From NCBI RefSeq assembly GCF_006345805.1, contig NC_043000.1, forward strand, positions 30,876,001 to 30,940,000: a stretch of 64,000 bases of DNA, given 5' to 3'. Source of the stretch: Octopus sinensis (lineage: Eukaryota). Positions within the stretch are counted from its first letter, which is position 1, and each line of letters begins with the position of its first letter. The position numbers and the translations under genes are program-made. The notes under the pieces were generated by a model. It was not told where the DNA came from. It made no database searches and saw only the letters and a program-made list of their open reading frames with translations. Positions 1-64,000 of this stretch are shown here, in pieces.

Positions 1-129
1 CGGAGTTTCAATGTATCCATGCCCAGGGAAGTAAGGCGTTTAGAATATAGCAAATGCCTGATGGAGGGTATTCTCTTATATAATGTACAGATATAAATAA
101 TGAATTATAGAAAGAAAGACTCATTATAT

Positions 130-390
130 TGAATCTTATTGATAATATTGAGTGAAAATAGGGGGTGCTGCAGTTCCACAGTCCCTATACATGAGCTGCC
201 ACTGATTTCCATGCACACAATATCTGATTCCTCTTGTATCCAGTTTTTCTCATTTGTATATGATCTCAGCACACCTCTTGTGCACTCACACTGGGTACAC
301 CAGACAAAGTTCCTACCGACTCCTTTAGAGCATATCAAGCATGGCCATTTTTTTGATGTCAGCAAAGTCCTGCCTTCCTTCTGTCTTTCT
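130..390 (-). mobile_element. RTE LINE ORF fragment (zinc-finger region of RT)
   Basis: ORF 105-365 KKWPCLICSKGVGRNFVWCTQC matches the RTE copy at 9410-13125. Confidence 0.8.
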
Positions 391-1639
391 TATAAATGTA
401 ATATATAAATATTTAACACATATGGGAATATGATAAACATTTACATAAAATATGTATATGCATGTGTGTTAAAAAGCACAAGAGAAATAAAAATACATCA
501 GAACAAAAAATAAAGAAATAATGGTGATATAAACTACAAGAATGTTAAAGAAATGGAAGATGAAAAGTTACAACTATAGCACCAAAAAGAGGGACAGTAT
601 CAAGAACAACAAGAATACCAGTCATTGAGGTGGGAGGCCAACAGTTTGTATCCTGTTATCATATAGCTCTCAATCACTGAGTCCACTTGACCATAAGTAA
701 TAGTATAATTTATTACTGTAAGCAGTAGTAGTACTATTAGCATGGGAGACAAACAATATAAGATGATGATGACATATATATGTAGGTATATAAGTGTGTG
801 TGGCTTTATATATCTATGTATATATATATATAGATAAAACTTACTTGGAAGTGGATGCGTGGCGTTTGATCATATAATAACAAAATAATAAATAAAACAT
901 ATGCATATATACATACATATATGTACATACCTACATCTATATGTATATATACATGCATATATTGGTACAGGACATAAAAAAAACGTGGAAGACAATGAGA
1001 AACGAAAACATAAGAACAAAACCATGGAAACGGACTTTTTTCAAACAACGAAAAAACAGAGTACAAGACATACAACACAAGGAATATTCCCCTTCTTCAG
1101 CTGCCCCTGCTTCGTCTACTCCATGTTTTGAAGGTAAGGGCAAAATATATATATGTATATATATATATATATATATATTTGTGTGAGTGTGTTAATATCT
1201 GTGTATATGTGAGACCAACACCATCTTTTAATGTCCATTTTCTAAGTTAGCATGGGTAGGATGGTTCAGCAAGATCTGGTAAGCTACAGGGTTGTGTTGA
1301 GCTCTGATGTCAGCTTTGGCATGGTTTCTATGCCCTTCCTAATGCTAACCAATATATATGAGAAGCAGAAGCAAAAAGAAAGAGATTTGCCAATGTGAGA
1401 AGCAAAAAGGAAGAGGTTTACCAATATTCTACAGTATGAGGTGTTCTGGAATGCAAGATATTCTTTTCTACTCTAGGCACAAGGTGCAAAATTTTGGGGG
1501 AGGGAGCCAATCGATTAGATCAACCCCAGTATGCAACTGGTACTTAATTTATCGACCTCAAAAGGATGAAAGGCAAAGTCAACCTCGGCGGAATTTGAAC
1601 TCAAAACAGATAAAATACTACTAAGTATTTCGACCTGTG

Positions 1640-2320
1640 TGCTAACGTTTTTGCTAGGTTGCTGCTCTGGAATACAAATTATTGCATCAGAGAAAGTATG
1701 GATGCATCCAGATTCTTTTCTATTCACCTTCCTGCTGGAAAATGGTTTGTTATGCACAAATCCAGCTCCTAACATACTTGCAGCAACAACAAGCCATTGC
1801 ACTTTTCAACTCCATGTTTTCTAATTACATCCCCATTTGGTAATTCTTGCCAACTTTAGCACTGAAGTCATCAAATATGAGGACTCAAAAGCACAAAGAA
1901 TTTTGCTCACAAACTCCTTTAGTGAAAGATAAAATGATGGTGCTTTCAGCCTAGAAATTATGAAATTCTTTACCCCACATGCTACACCAGCACCCTTCTA
2001 CTCTCCTTTTCCAATAAAACATAACCACCAGATTGTTCTATAAAGCAACCCACTTCAGAGAGTCTTGTTTCAGACAAGGCCATCACATGTTATATGGCTG
2101 CAGCTTCTATACTACTGATTTTCTTTTGAGGTGTGTTGAAGAGGAAACATAATATAAGGGGCAAATATTCCAAGAATCTTCAATCGTCCAAACTTTCTTG
2201 CAATAGCAAGGGCCCATGTTGTAGTGCCCTTGAAAACCTGCCCAGCTAGATCTTTTCACTATCCATTCCACATTTCTAATTGCCATTAGTCTATAAATTA
2301 TCACAAATTTTCATATAGTG
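1640..2320 (-). mobile_element. Degraded RTE/BovB-type LINE endonuclease fragment
   Basis: Minus-strand, frameshifted DDFSAKVG (GDFNAKVG-like) and LCITN...WMHP motifs typical of RTE-clade AP endonuclease. Confidence 0.5.
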
Positions 2321-2538
2321 TTTGGCGTTTATTGGCTAAGGACAGTCTTAGTATGCAACGCACTACAGAGTTATTACATACATACAATGGATTTTATATA
2401 GTCTCTATCAACCTAAAAATATATTGGTTAGACTCTTACCCAAGGTGGCACAGTAGGACTGAATCCAAATCGACAAGGTTAAGAAGCAAGCTTCTCTAAC
2501 ACAGAGCTGCACATATTTTCAGTCTCAAAACATATACC

Positions 2539-2774
2539 TATTTCTTTACTACCCACAAGGGGCTAAACACAGAGGGGACAAACAAGGAAAGACAAACGGA
2601 TTAAGTCGATTACATCAACCCCAGTGCGTAACTGGTACTTAATTTATCAACCCCGAAAGGATGAAAGGCAAAGTCGACCTCGGCGGAATTTGAACTCAGA
2701 ACTTAACGGCAGATGAAATACAGCTACACATTTCACCCAGCGTGCTAACGTTTCAGCTAGCTCGCTGCCTTCTT
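2539..2774 (-). mobile_element. tRNA-derived SINE, Nin-domain-like family
   Basis: Contains GACTTTGCCTTTCATCCTTTCGGGGT motif on the minus strand. 12-bp TSD AAAACATATACC (2527-2538 / 2775-2786). A partial copy lies at about 1500-1668. Confidence 0.85.
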
Positions 2775-3294
2775 AAAACATATACCACTAACAGAAATTA
2801 TTCAATACATCATCACCATTTAACATCCTTTTTCCATGCTGGCATGGATTGAACAGTTTGACAAGAGCTGCCTAGGCACCTTGTTTATTTCAGCATGGTT
2901 CCTATGTACTGGGTGCTTTTACGCAGTACCAGCATGGATGCCTTTACATGACACTGGTACAAGTGCTTTTGGTGTGGCACCAACACCCCCATGAACCCAC
3001 AAGATTAGGAATACTCAGCTGGAGAGGGAAGCAGAAGACAAGCTTGTATTCAAGGACAGCTGTGAGGAGTCTCAGTCCCTTGTCATCCTCTCTGAGAATC
3101 TAAAAGTCTGTAGATTCTTTCTCACCACTTCATCCCATGTTTTCCTGGGTCTACTCCTTCCATATGATGATGATGATGATGATGATGGTCGTCGTCGTCG
3201 TCATCATCATCACTAGCATGGGTTTGACTGAGGTCTGGCGAACAAGACTCCAATCTGATCTGGCAGAGTTTCTACAGCTAGATGCCCTTTAGAG

Positions 3295-4562
3295 ATCAGC
3301 ACCTCTTGATGCAACTGTCTTCATTCATACACATTACATGACTATACTAGCACAGTCTTCTCTCTTGCACACTACATCTGATGCCTCATGTACCCAGTTT
3401 TTCTCTCAAATCACAGTCTTTTGTATATGCAAACTGACATTACCCAACCAGCAGAGCATATTGGCTTCAATTCTTTCAAACCTTCAGATATTCTCACAGA
3501 AATGGATAAGACCAAAGTACTAGTAAGTAGAGAAGCTGACAAATTATCAAATCCATCAGGAAGATGGCCTTGTTCAATATGTAGAAAAGATATAGGTAGA
3601 AATTCCATACAGTGTACTCTGTGTCAGCTATGGTTACATAAGGTGTAATGGCACCACAGGAAGGTTAACAGAAAATAGTTTTAGTGCATGGCAGATGTGC
3701 AGGTACAATAAACATGAAAACATGAAGTATGTACAGGAAATAGACTTCCTCAAATGTCTGAGGGAATCCTTAGAAGTAGTAGATAGCTTCCATTACTCAG
3801 GCAATCAAGTAGTGGAGTCACATGGCCTAGTGGTTAGAGCAGCCGACTCGCAGTCAAGGGATCGCGGGTTTGAATCTCAGACCGGGTGATGTGTGTGTTT
3901 ATGAGCGAAACACCTAAGCTCCACGCGGCTCCAGCAGAAGGTAATGGCAAACTTCTGCTGACTCTTTTGCCACAACTTTCTCTCACTCTTTCCTCCTGCA
4001 TCTTGCAGCTCACCTGTAACGGACCGGCGTCTCGTCCAGGTGGGGAACCTATATGCCAGGGAAACCAGGAAACCGCCCCTTATGAGCCAGGCATGGCTCA
4101 AGAAGGAACAAGGCAATCAAGTTAGCAGTGGAAGCCGATGCTTTGAAAGTGTAGCTGCTAGAATAAGAACTGGCAAGGCAAAGCTCAAAGAGCTACTGCC
4201 TTTGTTGGTAACAATGGACCACACCCTCAAAGTGGAAGACCCATTGTATGATACCTGTGTATGGATAGCTAAGCTACATGGTAGCGAAACATGGGCTGTG
4301 ACTACAGAGGACATGTGAAGGCTTGAAATAAATGCAGTCACTGTGCACTGCTGGCTGTGCAATGTCCACGGGCAAGTATGGCAGAGTATAAATGTTTTAA
4401 AAGAAAAATTGGGTATAAGAGCCATCAGTTGTAGTGTGCAAGAAAGAAAACAGCACTAGAAGGGTCATGTGATGTGTATGGATGAGGACAGCTGGATGAA
4501 GAAGTGCTCATCTCTTATTGTAGAGGGTACCTATGGAAATGGTAGACCTAGAAATATATGGT
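3295..4562. mobile_element. Two abutting RTE fragments in opposite orientation (about 3295-3495 minus; about 3505-4562 plus)
   Basis: KTKVLVSR...WPCSICRKDIGRNSIQCTLC...SVAARIR...LHGSETWAVTTEDM on plus. 3' ORF segment (KLG-RCSVQERRL) on minus. Confidence 0.8.
3811..4110 (+). mobile_element. tRNA-derived SINE with V-domain-like core nested in RTE
   Basis: A box TGGCCTAGTGG (3823-3833), B box GGTTTGAATC (3867-3876), 12-bp TSD AGGCAATCAAGT (3799-3810 / 4111-4122). Confidence 0.8.
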
Positions 4563-5369
4563 TTCAAATCCTGCTGAGATCAACTTGCATTTTCAGAGCC
4601 AATAAAAAATACTGCTGACAGTGAAGCACTGGGATCAATTTAATTAATTAACCAACTCCCCTAAAATTTGAGGTATTGTGCCTATGTTAGACACATACAT
4701 AACTAACTAACCAAATGTCTGGGGGACAATATATATGTAAAAATTAACACTTCCTTCTCCAAGCCTAGGTTCAAAACCGAATCTAAGAATTCTCGGTCGT
4801 CCAAACCACAACGATCAACAAGCGCGGGAAAAGGTTTTCTTTGTCCTATCAAAAACTGATTGATCATCTCCCTTTGACCTCAGCCATGTCAGGCGAAGTT
4901 CAAATGGACAGGAGCTGACCTATTTAGGTACAAACTCTGCTGCAGTATGTCTGTCTTTCTAGCTGCCACGATTATTATAAATACGCTGGTTGACAGAGAC
5001 CAGGGAGGAGAGGAAATCCCTGCAGGCATCGAGGAAGGTCGACCACACAACAGGGTTTGAATGACTGCACAGAATGTTCGAAGTGTCATGATAGACTACT
5101 GTCTCAAATCATCTATGCACACACACAAACATATTCATTCCTGATATATGACTTCCACAAATGTACCCTGTTTATATTTCTAGCAACTCGTAGCAGTTGT
5201 CAACATTTGGTATGTAGTGAAGAATTAAGTGTACCTATAAGAAATCAAGTCCAGTGAATAAATTATTTTTAATTATGGATCAGTTCACGCATTTGTTTAC
5301 TTTAAAGACATACACATTCCATTTGCATCTGTTTTCCTTCATACACACCTAACCACGACATATATGATA

Positions 5370-8300
5370 TAATGAACTTGTATACAATGCTCAGGTGCTC
5401 TACAACTCACCAGGAAAAGTAACCCAAACTGTATGAACAGTACATGGATTATGCACAGGAAGTAAATAGTGAATGGGTCTTCAAAAAAGAAGAAATAGAG
5501 ATGGGTAGCCTTCAGGTGTTCTGTTGGCAAATTTTAGAAAGCATGAAAGTTTTGAAGGATGTCTCAACAGCTAACAAGTGATGCAGGTAGTTTATTCCAT
5601 ACTTCAGCAATTCTGTGCATGAAAAAATGTTTCCAAAAGTGACAGGTGCTGTGATTGCTTTTTGATTTTGTAAACATATCCACCAGTGTTATACATAAGG
5701 AATTCAAAAAGGTGCCCAAGGTTGTCATTATAGAAATGGCGGATAATCTTGTAGGAGTCTACTGTGTAGGTTGTCATATATTGTGTGCATCTCCAGGGAA
5801 GAAAGCTGTTCAGAGCATGGTAGATCCTGATGGTGGATGTTTGTCTGGTCACACATTTCAGAACAGTTCCCAGGAGACTGGTATTCTGAGCAAGATGGGG
5901 GTTCCAGACTGGTAATGCAAACTCTAAGAGTGGATGTACCATAGTCATATACAGCTTTAAATAGATGGCTGGAGAGCAGCTGATAAAGGTCTTATTGAAT
6001 GATGCTAAGACACTCTCAGCTTTCTTGACAATCTTAGAGATGTGGTTTGTTCAATGCGGATCACTCATCATCATCATCGTTTAACGTCCGCTTTCCATGC
6101 TAGCATGGGTTGGACGAATGACTGACGGCTGGCGAACCAGATGGCTGCGCCAGGCTCCAATCTTGATCTGGTAGAGTTTCTACAGCTGGATGCCCTTCCT
6201 AATGCCAACCACTTTGAGAGTGTAGTGGGTGCTTTTTACGTGCCACCAGCATGGGGGCCAGTCAGGCGGCACTGGCAATGACCTCGCTCAAATCTTTTAT
6301 ACATGCCACCGGCATGGATGCCAGTAAGGCAATGCTGGTAATGATCACGCTCGAATGGTGTCTTTTATGTGCCACCGGCACGGAGGCCAGATAGCCGCTC
6401 TGGCAACGATCACTGTTGACAATAATACCTAGGACACATTTACTCACAGACTTCTTAAGATTGGTGCTGTTGAGGAAGCAAGTAAAAGCTGGTTTTTCTT
6501 CCCAAAATGCATGATGAAGCACTTGTCCACAGCCAGATTCAGTTGCCAGGTGGTAATCCATTGTTGCATTGTATCCAGGTCTGATTGCAGGAAAGATCTA
6601 TAGCATATAGGATATTCTTTTTATCTCAGATATGTCATCTGCCTATTTCAATACTAATATATGCGACAAACAACAGGGGTCCAAGAACAGGTCCCTCTGA
6701 TACATGAGATGTCATCTCATAGGGTGAAGAATGATGCCCTAGAACCATGACTACCCCTTTTCAACCAAGAATGAAGAACTTTAACCAGTTTTGCTATGAA
6801 TCATTTGTGTGGCACAGAATTGAATGCTTTAGCAAAGTCAAGATAGATAACATCAGGTGATGTCCTCAAGAAACTTGATGAGTTGGCTATAGCAGCTGGA
6901 GTTGGGGATAAATCCAAATTGTGAAGGGCAAATAAGGCTGTGAGAGCTCAAGAAGGTCCAGAATGTTTCTCTAGCACAGGACCCCATCAGTTTGGCGATG
7001 CGGCTAGTAATACTGACTAGATGGTAGTTAACAGGTGATGTACAATCAACCTTTTTAAATAGGGAATGACACTGACAATTTCCCACTGCTCTGGGGTGAC
7101 ACAGTTATTAAGCAAGAATTGGAAGAAGAATGAAAGCTGGTACAAAAGAAAGAACCCACAACATTTGAGAAGCAGATAAGTAACACTATCAAGACCAGGA
7201 GAGGCATAGTTATGCTTATTCTTGGGGTGGTGTTGCAGCATTGCAGGTGTAAATTTCACAGATGTTATAGAATTTGGTGTCAGAGGTTTTGAAGATGGTA
7301 TATTTGGATTTTCAACAGTAAAGATGCCAACATAGTATTCAGCAATAAGTTCTACACATTCTTTGGGATCATCAGTAATCTGATCTGTGTAGGGATTGCA
7401 AAGAGAGCCCTGCTTTGAATGTACATATTTCCAGAACACTTTGCAGTCAGGGTTAGTTGCTATACGTTATTCAAATTCAGGCACTGCTCATTTTTTATAA
7501 CTTGCTTGAGATAGTTGGGTGATCTATTGTGATTTTTATTCTTCTCTGTTCTATGTAATCTATATTTCTGCTTAGCATCACATTCTTTCTTGGCAAGTTG
7601 AACTGTGGCAATCTCCCAAATTGGGAATTACAACCGTGTTTCATGGTCTGCTACTACAACAGCTCCTTTATAGGATCCAGTTAGCTCAAGCCATCATCAG
7701 GAGGAACCACGTCCAGTTTCGGCCCCTACTCCTCTACCATTTTGACATGGCGGGCCTTCCCCCCACCCATTTCGGAGGTGTCTTCAGCTCTGGTGTTGGG
7801 TGCATGTCTTCTTTCTTCTGTTTCCTGGCCTCTTTGATGTATCGTCAGTGAGTGTCAGCCGGTGACTGACTTGTCAAATTTTTCCCTTTAAATACCTGCC
7901 ACTAGGCTCCAGCAGGCAGCCCCAGCAAGTTGTCACGTGACACTGTCTCACCTTAACTGACCAGTGAAGGCATGTAGTCTTAGCCCACGCATTCTCTAAA
8001 CGACCGTCACCTGTCAGTCAGCGAAGCTGATTTAGTGTCAGCTTGTCTCACCTAGTGATGTTATTTCCCGCCGGCATGTTATGACTTTCAAGCCATTTTC
8101 GGTCTTCCCGCTTCAGCCATATATATTGGTATTTTTTAAGTGGTTCCATGATACTGATGTTTTACGTGGCCCACAATGAACTGAGGATGTTCTGAAGTGC
8201 AGTATTGATATCTGTGGAATTGTAAAATTCAAACCAGTTTGGGCATTGCAACTCAGTATGGCAGCAGTTCTAGTCTGCTTTGTTCCAGTCAAAGCAAGCA

Positions 8301-8770
8301 GTTTGGTGCTGGTGATGCTTCTTGTTTCTGCCCATAAGAGACAGATTGGCAATGGTCATAGCATGATTAGAGTTGCCTGAAGGTTCCTTGGTAGTGACAC
8401 TGATAAATGTTTCAGGAGTAGTGGTAAAGAACAGATCCAAAGAGTTGTTACCATTTTGTGGGGGAGGCGACTACTTGGGACCAACTTCAATCCAGTGCTA
8501 CAACAAAGAAATCATTTGCTCTTTGTGGCCAATGAAAGGTTTTCCAATCGATCTCAGTTCAGATAGATTAGTTGAGGACACCAGCAATAAAAACTGTGGT
8601 GTTAGTAGTGTTATAGGCTGTGATGGAGCTATGTGGTGTTGGTGGAGGGGATGGCAGATGAGGTGGATGGAAGTAAGGCTTGCAGGGGCCGGCGGAAAAG
8701 TGAAAGGGGCATGCATGGGCAGGAAGCTCATGTGGTCAGTTTGGGCAAAGACAGCATAGAGACAAGAAGT
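5370..8770 (-). mobile_element. Degraded CR1-clade LINE (endonuclease, RT, 3'UTR) interrupted by later insertions
   Basis: Minus-strand remnants NNSLDLFFTT...SNH (EN), FWKYV, PGLDS, SQFGF (RT) and HPLLEFALPVWNPHL...NTGG (RT C-terminus). The 3'UTR recurs at about 37245-37490. Confidence 0.8.
6066..6415 (-). repeat. 5'-truncated RTE 3'UTR copy (inside CR1)
   Basis: (CAT)n-TTTAACGTCC...GATGCCCTTCC...GTGCCACCGGCAC matches 12539-13125. Confidence 0.85.
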
Positions 8771-9002
8771 GTTTAATTCGTGAGAGTGACCACTGATTCC
8801 GCTGAGGCCAACAGGTAAGGCCTTTTGTATTTCTTTCTCCCGTTTGCTTCTTTTTTTCTGTTGTCCTTTTCCACCATCACACTACAAAAACATAAATGGC
8901 TATTTTCCTAGATGCAGTTCTGAAGATGTCAAAAAGCTGTGTTTTGATAGTAATTTGGTGGGTGGTAGAAAAATAGCAGCATTAACATGTTTATGCATAT
9001 AT

Positions 9003-9173
9003 GGCGCAGGAGTGGCTGTGTGGTAAGTAGCTTGCTAACCAACCACATGGTTCCGGGTTCAGTCCCACTGCGTGGCATCTTGGGCAAGTGTCTTCTGCTA
9101 TAGCCCCGGGCCGACCAATGCCTTGTGAGTGGATTTGGTAGACGGAAACTGAAAGAAGCCTGTCGTATATATG

Positions 9174-9208
<35 letters not shown>

Positions 9209-9400
9209 TTGTGTGTCTGTGTTTGTCCCCCTAGTATTGCTTGACAACCAATGCTGGTGTGTTCAATTAGCGGTTCGGCAAAAGAGACCGATAGAATATG
9301 TACTGGGCTTACAAAGAATAAGTCCCGGGGTCGATTTGCTCGACTAAAGGCGGTGCTCCAGCATGGCCGCAGTCAAATGACTGAAACAAGTAAAAGAGTA
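9003..9400 (+). mobile_element. tRNA-derived CORE-like SINE with internal (TA/TG)n
   Basis: tRNA-like head (GGCTGTGTGGTAAG...GGTTCAGTCCC) followed by CTTGGGCAAGTGTCTT core. Near-identical inverted copy at 30938-31316. Confidence 0.8.
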
Positions 9401-9409
9401 TGACAAAAG

Positions 9410-12400
9410 AATACTTCTTGTGATTTGTCGAGCTTTAGCCAGAGTCCTCACAGGCAAAGCACATAGATATAAACTCTTCTGGGAAGGTAATAGTGGTGGA
9501 AAAGGCAGTGAGTTGGCAGAATCGTTAGCATGCCGGGCGAAATACGTAGCCGTATTTTGTCTGCCGTTACGTTCTGAGTTCAAATTCCACCGAGGTCGAC
9601 TTTGCCTTTCATCCTTTCGGGGTCGATAAATTAAGTACCAGCTACACACTGGCGTCGATGTAATAGACTTAATCCATTTGTCTGTCCTTGTTTGTCCCCT
9701 CTGTGTTTAGCCCCTTGTGAGTAATAAAGAAATAGGTAATAGTGATGGAATAATGGGTGTGGGCATACTTCTTGCAGAGAAATGGATGGATAAGGTCATA
9801 GAGGTAGTGAGGGTGTACGATAGAGTACTTAAACTCAGGATAGTCTTGCAGAATGGTATAGCTACAATTATCTCTGCCGGGTCACTTTTAAGATATTCTT
9901 CTGCAGGATACCTCAAAGATGAGTGACAATGATCTCATCTTTGTGGCTGGGGATTTTAATGGGCATGTTGGACAGCAACCTGGTATCTTCCATGATGGAC
10001 ATAGGGGTCATGGAGTTGGTACCAGAAATGAAGAGAGAACTAAGCTCCTGGAGTTCTGCGATGCAAATTATTAACCTGCAACACAAACTTCAGGAAGTCA
10101 GCCAGCTACCTGATAACCTATCAATCAGGTGACTCTGCTACCCAGATTGATTTCATTCTCACCAGACAGCGGGATGCATAGTTGCTCTTAAATACAAAGA
10201 CCCTCCCCTAACATAGACTACTCATCAGTGAATTTAGACTCAAGGCCAGAAGGATGCCAAAATGCAGACCAATCAGGAAAAGAAAGTCTTGGAAGCTTAA
10301 GAACCCTTCACATGGTCAGAGATTTAGGGATATCCTTACCAGGAAATTTGATGATAGGGAGGAGCTATAGTCCTGTGATGTAGAAGGCAGCTGGGAACTC
10401 CTGCAAGACAGCTTGCTGAGTGCCATAGACTAAATCTATGGCTGGTGCAAAGTCCCTTCCAGAACTAGTGCAACGTGGTGGTGGAATAATTCTGTAGACA
10501 GAGCCATTAAAGCAAAGAAACAGGCCTGGAAGGCATGGAAGAGTGGCGGTAGTAAGAGAATGTATCCGACAACCAAAAGGGAAGCTAGGAGACATGTATA
10601 TATGGGTAAAGAAGAAATAGAAAACAACAAGTTTGCCAATGTTCAGCAATGTGAGGACCAAAGGACTGAAGTATTTCAGAATGCAAGACAGTGTGTGAGA
10701 GAGAAAATGATGATGTCATAGGAGAGAAATGTGTCCACATGGACGATGGTGCCATTGCGTTTAATAATTCTGCAAAGAAAGAGGCTTGGAGAAGCCATTA
10801 TGAAAAACTGCTGAATGTGGAGAATGAATGGGAGGAGGAGAGTCTGCCAAAGGTTGACCCAATTGAGAGACCAGCTACCCAAATCAATAGCACCCTGGTA
10901 GATATGCAATTAAGGATATGAAGACAGTGAAAGCACCTGGCCCATCAGGAATCACTGCTGAGATGCTTTAAATATCAGGCAGTGTGGGCTATGGTCTTGT
11001 CACCTGCATTGTAAATCAGGTAGTTCATGAAGGGATCACACCCAATGACTGGTGTAGCAGCATCATAATCAGCTGCTACAAAGGTAAAGGTGATGCTTTA
11101 GATAGAAATAATTACAGGGGTATCAAATTATTGGATCAGGTGATGAAAGTTACAGAAAGGGTCATAGCCCAACTAGTTAGGGAGAAAGTTAGTTTACATG
11201 AGATGTAGTTTGGTTTTGTACCAAGCAGAAGCACCACTGATGCTATATTTCTGGTAAGGCAACTGCAAGAGAAATATCTAGCCAAAGATAAACCTCTGTA
11301 CCATTGACATGGAGAAAGCCGTTGATAGGGTCCCCCGATCCCTTATCTGGTGGTCAATGAGGAAACTAGGGATAGATGAATGGTTAGTAAGACCTGTGCA
11401 AGCCATGTACAGGGATGCTGTCAGTAAGGTGAGGGTTGGCAATGAGTACAGTGAAGAATTCTGGATAGAGGTAGGGGTTCACCAAGGTTCAGTCCTCAGC
11501 CCCCTCCTATTTATTATAGTCCTCAAGGCAATAACAGAGGAATTCAGGACTGGATGCCCCTGGGAGCTCCTCTATGCTGACGACCTTGCTCTAATTGCTA
11601 AGTCACTATCAGAACTAAAGGAGAAGTTTCAGATGTGGAAGCAAGGATTAGAATCGAAGGGCCTTACAGTCAACCTAGCTAAAACCAAAGTCCTAATAAG
11701 TAGGAAGGCAGTCAAACCACAAATCCCTTCAGGTAGATGGCTCTGCTCAATCTGTAGAAAAGGCATAGGTAGAAACTTTATAAGATGTACCCAGTGTAAG
11801 CTATGGACACATAAGAGGGGCAGCAATATCAAAGGAAGGCTAACTGGGAAGATAGATTTTGTATGTGGCAGATGCTCAGGAGCAATAAACACTGAAAATG
11901 CTCAGAGACCAACTTCTGCCACATTCCAGGGAGAAAAACTACAAGTAGTTGATAGCTTCCGTTACCTAGGTAACCAAGTCAGTAGTGGGGGAGGGTGCGC
12001 TGAAAGTGTAGCTGCTAGAATAAGAATAGCCTGGGTAAAGTTCAGAGAGCTCCAACCTCTGCTGGTGACAAAGGGCCTCTCGCTCAGAGTAAAAGGTAGA
12101 CTGTATGACACATGTGTATGAACAGCCATGTTACATGGCAGTGAAACATGGGCCGTGACTGCAGAGGATATGTGTAAGCTTGCAAGAAATGAAGCCAGTA
12201 TGCTCCGATGGATGTGTAATGTCAGTGTCCATACCCGACAGAGTGTAAGTACCTTGAGAGAAAAGTTGGACCTAAGAAGCATCAGATGTGGTGTGCAAGA
12301 GAAACGACTGCACTGGTATGGCCATGTGGTGAGAATGGATGTGGATAGCTGTGTGAAAAAGTTCCACACCGTAGCAGTTGAGGGAACCTGTGGAAGAGGT

Positions 12401-13125
12401 AGACCCAGGAAGACCTGGGATGAAGTGATGAAGCATGACCTTCAAACATTGGGCCTCACCGAGGCAATGACTAGTGACTGGGACCTCTGGAAATATGCTG
12501 TGCTTGAGAAGACTCGGCAAGCTGAAATGGGACCATAACCTTGTGGCCTATGCCAGGGGTGTAACCAACCCACTTATGCATACCTTTCCTTCATTGGACA
12601 CTAAACTCTGCTTACGATGACCAGTTGAGGCAAGTGAAATCAAAATCGAAATCAAATTCGATAACTGGCATCTGTGCTAGTGGAGCGCTAAGAGTACCAT
12701 ATGAGCATGATTGTTGCCAGAGCAACAAGCTGGCCTCCGTGCTGGTGGCATGTAAAAAAACACCATTCGAGCATGATTGTTACCTGCGTCGCCTTACTGG
12801 CTCTTGTGCTGGTGGCACGTGAAAAAACATTCAAGCGAGGTCGTTGCCAGTGCCGCTGGACATGATCCTGTGCAGGTACCCAAAAAAAGCACCATTTGAG
12901 CATGACCATTGCCAGTACCACCTGACTGGCCCTCGTGCCGGTGGCACATAAAAGCACCCACTACAATCTCAGAATGGTTGGTGTTAGGAAGGGCATCAAG
13001 CTGTAGAAACTCTACCAGATCAGATTGGAGTCTGGTGCAGCCATCTGGTTTGCCAGTCCTCAGTCAAATCGTCCAACCTATGCTAGCATGGAAAACGGAC
13101 ATTAAATGATAATGATGATGATGAT
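9410..13125 (+). mobile_element. Near full-length RTE-clade LINE (EN + RT + 3'UTR + (GAT)n tail), pseudogenised
   Basis: EN motifs YKLFWEGNS-GVGILL, GDFNGHVG, QIDFIL. RT motifs KGKGD...NYRGIKLL, QFGF, GVHQGSVLSPLLF, LLYADDL, FRYLG. Several stops and frameshifts. 3'UTR 12539-13125 ends in GAT repeats. Confidence 0.93.
9502..9733 (+). mobile_element. Nin-like SINE inserted in the RTE endonuclease
   Basis: 17-bp TSD AGGTAATAGTG(G/A)TGGAA (9485-9501 / 9734-9750). EN reading frame resumes across it. Confidence 0.88.
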
Positions 13126-13129
13126 AACC

Positions 13130-14931
13130 TTTGCTCTTTGAGAAAACGAGTCAGGATCTCACCACAGTCTGACCATTTTCCACGCTTTTTTTGAAGTACT
13201 TATTTGAGAAACTTCAATTTTTCTGTTTGTAAATCTTGTTGGATTCAGTATATACATTATCTGTTTTTTTTTATTTTGAAAAAAAAAAAACTGATGTCTT
13301 GCATTAAACAGTTTTGCATGAAATCATTATCAATTGTTACGGGGTAGTTTGGCAGGTCACTGTATTCTTTGAAATCACTAAATTTGCTTCGTTTCCTGTT
13401 TCTGCTCTCTCTTTTCTTGAAATTCTTGACTACCATGATCATCATCTGCACCAAAAGTGTTAACAGTAGGTTGATTATTGCTAAACAGAGCACTTATGGT
13501 TTGTGCACCATCATTGACCTCACTGGTGCTTGCATAGCTTGTTTCAGTTGCAGGTGATGACAAACTTTTACTTGACATTGTAAAATAGTTTGATAGTTTT
13601 TGACATTTAGAAATTTCATTAGACTGCTTTTCCTTGAGTTAGCATTTCTGGTATCTGCTTAAGTACTTTCTTGAAGACATGGCACCTGTGCCGGTGGTAT
13701 GTGTAAAAGATTCGAGGAAGGTCGTTGCCAGTACTGCCTGACTGGCCCCGTGTCAGTGACACGTAAAAGCACCCACTACACTCTCGGAGTGGTTGGCGTT
13801 AGGAAGGGCATATAGCTGTAGAAACTCTGCCAGATCAAGATTGAAGCCTAGTGCAGCCATCTGGTTCGCCAGCCCTCAGTCATTCGTCCAACCCATGCTA
13901 GCATGGAAAGTGGACGTTAAACGATGATGATGATGATGATTGCTATTCCTCTTCGGGACTAGACCTCTGTGAAAAAAAAAAAAAACTGAGGTAATATTTT
14001 CATTAGCCACAGTAAAACAGAGATCAATCAAAATAAGGGTCTACAACTTAATATATAGTCATAAATGAAGAATTCTTTATTTTGTACAAGGTGATAGTCA
14101 AACAATTTTTAAAGTAGAAAAAAATGCTTTGTAACTGAACAGATTGTAAGTCAAAAATTAGGAGGCAAATCCTTTCATTGGTCATTAAATAATGGTGTCC
14201 CGCTGAGAAAATAAGAATTCTTACCTCTATTGTGCTGATGTTGGAGTAGACATATTTGACAATGGGAGGGGCAAGGCTGAAGTTTCCAAAATAATTCAAG
14301 GAAATAATTGTACTTTTATTTTTTATACTACTCCACACTGGCAGAAATATCAGGTAGAACAGTTTGTAGCTAGACACTGCATGTCTAGACTCTGTGTAGG
14401 AGTACGAGATAACATCCACTAAGACTAGTAACAGCAATCATCATCACCATCATCATTGTCGTTTAACGTCCACTTTCCATGCTAGCATGAGTTGGACAGT
14501 TTGACTGTGGGCTGGCAAACCAGATGGCTGCACCAGGCTCCAGTTTTGATCTGGGTCTACCTCTTCCACAGGTTCTCTCAACCGCTAGGGTGTGGAACTT
14601 TTTTACACAGCTATCCTCATCCATTCCTGCCACATGACCATACCAGCACAGTCGTCTCTCTTGCACACCACATCTGATGCTTCTTAGGTCCAACTTTTTT
14701 CTCAAGGTACTTACACTCTGTCGAATATGCACATTAACATTACACATCCATCAGAGCATGCTGGCTTCATTCCTTGCGAGCTTATGCATGTCCTCAGCAG
14801 TCCGGCATGGCAAAATACAAAAACAAAAAGACTGACAGAATGAAAAAATTAAGTAGCTTCAGAGGATCCCCTTCTCGGATTAGGGGCCCTGAAGCTTAGG
14901 CTTCATTAGTTTTAAAGTAGATCTGCCACTG
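13130..14931 (-). mobile_element. hAT (Tip100/Zaphod-like) remnant: 5' terminus plus N-terminal transposase (TTF-type Zn-finger region), interrupted by RTE 3'UTR copies
   Basis: Terminus CAGTGGCAGATCTAC...CTAATGAAGCCTAAGCTTCAGGGCCCC at 14931-14883. Minus strand from 13680: MSSRKYLSRYQK...QKLSNYF...KKSVENGQTVVRS*LVFSKSK, typical of ZMYM1-like hAT transposases. Confidence 0.65.
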
Positions 14932-14960
14932 ACTGGCAGTATTTATTTGTTGTTTTCTCT

Positions 14961-15685
14961 GATGTAACTACAAAAGAAATGTTGGACTTAATGGCATTAA
15001 AAGAAATAACTCGTAGTATTGACATTAAAAATGTGTTTGAGAGAACCTTAAGAAATGCTGATGTTCCACTGAATAAACTCATAGGTGTTGCACCTGCAAT
15101 GGTGGGAAAAATGTAGGATTAATTGCACTTATGAAAAATGATCCCAGCTTTCCAGAGTTTCTCCCTGTTCATTGTGAACACCTGGCAGCCAGATACTTCA
15201 AGTATGAAGATGTTATGAAATCTGTCCTTGAAATTGACAATTTCATACAATTAAATGGGAAGACTCACCGACAGTTCAGAAAATTTATTGAAGAGCTGGA
15301 GCTTGAAGATAAACCCAGTGATGTCTCTTTCCACTGCATTGTGAGGTGGATGTCAACCAGCAATGTCTTGAGTAGATTTGTTAATCTGTTTGAGTCTATA
15401 ATTACTTTTCTTAAAGAAAAGTAAAGATCCTATCCTCAACTGGAAAATGATGAAGATCTGAGGTTCCTTACTGATATAATGAATCATCTACAAATTCTCA
15501 ACGTAGCACTCCAGGAGAAGAATAAGATTGTTTCTGATCTTACTCAGACAATTTTCAGCTTTCAGAATAAAATAAGAGTTTTTCAAAGAGAAATATTGTC
15601 AAGAAACTTCAGTCATTTTCCCAGTCACAATAGGAGAGTAAATACATTCCCTGATATTGAAATAAAAGACGACAAGATGGAAGAA
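14961..15685 (+). pseudogene. hAT transposase fragment (Charlie/SPIN, GTF2IRD2-like)
   Basis: KEMLDLMALK...APAMVG, VHC-EHLAA, FHCIVRWMSTSNVLSRF, FLTDIMNHLQILNVALQ...FSFQNKIRVF...NFSHFP, with stops and frameshifts. Confidence 0.85.
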
Positions 15686-16430
15686 TCATCATCGTTTAAC
15701 GTCCGCTTTCCATTCATCCAAGGACGAATGCCTGAGGGCTGGCGAACCAGATGGCTGCACCAGGCTTCAGTCTTGATCTGGCAGAGTTTCTACAGCTGGA
15801 TGCCCTTCCTAATGCCAGAGTGTAGTGGGTGCTTTTACGTGCCACCAGCACGGGGCCAATCAGGCGGTACTGGCAAAGACCTCGCTCAAATCTTTTACAC
15901 ATTCCACTGGCACAGGTGCCAGTAAGGCGATGCTGGTATTGATCGCGCTCGAATGGTGTCTTTTACGTGCCACCGGCACGGAGGCCAGATAGCCGCTCTG
16001 GTAACGATCACGCTCGGATGGTGCTCTTAATACCCTACGAGCACAGGGCTCGAGGTGACGCTGGTAACGATCACGCTCGAATGGTACCTTTTAAGTGCCA
16101 CTGACACGGAAGCCGGTTAGCCGCTCTGTCAATGATCATACTCATATGGTGCTCTTGGCACCCTGCTGGCACGGACACCAGTCATCGAATTTGATTTTGA
16201 TTATTGATTTTTGATTACACTTGAGTCAACAGGTCTTTGCAAGCAGAGTTTTAGTGTCCAAAGAAGGAAAAGGTATGCACAAGTGGGCTGGTAATGCCCC
16301 TGGCATAGGCCACGAGATTATGGTCTCAATTGGCTTGCCGGGTCTTCTCACGCACGGCATATTTCCAAAAGTCTCGGTCACTAGTCATTTCCTCGGTGAG
16401 GCCCAAAGGAAATGACCAGTGACCGATTCT
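15685..16430 (-). repeat. Long RTE 3'UTR copy
   Basis: Tail, several GTGCCACCGGCAC sub-repeats and the end of the ORF. Confidence 0.85.
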
Positions 16431-17370
16431 CCCCTATATACATTTATGCTATTTAAAAAAAAAGTTTTCAACCCCACTCCTCACCTAATTGTTTATAATT
16501 TTTAAATATTGGAGAGCCTGAGTAGGTCATTGCAGGAATTTATCCAGAGATTTAAAAAACAGGCATGTAAAAGATAACTTATTTTAATACCATACTTTTC
16601 TTGTAGTTACAGACACACACTTGGTTCAGGAGGAAGGTGGGGTATAAAATTTCTGTTGCTTGTATCCCAGCAATGGATCACACAAGTGTTACTTCCGCAT
16701 TACCCACTCCATAAAATGTGTTTATCGAGAGAAAACTATAGAAAAACATCAATACATGTGAGAGTGATAAAGAAAAAAGAAAGGTGGTCGTTAATGTGCT
16801 AGAAACAACAGCCAAATCTCCTTTAATTCAAACCTTTCCATCTGAAAATTTTTTTTTTTTAACCGAAAAGGCTTCTCCCACGGTTTTTAAATCGGTCCGA
16901 AGGGGGAAGAGAGGTGAAAAACATCATAGATTTTCAAAAATTTGTTTTCATAAAAGATCCCCTCCTTCTAATCATTTCGAAGGTCAAAAATTGGAAAATT
17001 CCCCGTCAAAACGGAGAAAATCCAATTTATGAGAGCGTCCTGATCCGAAACACCGACCAGCAAATTTGAAAGTGCTTTATTATTTCTAGCCGTAAAGTGT
17101 CCTTCGATTTTATATGAACAACGTGAATTTGGCTGTTGTTTCAAGCATGAAGGATGATGATATATGGGGAAAGTACTTATATGGAAAAAATAAATAAATA
17201 AATAAAATAACATACAAACTTAAAAGGAATCCAAACAAAAAATTTTCTGATAAAAATGAAAAAAAAGGAGGGTAGAATTTAAATTTTGAAATACTGATTC
17301 TACCGATTTTTTTTGCATAATCTGAATGTGTTTTTTTTTTTAATCAAAAAGGGGTGGAGTGTGTATGTTA

Positions 17371-17609
17371 GGTACTACTTGAGAACAGTGGTCCCGGTGC
17401 GCGCACTCGCGCATCCGCACTAGCTAGTCGTGACTAGTTGATCCTACGACTACCTAGCAAAGTAAATAAAACACAAAATAAATAATTTTTTTACACAAAG
17501 TAAATAAAACACAAAAACACAAAGTAAGGATCGACTAGTCATGACTAGCTAGCGTGGATGCGCGACTACGTGAGTGCGCGCACCGGAACCACTGCTCTCA
17601 AGTAGTACC
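17371..17609. mobile_element. Mutator-like MITE (long TIRs, 9-bp TSD)
   Basis: About 80-bp imperfect TIRs starting GGTACTACTTGAGA and ending TCTCAAGTAGTACC. Perfect 9-bp TSD TGTATGTTA (17362-17370 / 17610-17618). Confidence 0.82.
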
Positions 17610-18662
17610 TGTATGTTACACCTCTGCTAATTATTCAAGGTGCACTTCGGTCTTTTTAACAGTAAAATGTGACGTAAGGGAGATTTGGCTGTTATTTCTA
17701 GCGGGTCGAGTGACAATGCTGAAACTTGCCGCTTCGATGACTCATAATATCAATGTTATTGTTTAGCTTCTGCTGATGCTTCTTGATCGGGAACATCTGA
17801 GATGTTCCAGCTATGAACACCCTACCTCCTTTAAGGATATTTAAAAAATTCATTATATAATTTGTCCTTAATTTTTTGGCTGCTATTTCTAGCCAGTCGA
17901 CGACCGCAGAGTAGCTTTCTTCGTCTCGGATTGCGCCGCTTAAGTTAATATCGCCAGTAAAAATAAACTTTCGGTAGAAAATTTTACCAATAATTTTTCA
18001 TGGTTGTCAACATACAGCATAGATATTAACGTTTACTACTGTAATCAAAAGTAAATTCATAAATCAGGGCGGCGGGGAAAGGAGTCTTCCTCACTCAACG
18101 TTGCTTTAGAAATAAGCGGGTTTTCTCTTGTTTACGTTTGGGAGGGTGTGTCTGGAAATATCACCAAAGCTGGGTTTTAATTGGTTGAATTATTGAAAGG
18201 AAAATATTTCTGTCACTCACGTAAAAGAGCTATCGGTTCACTTAAAAATATATATTTATTTAAATATAACAGACAGTTGGAAATATATTAGATTTGAGAA
18301 AAAAAATGAAATTATATAAATAAATAGAAACGAGCGTCAAATTAACAACAGTCCTTACTTATCGGATATATTGGTGCAATGCATGCTGGTCGTAATATTA
18401 TCTAGCAGTGATTTCGATACCGGAAGAAGGAAAAATGTGCAATTATATCAATAACTATTGAAAAATCGAGTTGTTTCTTATCCAGTTTTATAATTATGTA
18501 GAAATAATCTATTATCTATCAAAAAATTGTAATGTCAATTTTGGAAACTTGATGAAATGAGGTAAACGCTAGCTCACGTGATCTTCCGATTTTTTGTTTT
18601 TACGTCCGGGCATTTACGCCACTCTCTCCCCCCCTTTATTGGTTAGCATTGTGGGTAACTTC

Positions 18663-19580
18663 AATATGGCGGCACCCATATTGAAGTGGAAGCGAGTTAC
18701 CAATACGGCGGGGCCATGTCCCAGGCCACGACATGGACATCGAGCTGTGGCGATCAAAGATCTTATGGTTGTATTTGGTGGTGGCAACGAAGGAATTGTG
18801 GACGAACTCCACGTCTACAATACAGGTAAGTTGATTGTAGCAGACAAAAAAATGTCGGTGGTGGTGCCAGCCCCCCCTCCCTTCAATCAATGATTTTCCT
18901 GCCTCCCTTTACAAATGATTCCCCCTACAAAATGGCGACTTTTTGTTATTGATGTTGAAGAGTTTTGGCGCCACAGAAATCTTCGATTTCTTGTATTAAT
19001 CTTAAAATTTAAATCCCAATTACACTCTTCTATAGAAAATATAGTCTTGTGTCTATTTAAATGAAATTATTATCTGCACAAGTTTTTTGGTTTTAATTAT
19101 TTTTTTTCAAAGCCATGTCGAATTGGCGTTTGTTTTGCTGTTGGAACCGACGCCAAAGACACCGATGTCGCCGGTTACTCGTCTATTGGCACACTCCTTA
19201 TTTTTGTTGTTGTTAACATTTGTGACTTACACCGATAAACCTGTCAGTTGTTTTCTTGCCCTCATGCCCTCTTTAGTTGGCTTGTTAGTCACGAAGAAGC
19301 TGCTTCTGTTGTCATGTCGCCTTATTTCAACGTGACGAGACGCTACTTTTCCAAGATGGCGGCGCCCAATGATGATGTGCGTTGATTTGTAAATAAACCT
19401 TAAATGCTCGTCCGATCGCCTTATCAAATTTGATTTTCTTTCTGTTTCAACAGTTTACTTCTATACTACTGTGTTAGTTGCCACTGGAGTGTGTGATGAT
19501 TTGATAATGTTAAAGTAAATGTCATTGTTGGCGGCGCCATGAGATTCATCTGCTCTAAACATGGCGACTGACGCCATCAT
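18663..19580 (+). promoter_or_regulatory. Cluster of YY1-type motifs (AANATGGCG)
   Basis: Exact matches at 18663 (AATATGGCGGC), 18929 (AAAATGGCG), 19353 (within CAAGATGGCGGC) and 19558 (AACATGGCG). Weaker CGCCAT cores at about 19535 and 19572. Confidence 0.65.
18666..18825 (+). CDS. HCFC1: Host cell factor 1 orthologue, coding exon 1 (Kelch repeat start)
   Basis: aatATGg start. Encodes [53 protein letters not shown], nearly identical to the HCF-1 N-terminus as recalled. Donor G|GTAAG at 18826, phase 1. Confidence 0.96.
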
Positions 19581-21367
19581 TATTACTATCACTATGGCTT
19601 ATTGTATATATATCTATATATATATACACACACACTCATACATTTTATATATATACACCACTTTGTGTGTATGTCACTCGCTCACTCACACACACACATA
19701 TATATATAGTGTTTAATGCAAACAAACATCTTGTCTCTTATTTTCATCATTATGAATTTTTTTTTAATAGACGGATAAAATTATTTTTGTGGAGAATTGA
19801 TATTTATGATTATAGTTCTTAATGCAATCTATTGCATTGCTTACTGGTAGCTGCACACACACACATTTATAGAAAGAGAGAGTGTGTGTGTGTATTTAAA
19901 TCAGTCCAGTAGTTCTGCGATACTAGTATATTGAACAGTTTATATTGCAGCATTTTTCTCTAACTGTGAATTTCATAAACACATTTTCCCCGAATTTCCT
20001 AAGCGGTTAACATTAAAAAAAAGTGTTTTTTATTTTCTTACACAATCTTCTTTTGAATTCGGCAGTTTTTGCAATCATTTTTGGTAATCGTTTCTGTTTG
20101 TTAAATACGTTTTTTTTTTTTTTTTTTTGATTTCTTAAAGTGTAAATGATTATAAATTTTTTTTTTAATGGTTCAGAAATGTAACTACCTTGTTTATTTA
20201 CTTCGGTTGTGACATTGAGTCATTGGATTTGTCTCCCTTTCTAGTGGAACTCTCCTAATACATTATGCTAATGTTCCTCATTGATTGCCAGGGGATACAT
20301 TTTCTTCAGATCTACACAATGACAATATTTATTGAAAGATTTACCATTTATTACTGTTCCAGTGAGTGCTTAGGTTTGACAGCAAACTTATGACACAAAG
20401 GCGTTACAGACGTAACCATCTTGTCGTTATTTTTAGATTTGTTGTTCTTAGGACTTCCAAATATAATTAGGAAGTTTACATGTTAGAGATGAATTTCAAA
20501 TTGTGACTTGGTTCCAGCCTTGGATGTAAAGTAAAATGTTTACTTTTTTTCATAGATATACAAATATGTATCAGTATATTACTGGTATCTGGTGAACTTT
20601 AACTAGCTGGTTCCTCTTGATTCTTCTCGACAGCAAATAAACTGTTTATAATTGAAACCAGTAAGGAGCCTCTATACGGTTGCCGGCTTGCTAGAAATAG
20701 CAGCCAAATTTCCCCTCAAATCACACTGACGTTTTAAAAATAGGAAAGTCAATGCATAATGTAGTTTAAGATAATAGTTATGTGAAAAAATAGGGATGGT
20801 TATGACTGGAACACCTTTAATCATAGTTTTGTTCGATCAAAACTGATCCGAGCTAAGTAACAGATCCATCTCATTATTGATATTATTTTATTATCCACTT
20901 CCAGTTATATTTAATTTTCAACTACTTCATCTAAAATGAATATAAATCGCAGCACATTACCTTCCATTGCTTGTCGTGTCTCTTGCATGAGATATGCCTT
21001 TTTAATTTTATTTTGAAAGTTCTAACTCAAATGACACAGTGTATCTGATGGTAAAAATTATACTTTTTTTTTTGTTAATGGAATAACGAAACTCCTTCGA
21101 TTTATAATATATTTTTCTTTTATAAGTTAGCTTTGTCTTTCATCTTATGTGATCAATAAAGTACCAGCCAAGTACTACGGTTGATTTAATCGATTAAACC
21201 CCTCCCTCTGAAACTACTGGCCTTGTGCTAAAATTTGAAACCATTAACATACCGGACAAAATATTTAGTGACATTTCGTCCGCCTTTCATCCTCCCGGGA
21301 TCGATGTAATTGACTAGCCTCCTTCCCCAGAACTTCAGGCCTTGTGCCTCTGGTAGAAAGTATTATT

Positions 21368-21850
21368 ATTATTGAGTGAGAGAGCAGTGCATTCCATCAA
21401 AGTGACACTGGAGTAAAATAGACGAAGCTCAGTATACCCATCATTACCATCCGTCTGATAAGGTTACTCCAAGCACATGCAGGTGGGACCCAGTTAGAAT
21501 TTTCTTCAGGTCAAGTAGCCCATCCCACTCAAAAGGTCCCTGAATAAGGTTTGTTTAAGTATGTTGAATGAAACGCCCTTGTTTCCAGAAGTGAATTATT
21601 CAAACTCCAAAGAATTCCTTAATGTATGGCTATGATGCTCCTCTACTTCTGCTCGTGATCAGAGATGCACATATTGTCAGCTACCAAGAGACATGCTCAA
21701 CTGGTTACTGTCAAACAACTGACAAGCAAATCTGTGGTATTGAGCAGAATATTTGTTGTAGACCATCTTTTATACCAAGCCAAAAAAACATGTACATGAT
21801 AACACTTCCAGTCAGTTAAGATCAGAAATCATGAGAGCCAATGACTGGTA
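21368..21850 (-). repeat. Interspersed SINE/LINE-tail-like repeat with (AAT)n tail, family unassigned
   Basis: Minus strand ends ...ACTGCTCTCTCACTCAATAATAATAAT. Recognised as repeat-like from recall only. Confidence 0.4.
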
Positions 21851-24257
21851 CAGTATGGTTAAGGGAAAATACCCCAGGGGAATGTTCTTCATATCAAATA
21901 TAAATATAGTAATCTCCCATGTATTAATTGAGAATTGAAAATTTTTGATTAACAGAGAATATTTAAGTGATTAGTAAACAAAGTCTACCTTCAAGAGTTG
22001 AAAATCTAAAAAGAAAAGTCGTCCAAGTGCAGATTGGAGTGGATATGGAATTCTTGATGCCTGATTGACAGAAAAGGTAGATGTGAGAAAAGAATTACTT
22101 GCAGCTGTATAATTAGATTGTGTAGTCATTAGTATTTCATATGACTATTGAAGAGGAATGCAGCACCTGTGATGATTTTGAGGGTTTCTGTGGTTGGTGG
22201 GAGGCTGTTGTCTTCAATGTGGTATTGTGCTGACGATAGGAATTGAGATGGCAGTGATGGTCGACAGTTTGTAGAATGGGAACCAAAATACCTTCAGATG
22301 TCATCCAGTTACATCTCTACATTTAGAGTTTAAAATCTGGAGTTGATATTTTGCCTGGAATCAATTAAATTGACCTGACTATCATCACTAAACTCGTAAC
22401 CCTGGGCCAAGGCTAAACTGCAATTTTCTCTCTTTATAATGCAATAAAATAATTTAGTTGTATATCATTTTTCCAGTTTCAATTTCTGTTAATTAAATCT
22501 GATTTTAATACACTTTATTATTCAAGTTATTTTGAGGAGAAAATTTTAGGTAATACAAGAATAGTTTTTTATGTAATTCATAATATATTTACTTTTTACA
22601 CTCAGTGGTGATATTTATATATACTGTAGTTAGCATAAGACGCATTCCAATTTCATCAGTACACATTCAGATAAAGTTTTTAGTGTATTAAAATTTATGG
22701 GAAGCCCAGTTTTGCATATAGAACCAGTGTTGCTTCTCTCTCTCTTCAGACTTTTTTGAAAAATGTCTGCCTTTTGAGCTTATGTACCATCAAATATCGT
22801 ACATGTTTACATTTTAAAATAAAACTTCTCAACTTACATGTCACAACTTGATGTATTCATTGTTTATTAGGCCAATCATTATTAAATTCAATTTATACTG
22901 GTGTTTTTGTTGTTGTTTTTCAGTAAAATATATAAATATAGGAATATTTATCCATAGTGAATTTATGTCTGCTTTTTGTGACCACCACCAGCAGTGGTGG
23001 TGGTGGGTTGCGTCATAAATTGCAAGACTAAGGAGCTCCTATGTCATAGAAGGAGAATAGAAGAAAGGAGGATGATTTTGGGTGATGGATTGGAAGGTTA
23101 CAGTATAATAAAAAGGAAGAAACAACATGTCTATCATTATCAAGTAGATGGGGTGATACTCCATCTACTTGAGAGATAAGGATATGATAGTTCTGAGAGG
23201 CCAGAGTGCACCCTCAAGGTAATGTGGAGGGCTAGAAAGCCCATGGTGACAGAAGGATCAAGGTGTAGGGGTTCAAGTTACAAGAGTGAAGAGAGGGAGT
23301 GAGTCATCATCATCATCATTTAACATCCATGTTCTATGCTGGCATGGGTTTAATGATTTGACAGGAGGATCTCATAGCCTCTAGGCTCACATTGAGCTTC
23401 AGCATGATTTCCATGGCTGGATGTCCTTCATAACGACTTTACAGTGCACTGGGTGCTTTTACAAACTTCCAAGACAGGAAGAGTACAGAAGGGTATATTT
23501 TTGAGACCGAGTCAGCAATTTCTGCCAGGTATATAGGGAGGCAAAAGTATAACAGTGAAGCAAGCACAGGTTCTTGCGATAGAGAAGATACATGGATACC
23601 CTGCATTGTATATGGGTAGGTGGGAGTAACTGGAAAGAATGTAGAGCTGGTGATAATGAGAGGCCATACGGCGGTGAGCTGGCAGAATCGTTAGCACGCT
23701 GGGCGAAATGCTTAGTGGTCTGCCACTACACTCTGAGGTCGACTTTGCCTTTCATCCTTTTGGGGTCGATAAATTAAGTACCAGTTATGCACTGGGGTCG
23801 ATGTAATCAACTTAATACCTATATCTGTCCTTGTTTGTCCCCTCTATGTTTAATCCCTTGTGGGTAATAAAGAAATAGGTAATGAGATGCCAGAGCAGGG
23901 ATGGCAGTAGTCATAGGTAGATGGGGTAAGTGGATGGTGGGTAAGAAGAATGAAGGATGGCAGGTAGAAAGTGTTTCAGCTGAGTGAGAATGATGACTGG
24001 CAGAACAAAAATGATAATGTATATAGTAACAAGTTCTGCTTTTATTAATTACAGCAGCCGGCTAATACAGTAGATAGTAGAGTGGTAGGGTACTGAGGAA
24101 TGTGGGTGTAGCTTTAACAAGGACCACCTTTTCTGCACTCAATTCTGAGCCAAGCAGGTAGATTCTATTAAATTATAACCATTATAAAGTGCCAAATTCA
24201 TTACACCAGATGGTTTGGGGTGCCATTTAGTCCTCTTTACATTTTGATTTATTAACA

Positions 24258-24634
24258 ACTAGCACTATGACCCGGCGTTGCCGGGGCATAGTGCTAGTGC
24301 ATGATTATACAGCTGCGTGCCTGCGCGCATACACACGAGTACTGTCCAAATCTCCGACCAATCACACACAGCTAGCTGGCATTCAATTGGCGTATCAAGT
24401 TTCAGGCATTTTGATTGGGTTTTGGATAGAAAATTCACAAAAAAGTCACTTCTATTGATTTTTTTAATGGCTTTGCAGAGTGACTGGGGAAATGTAAAGA
24501 TGTGCACAACCACCCTTGGACGGTTTTCAATGACCATAGAAAGTGCGAGCCCTCTAACTGTAAAATTGTGGATTTGTATAAAGGATACACACACACATAC
24601 ACAGCCATTTTGCCGTTTATATATAGAGAGAGAT
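24258..24634 (+). mobile_element. Non-autonomous Helitron/Helentron-associated (HINE/DINE-1/Lep1-like) element
   Basis: Begins ACTAG with a 41-nt hairpin, internal (CA)n, ends TTTTGCCGTTTATATATAGAGAGAGAT. No TSD. Further copies at 27907, 30887-31485 and 48243. Confidence 0.7.
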
Positions 24635-27600
24635 ATTTGAAGAACATGGTGTCTTTTTAATAAGCACAAATGTCGAGTGTAAATCATTCAGGATTTTATT
24701 GTGCTGTTCACTAATCTATTTATACCCCAAACAACAAGCAGACTGACTCAAGTCTCATGAGCTCTAGGACTCATGATAACTGAGCTTGACTCTGTTTTCA
24801 TGATGTTTGATTAAGGGACATTACAACCCTCCGCACTGGATGGGCTGCCAGTCCATCACAGGATTAACTTCCCAGTTATTGTTGGAACTCATTTACAGCT
24901 GAGTGAACTGGCTTCCATGCCAGTGGCACATAAAAGGGCACCATTTGAGTGTGATCGTTACCAACGTCGCCTTACTGGCACCTGTGCTGGTGGCATGTGT
25001 AAAAGATTCGAGCGAGGTTGTTGCCAGTACCTCCTGACTGGCCCCCGTGCCGGTGGCACGTAAAAAGCACCCACTGCACTCTCGGAGTGGTTGGCGTTAG
25101 GAAGGGCATCCAGCTGTAGAAACTCTGCCAAATCAAGGTTGGAGCCTGGTGCAGCCATCTGGTTCGCCAGCCCTCAGTCAAAATCGTCCAACCCATGCTA
25201 GCATGGAAATCGGATGTTAAACAATGATGATGGATCAGGGCAACGTGAAGTGAATTGTTTTGAACAGAATTCATTTGCTTCATCCAGTAATTGAAACCAT
25301 GGTTTTACAATCTTGAGTGCAACCACCTAACCACTAGGCCACAAGCCTCCACAACAACAAGTGGACAGAGTTTAACAAAAAAAATGAAATTTCAATACCC
25401 TGTCTAAAAGCCTCAAGGCCTACAAGGTGTAGGTGTGGATATGTTCAAAGAACATTTAAATAAATTTAGTCTGATATACCAAATGAACGCACATCACAGC
25501 AAGAAGTACAAAGAAGGGCAGCTTTGTGTAACTCACTGCTTTGCCAGAACCAAATCTGGTGAAAGGTTTGGGGAAGTGAGTTAAAAGTAATTAGCAGTCA
25601 CACTAATTGTGGTGCTCCAGCATGGTCATAGCCCTTGGCTGAAACCATTAAAAGATGAACTTCACTCATGAAACAATAAATAATTGCCTTCATAAAACAT
25701 ATTCTTTCATTGTGCGTTTGTTTTGTTTCTCTCTTCATTTAAGCAGTAAAATACTTTTATTATTACTGCGTCCAAAGGGACCAAGCTTAGTGATGAGATG
25801 TTAGAGGATGAAGACAAGAGACTGGCTAAATGAGGTTGGGGCAGCTTAAGGATCTTTTCAGTTTGACCAGCAGTTTTTTCTAGCGGTGTCATATGAAATT
25901 ATCACCCTAGTATAGATCTATTGCATTTCAATGTTTTAGGGGTGCTGGGAAGGGTATATTTTTTTCTTCAGAAATGTAAATAAACCCAATCTGTTTTTTA
26001 AACAAGGGACATATTCATACGGCACAGAATGTTTTCACCTCAATAGACGTCATTGATTGGTTGAAATTGCAGAAATTGAAGCAAAAATACAACAAATATC
26101 TTACAAACTATAGAATTTTCTCAATAAAGCCAAGCGAAAAAGATGTTTTATAAACACATTCTAATAGTATACGAAGTTTAAAAGTGTTTAGTTACATGGA
26201 AATTATTTTAAAAAACTGCCGGTCAACTGAAAAGATCCCGGCTTAATATTGAAGAGATATTGTGAGATGGGAAACTAGTTGGCTCAAGTCACACACATTA
26301 AAGGATTGAGTTTATATATCATCATCATCAATTGTAAAAGACTTTTATTTTACTGATAAAAACTTTAAACCAGTCTCAACCGTTTCATACATGTATCAAA
26401 GCAACTGTTTCTTTGTTTTTTTTCTTTTTAATTTGCAAGGGTGAACAGAATTTTAAACCAGAAATTTTTCGTAAAATATGCTCACATAGTTGCAGGTATG
26501 GCTCTGTGGTATGAACCACATATTTCTGGGTTCAAACTGTGGGCCAACCAAGGCCTTGTGAGCGGATGTGGTCAACGGAAAATGAAAGTAGCCTCTGTGT
26601 GTGTGTATATACCTTTATGTTTTTGTCCCCCTGTTACAGCTTGACAAAGTGTTGGTTTGTTACATGCCTGCAGTTTGACAAAAAGAAAACTGGTAAAATA
26701 AGTACAAAGCTTTAAAAAAATAACAAGTACTGGGGTTGCTTTGTTAAATTAAACCCTTTAAAGCAGAGCTCCAGCATGGCTGCAGCCTAATAACTAAGAC
26801 ACAAATAAAAGATTCATGTCAATTCATACAAATTCCTATTATCAAAGGCAATCATGATCATCATCATTTAATGTCTGTTTTCCACGCTAGCATGGGTTGG
26901 ACGGTTTGACCGGGGTCTGGAAGCCATGGAGGATACCCTTCCTAACGCCAACCACTCCATGAGTGTAGTGGGTGTCTTTTACATGCCACCGGCACAGGGG
27001 CCAGAGCAGGCTGGCAAACAGCCATGATCGGTTGGTGCTTTTATATGTCACCGACACGGATGCCAGTCAGGCGGCGCTGGCATCTGCCATGTTCGAACAG
27101 TGCTTTTTACGTGTCACCGGCATGGGTGTCTTAACTACAATTTCCATTTGAATTTTTATTTTGATGTTGATGTACTTGACTCAAGAACAGCGGGTCACTC
27201 TACGATCGAAGGTTAGCACAGCAGGCCGTCCTGCGAGCCATGAACTCACTTCATTTGTCAGGTCTTGGAAGATATATTTTTTTTCTAATTCATGCTTTAA
27301 AGTGTACATTAGTCATTTGGAAGATTTTAAAACTATTTAAAAAAGGTGCAGTGCAAACGAACTGAGCACGCTTTTACGCCTCAGTATAAAAGTGGGTTTC
27401 ATTGTTATTTAAATGAAACCTGATATGTTTGAATGGTAGACAGATTAGTGATATTACTATACGGTAAGTTAAACTGATGGAAGGCAAAATGTCTTTATTT
27501 TGTATTTTAAAATGAAACTGAAACCATCAGTCTTTTATCCCCCTCCCCAAAAATTTCGGGCCTTGTGCCTAGAGTAGAAAAGAATAAAATAAGTATCAGT

Positions 27601-27906
27601 ACAGTACTGGGGTTGATGTAATTGGCTTGTGCCTATGGCAGAAAGGATTACTTTTACCAAAGTGGTAAGTTTACAGAATTACATCTGAAAAAATACTTTA
27701 CTGCATTTCTTCCCACTCATTATATTTGAGTTTCAATTTTGCTGGGGTCAACTTGGCTTTTCATCTTTTCAGGGTTGATAAAATCAGTACAAGCTGAGCA
27801 TAGGAATTGCTATAATCAACTGGCTTTGTGCCAGAATTAGAAATTTATGACAGGTACCTTTGGAAGTATACTTCTGCTGCCATGGTTAATATCAAAAGTA
27901 TGGCAT

Positions 27907-28239
27907 GCTAGTGCATGCATATACAGCTACGTGCGTGCGCACATACACGCAAGTACTGTCCAAATCTCTGACCAATCACATACAGCTAGCTGGCATTCAG
28001 TTGGCGTATCAAGTTTCAAGCATTTTGATTGGGTTTTGGATAGAAAATTCACAAAAAAGTCACTTCTATTGATTTTTTAATGGCTTTGCAGGGTGACTGG
28101 GGAAATGTAAAGATGTGCACAAACACCCTTGGACAGTTTTGAATGACCATAGAAAGTGCAAGCTCTCTAACTGAAAAATTGTGGATTTGCATACAGGATA
28201 CGCACAGACAGACATTTTGCCATTTATATATATAGAGAT
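27907..28239 (+). mobile_element. HINE-like element copy lacking most of the 5' hairpin
   Basis: Body near-identical to 24258-24634. Confidence 0.75.
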
Positions 28240-28999
28240 GATCAAATGAATACTAACTTTCAAAAAAAAAAAAAAAAGATCCTAGAATATTAAATAAACA
28301 AAACAATGCTACTCATTGTTCTGTTTTGCTTACAGAGAGCTTCTCCTTATTTCTCATTTGTGTAACTTCTCCCATATGTTCTGTTGAAGTGGTTCTCTTC
28401 TCCACTAACAATGGTAAATTATTTAGGCCTCAGCAGTCACTGAATAAAACTTTACATTTCTTTCTTTCTTTCTAATTGAAATGAATTGTTAATATATTTG
28501 ATTCACTTTTTGTTCTGCTGTGAATAACCTGCTCTATAATAAGAATATAAATTATTAGTGTAAAATTGAAACCTAAAACCATTAATTGTTGTAACATGTA
28601 AACTACCATAGACACTCTAGATCTCTAAAATTACTATTTGCCTGTTTGTATTGTCCGGGCAGCCCCTCTTTGGGTTAGCTTTAGATACCTTCTTCTGTCA
28701 GTGGCCTACTTAAATGTTCTCTGCTGGTTCTTACTGAAATTAGTGATGTGATTAATTAAGGTGGCAGACAAACTGAAACATGAGCTGTTGCATACACATT
28801 AAATGGTTTAAATATGATGAATATTTCAGTCACATCATTCTCCTTCAGTTCGGTTGTAGATTTACAATCAGCAAACCATCTCCATGGTTTGAAGACATGT
28901 CTATGAGCCACATTTTCTGTGAACTATTGGTGAATGTGTCCACAAACCATCTTGGGAGTTATTAGAGAGTCTCAGTGACACAACAAACATCATTTACCA

Positions 29000-29394
29000 A
29001 ATTTATTTCTTTACTACCCACCAGGGGCTAAACACAGAGGGGATAGACAAACGGATTAAGTCGATTACATCGACTCCAGTGCGTAACTGGTACTTTATTT
29101 AATCGACCCCGAAAGGATGAAAGGCAAAGTCAACCTCAGTGAAATTTGAACTCAGAACGTAACGGCAGACAAAATACATATTTCTTTACTACCCACAAGG
29201 GGCTAAACACAGAGGACAAATGGATTAAGTCGATTACATCGACCTCAGTGCATAACTGGTACTTTATTTAATTGACCCCGAAAGGATGAAAGGCAAAGTC
29301 GACCTCGGCAGAATTTGAACTCACAACGTAACGGCAGACGAAATACGGCTACGCATTTCGCCCACCGTGCTAACGTTTCTGCCAGCTCTACGCC
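29000..29394 (-). mobile_element. Head-to-tail dimer of Nin-like SINE
   Basis: Two bodies joined at GAAATA(T)GTATTT, enclosed by one 14-bp TSD AACATCATTTACCA (28986-28999 / 29395-29408). Confidence 0.85.
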
Positions 29395-30414
29395 AACATC
29401 ATTTACCATATCTTTAAATTTTTGTTTTGGCTGATTAGCCCAGTGTGTTACCTAGTTAAATACATCCTTATGGCTCCCATCTGTCAGGTTTAATGTCATC
29501 TTTTGGCTCTTGTGTGTCTTTAGTAGAAATCCTTCTATTATAAGTCACTTGAACTAGGCTTCATCAAGATGTTTCAATCTTCTCTCAACATACTGACAGA
29601 AAAGATTTCTTAGTGGAGGTTTGTTGCCAGCTAGAATGAAGATCTTGTGAGTCACAGCTCAGTATTTTCTTCCCCACTGTCTTGCCAAGCATAGGTTAGT
29701 GACCCAATGCCACTAACATCCATCTAGGTCACTTACAGGGGTAGAGCTACTGGGGCCTTGTATCCTTCACTCTGTTCACAAAGAAAACAAACCAAGTAAT
29801 ATGATTTAATGAGATATTGGTCAAAATACTGTTCAATCCACAGGTCAATCCTCCCTTTTTTTTTCATATTCATAGACAAAGATCTACCTATGTACCATAC
29901 ATTATATCCTACACACATTCCTTTTCAAGAGAGATGCTTAGCAGTATTTCGTCTGCCGTTACATTCTGAGTTCAAATTCCGTCGAGGTCGACTTTGCCTT
30001 TCAACCTTTCGGGTCGATTAAATAAGTACCAGTTACACACTGGGGCCGATGTAATCGACTTAATCCGTTTGTCCCTTCTGTGTTTAGCCCCTTGTGGGTA
30101 GTAAAGAAATAATAAGGCTACGTCTAATTTTGAGATCTGGCTCAACTCCCAGCTCATGATGACCCCATCTGTTTCTTGATGTAGAAATTGTCAAATTACA
30201 CCACTTACAGTGTGTGCCAATGAAGCTCTCTTGTGATCCAGTCTATCAGAGGTTCAGTTTTACTCCTTCCCAGTCAATAATCTACTTGCCTATACTTCCA
30301 ACATTGCACTCATTCAAGACATGATTCTAGTTTTCACTCTTTCCTAACCTATTTTCATCCGTGTGTTCCCCCCCCCCCACACACACACACAGTCTATATA
30401 CCTTATATTGAACC

Positions 30415-30589
30415 ACTCGCCATGATAGATCGTTAGCCACTACACACATTTTTTTCTCTCCTTGTTTTTTCTGTAGAAGAGCGTAGGCTCGAAACGTAAA
30501 AGACTTTTTCTATTCCTGAGCATTATACTAATACATATGTTTGTTTTGTACACCACCGGTCTTCGTCTTTCGTTTTTTTCGTAAACTCT
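30415..30589 (+). mobile_element. 175-bp Penelope-like/retrozyme-like mini-element with degenerate minimal hammerhead motif
   Basis: 14-bp TSD CCTTATATTGAACC (30401-30414 / 30590-30603). Motif CTGTAGA-A-GAGC-GTAG-GCTC-GAAA-CGT-A at 30471-30498. Confidence 0.6.
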
Positions 30590-30886
30590 CCTTATATTGA
30601 ACCTGCCCTGCCTCCATGAATAATGAGCCTAGAGCAATCTCCTTAATCTCTAGACTTTACTCTCTGCATCCCCCAGACAGATTGGCATAGAATTACTCCC
30701 CAACACATCCAACTTCTGATCCTAAGGCAGCCATGTTTCCTCACTCTACTAATACAACAGTGGGGCTTGTATTCCATATAGCAGATTAGTCTTGTATCAA
30801 CTCAGACTTACCCAACTCTGATGTTTCTACTCCTATCGCTCCTTGTCCTGCATAATCTACTATCATCATCATCGTTTAACGTCCGT

Positions 30887-31485
30887 TTCCCCAGTCACTC
30901 CGCAAAGCCATTAAAAAATCAATAGAAGTTACTTTTTTACTCTTTTACTTGTTTCAGTCATTTGACTGCAGCCATGCTGGAGCACCGCCTTTAGTCGAGC
31001 AAATCGACCCCAGGACTTATTCTTTGTAAGCCCAGTACTTATTCTATCAGTCTCTTTTGCCAAACTGCTAAGTGACGGGGACGTAAACACACCAGCATCA
31101 GTTGTCAAGCAATGCTAGGGGGACAAACACAGACACACACACATATATATATACGACGGGATTCTTTCAGTTTCCGTCTACCAAATCCACTCACAAGGCT
31201 TTGGTTGGCCCGAGGCTATAGTAGAAGACACTTGCCCAAGATGCCACGCAGTGGGACTGAACCCGGGACCATGTGGTTGGTAAGCAAGCTACTTACCACA
31301 CAGCCACTCCTGCGCCTTTTGTGAATTTTCTATCCAAAACCCAATCAAATTGCCCAAAACTTGATACGCTAATTGAATGCCAGCTAGCTGTATGTGATTG
31401 GTTGGAGATTTGGACAGTGCACGCACACAGCTGTATATGCATGTGCTTGAACTATGACCCGGCAACGCCGGATCATAGTGCTAGT
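30887..31485 (-). mobile_element. HINE-like element (minus) split by a CORE-like SINE (30938-31316)
   Basis: Hairpin end at 31485. The HINE body is contiguous on both sides of the SINE (GAAGTTACTTTT / TTTTGTGAATTTTC). Confidence 0.75.
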
Positions 31486-32540
31486 ACATTATATAGAGCT
31501 TCTATGCCTGTTCCTTTTCTGCATATTGAGCATGGTTATTTCCCTGTTAGTATCAAAGTCCTGTCTTTTCTATGTAATAAAACTCTGGTCTTTGCCAAGT
31601 TTTGTCTAACATCTTTTGATTATAGGGTTTAAAGACATGCCAGAAACCTGGTCTGTCTTTAAGTTTTTCTCAGACTCTGTTACAAGAATTAGGTCTTCAA
31701 CATATAGTTGTTGCTGTGGACTCCTCTGTTATTGCTGGGAGAAATTATAATTAAGAAGAGTCTGAGGAGTAAGTTTTGGTGAACACCAGCCTGACTATTA
31801 ATTCCTCATTTAATTCCGCCGTTTGGGACAGTACAGCTACAGCTTGATATGTATTTATCTGTCATACTTTGCCATTAAACACATTCATCCACACTAGTTA
31901 ATTACTGAACTAAATATATATCATGTTCATTTTGGCATGGTTACTATGGCTGCATACCCTTCCTAATGCCAACCACTTTACTGTGTATACAGCTTGTATT
32001 TTGTTTTAACTGGTGCTATATAAAAAGCCTGCTGGTACACTCCATAATGTGGTTGGTGTTCGGAAGGGCATCCAGTCATAGAAAATGTCAAAACAGACAA
32101 TTAAAGCCTGGTGCAGCTTTCCGGTTGCCCAGCATGGAAAACAAATTAAATGATAATGATTGTCATCACATTAGATTCATTTTCCCTGCTGGATGGGTTG
32201 GACAGGCATAAACTTGGCTGTGTGGTTCAGATGTTTGCTTCCCAACCACATAGTTTTGGGTTCAATCTTGCTGCATGGCACCTGAAGGAAGTGTCTTTTG
32301 CTATAGCCCCAGACCATTGGAGGCCATGTGAGGAGATTTGATGGGCAGAAACTGAAAACAATCTTTTGTGTGTACGTGTGTGTTTTGACTCCTTGTCTTG
32401 ACACCACATGACAATTGTAGATGGGTGTCTTTGTCGTACAAGCTGTTTTGGTCATCTCCAATATTTTGCGAGAACGTGGCTGGCCCTGGTTAAATATTAC
32501 TTTGCTTGGAAACTGGTGAGGGTTGGTGACTAAGAACATC

Positions 32541-35500
32541 TACGTGGTTGGGTTGAAAAATTCGCTGTGAAATCTTGCATGCATTAATTTCAACTCTTCT
32601 TATTAATAAGTGCATTGTTTCTTTCCAAGTAAACTGACATCCCACTGTTAAAAGTAAACTTCGAAAGTAGCTAGTAGTGACAACAAAATTTGACCTTGTG
32701 ATACTTTTAAGTACCTGCTGAAGAAGGGCTTAACCTTCAAGGTGGCTCATGGTCTGGATTTCCTGCAACTACCACCGCTGAGGAAAACATGGTGTTACCT
32801 CATGGTGATAGATGACAGGCGATTGAGTATAAGTCATATGGCCAAAACTGTTAGTACATATATATGTATATCCTGTGAGAAAATGGAGAATATTCTGCAC
32901 AATGATCTTGACATGACAAAAATTTTGGTTTGGTAGATGCCATGCCTTCTGACACCTGATCAGATGCACACCAGGTTGGTCATCATCATCATTTAACATC
33001 ACGCTGGGATGGTTTGAACAGAGCTGGCAAGCTGGAAGGCTGTACCAGACTCTAGTCTGATTTGGCATGATTTCCACGCCAGTGCCGGTGGCACGTAAAA
33101 GAACCATCCGAACGTGGCCGTTGCCAGCACCACCTCGACTGGCCTCCGTGCTGGTGGCACATAAAAAGCACCAACCAATTGTGGCCACTGCCAGCCTCGC
33201 CTGGCATGTAAAAAGCACCCACTACACTCACGGAGTGGTCGGTGTTAGGAAGGGCATCCAGCTGTAGAAGCACTGCCAGATCAGACTGGGCTTGGTGCAG
33301 CCTCCTGGCTTCCCAGACCCCAGTCGAACCGTCCAACCCATGCTAGCATGGAAAGTGGACATTAACCGATGATGATGCCTTTCCTAACGCCAACCAGTTC
33401 AAGAGTGTAATGGGTGCTTTTACGTGCCATTGGTACAGGGGACACCAGTATCTGCCCTAACTACAGTTTTACTTGGCTTCATGGGTCTTCTTCTCATGCA
33501 CGGCATAATTGTCAAAGGTCTCAGTCATTTGTAATTGCCGCTATGAGGTCCAACACTTGAAAGATAATTTTTATTGGCCACCTTGCCTCCATGAAGCCCA
33601 ATGTTCGAAAAGTACTTTTCATATGACACCAGCATCAGCCACAGCTACGATTTCATTTGGCTTCACTGGTTCTTCTCAAGCATGGCATGTAGCCAAAGAT
33701 CTTGATCACTAGTCATTGCCTCTGTGAAGCCTAATTTTAAAGGTCATGCTTCATCACCTCATCCCATGTCTGCCTCTACTACACGTTTCCACCAGTTATC
33801 CATCGGCACTTCTTTACACAGCTGTCCTTGTCCTTATGCATCACATGACCATACCAACACAGACTCTTGTGCACCACATCTGATGCCTCTTATGCCCAAC
33901 TTTTCAATGCACACTAACATTGCACATCCAGTCATACTGGCCTCATTTCTTTCATGCCTACACATCCTCAGCTATCACAGCCCTTGTTTTACTGTCATGT
34001 AGCATAGCTGTTCGCACACAGGCATCGTACAATCTGTCTTTCACTCTGAGAGAGAAACACTTTGTTGCCAGCAGAGGTAGGAGCTCTCTGAACTTTGCCC
34101 AGCCTATTCTTATTCTTGCAGCTATGCTTTCAGAGCATCCACCTCCACTACTAACTTGGTCACCAAGATAACAGATGCTATCTACTACCTCTAGCTTACC
34201 CTGATGGTAGTCAATAGAATCTATTTTTAGTATTTATTATACCTGTGCATCTTCCACATACAAAAATGATACTCCCAGTTAACCTTCCTCTGATATTGCT
34301 GCACCTCTTATGTGTCCATAGCTTGCACTGGGTACATGTTATGGAGTTTCTACCAATGCCTTACCTACAGATTAAACAGGGCCATCTACCGGAAGGGGTT
34401 TGTGATTTGTCCGCCTTTCTACTTATTAGGAGTTTTGTTTTTGCTACACTGACTGTAAGGCCCTTTGATTCTAGACCTTGCTTCCACACCTGAAATATCT
34501 TCTCTAGATCTGGTAGTGATGCCTCTATGACAGCAAGCTCATCTGCATAGAGGGCTATGATGAATAAGAGGGGGATGAGAACCAATCTACTTGTACCCTG
34601 GATTCCTTGCTATACTCATTGCTAACCATCACCTTATTGACAGCATCCCTGTACATGACATGCATGGCTCTCACCAACCACTCATCTATCCCTACCTTCC
34701 GCATTGACCACCAGATAAGGGAGCGGGGTACTCTGTCAAAGCTTTCTCCATGTTGACAAAAGCCAGGTACTGGTGTTTAATTTTGGCTAGATATATCTCC
34801 TGCAGTTGCCTAACTAGGAATATAGCATTAGTCATGCTCCTGCCTGGCACAAATCCGATCAGTATCTCATCTGTGCTAATTCTTTCCCTAATTAATTGAG
34901 CTATGACCCTCTCTGTGACTTTCATCGCCTGATCCAACAGTTTGATGCCTCTGTAATTGTTCCTGTCTAAGGTGTCACCTTTGCCTTTGTAGCCTTTGAC
35001 TATGATGCTACAACACTAATCGTTGGGTTTGACTCCCTTGTAGACAGCCTGATTACCTATGCGGGTGACTAGGCTATATCTTACTCTGTCAGATATTTTA
35101 AGCATCTCAGCAGAAATACCTGATGAACTGAGTGCTTTCCTTGTCTTCATGTTCTTAATTGCTTTATCTAAGCTACTGTCGATTCAGATAGCTGGTTTCT
35201 CTGTTGGGTCAACATTTGGCAGACTCACCTCCTCCTGTTTCATTCTCCACATTTAGCAGTTTTTCATAATGGCATTTCCAAGCCTCTTTCTTGCAGAATA
35301 ATTAAATGCCGGTGCACCACCATCCATGTGGGCACAATTTTCTCTTATTGTCTTTGCTATCTGAAACACTTCCAGCCTTTGGTCCTCACATTGCTGAACA
35401 TAGGCAAACTTCTTTTCTGCTTCTCCTCTAGATAGATATACCTGTCTCCTAGCTTCCCTTCTGGCTATCTGATACAGTTCCCTGCTACTCCAACTCTTCC

Positions 35501-36137
35501 AGTCCTGTTTCTTTGCTCTAATCACGGGACAATCTAACATTGTTACAGGTAGATCCAGTTAGTTACCTTGAACATTTCCTAACCCAGTATGAGTGTTGGC
35601 TTCACTATTTTGAACCAGAGACAAAGAGACACTGCATTCAGTGGAAACACTTCCTCACCTGCTCCAAAGAAGGTAATGGCCTCAGTTTTTGTGGATGCAA
35701 AAGGCATTGTTTATTGATTGTCTTCAGAAAGGCCACATCATCAATGGAGAGTACTGTGTCAACTTGCTGAAGCTGTTATGGAAGGCTATTAAGACCAAAT
35801 GCTCAGGAAAACTGATGAAACAAGTTTTGTTTCAATGGTTGCTGTGCATGTCTGTACCTTTGAACTGCTTGATCACCATCCTTATTCTCCTGATTTGGCC
35901 CCATCTATCGTCTGTCTCCCAGCATGAAGAAAACACTTGGTTAGGAACTAGTATCTCAGTGATGGTGATGCTGTATCTACTGTTGATGACTCTTTTGAGC
36001 AACAGGATGAAAGATTCTTCAGCAATGGGATCCAAGCACTCAGCACCAATGGAAGAAGTGTGTAAATGGCAAAGGGGACTATGTTGAAAAATAAACCTCA
36101 TTTGGTCACCCTATGAGGTTTTCAGCTGACTATTGTA
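32541..36137 (+). mobile_element. Mariner (Tc1/mariner) transposon remnant split by a 2.5-kb RTE insertion
   Basis: Degenerate TA-flanked TIRs at both ends. HTH part DDRRLSI...ENILHNDLDMTK...LLTPDQ (about 32750-32965). Catalytic part RDNL...FLTQ-ECW-HYFEPETK...HPPYSPDLAPS-like...DYVEK* (35522-36092). Confidence 0.85.
32981..35520 (-). mobile_element. 5'-truncated RTE LINE with a nested opposite-strand RTE 3'UTR (33079-33377)
   Basis: (CAT)n tail at 32981, 3'UTR, and RT motifs (ALYADEL, KGLTVSVAKTK, WPCLICR, DQAMKVTERVIAQL) on the minus strand. Confidence 0.88.
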
Positions 36138-36649
36138 AGCATAGAACACCTATGTCAATAAACTCTGTTTGGTCGTGCAAGCATGGAAATGTGGACCAAG
36201 TCCTGTGCCGGTGGCATGTAAAAAGCACCAACCGATCATGGCCGTTGCCAGCCTTGCCTGGCACGTAAAAAGCACCCACTACACTCACGGAGTGGTTGCC
36301 ATTAGGAAGGGCATCCAGCTGTAGAAACACTGCCAGATCAGACTGGGCCTGGTGCAGCCTCCTGGCTTCCCAGACCCCGGTCGAACCGTCCAACCTATGC
36401 TAGCATGGAAAACGGACATTAAACAATGATGATGATATGCACGCACACACACACACACGCTTTCACACTCATTCACTCACTAAACTCTGTGAAACACTTA
36501 GAAACGTAACTACTTACATTCAGAGTTTAGTCAATACCATTTAAGTCATTGCCATTTTCATCAACAGTTTCCAGTATGCTTCCCTTTGCAATGATGGTCA
36601 ACAAGTTGTAAAAAAACTACAAATGATTTAATTATATTTCAGGCATAAA

Positions 36650-36848
36650 GGCGGCGAGCTGGCAGAAACGTTAGCACGCTGGGCGAAATGCTTAGCGGTA
36701 TTTCGCCTGTCGTTATGTTCTGAGTTCAAATTCCGCCGAGGTCGACTTTGCCTTTCATCCTCTTGGGGTCGATGTAATCGACTTAATCCCTTTGTCTGTC
36801 CTTGTTTGTCCCCTCTATGTTTAGCCCCCTGTGGGTAGTAAAGAAACA
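36650..36848 (+). mobile_element. Nin-like SINE
   Basis: 17-bp TSD TATATTTCAGGCATAAA (36633-36649 / 36849-36865). Other monomers at about 23670-23879, 29930-30110 and 41182-41412. Confidence 0.88.
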
Positions 36849-39504
36849 TATATTTCAGGCATAAAATATTTATTCCTCGGCATCTGTATGTTTCACTGGC
36901 AGCTACAGATGGAGAAGCACCAAGCATCATTCCAAGGACCAGAAATATTTACAATGAAATGTTCATTGAATATTCTGCATTTCCATTTTGAGATTGAAGA
37001 TATATCTCAGAGATGCTATTTTTCTTGTAAAGTTGACACACATCCAACAACAACAACAAAACCAAAACAACGTTGGGAGCCACTGTGTTCATTGAAATAT
37101 AAATAATTCCTAACTAGGTTATTGTTCAGGAGATTGAATTGGTTTTGTTTCTTCTTGGGAAAAAGATTGATGCCAAAAAAAATCAAAACAAGAAAAAAAG
37201 TAAATGTAAAATGTTTGGAAGTAGGTCTGTAAGAATTTTAATAATAATAATGAAATTATTGTATACAGTGCTCAGGTGCACCACAAATTGTCAAAAGTGC
37301 GCATAAAGCGTATGCAGTAATGTACAAATGTCTGGAAAGCGAACAGTGTATGAGTCAAATACATGCTTGCGTGTGTATGGAGGGGAGAAAATCAGGTGTA
37401 GTGTTTGCGAATCTCAGGAAGCATGAAAGTTTTGAAGGATGCAGTCCTCCGACAACTAACAACTGATGCCGGCTGTTTGTTCCTTTTGGATATTAACATT
37501 TAAATTGTTGCATTAAAGTAAGTTGTAATGTTTCATGCTATGTTTGACAAACCTGAGCTAATTTTAATTAACCTTGGTCATTACTGATTCCAACAGTACA
37601 ATTTGTAACAATATCAGAACTTGTTTGCAAGTAAATAGATTATTCTTATTAGCCTTTGGCTGATCTTCTGACAGTTTGCCTTGGTGTTCTACAACATTAA
37701 ATTCCTGTACACAATATCGATTCAGTCTTCTCCCAGTTCCAGAAGAGAGTATAATTCCCTGAGTCACTGAGGACATCTAATAAGACCAAAACATTAGAAA
37801 ATTACTATTTGTAAATCTCACAACGATAGATATTCAGCAGCAGTACTTTGGAGTAAAGAATGTTTGCCAACATAACATGGCAGTCCTAGTTTAGGACAAA
37901 TCATCATCATCATCTTTTAACGTCCGCTTTCCATGCTAGCATGGGTTGGACGAATGACTGAGGGCTCGCAAACCAGATGGCTGCACCAGGCTTCAATCTT
38001 GATCTGGCAGAGTTTTTACAGCTGGATGCCCTTCCTAATTCCAATGTTGCTGCAATTTAGACCCAGGAGATATGTTCAAAAATATAAGGACACAGATCAT
38101 GTTGTATAGCCAGCTGGAGACAATGTCTCCTGCGGTTAAATTATGGCAAATAATCTTTACTCCAAGACCAAAACATATCTGAAATTGTCTCTTTGCTAAA
38201 GATCAAATATTTTTCCTCTTGCATAATTTTCAATTTTTAAACATAAAATTTTTGCCAGATCAAGACTGGAGCCTGGTGCAGCCATCTGGTTTGCCAGCCC
38301 ACAGTCAAACCGTCCAACCCATGCTAACATGGAAAGCGGACGTTAAACGATGATAATGATGATGTACAAGTATTTGTATTTCATGTAATTAAAGGAATTT
38401 AATTGTTTAATTTAGAGCGTGTTGACCAAGGTGACCAGCCCTGGTTCAGAAAAACCAGTAATCCAAAAAGGCTTTGGAACTAAATGTTCCAGAAAATTGC
38501 ATGGTACTGGCAATGACCTCGCTCGAATCTTTTTATGCATGCCACCGGCACAAGTACCAGTAAGGGACATTGGTAACGATCACGCTCGGATGGTGCTCTT
38601 GGCACCCTACTAGCACGGGCACAAGTGCCAGTAAGGCGACGCTGGTAACGATCATGCTCGAATGGTGCCTTGTAAGTGCCACTGGCACGGAAGCCGGTTA
38701 ACCACTCTGTCAATGATCACGTTCGTTAAGTGCTCTTTGCACCCTGCTAGCACGGGTGCCAGTCATCGGATTTGATTTTGGTGGATCTGGCTGATTTGAA
38801 TTAGAGTTATAGGACAAATTGTACTTTTTTACTCCTACCTACGTTAGTGGGACCAAAATTAAATACCTTCCTTATTTCTCTTTTCATGCATCTACTAGTG
38901 TTTATATTTCAACTGTTGTCTTGCATGTTTCTATGTCTAGCTTTTACTGTACCAGGTCCAGCTACTTTAGGAATTGTAATGGTTGTTACCCTTCCACTGC
39001 TTGCTTACACACACACACACACACTCAGGCATATTTGTGTGCTTTAAAAGCTTGATTCCAAGCGTCACAGTTTTGAGTTCAGCCCCACCTTAGACAAATG
39101 TCTTCTGTTATAGCCCCAGAACAACCATTGCCTTTTGAGTGAATTTGGTGAATGGAAAGTGGAAGCCCATCATGTATCTTTGCATCTGGGTTGTTACCAC
39201 TTCCTCGCTACTGAAACCTCATGTTGGTCTGTTTACATAACCCATAGCATAGTTTAAGAAAAGAGACTGATAGAATAGGTACCAAACTTTAAAAAATAGT
39301 ACTACAGTTGATCTGTTAGACTAATAAACTCCTCAAAGTGGCACCCCAGCATGAAGACAGTCCAATGACTATATACATGTATGCTTGTGTTTACATTTGC
39401 ATATATCTGAGCTGCCAGTAGTGATGTCCTATAATTTCTCTTGTCAACAAACCAACCTCTAGGTATGCACTTTTGAAGAAAGTCTTTACTGTTGAAAGAG
39501 CCTT

Positions 39505-39729
39505 TCGAGGACGTTGCCAGTACCGCCTGACTGGCCCCCATGCTGGTGGCACATAAAAAGCACCCACTACACTCTCGGAGTGGTTGGCGTTAGGAAGGGC
39601 ATCCAGCTTTAGAAACTCTGCCAGATCAAGATTGGAGCCTGGTGCAGCCATTTGGTTCACTAGCCCTTGGTCAAAATCGTCCAACCCATGCTAGCATGGA
39701 AATCGGACGTTAAACGATGATGATGATGA
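39505..39729 (+). repeat. RTE 3'UTR copy upstream of exon 2
   Basis: Ends GGACGTTAAACGATGATGATG. Confidence 0.85.
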
Positions 39730-39960
39730 AAAGAACAGATAACTGTTAGCAAGAGATGGGGCACCTGTTTGTAAAACAGTGTCTCGATAATATGCGTAAC
39801 CCATTCTAGCATGGGAGAACATGTAAAAACAAACAAATATTATATTAAAATTACGGTTATATTCCAGTATTTGATCCAACAACTAAGAAAATTTATTTCA
39901 TGTTCAAACATTTTCTTCATTCTTCAATTTGTCTTCATTTTCTTTTTTCACCTGTTTCAG

Positions 39961-40182
39961 CAACAAATCAGTGGTTTGTACCAGCTGTTCGGGGAGACAT
40001 CCCACCTGGCTGTGCAGCTTACGGCTTTGTCTGTGATGCTACTCGCATACTTGTGTTTGGTGGAATGGTTGAGTATGGTAAATATTCTAATGAACTGTAT
40101 GAACTGCAAGCAAGTAGGTGGGAATGGAAGCGTTTAAAACCAAAGCCTCCAAAAAATGGCCAACCACCTTGTCCCAGACTTG
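39961..40182 (+). CDS. HCFC1: HCF-1 exon 2 (Kelch)
   Basis: Pyrimidine tract + TTTCAG acceptor. [74 protein letters not shown]. Donor GTAAGT, phase 1/1. Confidence 0.96.
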
Positions 40183-40290
40183 GTAAGTGTCTTTGTTTTT
40201 TCATTGCAATCATTTCTTTGCATTAAGCATTTTTTATACACATATAATGGATTCTTCTATTATTGAGATAATTATCTCCTAGTCTATTAA

Positions 40291-40508
40291 TCCTTTAATG
40301 TTCAGATTACTCTGTTAAATGTAATACTTTTTCACTCAAATTGTTTTGAATTAATCATGCATTATCTCATAGCTTTGAAATCTCAATGATGTGAATATTT
40401 ATTTTTAGAATGTCAATGTAGATTAGGTGCGAGAGGCTAGATATGGCTAGTTGAAATGTAGAACATAGAATATTTGGGCCGGATGTGGCTGGTTTAAACA
40501 CTAAAGGG
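40291..40508. mobile_element. piggyBac-type MITE, family B
   Basis: TTAA on both sides (40287-40290, 40509-40512). TIRs (C/T)CCTTTA(A/G)TGTT. Confidence 0.72.
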
Positions 40509-42725
40509 TTAAACAACATAATGTCCTGACATGTTTATGTGGTAAAACTAACAACACCAAGATAAGTGTTTTGTTTACAGGGATTGTGCAACCTGTCCAA
40601 TTTACATGATTAGACCAACAGGACAATTATTTGCAATAAAATATGAACTCACTCATACAAACACACATATTTGATGGACTCGGTCTATAGTAGAAGGCAT
40701 TTTCCCAAGGTGCCACACAGTGGGACTGAACCCAGAATCACATGGTTGGAAAGTGAAGCTCTCTTCAGTTCTAACTAATTATACAAGCCAAAATGATGAT
40801 CAGGTGACTGAATCAATTTTAACCACTTAATTATAGTGGTTGATCATCATCATCATTTAATGTGATGTTGATGATGATGATGATCAAATATACTATTGTT
40901 GGGTGCTACAGCCAGGAATTAGGCAATGTTTAAGCAAGAAAATGTCTAGACAATGTTTTAGTTGCATGTAAATAAGGTTTCATTGAGTTCATCATTTAAC
41001 GTCCATTCTCTTTGCTGGCATGAGTTAGATGGTTTGATCAAGGCTGCACCAGACTCCAGTCTGATTTGGCCTAGTTTCTCTGGCTGGATGTCCTTCCTAA
41101 CACCAACCACTCTGATAGTATAATGGGTGGTTTTATGTTCCATTGTCACAAGTGCCTATTGCATGACACCAGTATTTGCCAAGGCAGCGAGCTGGCAGAC
41201 ATGTTAGCACGCCAGGCAAAATACTTGGCGGTATTTCATCTGCTGGTACGTTCTGAGTTCTAATTCCGCCGAGATCAACTTTGCCTTTCATCCTTTCGGG
41301 GTCGTTAAATTAAGTACAGTTACGCACTGGGGTTGATACAATCGACTTAATCTGTTTGTCTGACCTTGTTTGTTCTCTGTGTTTAGCCCCTAGTGGGCAG
41401 TAAAGAAATAAGTATTCACCATGACTACAATTTCACTTGGTTTGATGGGTCTTTGTCTCAAACATGGCATATTGCCAAAGGTCTTGTTCGTTTGTCATTG
41501 CCTCAATGAAGCACATGAGCATTGGCCACATTGCCTCCTTGAGAACCAACGTTCAAAAGGTGCTTTTTACATGCCACCAGCGTAGGTGCCTATTATGCAA
41601 CACCATTATCAACCACGAGTGGTTGGCGTTAGGAAGGGCATCCAGCTGTAGAAACACTGCCAGATCAGACTGGGCCTGGTGCAGCCTCCTGGCTTCCCAG
41701 ACCCCGGTCGAACTGTCCAACCCATGCTAGCATGGAAAGCGGACGTTAAACGCTGATGATGATGATTGTCTCTATGAGGCCCAACACTTGACATGCGATG
41801 TGCTTTTTACATGTCATTGGCACGAGTGCCAGATAGATGTCACTGGCGTCAGCCACATTACCATCGTGAGACCTAACACTCGAAAAGTGCTTTTTGAATT
41901 GATATCATGTACAGCAGTATTACTATATGTAAGTAGAGAGACACTTTATGTCTCTCTACTTGGTATGAGAAAATGTGAAAACAGAATGTAGTACTTGGCG
42001 ATGTCAGTACTAAAATCTAATTAACAGTTTGATGGGCATGGGTATGTGGTAAGAAATTTGCTTCCCAACTACATGGTTCCAGGTTCAGTCTCACTGCATG
42101 GCACCTTGGGCAAGTGTCTTCTACTTGTGAATGGATTTAATGAAGAGAAACTGCAGAAGTTCATTGTATGTGTGTGTGTGTTTGCATCTGTCCCTCTGCT
42201 GCTTGACAACCCATGTTCATCATCATCATTTAACATCCATTTACCATGCTGGCATGGGTTGGACGGTTTGACTTGACGTCTGGAAAGCCAGCAGCTGCAC
42301 CAGGCTTCAATCTTAGGATGCCCTTCCTAATGCCAACCAATCCAAGAGTGTAGTGGGTGCTGTTTTACATGTCAACAGCACAGAAACCAGTCAGGCAGGT
42401 CTGGCATCAATCATTCATATTCAGTAAAAAGACTAAAACCATATTTTAAATTTTATTTAAAATCTGGGAGAGAATTTTATTCATAGATGTAAGAAGGGTG
42501 TGGAGAGAAAGACAAATTCCTAGGGGAGGTGTGATAGTAAAAAGGTTAAGAACCACTGAACTAAACACTTTATGGTGGTGACCCAAAGCATAAAGAAAAA
42601 GAATTTGTATAATCATAAGATTTATTTAATGATGAAATTATATATTTTTTTTAATTTTATGTTTATAAATCACCATCATCAAATGTCCATTTTCCATTCT
42701 GACAAGGAATTATTTTATTTTGTAG

Positions 42726-42813
42726 GGCACAGCTTTACCCTGTTGGGGAGTAAAGCATATTTGTTTGGAGGTCTGGCTAATGACAGTGAGGACCCCAAAA
42801 ATAATATTCCTAG
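42726..42813 (+). CDS. HCFC1: HCF-1 exon 3 (Kelch)
   Basis: TGTAG acceptor. [30 protein letters not shown]. Donor GTTAGT, phase 1/2. Confidence 0.95.
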
Positions 42814-43405
42814 GTTAGTATCTTCACACATTTCTTAAATTCCTACAGGAACTCAATTTATATTTCACATTTGTTATATTAAACTGTTAATGCATGTTGT
42901 TCACAACTTCATTTTTGTCTGTCACCTGTTCTACTCTTGCTCTTTGTATTGTTGGAACCAGAGAAAGATTGTTGGAGAATTCCCTCTAAAGCAAATCATT
43001 ATATACTCTCTTTATGTAAGATTAATTAGAAACTTAATTAAAAGAAAAATGAAGCAATGATATTGAACTAATTACAGATTCATGACACCGTTATGGTTCA
43101 TTCCTTTCTGTCAAGACAATGTAATAACTCATGCAAGAAAGTCGATGGTCCTGAGATAACTTGTGATTGAATTTTCTGTTACAAAACTGTATTTTATTAG
43201 TGCATAGACTTCAGTTGCCATAGTTATTCATATTAACCAAGCAAAGAATGGTTTACAATTGTTTTTATAACTTGTCATATGCATTTTCAGTTATAAAAGC
43301 TAATTTGAGGAATTTTTGCATATCTGTTTACCACCTGCAACTTTTTTTTTAATTCTTGTACTACAAGCAGATGCCATGTACAGAGTTGAAGGTTTTCTTT
43401 CCCAA

Positions 43406-43637
43406 TCATCATCATCATCATCGTTTAACATCCGCTTTCCATGCTAGCATAGGTTGGATGGTTTGACTGTGGGCTGGCGAACCCGATGGCTGCACCAGGC
43501 TCCAGTCTTGATCTAACAGAGTTTCTACAGCTGGATGCCCTTCCTAATGCCAACCACTCCGAGAGTGTAGTGGGTGCTTTTTACGTGCCACTGGCATGGG
43601 GGTTAGTCAGGCGGTACTGGCAACGACCTCGCTTGAA
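43406..43637 (-). repeat. RTE 3'UTR copy (intron 3)
   Basis: Same family, tail at left. Confidence 0.85.
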
Positions 43638-43867
43638 TTTTTTTTTTTTTTACACTTTGAAAATACCAATAGCAACAGAAATTGAGACAATGAATTGAAA
43701 CGTGAAAAATTTGTGAATAAAATCTAGTAACTGATGTGGTACCATAAGTTTTCTGGAACCACACAAAAACTAGACAAAACAGAAATAGATGTTTATATGC
43801 ATTAATATTTAAAGCAGTGTTAGACTAATTTAATTCCCTAGTCACTGGATGTTTCTTTCTTTTTCAG

Positions 43868-44076
43868 GTATCTCAATGACTTGTACTCACTGGAGTTGAA
43901 ACAAAATTCTAACACGATTGCTTGGGACATTCCTCAAGCTGGCGGCCAGCCACCGCCTCCTCGAGAATCACATTCTTGTGCAGCTTATTCAGAGAAAGAC
44001 GGTCGTCGACCAAGGTTAATAATATATGGAGGTATGAGTGGTTGTCGCTTGGGAGACCTCTGGCAGCTTGATTGTG
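43868..44076 (+). CDS. HCFC1: HCF-1 exon 4 (Kelch)
   Basis: TTTTCAG acceptor. [69 protein letters not shown]. Donor GTAAGA, phase 2/1. Confidence 0.95.
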
Positions 44077-44167
44077 GTAAGATTTCTTCAGCAGTTTGCT
44101 TTTAACATTCATCCATCCAGCTGTTTATAAATTTTTCGAATCAAAATGACAATATTTTTGTTTTCAG

Positions 44168-44359
44168 AAACAATGACTTGGACCAAACCAGTTGTTCAAG
44201 GAATATCTCCGTTACCTCGCAGTCTGCATTCTGCAACTGTAATTGGAAACCGTATGTTTGTATTTGGAGGTTGGGTACCACTGGTTATGGATGATATTAA
44301 AGTTGCTACACATGAAAAAGAGTGGAAATGTACAAACACTCTAGCTTCCCTAAATCTAG
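44168..44359 (+). CDS. HCFC1: HCF-1 exon 5 (Kelch)
   Basis: TTTTCAG acceptor after a 91-bp intron. [64 protein letters not shown]. Donor GTAAGT, phase 1/1. Confidence 0.95.
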
Positions 44360-44391
44360 GTAAGTTTGTTTCACAATCTGTTTCTACTTGT

Positions 44392-44750
44392 ATCATCATC
44401 ATCGTTTAACGTCCGCTTTCCATGCTAGCATGGGTTGGATGAATGACTGAGGGCTGGCGAACCAGATGGCTGCACCAGGCTCCAGTCTTGATCTGGCAGA
44501 GTTTCTACAGCTGGATGCCCTTCCTAACGCCAACCACGCCAAGAGTGTAGTGGGTGCTTTTACATGCCACCGGCATGGAGCCAGTCAGGCAGTACTGGCA
44601 ACAACCTCGCTCGAATCTTTTACACATGCCACCGGTACAGTTGCCAGTAAGGCGATGCTGGTGACAATCACGCTCGAATGATGTCTTTTACGTGCCACCG
44701 GCACGGAGGCCAAATAGCCGCTCTGGCAACGATTACACTTGGATGGTGTT
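44392..44750 (-). repeat. RTE 3'UTR copy (intron 5, about 30 bp from donor)
   Basis: Same family, tail at left. Confidence 0.85.
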
Positions 44751-45171
44751 CTTGTATGTAAGTCACTATATCATACTTAATTTTTAACTGAAAAAACTAG
44801 GGTGACACTTATACATGGGGTAAAACAAAAACTGTGAAGGAAAAAAATTTAGGTAGGTGACTAATTTACATCAGTAAATACAGTACGTATTGGAGTATCG
44901 GAGGTATGGTTCATCACTGTAAGAAATAAAGTTATTCTATGATTAGCAAGTGTTTAATTCAAATTCCTTCCTTGATCAATGATTGGTGTAGAATTCACCT
45001 CTTATTCAAATGATGATGTGGAGGATATCATGCGGTGAAAATCCTTTTTCCTCTGCATTTTAGTATTCTTTTCAATCTGTCCTTGTTTTTTTTTTTCTTG
45101 GTTTTGAAATAATAATTAGTTTAAAATGATGGTGGTTTTTATGACTTTTTTTTTTTTGTTCTCTTTGAAAG

Positions 45172-45317
45172 ATACAATGACTTGGGAACCCCTTGCCATG
45201 GAAGTCTTTGAAGATGCTTTACCTCGAGCTCGAGCAGGTCATTGTGCCGTTGCTGTGCACTCACGACTTTACATCTGGAGTGGTCGAGATGGTTACCGAA
45301 AGGCTTGGAACAATCAG
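45172..45317 (+). CDS. HCFC1: HCF-1 exon 6 (last Kelch repeat)
   Basis: Poly-T tract + AAG acceptor. [49 protein letters not shown]. Donor GTGAGA, phase 1/0. Confidence 0.95.
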
Positions 45318-45338
45318 GTGAGATCTACTCAATCACAT

Positions 45339-45725
45339 TCATCATCATTGTTTAACATCCATTTTCCGTGCTAGCATGGGTTGGACGATTCAACCGGGGT
45401 CTGGGAAGCCAGGAGGCTGCACCAGGCTCGAGTCTGATCTAGCAGTGTTTCTACAGCTGGATGCCCTTCCTAACGCCAACCACTCCGTGAGTGTAGTGGG
45501 TGCTTTTTACATGCCACTGGCACAGGTGCCAGGGGAGGCTGGCAATGGCCATGATCAGTTGGTGCTTTTTACATGCCACTAGCACGGAAGCCAGTCAAGG
45601 TGGCGCTGGCATCGATCACGTATGGATGGTGCTTTTTACGTGCCACCGGCACAGGTGCCAGGGCGGGCTGGCAACGGCCACGATCGGTTGGTGGTTCTTA
45701 CGTGCCACCGACATGGACATTGCTT
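45339..45725 (-). repeat. RTE 3'UTR copy (intron 6, about 20 bp from donor)
   Basis: Same family, tail at left. Confidence 0.85.
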
Positions 45726-46115
45726 CATTTGATATATATAAAGAAATCCATCATTTATATATATAAATGATGGATTCCTTTCAGTTTCCATCTCTCAAAT
45801 CTATTCACAAGGCTGGGATCAGGTTGGCCCAGTATGACACTTGCTTATGGTGCCATGTGATTGGGAAGCAGACTTCTTCACCTGCACTTTCAGTTGTATA
45901 AAAATATGAGTTCGTAATTTTAACAAATTTTAAAATTTGGATTCTGCTTTTACAATTGGGAAGTCCTTGTTTAAAACTGTATTTTTGGAAATATGCCCAC
46001 ACCACATAAATTATTTCAATGAGGAATACAAAGTGTTATAAATATTTGTGATGTTATGTGAATAAAAAGATTACAACAGATATTTCTGCTAAAATGCTTT
46101 TGTTGTTTGTTAAAG

Positions 46116-46387
46116 GTATGCTTCAAGGACCTTTGGTTCCTAGAAACGGAAAAGCCTCCTGCACCATCTCGTGTGCAGCTGGTTCGTGCCAGTACAAATA
46201 CACTCGAAGTTTGTTGGGGTGCTGTACCAACTGCCGATGCCTATCTTCTCCAGTTACAGAAATATGACTTACCTCCTGCCCAGACAATTACTCCAGCTGC
46301 AGTTCCTCTCAGTAACACTTTATCAAAGACCTCAACTGCTACCACTCAATCCCAGCCGACCATTATCCGTGCACCTTCAACTGGTGG
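46116..46387 (+). CDS. HCFC1: HCF-1 exon 7 (N-terminal Fn3 half / self-association sequence, start of basic region)
   Basis: [53 protein letters not shown]... The 3' end was placed at GG|GTAACT because only phase 2 keeps the next exon open. Confidence 0.9.
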
Positions 46388-46575
46388 GTAACTTTCGTTC
46401 TAACCTCAACTTTTGCATGCTTGCACGGGTCAGACAAAATTCTTTATGAACGCAGATTTTCCGCAGCTGGATGCTCTTCCATTGCCAACCCTCACCTGTT
46501 TCCAAGCTAGGTAATATTTCCCTAAAACTAGACATGCTTCTAACAGAATATTGAAAATAAATGACTGCAGCTATG

Positions 46576-46609
<34 letters not shown>

Positions 46610-46753
46610 TCATACAACATGCTTACATACATATATGATGGGCTTCTTTCAGTTTCTGGTTACCAGCTCCATTCTCAAGGCTTAGGTCAGCTTGGGGCTT
46701 TAGTTGAAACCATGTGGTTGCCACATCTCTGCCTATTTTAGAGCTGTATATTT

Positions 46754-46969
46754 ATTTCTTTACTACACACAGAGGGGACAAACAAGGACAGACAAAGGGA
46801 TTAAGTTGATTACATCTACCTCAGTGTGTGACTGGTACTTAATTTATCGACCCCGAAAGGATGAAAGGTAAAGTCAACCTCAGCGGAATTTGAACTCGGA
46901 ATGTAACGACAGACAAAATACGGCTACACATTTCGCTCAGCGTGCTAACGTTTCTGCCAGCTTGCCGCC
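46754..46969 (-). mobile_element. Nin-like SINE
   Basis: 16-bp TSD TTAGAGCTGTATATTT (46738-46753 / 46970-46985). Confidence 0.88.
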
Positions 46970-47349
46970 TTAGAGCTGTATATTTCTTTCCTAGATATGC
47001 TGCAGTGTCTTCATTAAATCTGTTGAAAAACTTTGTCATGGTAGAAATTGTTCTCTTGTAAAGCTCTGCTGTTATAATCCTGTTATAAAAGTAGATTTAC
47101 AATATCAATTTATAATGATTAAATAATTAGAAATAGTTACTTTTTCATCCCCCTTTTATTAGTATTTGTTCTCTCTATGCAAATTCTCTTTCCTGAACTG
47201 CCAATTCAGAAGTGGTAATTAGAAAAGAGATAAATCTGTTCTGGATAAGATACTAATCTTGTTACAGGTAACTTCTCCCAAAACCTGGTATTTATCTCCA
47301 CAGTTAGCCTGACCTGAAGCAAAAAAATCCTCTGTCCTATTCATATACC

Positions 47350-47765
47350 TATTTCTTTACTACACACAAGGGGCTAAACTCAGAGAGGACAAACAGGGAC
47401 AAACAAATGGATTATGTCAATTATATTGATCCCAGTGCGTAACTGGTACTTATTTAATCGACCCCGAAAGGATGAAAGGCAAAGTCAACCTCGGCGGAAT
47501 TTGAACTCAGAACGTAACGGCAGATGAAATACCTATTTCTTTACTACCCACAAGGGGCTAAACACAGAGAGGACAAACAAGGACGGACGAACGGATTAAG
47601 TCGATTATATCGACCCCAGTGCGTAACTAGTACTTAATTTATCGACTCCAAAAGGATGAAAGGCAAAGTCGACCTCGGCGGAATTTGAACTCAGAATGTA
47701 ATGGCAGACGAAATACGGCTATGCATTTTGCCCGGCATGCAAACAATTCTGCCAGCTCGTCGCCT
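47350..47765 (-). mobile_element. Head-to-tail dimer of Nin-like SINE
   Basis: Same junction as 29000-29394 (GAAATAC|CTATTTCTTTAC on plus). Single 17-bp TSD TGTCCTATTCATATACC (47333-47349 / 47766-47782). Confidence 0.88.
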
Positions 47766-48242
47766 TGTCCTATTCATATACCATGAAGCGTCTAAAATCA
47801 TCTAAATTTATACATTTGTATATCTTTTTATAGCCTTGATTTTAATTGCTCTTTTTTCATTAATGATAAGTCTTGCTGAATGTTTGGTTTCTGGCATCAA
47901 AATAAAATTAAAACCTCTTGGATTGTCTTCCATATTTGCCGAATAAAATATTTTATAAACAAAACAAAAACAAACTGTATGTTATAAGCCATCTGCCATG
48001 TTTTGTTCTGTTTTCTACATCTACTCTGTGTAACTCTCAAACTTGGGATTATGGATCCCAACAAAAGATACGAGTACAATATTTGAATGGAAATACAATT
48101 GGTGTTTTAAATGCTTGTCACAAAGTAAAGTTTAAATTGCATTGGATACGAATATAGATATATATAAAACAATAGTCATCACATAATTATTTCTAGTTAT
48201 CTTTATAATGCTCTTCGTGTTTCATGAACATACTTATCATTA

Positions 48243-48594
48243 ACTAGCACTATGACCCGGCATTGCCGGGTCATAGTGCTAGTGCATGCATATGCAGCTG
48301 CGTGCGTGCGCATATACATGTGACTACTGTCCAAATCTCCGACCAATCACATACAGCTAGCATATCAAGTTTCGGGCATTTTGATTGGGTTTTGGATAGA
48401 AAATTCACAAGAAAGTCACTTCTATTGATTTTTTAATGGCTTTGCGGGGTGACTGAGGAAATGTAAAGATGTGCACGACCACCCTTGGACGGTTTTCAAT
48501 GACCATAGAAAGTGCGAGCCCTCTAACTGTGAAAATTGTGGATTTGTATAAAGGACACACACGCAGACATTTTGCCGTTTATATATACAGAGAT
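48243..48594 (+). mobile_element. HINE-like element
   Basis: Perfect-stem 5' hairpin ACTAGCACTATGACCCGGC-ATT-GCCGGGTCATAGTGCTAGT. Body as 24258-24634. Confidence 0.75.
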
Positions 48595-48946
48595 ATGTAG
48601 GTTTCTTCAACCCTTTTGGTACCGTATTTGTTTTGAAATACAGTACCTTTATTGCAATTCATTTTGAAAACAATGAAATACTTTGTAAAATACGGTCTTC
48701 ATTAGGTTGATGTTTGGAATATAAAGTAACCTGAAATTTTGATGCAAGTTTTTAATTTAGATTATTTTGAAATAGGTAATTTGTATAATTGAACCAGTGA
48801 TGATCTCAGGTGAGTTGGTAACAAGAATTGAATGAAAAATATTTTTCATAGAAATACAAAGGGGTTTCATTGAAATTGTTATATTAAATTTCAGAATAAA
48901 GCGTTTAGCACTTTTTAAAAATCATTTCGTAACTTTTTCTTTCTAG

Positions 48947-49061
48947 TAAATGCTGCAATCAGACAAAAACTCCTGTAAGTATCAATGCGGGTTCGAGTGC
49001 AATTCGTGTTGTGTCTGCCTCATCTCCTCAGATACTGACTCTCGGCCAAAAGGGAATTACT
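48947..49061 (+). CDS. HCFC1: HCF-1 exon 8 (low-complexity basic region)
   Basis: TTTCTAG acceptor. Open frame KCCNQTKTPVSINAGSSAIRVVSASSPQILTLGQKGIT. Donor GTAAGT. Phases 2/0 link exons 7 and 9. Weak sequence conservation, so boundaries are less certain. Confidence 0.7.
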
Positions 49062-50259
49062 GTAAGTAATAGTTGGACAGTTTCTTTGCACACTTGTCTA
49101 ATTCTTTGAAACCAGAATAGCCTCTGTTGAGCAAACAAAATCTAATTACTCCCTCACTTGTAACTTTATACTTTCCCATAACTTATTTTTGCCAGGAGCA
49201 TAAGGATGTTTTTCTTTATTAGCTAACTTTATTTCTGGGTTCTTATAGCAGGACATATGAGGTTTAGTTTACTATATATTTTCTATACACATACCTTCTA
49301 TTTATCACTTTGTGATTTTTGTTGTAACATTAATGGAAGTTGAAAAGTGATAAGTAGGTGTGGTGTGTTGTGTTTGTCTTGGTATAATACACCACAAGTG
49401 TCTTTTTACTTGTTGGAGTAGCCACTCACAAGGCTTTGCTTGACCTCAGGCTACGGAACCTGAAACACATGGTTAGGATGCAAACTTCTTGGTCATTTTA
49501 TGTCCACTTTCCATGCTTAATAAAAGCAAGAAATTATCATAACGTCCTCTTTCCATGCTAGCATGGGTTGGATGATTTTGACTGAGGGCTAGCGAACCAG
49601 ACGGCCGCACCAGGCTCCAATCTTGATCTGGCAGTGTTTCTACAGCTGGATGCCCTTCCTAATGCCAACCACTCTGAGAGTGTAGTGGGTGCTTTTTACG
49701 TGCCACCGGCACGGGGCCAGTCAGGCAGTACTGGCAACAATCTCGCTCAAATCTTTTTACACATGCCACTGGCACAGGTGCCAGTAAGGTGATGCTGGTA
49801 ACGATCACACTCGAATGTTGCCCTTTTATGTACCACTGGCACGGAAGCCGGTTAGCCACTCTGTCAACGATCACCCTCATATGATGCTCTTTGCACCCCG
49901 CTAGCACGGATGCCAGTCATATATCATGTTTCTTATAACCATTTTCATAACTCAACAAGTTCTATAACTTTCCTGTTGTTTGAGATGGTAAAACGCAAAG
50001 AACTGTTTTGTCATTTGGCATTTCATTTCTTTCTGTTCAGTTCCTCACAGATGACATCAACTTCCATTTTTCCATGTTAGATATAAACACTGTTAAACTC
50101 TTTACTCCTTTTGGGGTATCCATCATCATTGTCATCAGTGACTCTCTTCTTTTCTCCAAAAACTAAAATCTGAAACCATCATTTTGTCTTTTGTTGGTGA
50201 AGTTGTAAATTTTGTAAAACGTCCATTCTGAAGGTTTCCACTCGATCATTCCTTTTCAG

Positions 50260-50440
50260 ACTACTGCTGGAGGTCAAATGACCGGTATAGCTGCCCTAGC
50301 AGCTGCTGCTGCAGCCACCCAGAAGATTCCTGGTACAACTAGTACAACCACTACTCCTGTCTCTGGTATTAAAGTTGTTACTCCATCTATTGTGACCTCT
50401 GGAATGAAAATGGCTAATGTCCAAGGAAAACAGATCGCTG
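50260..50440 (+). CDS. HCFC1: HCF-1 exon 9 (basic region)
   Basis: TTTTCAG acceptor. Contains MTGIAALAAAAAATQKIP, matching the HCF-1 basic-region motif GMAALAAAAAATQKIP. Donor GTAAGT, phase 0/1. Confidence 0.92.
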
Positions 50441-51473
50441 GTAAGTGCTTCTGTCTGTGTGTGGTGTTAGCTCCAGCTTGGCCTTGATCCAGCAGGGCTA
50501 GGATCAAAGGCACCCCTAATGTCAACATAGTTTTATTTATTTTTCTGGTCAAGTGTATCTAGAACTATATTATCTAGTGTAACCTTTCTCTGTTTAAAAT
50601 TATATGATGTGAATTGAGGGATACTTGGTTCCCATTTCTAATCAATTTTGTGACTGCTTAGAGTAGGGGTTGGTAAAATTCTTATATCATCAACTCTCAC
50701 ATAAATTTCTAAAATAAAATTAAAACTATAACCACTGTCTTAATCTCACGAGCAACATTTAAGTCTTTCAAATAATCCTTTTGGCATTGCAAAATTGTCT
50801 CCCCTGCTGCATCAGCTGTAGGATAATTAGCGAACAAAAATTCATTTCCCTTTAAGATTTGGCTATTATGCCTCACATAGAGCACGAGAATATTTAAATT
50901 ATAAAATGTTGATTCATTAAGTTGGCTAGAAAACTTACAATGTTTAAGCTCTGATCCTAATCTTCTCGACAACAATGACCATTTCATCAGTCCATTGACT
51001 CACTATCCTTGCATTTAAAGATTTAAAATAGACCAAGCCTTTCTTTGTTTCACTTACATCTCTTATAGCTCATTTATGTCGCCATCAATTGTAAATGATT
51101 TTTACTTGCTTATATTAAGAGTGGTGCCTTCAACCCTGCTTAATCTCCATTGGTAACTTTATTGGCCGCTTCATAACCTTTTCTTTCGATGCTCCAAAGA
51201 ACAAAGACTTTCATTGTTGCTGATTCTTTTAAAAATCAGAGTGAATCCTTTTCAGATGGTCTTTTATCTTTATAGATTTTCATGGCACCATTATTGAATT
51301 TTTTGTTTCCCACTCATCAGGAAGACAGGCATTGTTTTACTGACAAATGTTGGTGTAAATCCAAATATTAACTGCTCTTTACTCCTAGCACTTCTTACTA
51401 TCAAGTGTAATCATTATGGGTGCAAAATTTAAAAAACAAAAGTAAAAGTAATTTCAAAATGGAACCACTTTAA

Positions 51474-51691
51474 CCCTTTTGGTACCAACTCGGCCAAAAC
51501 CACCTCTGGCTCTGTAGTACAAATGTCTTCCATAAGTGTTGAATTAAAATCTTCCACCAAACCTTAGTCACAATTTATGTTCTTAACACTAGCTTAATGA
51601 TAACTAAGTTCTTTTACTAAATTCTTTGTTATATTTAAAATTAATTGAATGAAACACATAGCATCTCAAAATAAATACGGTAATGAAAGGG
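51474..51691. mobile_element. piggyBac-type MITE, family A
   Basis: TTAA-CCCTTT...AAAGGG-TTAA. Inverted homologue at 60013-60230. Degenerate relative at about 48611-48827. Confidence 0.8.
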
Positions 51692-51833
51692 TTAAATATT
51701 GAGCATCTCTGTTATAATGTCTTCTTGAAAAGTGTGTGCTTGTCCTCCTTGTGGGAATTTATTATTGAAAGTTTATAGACTCTTCTGTTGTAATGCAGGT
51801 TTCAAAGTGTTATCCATGTTTTTGCTGTTATAG

Positions 51834-52018
51834 GGCAACTCATCCCTGGCACCCAAACAGTGCGAGTAGCTACTCCTGGTGCTACAGTATTAAAAGCCGG
51901 AGCTGGCATTGGTGCTGGTACAAAACAAATAATAACAGTCCATAAAACCGGAACAGCATCGAGTCAACCCCAGATTGTGACACTTGTAAAGACCACGCAA
52001 GGAATGACTGTTGCTACA
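51834..52018 (+). CDS. HCFC1: HCF-1 exon 10 (basic region)
   Basis: TTATAG acceptor. GQLIPGTQTVRVATPGATVLK...KQIITVHKTGTASSQPQIVTLVKTTQGMTVAT. Donor GTAATT, phase 1/0. Confidence 0.9.
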
Positions 52019-52273
52019 GTAATTGGATTTTCATTTTTATATTCCCTTTATAGTTGTCTTTTTGTGTTTTAGTATGAGTGAATTATGGAAAAGATAGTTT
52101 CATCAATTTGTTAATGTCTAAACCATCGAGGTAATTTTGTAACTTTGGTAAATTTTAATTGTGTGTCCTCTGTGAGCAAACCTCATATTTATCTACATTT
52201 ACATTGAGTGTGTTTCTTTTATCAGTTTAGAAGTTAATTCGATTCTCTTTTTCTCTCCCTCACCTCATTTCAG

Positions 52274-52420
52274 ACAAAAACTCCATTACCTCAAGGAGCC
52301 ACTATTGTAAAACTAGTGACCACTCAAGCTGGAAGTGGTAAACCAACGACTATAATAACAAGCAGCAATCCTGGCGCTACTCCATCTACAATCCTTGGCA
52401 TTAGCAGTGTCCAACCACAG
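52274..52420 (+). CDS. HCFC1: HCF-1 exon 11 (basic region)
   Basis: TTTCAG acceptor. TKTPLPQGATIVKLVTTQAGSGKPTTIITSSNPGATPSTILGISSVQPQ resembles human TKGPLPAGTILKLVT...KPTTII...TILGISSV. Weak donor GTCAAC, phase 0/0. Confidence 0.87.
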
Positions 52421-52730
52421 GTCAACAATTTTATTTCTATTTTTCATTCATATACTTTCAAAGGTTTCTAATTTTGGAATTCTGTTTAACAAATGGTTTA
52501 GGTAGTTTAAACCTCTATTGCATTAAATCTTAAAGTTCTCACATCAAACACCCAAGTGTTTGGGGTCAGTACTTCACATTTAGGTTAAGGTGAACCAATT
52601 ACTATATCTGATGTTATAAAAAAAAACACACAGGCATGTTAGACATACTCCAGTCTCAGCAGCACATATTCAGGAAAGGATGGTTTTATAAGAGACAGCA
52701 TAATTCTTTCTTTTGTGCATCAGTGATAAC

Positions 52731-52936
52731 TTTGCAAAAACATTACTTTATACTGAAAGTACCCATGTATTTCACTTGGAATAGTAGTAATAAAGAATGG
52801 CAAAGAAGAAAGTGAGGGGGAAAAAGTTGAATGCCATTTGAACTTTTTCAAAGAGGAAACACATGGTCGTGTTTATGTTATCTCACCAAACGCAGGGGAA
52901 CAGTATTATTTAAGAATTTTATTGCATGGAGTTCAA
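52731..52936 (+). pseudogene. Helitron Rep/Helicase coding fragment in intron 11
   Basis: FAKTLLYTE/VPMYFTWNSSNKEWQRRK*G...GRVYVISPNAGEQYYLRILLH resembles the Helitron motif TLLY-EVP-YYTWN...GRMY-VSP--GERYYLRLLL. One frameshift and one stop. Confidence 0.7.
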
Positions 52937-53163
52937 AATAGTATTTTTGTCCTTTTCCACTTTGCATCGACATTTTCACCTTGGCATGATATTGCGACCC
53001 AGCAGGTTGTGGCAGGTACATCTAGTATCAATATATTACTGTGTATTAATTAGTTAGTGATCATATTGTTATTATTGATTATATCATTGTATTGATCAGT
53101 TATTGATCATATTATATTGCTGTCCAAAATAGTGCATTGACTTAAATATTTCTTTTCCTGTAG

Positions 53164-53422
53164 ACTTCAACATCAAAATCTGTCAACACTATCATCAAGA
53201 CCATACCAACATCTCTGATATCGATGGCTAAATCTGGTGGAGCCTTAACCAGTACAACTCCGGGCACAAAGACAATTGTTATTGCTGCTCCTAAAGGCCA
53301 AGCTGGTAGTTTTGGTACCCCAACTAAGATTATCACTTCTGTGCCCAAGTTGAGTGGTGGAGGAAACACTCAGTTCATTGTAGTTAGCCCTCAGCCTGGC
53401 AGCGGGGCCGGAGGAGTTGTAG
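53164..53422 (+). CDS. HCFC1: HCF-1 exon 12 (basic region)
   Basis: CCTGTAG acceptor. TSTSKSVNTIIKTIP...PTKIITSVPK... resembles human TIIKTIP / AKIITAVPK. Donor GTGAGT, phase 0/1. Confidence 0.9.
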
Positions 53423-53759
53423 GTGAGTAATATTTGTTTGCCATTCGCTTATGGGAAGGGCCACAACCTTTTTGATAGCAATCTACTCAAAACTGCCCCT
53501 AGTTCCTCCCAGCATACAAATTCCATGTTTATATTCCAAACACCATTTTAATAAGGAGAGTTTACGAAAAAAACAAAAGATGAAGACAAGTGGTGTACAA
53601 AGCAATTTCAAAATTAAATGAAACTAAATGGATAAATGTATCAAATTATTTATAATTGGCAGAAAGTTTGAGAAGTGGCTCATGAGTTGTTTTGTGCATA
53701 TCATTTATTACGCTCAGCCTTTAAATCTCTTTTGTAACTTCTTTATATATTTACACATG

Positions 53760-54197
53760 TCTGCTTGGCTGGTGATTTAATTTGGACATGTTGGCACATG
53801 ACCTGCTGTGCTTCAGGAGACCTATTGAGTCTAGTACATCAACATAAAAATAAATATCAAATGGAAATTGTAGTTGTGATACCTGTGCCGGTGGCACGTA
53901 AAAAGCACCTTCCGAACATGGCCAATGCCAGCACCGCCTTGACTGGCTTCCATGCCGGTGGCACGTAAAAAGCACCAACCGATTGTGGTCGTTGCCAGGC
54001 TCCTCTGGCACCTGTGCCGGTGGCACGTAAAAAGCACCCACTACACTCACAGAGTGGTTGGCGTTAGGAAAGGCATCCAGCTGTAGAAACACTGCCAGAT
54101 CAAACTGGAGCCTGGTGCAGCCTCCTGCTTTCCCAGACCCCGGTTGAATCGTCCAACCTTTGCTAGCATGGAAAACAGACGTTAAACGATGATGATG
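53760..54197 (+). repeat. RTE 3'UTR copy (intron 12)
   Basis: Three GTGCCGGTGGCAC sub-repeats and (GAT)n tail. Confidence 0.85.
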
Positions 54198-54886
54198 TTT
54201 ATATATGTATATATATGTATTATCATTATCAACATTGATTAACATCCGTTTTCTATGCTGGCATGGGTTGGACGGTTTGACTGAGATTTGGATATATATA
54301 TATAGAGAGAGAAAGAGAGGGATGCATAGATACATGTACATACACATATGTGTATATGTGTATGTGCTTGTATATTGTAAAACAGGTCTTTGTCTCTTTA
54401 CACTTTAAGTGTTCTATTTCAGCAATCTGCCTACTTATACTATAATAGTTTATGTTGCTGAGTATTCTACTGGGTATTGTACATTTATGAGCAACTGAAG
54501 GACAAAAAATATCCAGTCATTGTGTGCGCCAGAGCTGAAGGGCTGCCAACGTGTTTTCCATCCCCTCTGTTTAACTCCTGAGGCTTCGTTGCCTCAAGGT
54601 TACGGTAAATGAAATTTGTTAAAGTTAACACTGCCTAACTCAACAATGGACATCATGATTATAAAATATACGCCTTGAAAGTTCAGATAAAATGACAGGT
54701 ACACTTGCTATATATTCTAGAATGGAAAGAAAATATGAATGGGACTGCTGGAGTTGCAGAAAATAGCTAGGGAAGAAAACCAAGCACCCTGTTTTGAATT
54801 CTGACGAGAGAGGCTTATAAATGATAGATGTGTATCTCTTTCTGTCTCCGTCTTCCTACACATATTTGTTAAATCCGAGTGAGTAT

Positions 54887-55510
54887 CATCATCATTTAAC
54901 GTCCGCTTTCCATGCGAGCATGGGTTGGACGATTTGACTGAGGTCTGGCGAACCAGACTCCGATCTGATCTGGCAGAGTTTCTACAGCTGGATGCCCTTC
55001 CCAATGCCAACTACTTGGAGAGTGTAGTGGGTGCTTTTACGTGCCACCGGCACGAGAGCCAGTTTGGTGGTACTGGCAATGGCTACGCCCAAATGGTGCT
55101 TTTAATGTGCCACCTGCACAGGAGCCAGTCCAGTGGCACTGGCGACGACCTCGCTCGAATGTTTTACATGCCACCAGCACAAGTGCTAGTAAGGCGACGC
55201 AATAACAATCACACTTGAATGGTGTGCTTAAACATGCCATCAGCACAAAGGCTACCTTGTTGCTCTGGCAACCATCTCACTCGTATGGTACTCTTAGCAC
55301 TCCACTAGCAACGGATGCCAGCCACATGCCATCAGCACAAAGGCTACCTTGTTGCTCTGCAACCATCTCACTCGTATGGTACTCTTAGCACTCCACTAGC
55401 AACGGATGCCAGCCACCAAGTTTGATTTCGACTTCGATTTCACTTGCCTCAACTGGTCTTCACAAGCAGAGTTTAGTGTCCAGTGAAGAAGAGGCACGCA
55501 TAAGTGGACT
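54887..55510 (-). repeat. RTE 3'UTR copy with internal 92-bp tandem duplication
   Basis: Same family. Very similar to the copy at 59224-59690. Confidence 0.85.
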
Positions 55511-56409
55511 GGTTACACCCCTATCCCAGACTGTCACGCATTATACACCTATGATGTAGGTGTTTGAAAGATAAGTGAAAAGAAATGATTGGAAGAACAC
55601 AACAAGCAGAAACACTCAAAAACATTTAAAATGTAATTGGGTAAGAAAATGCTGAGATTTTGTTATTTGCGTAACAATCCTTACAATCTTCGTCAGTTCA
55701 TTTATTGTAAATTTATTCACATTTACAAGGATGTGATGCTACCATCACTTCAATAATATGTAGAAAGTCATATGATTAAGAGCGTGCTGCTCTTATTGGA
55801 GAAGACATGGTGCTTGTGGCTAAATTAATTATATTTTTCTGCGTTGAGAGAGTATTTTACCAAATTAAAAATCAGACCCACTCGTGGAAAAAATTGTAAA
55901 TGCATCTGATCCCAAAACATACCACTACAAGCGAAAGCTCTTACGGAAAGAGGATCAGAGAAACTGTAAACCAAATTCTTTTTTTGCTGTTTTCATTTCT
56001 TCCTTGTTTTTTTCCCTCTTAACTGAGTATTACTTGTCGACCTCCACTAAAATTAATGAACTTTGTACATTCAAACAAATTGATATACAGTTTTAATATT
56101 ATTGACTGCTATGAACATTAGAACTTGCACGTGTCCTCCTAATTCATAATGCTAAATTTGTTTTGAACATGTTAATTTGTCAACATTGAAACTTTTAAAG
56201 ATGTTTTTCTAATTCATAATTTTAAACTTTTACCATTGATAAACAAAAAATATTGTTTCAAACTAGTTTGGTATATATGTAAATGTATAAATGTATTTTA
56301 AGGATAAATGTATTTTAAACAATTATGAGTTTTTGAAATTTAGGTGCATTTTCAACAACACATTTCCCTATATTTTACCTGTATGGAAACACCCCCCACC
56401 TCTTTTGTA

Positions 56410-56424
56410 TGTATGTATATATAT

Positions 56425-56476
<52 letters not shown>
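56410..56476. repeat. (TA)n / (TG)n microsatellite
   Basis: Direct read. Others at about 1146-1180 (AT), 3165-3212 (GAT/GTC/CAT) and 46578-46606 (CA). Confidence 0.95.
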
Positions 56477-56479
<3 letters not shown>

Positions 56480-56803
56480 AAAAAGAAGTTTGAAAATGCC
56501 ACTATATAAGATAAATTTTAATTTTCTTAGAAATTTTACATGTTTCGGTTCTTGGTAAAACGAACCTTATCAAAAATATTTTAAAAAGTTAAGTGTAATA
56601 AAAAAGTTCATAATTGTTTCTTACTAGTCTCAATAGAATCCACATGGTGGTTTTTTTGTGGGGAGGAAGCATAATAGCTGCCTTATGTGTTGAATAAAGT
56701 TGGGGAAATGACCAGTGGCCAAAATAGCAGTAGTAGCAGTGACTGTTGGTCATAGTAATAGTGACCATATATATATATGTATATATATTTGTTTGTTTTA
56801 TAG

Positions 56804-56935
56804 GAAGTAAACCAATCACTTTGACAGCATCTCAGTTAGCATCTTCGCTTGCTTCTGGAGGATCAACTGCCCAGATTGTATCAGCAGGAGGAACATCAGC
56901 TTCAAAGCCTGTCGTAACTATTCTTACCACTTCAG
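56804..56935 (+). CDS. HCFC1: HCF-1 exon 13
   Basis: TTTTATAG acceptor. GSKPITLTASQLASSLASGGSTAQIVSAGGTSASKPVVTILTTS. Donor GTAACC, phase 1/1. Confidence 0.82.
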
Positions 56936-57149
56936 GTAACCATTTCTAGATTCTCACCATTTATTTTTTATGTTCTGAGTTCAAATCCCTTCGAGGTCAA
57001 CTTTGCCTTCCTTTGTTTTGAGTCAATAAATAAAGTATTAGGTGTAGATGTAATCAGCTGCCCCTTCCCATAAAGAATTGCTAGCCTTGTGCTAAAATTT
57101 GAAAACGTTTTTATTATTATTATCTAATAAACTATTTTTACACGTATGT

Positions 57150-57476
57150 TTCCAGCCTCCCCTGGCACCTGTAACGGTGACACGTAAAATGCACCATCCG
57201 TACATGGCCAATGCCGGCACCACCTTGACTGGCTTCCATGGAGGTGGCACGTAAAAAGCACCGACCGATCGTGGCCATTGCCAGCCTCCCCTGGCACATA
57301 AAAAGCACTCACTACTCTCACGGAGTGGTTGGTGTTAGGAAGGGCATCCAGCTGTAGAAACACTGCCAGATCAGACTGGAGCCTGGTGCAGCTTCCTGGC
57401 TTCCCAGACCCAGATTGAACTGTCCAACCCATGCTAGCACGGAAAGCGGACGTTAAACGATGATGATGATGATGAT
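57150..57476 (+). repeat. RTE 3'UTR copy (intron 13)
   Basis: Ends AACGATGATGATGATGAT. Confidence 0.85.
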
Positions 57477-57679
57477 ACGACTCACCTGAGACCACCTCTA
57501 GTTTCACACTACACATACCCTGTTTTAAAGAGGTGTAAATTAAAACCTTCCTGAAAAATTTGATGTTAATTTATGTTTCAAACATCAGCTTTAATTAGTA
57601 ACAACGTTAATTTACTGAATTCTTCGTTACTTTCAAAATTAATGGAAACAAAGGTAACATGTTTCAACAGAATTATAAG

Positions 57680-57981
57680 AGCATCATCATCATCATCGTT
57701 TAACGTCCGTTTTCCATGCTAGCATCATCATCATCGTTTAACGTCCGTTTTCCATGCTAGCATCATCATCATCATCACCGTTTAACGTCCGTGTTCCATG
57801 CTAGCATCATCATCATCGTTTAAAGTCCGTTTCTATGCTAGCATCATCATCATCATCATCGTTTAACGTCCGTTTTCCATGCTAGTATCATCATCATCAT
57901 CATTGTTTAACATTCGTTTTCTATGCTAGCATCATCATCATCATTGTTTAACGTCCGTTTTCCATGCTAGCATGGGTTGGG
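57680..57981 (-). repeat. Seven tandem copies of the RTE 3'-terminal about 25 nt + (GAT)n tail
   Basis: Unit AG(CAT)nCGTTTAACGTCCGTTTTCCATGCT, 37-44 bp, on the plus strand. Confidence 0.92.
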
Positions 57982-58076
57982 TAAATCATTTCTAATTAGC
58001 TTTATTATTTTTAAACTTTGAATTCTCTTTTTCTGTATCCTTTTCAAAATCTTGTCTCTCCTGTTCCCTCTTTCAG

Positions 58077-59180
58077 CTCAGTCCATGGCAACATCCACTC
58101 TTGGTAATGTAATGACAGCTGCCACCAGTAAAGCAGGTACATCTATCCTTCCAACAGTCTCAAATCCTACACCAACCATCTCCATAGTAGCTCAACCAGC
58201 TCCAAATCCAACGGCTCAGTTGCCAGCAACCACAAGTGTACAACTTTCTGTGACTCCATCGGTCAAGGCCCTCACCTCCCTCACTGGCAGTACTACACAG
58301 TCTTCTGCTACTCCAGTCCGCATCTCCATTCTTCCTTCTCCTCAAAATGCTTCGTCGTTGGTTAATCCCAGTTCGGCAGTGACCCAGGTAGTTAGTGTCA
58401 CACCTACAACACCAGTGACATCAGCTAAAGTTACTGTACCACCGTCTCCTAGTCCTGTTGAAAAGCTAAACGTTTCCACTACCACTACAACAGCTGTGAG
58501 CACAAGTGCAATCACAAAAGCCCATTGTCGACCAGTGACCGCTGGTGTGCAGAGTACCCAGACTGGAACTACTGGTAGCATAATAACAGTCTTACCAAGT
58601 GCTGCTATCACCTCGGCAAATGACCAAACTACAAAGATAACTATTCCTACAGTTTCTACCACATCGGCCATCACCATGGACAGTACAACGTTTAAAACTG
58701 TGAAAGTAACCGAGCGCGTGGTAGCAGGTCTTCCTGTGACGACCACTACGGCTACCACTGACCCCACCTTAACTAAAATTATGTTTGAAGTAACTAAAGC
58801 AAATTCTCCTAAGGAGGCCGCTAGTGTGAAGAGTGAATCTCAAAATGAATCGGCTTCAGTGAAGAAGGAGTCTGTGGAAGGTGAAGGTGCTGTGAAAGGT
58901 GTCGAGACAAAACCTGACATTCAAACTGCTGGCAGTGGTACCAAGCTGAAAACAGAAGCAGACATCAAAGATGGGAACCAGGTTAAAAATAAAGTTATGG
59001 ATGATTTAGTGAAGCTGGAAAAAGAAGCTGGTACTGGTGAACCAATGGATACATCAGCAGCCCCAAACAGTTCTGTGAATGGAGACTTAGTGAAGGCAGC
59101 AGCTGGTGCAGCTAGTGTTAGAATGACAGTTGCACCTGCAACAACTGCAGTGTCACATTCCTCCACATCTGACCCAGCAG
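58077..59180 (+). CDS. HCFC1: HCF-1 exon 14 (1104 nt, Thr/Ser/Val/Pro-rich then charged); gene continues beyond the window
   Basis: Long pyrimidine tract + TTTCAG. Inside the longest ORF of the window (58052-59254). Donor CAG|GTAAGC at 59181, phase 1/1. No further exon found before 64000. Confidence 0.88.
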
Positions 59181-59997
59181 GTAAGCTTCTTTCTATTTGC
59201 TTTCCAAAGTTAAATGTGTGTATGAGAAATCATCATCATATCATCATCATTTAACGTCCACTTTCCATGCTAGCATGGGTTGGACGATTTGACTGAGGTC
59301 TGGTGAACCAGACTCCAATCTGATCTGGCAGAGTTTCTACAGCTGGATGCCCTTCCTAATGCCAACCACTCCGAGAGTGTTGTGGGTGCTTTTACGTGCC
59401 ATCAGCACGAGAACCAGTTTAGTGGTACTGGCAATGACCACGCCCAAATGGTGCTTTTTACGTGCCACCTGCACAGGAGCCAGTCCAGCGGCACTGGCGA
59501 CGACCTCACTCGAATGTTTCACGTGCCACCAGCACAAGTGCTAGTAAGGCGACGCGGTAATGATCACACTCAAATGGTGTGCTTAACGTGCCATCAGCAC
59601 AAAGGCCAGCTTGTTGCTCTGGCAATGATCTCACTTGTATGGTACTCTTAGCACTCCACTAGCAACAGATGCCTGTCACTGAATTTGATTTAACCAAACA
59701 TATTTTTGCAGAAGACTGGAAATGAAGAACATCGCTTGTATGTATGTGATGATGATGCTCACTTAGACTGTCACACAATGTCAACAGACACAAAAACTGA
59801 TCTTTTGGTTTTTGTCTACCAAATCCACTTAAAAGGCTTTGAAGGCACTTGCTCCTGGTGTCACACAGTGGGACTGAACCTCAAACCATAAAAACCATAT
59901 GGTTAGAAAATGAGCTGCTTAACCACACAGCTATACCTGCACATATATATTTGGGTTGTGGGAATCTTTCTTGTTTTTACACCTGGTTATAGACGTT

Positions 59998-62152
59998 ATC
60001 ATCATCATTTAACCCTTTCATTGCTCTATTTATGAGGTGCTCTGTGTTTCTTTCAATTACTTTAAATGTAGTAAAGAATTTAGGAAAATAACTTAGTTAT
60101 CATTCAGCTAATGTTAGGAACATAAATTGTGACTAAGGTTTGGTGGAAGATTTTAATTCAAAACTTATGAAAACAAGACATTTGTACTACAGAGTCAAAG
60201 CTGGTTTCAGCCGGGTTGGTAACAAAAGAGTTAATGTCCGTTTTCCATGCTGGCATGCAGTTGACTGAGGCTTGGAGAACCAGTGGCCGCACCAGGCTCC
60301 AATCTTATCTGGCAATATTTCTACAGCAGGATGCCCTTCCTAACGCCAACCACTCCAAGAGTGTAGTGGGTGCTTTTTACGTGTCACTGGCACAGGAGCC
60401 AGTCCAGCAGGCCTAGCATCGATTACTTTCGGATAGTGCTTTTTACGTGCCACTGCACAGGGGCCAGTCAATGGGTACTGGCGTCAGCCACATCCGGATG
60501 GTGCTTTTTACAGGCCATGCACATAGGAGCCACTTAGTGTGTACTGGTCACAGCTACGATATTGGTTTTATTTTATTCAACAGGTCTTCTCAAGCATATC
60601 ATATCACCACACGCATCAAGGGTACTCTTAACAAGGCTGGATATGCCTGGCTCCAATCTCACTTTAGTTGCCAGGTCTTCTCAATCATTGCATATCTCTA
60701 AAGATTTTGATCTCCTGTTATTGCCTCTGTGAGGCCCAATATTCGAAGGCCCACCACCTCATCCCATATCTTCCTGGGTCTGTCTTTTACACAGGTTCCT
60801 TCCACATTTAAGGAGTGGCACTTCCTCATGCAGCTGTCCTCATCCATACATAACACATGACCATACAAGTGCAGCCGTCTCTCTTGCATACCACATTTTA
60901 TGCTTCTTATGCCCAACTTTTCTCTCAGGGTGCTCACACTCTGTCGTGTATGCACACTGACATTACACATTCAGCAGATCATACTACCTTCATTTCTTTC
61001 AAGCCTACGCATGTCCTCAGCAGCCATGGCCCATGTTTCACTGCCATGTAGCATGGCAGTTCACACACATGCATCATATAGTCTACCTTTCATCCTGAGT
61101 GAGAGGCTCTTAGTTGCCAGCAGAGGTAGAAGCTCCCTGAACTTTGCCCTGGCTATTCTTATTCTAGCCACTACACTCTCAGAGCAACTACCCTTACTTA
61201 AGACTTGGTCACCTAGGTAGCAGAAGCTAATAAGTACTTCCAGTTTCACCCTCTGGCATGGGATGGAATCTGTTTTCTGTATATCTTCAGTGTTTATTGC
61301 CCCTGAGCATTTGCCACACACAAAAACTATTTTCCCAGTCAACCTTCCTTTGATATTACTGCACCTCTTATGTGTCCATATCTTACATCGGATACATTGT
61401 ATGGGATTTTCTACCCATGTTTTTTCTACAGATCAAGTAGGGCCATCTACTAAGACTTTGGACTTTGCTAGGTTAACCCTAAAGCCCTTTGATTCTAGTT
61501 CTGGCAGTGACTCAACTATTAGAGCAAGATCACCAGAATAGAGGAGCTCCCAGGGGCAGCCTGTCTTGAATTACTCTGTTATTGCCTGGAGGACTATGAT
61601 GAATAAGATGGGGCTGAGGACTGATTGTTGGTGAACCCCTACTCCTACTTGAAATTCTTCACTATACACATTGCCAACCCTCACCTTACTGACAGCATTG
61701 CTGTAAAGGGCTTGTACAGCTCTTACCAACCACTCCTCCATCCCCAGTTTCCGCATTGACCACCAGATAAGGGATCAGGGGGACTGTCAAAGGCTTTCTC
61801 CAAGTCAACAAAAGCCAGGTACAGAGGTTTATCTTTGGCTAGATATTTCTGTTGCAGTTGCCTTGCCAGAAATATAGCATCAGTGGTGCTTCTGCTTCAT
61901 ACAAAACCAAACTGCATCTTATCTAGGCTAACTCTCTCCTTAATTAGTTGGGCTATGACCCTCTCTGTAACTTTCATCACCTGATCCAATAATTTGATAC
62001 CCCTACAGTTATTTCTATCTAAAGCATCACCTTTACCTTTGTAGCAGTCGACTATGGTGCTGCTACACCAGTCATTGGGTGTGATTCCTTCATGAACAAC
62101 CTGATTTAAGATGCAGGTGACAAGACCATAACCCACACTGCCCGATCAGCAT
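59998..62152 (-). mobile_element. 5'-truncated RTE LINE with piggyBac MITE in its tail
   Basis: RT motifs on minus (NCRGIKLLDQVMKVTERV, GVHQQSVLSPILF, FVCGKC, FCYLG), plus 3'UTR and (CAT)n tail. Confidence 0.88.
60013..60230. mobile_element. piggyBac-type MITE, family A, inserted at the TTAA of the RTE terminus
   Basis: ATCATCAT-TTAA-[MITE]-TTAA-TGTCCG reconstitutes the RTE end CATTTAACGTCCG. Confidence 0.85.
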
Positions 62153-63149
62153 TAAAAATACTATAAAAAAATTTTTTTAAATTTATCTGAAAAGGGGTTA
62201 ATCTCCTTCTCGCATTCCTCAATTCTAATTCCCACCCCTAAAGCTTATATTACTTATCTCTTTTGGTTTTTCATTGTATTCCCCTCTATTTAACAATCTA
62301 AATAAGTGTTGGCCACCCCTATCCGTCTTTCTTCTAGTGACCACCCCTTCACCATCAGTCATTCACTTACCAGCAACTCTGCAACATACCCTTTTATGTT
62401 GATAAAGCTAGACATATGGTTCCAGTACATTGAGAGTCTAGCAGATTGTCTGACTTGAATTGATTTATCACCATCACCTGGAATACAGTTGACAACTCCC
62501 TGGGGATTTAATTCTAAATAGTTGAAAACTACATGCTACATAAGGTCTTCTTTTATCTTAACCCCCACTGCTTCCTCTGCTATTCTCTAAATTATAGTAG
62601 GCTTATCAAGGTATGCATTATTTTCTAAACTCATTCTGCCACAGACGTAACAACAGGAAACAATGTAAATATTTTGGCTTCCATTATTGATGTAAATTTG
62701 TTTATAAAAATGGTTTATCCTTTCTGCTTGATGCCTATGCGGATGCCACAGGGGGCTGGCATCAACCATGATCGGATGGTACTTTTTACGTGCCACTGGC
62801 ACGGGATCCAATCAAGGCAGTACTGGAATCAGCCACATTCGGATGGTGCATTTTACGTATCACCAGCACAGAAGCCAATCGGGGGGAAAGGGGGCTGGCA
62901 TGGACCACGTTTGGATGATTGTTTTTACGTACCACCAGCACGGGGACCACAACTACAATTTCCATTTAATTGTGATTTGATTTGATTATGATGTACTTGA
63001 CTCAATAGGTTTCCTCAATCATGGCATGTCACCCTACAATCCAAGGGTACTTTTTGAGTTGGCTGGTTATGCAACACTGGTGTAGGTTACAGCTGTGATC
63101 TCACTTTATTTACCAGGTCTTCTCAGTCACAGCATATTTCCAGAGGTCT

Positions 63150-63780
63150 CTGGTTTCTTCACAGGTCCTTGTTTTGTCTCAACATCCTTCATAGCAGGTT
63201 GTGAATAGTTGAAACCATTGCAACATCCTTCTTGTCCTTCCAACGAAGAGTCATTACCTTACCTCTCTGAAATGCTGCAACATTCTCGGTTTTTTCCAAT
63301 TTTGCCCTTTTCAGCCATTCAGACACTTCCTTTCTATTCAAACAGTTTCATAAATACCAGTGTAGTGACTAACCAGAGTATCAACTAATTGCGGACTAGT
63401 GTAAAAGTTATCCACCATAACACAGTACCCTTTACCAAGTAAAGGGGCTTTGTCAGAGACAACACAACTCGACAACTCATGGGATATTCACTATATTCTG
63501 AATCAAACTCTGTTCCTTTGCCAGCATAAGTGTTTGCTTCACACACACACAAAAAACAAAATACTTCACTGCAAACTTTGCTTTTTAGGCGTATACTGAA
63601 CCCATCCTAACCTTCCCTTGAACGGCATACTGCTTTCGTCTATAGATTAATCTTGGTTAGAGGTATAACACTTCATAAAGTTCTCACTAAACATCATAAA
63701 CATATAAACTTTTTCAGTTGGGATGTATTTCAGCATCAAAGGTTTCATTGTTCACAAAATGAAGATACTGTTTTATCTTA
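63150..63780 (-). pseudogene. piggyBac (PGBD4-like) transposase fragment
   Basis: Minus-strand QYLHF, SIDESSMPFKGRLGWVQY, KGYCVMVDNFYTSPQL and MTLRWKDKKDVAMVSTIH: two catalytic Asp motifs, with stops and frameshifts. Confidence 0.85.
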
Positions 63781-64000
63781 TTACTAGCACTATGACCCGG
63801 CGTTGTCGGGTCCAGTGCTAGTCAAGCATATTTGGTCTTTCATGAAACTCCCTCTCTCTTGTCATTCACTTGGTCTAACTTGTTAATTATTCCCTGCATT
63901 TCTCAAATCAAAAAAGCTTGCACATTTGGTGTGATACATAACAAAGGAAGGGAAACACAGAGTTTTAAAGAGTTATTTCCCTTGCTATGGTTTAATATCT

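Follow-up and report, generated by a model that had tools for sequence, protein, structure and literature searches.

A YY1-type motif array at the 5' end of octopus HCF-1 is probably a very old control element

Does a cluster of short motifs over the start codon of an octopus gene record an inherited regulatory link, or chance within a locally unusual base composition? The question arises from an initial annotation of a 64-kb stretch of octopus DNA (here called the window), which had noticed same-strand copies of the YY1-type motif AANATGGCG at the start of an HCF-1 homologue and had likened them to YY1 sites of human HCFC1. The analysis presented here indicates that the array probably did not arise by chance but represents a control element of great age, of a kind already known from human HCFC1 and from intron 1 of the YY1 gene. 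In the literature searched, we found no report on the depth of conservation of an HCF-1 YY1-site array.

The octopus gene and its motif array

By sequence comparison, the gene running from 18666 onward is a homologue of HCF-1, in agreement with the initial annotation. Exon 1 was placed by tblastn with human HCF-1; identity to the human protein is 68% over the first 65 residues, six more Kelch-domain exons lie downstream of intron 1 (39961-46274), and Pfam Kelch_HCF was matched on homologous open reading frames. An exact-product look-up with the open reading frame of exon 1 gave no match, and a Kelch-domain protein search returned no cephalopod or mollusc among the at least 120 matches listed, all of them 686 aa or shorter. 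No convincing open reading frame that might represent a divergent upstream coding exon was found in 15900-18650. The 5' end of the gene comprises:

18666 to 18825, + strand: HCF-1 exon 1, 53 residues plus G, from tblastn with human HCF-1
18826 to 39960, + strand: HCF-1 intron 1, with donor GTAAGT from 18826 and the acceptor read directly in the sequence

Across both strands of the 64-kb window, AANATGGCG occurs in four exact copies, all on the + strand (18663, 18929, 19353 and 19558), which together span 905 bp beginning at the ATG; neither strand holds a further one. The initial annotation had described just this: four same-strand motifs in about 900 bp and no others in the window, one of them a full consensus (CAAGATGGCGGC, at 19352-19363, which is site 3), together with two CGCCAT cores and a first motif overlapping the ATG-GCG of the HCF-1 start. 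The individual sites are:

18663 to 18674, + strand: YY1-type site 1, AATATGGCGGCA, which includes the initiator ATG of HCF-1 at 18666
18929 to 18951, + strand: YY1-type site 2 (class A, first intronic footprint), AAAATGGCGACTTTTTGTTATTG, at intron +107
19352 to 19370, + strand: YY1-type site 3 (class B, full 12-mer consensus), CAAGATGGCGGCGCCCAAT, at intron +531
19558 to 19569, + strand: YY1-type site 4, AACATGGCGACT, at intron +736
19535 to 19540, - strand: weak antisense core CGCCAT, which reads CGTCAT in the related octopus contig L001 and is therefore not conserved
19572 to 19577, - strand: weak antisense core CGCCAT, 6 nt past site 4; in L001 the core is kept and the flank altered

These calls rest on consensus and mismatch scans. 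When at most two mismatches are allowed, the YY1 11-mer matches five times inside 18663-19580, and a SINE-like repeat whose core is CAGATGGCTGC accounts for most matches elsewhere in the window. The array motifs themselves do not appear to be parts of a longer repeat unit, as a repeat search gave only motif-sized families (D2 and D16). ATGTCG, which also occurs in four copies, all on the + strand, and ranks third among hexamers, was considered as a second element and rejected as unconstrained, since three of the four copies are lost in L001. We also asked whether site 3 could belong to a coding first exon, either duplicated or alternative (MAAP...), and rejected this reading: its frame meets a stop after 9 codons, the sole donor-like GT noticed before that stop has a phase incompatible with exon 2, and the likeness of site 3 to the true HCF-1 start is confined to ATGGCGGCnCCCA.

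Conservation from cephalopods to cnidarians

Within cephalopods, the sites outlast the sequence around them. L001 has only 86.5% intron identity to the octopus window, yet all four 12-mers are identical (48 of 48 bases), that is, site 1 and each of sites 2, 3 and 4. The more distant, cephalopod-like contig L002 is alignable in the intron only around site 3, at about 19341-19398, and it too has an identical site 1. No counterpart of site 4 was recognised beyond the two octopus sequences.

The wider comparison is a census of HCF-1 exon-1 loci in 44 lineages, mostly represented by metagenome contigs and not phylogenetically independent of one another. The first 600 nt of intron 1 contain AANATGGCG in 28 sense and 5 antisense copies, falling to a single copy at intron 601-1500, while the 600 nt upstream contain 1 sense and 6 antisense copies. 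Composition-matched controls (59 9-mers, each made of AAN plus a permuted hexamer with one CpG) have a median of 0 sense-strand copies in the same first 600 nt of the same lineages, and none exceeds 2. At least two sites are present in 15 lineages. In 13 lineages, including the leech, a beetle and Nematostella, a sense site falls at intron +21 to +48, a 28-nt band about 200 nt past the ATG. Conversely, 21 of the 44 lineages are missing an exact sense site between the start codon and intron +760; among them are a mayfly, whose gene lacks this intron, and a set of annelid-like loci, and one group of lineages has instead an antisense site at -19. Look-ups of the tick (P0001) and mammalian HCFC2 (P0064) loci found nothing. 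A sense site near the start of intron 1 is present in named taxa of five phyla; positions in the named taxa, counted from the A of the ATG, are:

Helobdella (leech): HCF-1 sites at 0 and +201
Nematostella: HCF-1 sites at +3 and +189
Shark: HCF-1 sites at 0 and +438
Beetle: HCF-1 sites at +188 and +352
Trichoplax: one HCF-1 site at 0
Turtle: 12 copies of AANATGGCG at -1338 to -462, first a block on the minus strand and then one on the plus strand

The sequence around the intronic sites is informative as well. Four lineages (L014, L016, L021 and L030) share the class A pattern of site 2, AAnATGGCGnnnTTTTGTTGT, at intron +39 to +43, and the same four also have the class B block of site 3, AAGATGGCGGCGCCC, at intron +219 to +239; these are the only two conserved blocks in their introns. 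Judged by these shared flanks, octopus sites 2 and 3 are orthologues of the two footprints, with a different cephalopod spacing (+266 and +690, against about +200 and +390 in the other lineages). The motif can also be recovered without being imposed: when the 43 other lineages are anchored on ATGG alone within intron 1..300, the 83 sense occurrences (against 30 antisense) have flanks of A, A and G before the core and C, G, G and C after it, rebuilding AAGATGGCGGC, and the antisense occurrences have no such pattern.

At the start codon, where the motif is partly coding, 21 of 32 lineages encode Ala-2 by GCG, a codon used for 16 of the 82 remaining Ala residues of exon 1 (Fisher P 5e-6). There is thus selection at a synonymous position, and the motif of site 1 is retained beyond coding need.

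Because a start-codon site with one or two early intron-1 sense sites is the usual arrangement across animal phyla, and because octopus sites 2 and 3 are orthologous to the sole conserved intron blocks of related lineages, the array is, on this comparative reading, inherited and not newly arisen. The proposal of the initial annotation that the link is conserved across the protostome-deuterostome split is thus borne out for motif and position, and it extends to Cnidaria; its expectation that the cluster should be present in related species likewise holds, both in L001 and early in intron 1 in other phyla. Two of its statements require amendment. Conservation in non-alignable sequence describes most of the intron, but two of the sites are orthologous footprints with conserved flanks; and the parallel with human HCFC1 stands insofar as the turtle, a stand-in for the human sequence, has its dozen copies, but that cluster lies upstream of the ATG and not in intron 1.

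Further elements accompany the array on its upstream side:

18605 to 18612, + strand: T[CA]CGGG[CT]A-type motif, TCCGGGCA, an associated promoter element outside the YY1 array
18646 to 18657, + strand: reverse complement of a Staf/ZNF143-type core, GCATTGTGGGTA, an associated promoter element

The T[CA]CGGG[CT]A pattern, which was picked after the data were seen, has 17 copies on the + strand at -150..-1 of the ATG, spread over 13 of the 44 lineages, with 1 copy at -600..-151 and none on the + strand early in the intron; the TCCGGGCA motif is kept in L001 and L002. We take the pattern to fit the THAP1 site TxxGGGCA. GCAnnnTGGGWA is present on the + strand at -150..-1 in 9 lineages, and the other zones scanned contain none; GCATTGTGGGTA, identical in L001 and L002, is presumably a Staf/ZNF143 core, judging from the consensus TWCCCAnnnTGC. 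No clear GABP site was seen at the octopus HCF-1 5' end. Finally, in other animals, four contigs that resemble cDNAs have their 5' ends 6-27 nt before the HCF-1 ATG, a distance that would fit the YY1 core-promoter class for site 1. The intronic sites do not fit that class, in which the motif lies 10-30 nt past the start, unless internal start sites exist.

Alternative explanations, mechanism and significance

The reading that we consider likely is a YY1-site array, oriented with transcription, that controls HCF-1 dosage and is older than the cnidarian-bilaterian split. That the cluster instead owes its existence to the sole CpG-undepleted stretch of an AT-rich, CpG-poor region has an almost negligible probability. 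CpG observed/expected is indeed about 0.85-1.2 at 16701-19800, against 0.42 for the window, and the whole-window count of four is not significant, with 1.12 expected and 4 of 100 shuffles reaching four, which is weak alone. An unbiased strand-specific ranking of hexamers in 18601-19600 places ATGGCG first (P 4e-5), but the value becomes 0.17 after Bonferroni correction, so that the hexamer by itself is not significant. Dinucleotide-preserving shuffles of 18601-19600, however, predict 0.045 sites where 4 are seen, and none of 2000 reaches four; four random CpGs of the window would fall within 900 bp or less with a probability of 2e-5; and the remaining CpG-undepleted DNA of the window, some 7 kb, contains no AANATGGCG site. 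The comparison with other CpG-rich octopus promoters that the initial annotation had proposed was made within this window. Full retention of the sites in L001, which is 13.5% diverged, and their excess over the composition-matched controls across lineages contradict the composition account in turn, and we reject chance or a CpG-island by-product as the explanation. It is also very unlikely that invertebrates read the motif with a factor other than YY1. Both intronic classes, A and B, do have extra conserved bases outside the YY1 consensus (TTTTGTTGT and GCGCCCAAT), but the 11-mer that arises without being imposed is the vertebrate YY1 consensus, and Drosophila Pho has the GCCAT core in common and highly conserved zinc fingers. 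A lancelet YY1-like protein is reported to be a trans-acting factor that binds a cis-element in ProtoRAG (PMC7481187).

A more serious alternative, though still a rather unlikely one, is that these are real YY1 sites of a generic housekeeping-promoter grammar, gained repeatedly and independently and not inherited as a link. In Nematostella, constitutive promoters and insulation boundaries show strong enrichment of the YY1 motif, in a study that describes YY1 as metazoan-wide (bioRxiv 10.1101/2025.07.01.662323), and the motif is over-represented just downstream of human transcription starts, normally by 10-30 nt (PMC8384218); the site turnover seen in the census, with about half of the lineages lacking a site and one group using the antisense strand, points the same way. 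Because the motif is general in constitutive promoters, the signal may be due in part to the class of promoter and not to a link peculiar to HCF-1. The narrow intronic band of 13 lineages nevertheless lies off the general human peak (PMC8384218), multiplicity is common, and the class A and B flanks are shared within groups as the only conserved blocks of otherwise unalignable introns. A role at the RNA level, with the motif acting in pre-mRNA, as a protein-binding site or a source of AUG contexts, or with each intronic copy marking alternative initiation just upstream, is improbable. Such a role could accommodate the ATG inside every site, the normal placing of the human motif shortly past the start site, and the strand pattern, since the intronic sense bias, its reversal upstream and the two turtle blocks imply that the motif always points along the likely direction of transcription. 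It is countered by the nine-codon frame of site 3 with its out-of-phase GT, by the agreement of the flanks with the DNA-binding consensus, and by a search in which Rfam matched no family in 14000-24000; moreover, orientation dependence is documented for YY1 sites acting as DNA in the YY1 gene (PMC2743690).

Under the favoured reading, that of an inherited array of YY1 sites, the four motifs are predicted sites for a putative octopus YY1 protein of the Pho/YY1 zinc-finger family, YY1 being metazoan-wide; the window itself contains no YY1 gene. The start-codon site would probably lie 10-30 nt past the transcription start, with three sites in the first 750 nt of intron 1, and the array would most likely set the level of HCF-1 transcription. 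We infer YY1 binding, the sign of its effect and any feedback; as YY1 recruits HCF-1 protein to promoters, the array may plausibly close a feedback loop that stabilises HCF-1 dosage. A bolder version of this proposal, which we regard as possible though doubtful, would make the HCF-1 5' end a self-referential module older than the cnidarian-bilaterian split, composed of sites for HCF-1 recruiters: the THAP-type TxxGGGCA, the Staf/ZNF143-type core, and YY1 sites, both at the start codon and in fixed positions near the beginning of intron 1. Through such a module, HCF-1 would sense and limit its own dosage. If true, this would be among the oldest traceable cis-regulatory architectures of animals, a remnant of which the human intellectual-disability variant would strike.

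Non-coding regulatory elements that can be followed from protostomes to deuterostomes are very rare, and those that reach back to cnidarians are rarer still. In the HCF-1 gene of octopus, leech, beetle, shark and sea anemone, among other taxa, a short motif whose reader is known reappears on one and the same strand, with little change in its distance from a conserved exon boundary. The recurrence makes it directly testable whether links from transcription factor to target can last for more than 600 million years while the surrounding sequence fails to align. The HCFC1 variant c.-970T>C would also gain an evolutionary frame, in which YY1 control of HCF-1 dosage is ancestral and not a vertebrate peculiarity. 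Should YY1 binding fail, the array would still be a well-defined conserved non-coding element in need of explanation.

Relation to known YY1 and HCF-1 systems

The closest known counterpart is human HCFC1 itself. Huang et al. are said to have described, in 2012, one or more YY1-binding elements in the human HCFC1 5' region, with the variant c.-970T>C. The initial annotation had cited a 5'UTR variant that hits an HCFC1 YY1 site, and two sources agree: c.-970T>C sits within a YY1-binding element (PMC11078748), and HCFC1 is repressed by YY1 (PMC5473733). The HCFC1 promoter also serves as a positive control for YY1 ChIP in human cells (PMC4363909). The human element resembles the octopus array in the orthologous gene, the same motif and the promoter-proximal setting. 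It differs in placement if the turtle, the sole amniote examined, is a guide: there the cluster has sites of both orientations some 0.5-1.3 kb before the ATG, in a range that spans the human c.-970 position. The sites of octopus, leech, beetle, sea anemone and shark, by contrast, are sense only and are found over the ATG and in proximal intron 1.

A second counterpart is the YY1 gene, whose intron 1 opens with a conserved, autoregulatory cluster of YY1 sites (Kim, Yu and Kim 2009, PMC2743690). Both have one kind of consensus site at the start of intron 1, conserved in number and orientation. The YY1-gene cluster covers about 100 bp, has mixed orientations, and extends from sea urchin to mammals with its absence from fly pho (PMC2743690), whereas the HCF-1 array covers 0.4-0.9 kb, is all sense, and is found in protostomes and a cnidarian. 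In both systems site mutation alters transcription: in human HCFC1 (PMC11078748, PMC5473733) and in zebrafish YY1 (PMC2743690).

Site 1 by itself recalls a class of YY1 sites at translation starts; octopus site 1 reads AAnATGGCGGC, and its ATG is the start codon. Xi et al. reportedly found, in 2007, YY1 sites past the transcription start that overlap translation starts. Whitfield et al. (2012, PMC3491394) write the YY1 motif as AANATGGN(C/G) and describe sites over translation starts as a repressive class. That class is known from human promoters with one site each, whereas the octopus gene adds intronic copies, and octopus site 1 has T at motif position 4, where the repressive human sites have G.

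HCF-1 is also known as a partner of YY1 at other genes. It co-occupies promoters with YY1, which binds HCF-1 (Michaud et al. 2013, PMC3668359), and the CpG-island promoters occupied by HCF-1 in human cells bear ZNF143/THAP11, GABP and YY1 motifs (PMC3668359). With its YY1 motif, upstream Staf/ZNF143-like core and TxxGGGCA THAP-like motif, the HCF-1 5' end itself looks like a typical HCF-1 target promoter. A more distant likeness is to the Polycomb response elements of Drosophila, which also have several sites for the YY1 orthologue Pho inside about 1 kb. Those elements act as silencers of developmental genes and have further motifs beside their Pho sites, whereas the HCF-1 cluster lies at the 5' end of a housekeeping or ubiquitous co-regulator gene, in a CpG-undepleted block.

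Setting and clustering of the motif

HCF-1 exons were located by tblastn with a human HCF-1 query, which recovered exon 1, six further Kelch-domain exons at 39961-46274 and a weaker match at 52268-52417. Intron 1 spans about 21.1 kb, from the GTAAGT donor (first base 18826) to the AG acceptor at 39959-39960. Window G+C is 40%, and a CpG block at 16701-19800 has an observed/expected ratio of about 0.85-1.2, against 0.42 window-wide. The upstream half (1-16000) is retroelement debris; among named sequences, those closest to its reverse-transcriptase open reading frame come from Octopus vulgaris (79%) and O. bimaculoides (71%).

Features of the window
18666-18825, plus strand: HCF-1 exon 1 (tblastn)
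19535-19540, minus strand: antisense CGCCAT core
19572-19577, minus strand: antisense CGCCAT core
11309-12538: reverse-transcriptase/PHD-type open reading frame
14463-14747: fragment related to the 11309-12538 open reading frame
15131-15925: open reading frames
6138, 13037, 13853, 14521, 15748, 25151, 37974, 38278, 44463: copies of a SINE-like repeat

The YY1-type motif AANATGGCG occurs at 18663 (site 1, over the HCF-1 start codon), 18929, 19353 and 19558 (sites 2-4, at intron +107, +531 and +736), always on the plus strand, and has no further match on either strand of the 64-kb window. The initial annotation had listed these four same-strand copies, one of them a full consensus, had noticed no other exact match, and had added two CGCCAT cores; a pattern scan bore this out, the full consensus being the 12-mer CAAGATGGCGGC at 19352-19363. 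Six of the window's 11 ATGGCG hexamers fall inside 18666-19577.

It is the clustering of the sites that is impressive, not their whole-window count (4 observed versus 1.12 expected, reached by 4 of 100 shuffles). When 18601-19600 is shuffled with its dinucleotide content preserved, 0.045 sites are expected and a count of four is never attained in 2000 shuffles; three other local backgrounds leave this result unchanged. The window has 1083 CpGs, and a random choice of four would span 900 bp or less with P = 2e-5; no site occurs in the roughly 7 kb of other window sequence with CpG observed/expected of at least 0.85. When the strand-specific hexamers of the same kilobase are ranked without bias, ATGGCG heads the list, but at a Bonferroni-corrected P of 0.17 the hexamer alone is not callable; specificity comes from the added AA at -3 and -2, which is present in all four copies and belongs to the published YY1 consensus.

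Other repeated elements were observed as well. ATGTCG, the third most over-represented hexamer of the kilobase, occurs four times on the plus strand (18852, 19115, 19165, 19314); L001, a close octopus-like relative, keeps just one of them, so the hexamer is probably non-functional. A dispersed repeat of SINE type (...TTTCCATGCTAGCATGGGTTGGACG...CAGATGGCTGCACCAGGCTCCA...) has nine or more copies across both strands, some of them inside HCF-1 introns, and is the source of most two-mismatch YY1 11-mer matches outside the cluster. Right after site 4, at 19600-19900, (TA)n and (CA/TG)n microsatellites with inverted copies lie along the 3' border of the block in which CpG is not depleted.

Persistence of position and strand across lineages

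L001 is 86.6% identical to the window across 2 kb and 86.5% identical in the intron, and all four sense 12-mers are unchanged (48/48 bases), while one weak antisense core is lost; under neutral decay at 13.5% per base, the probability of keeping the 36 intronic motif bases is about 0.005. The more distant set L002-L007, which includes the cephalopod-like L002, has the same exon-1 protein as the window and retains the start-codon site; outside exon 1, alignment is limited to a 60-bp piece of the intron surrounding site 3 (AACATGGCGGCGCCCAATAATG versus AAGATGGCGGCGCCCAATGATG). When a protein collection was queried with the exon-1 open reading frame, hundreds of exon-1 fragments predicted on genomic contigs came up; where these run on into intron 1, they often contain KMAA, QDGG or RWRP, the three reading frames of AAGATGGCGGC.

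One metagenome-contig scan yielded 80 loci with HCF-1 exon 1, making 88 with L001-L007 and the window. The intron lies at the same place in 79 of these, which form 38 clusters mutually non-aligning at 85% over 300 bp; it is lacking in a mayfly locus. With the named genomes below and that of a turtle, the comparison covered 44 lineages, which are phylogenetically non-independent. Across them, AANATGGCG has 28 sense and 5 antisense copies in the first 600 nt of intron 1, one copy in intron 601-1500, and 1 sense and 6 antisense copies in the 600 nt 5' of the ATG. Control 9-mers (59, each AAN plus a permuted hexamer with one CpG) have at most two sense copies each in the same sequence, with a median of 0. 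A sense site lies inside the intron's first 100 nt in 13/44 lineages; between the start codon and intron +760, 23 have at least one and 15 at least two, leaving about half without any. The motif also emerges from the 43 lineages other than octopus when ATGG is the sole anchor over intron 1..300: the flanks of the 83 sense anchors rebuild AAGATGGCGGC, and those of the 30 antisense anchors show no pattern.

Sense sites in named genomes, relative to the A of the ATG
Leech (Helobdella): 0, +201
Nematostella: +3, +189
Shark HCF-1-like: 0, +438
Beetle: +188, +352
Trichoplax: 0 only

Sorted by position, intronic sites fall into classes A and B. In 13 lineages class A falls between intron +21 and +48; it reads AAnATGGCGnnnTTTTGTTGT in four metagenome loci (L014, L016, L021, L030), and octopus site 2 (AAAATGGCGACTTTTTGTTATTG) carries the same extension. 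For class B, which reads AAGATGGCGGCGCCC, the position is +219 to +239 in these four loci, +360 in L002 and +531 in octopus (site 3). Aligned over the first 330 nt of the intron, the four conserve the class A and B blocks and no others. They are probably nearer relatives of octopus, perhaps molluscs, because they share with it GCATTGTGGGTAA immediately 5' of the ATG. Coral-type loci and Nematostella share flanks of their own; across groups, persistence is limited to the YY1-type core and its position.

Spacing and orientation vary. The same four loci have sense sites about 180-200 bp apart (0, ~200, ~390; in two also ~580-630), roughly one nucleosome repeat, whereas octopus spacing differs (0, 266, 690, 895). 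In one related metagenome group (L008, L020, L024, L026, L029), the start reads ATGGCA or ATGGCT, a sense YY1-type site is absent, and all five carry antisense (A/C)ACAATGGCGTC at -19 to -21, which looks like site turnover with flipped orientation.

The start codon and neighbouring motifs

It had been cautioned that site 1 is partly coding-constrained. This is largely answered by the Ala-2 codon, which is GCG in 21/32 lineages versus 16/82 other exon-1 alanines (Fisher P 5e-6), although Kozak context remains a confounder for the AA that precedes the ATG. Four intron-less, cDNA-like contigs (L031, L050, L062, L083) start just 6-27 nt 5' of the ATG, three with AANATGGCG at the start and L050 with ATAATGGCG, which suggests that HCF-1 5'UTRs are very short. 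Such a 5'UTR would place site 1 at the position of the human YY1 core-promoter motif, as given in PMC3491394 and PMC8384218. A perfect 12-bp inverted repeat (18658-18687; ACTTCAATATGG / CCATATTGAAGT, loop CGGCAC) encloses the start codon, and the RNA of 18645-18700 has a folding energy of -19.2 kcal/mol (z -3.2). L001 and L002 have the same sequence there and L014, L021 and L030 do not, which makes the repeat look cephalopod-specific; it might mask the AUG within an RNA hairpin or serve as a palindrome in the DNA.

Two upstream motifs, both picked post hoc after data inspection, accompany the start. T[CA]CGGG[CT]A (18605-18612) lies within -150..-1 of the ATG in 13/44 lineages, on the plus strand only, with 17 copies there versus 1 in -600..-151 and up to three in tandem in annelid-like L008, L020 and L024; we take it to fit the THAP1 site TxxGGGCA. 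GCAnnnTGGGWA (18646-18657) occurs in nine lineages, among them octopus, L002, L014, L016, L021 and L030, always in the same orientation and no farther than 150 nt from the ATG, with a looser form in coral-type loci; it is presumably the reverse complement of a Staf/ZNF143-type core, resembling the ZNF143/THAP11 site. THAP1 and ZNF143/THAP11 are other HCF-1 recruiters. Downstream, Nematostella and three coral-type loci (L089, L058, L071, L077; intron +38 to +54) have an E2F-like TT[CG]GCGCC 17-33 nt after their first intronic YY1-type site. The octopus counterpart, TTTTGGCGCC at 18962-18971, lies 26 nt after site 2 and is kept in L001; in intron 1..200 such motifs occur in seven lineages, at 0.84/kb versus 0.07-0.16/kb upstream and deep in the intron.

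Regulatory readings and the vertebrate comparison

The best-supported reading is that an array of predicted YY1 sites, oriented with transcription, tunes HCF-1 output; HCF-1 protein may then feed back on its own gene through it. In published work, YY1 binds HCF-1, which is found on 76% of YY1-bound promoters (PMC3668359), the HCFC1 promoter serves as a YY1 ChIP positive control (PMC4363909), and a repressive class of YY1 sites overlaps translation starts (PMC3491394). YY1 is likewise described as an HCFC1 repressor, loss of one YY1 element raising HCFC1 (PMC11078748, PMC5473733), and the YY1 gene's own intron 1 opens with a conserved cluster of YY1 sites that is sensitive to orientation (PMC2743690).

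The main rival holds that HCF-1 is merely one of the constitutive promoters using YY1 motifs, a class described in Nematostella (bioRxiv 10.1101/2025.07.01.662323). The narrow position band, shared flanks and multiplicity speak for inheritance, but about half of the lineages lack the sites. An RNA-level role or internal transcription starts would likewise account for the strand rule. As to the tuning array, precedents are already known in YY1 control of human HCFC1 and in conserved YY1-site clusters where intron 1 starts; full-text literature searches turned up neither YY1 sites in invertebrate HCF-1 genes nor conservation of this kind. The part worth pursuing is the position and strand conserved across phyla.

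The initial annotation had cited a YY1 link and disease variant for HCFC1, which reports of c.-970T>C confirm (PMC11078748, PMC5473733). Its further proposal, conservation across the protostome-deuterostome split, is supported for motif and position by leech, beetle and shark and extends to the cnidarian Nematostella, but not to turtle, whose HCF-1-like intron has no AANATGGCG copies. The turtle locus (L093, Pelodiscus) instead carries 12 copies at -1338 to -462 of the ATG, in a region of 80% G+C; the first seven are 6/7 antisense and the last five 4/5 sense, as would be expected for divergent transcription with a start near -900. This cluster upstream of the ATG is unlike the start-codon and intron sites of octopus, leech and Nematostella, and the human variant, placed in a YY1-binding element of HCFC1 by PMC11078748, lies within its distance range.
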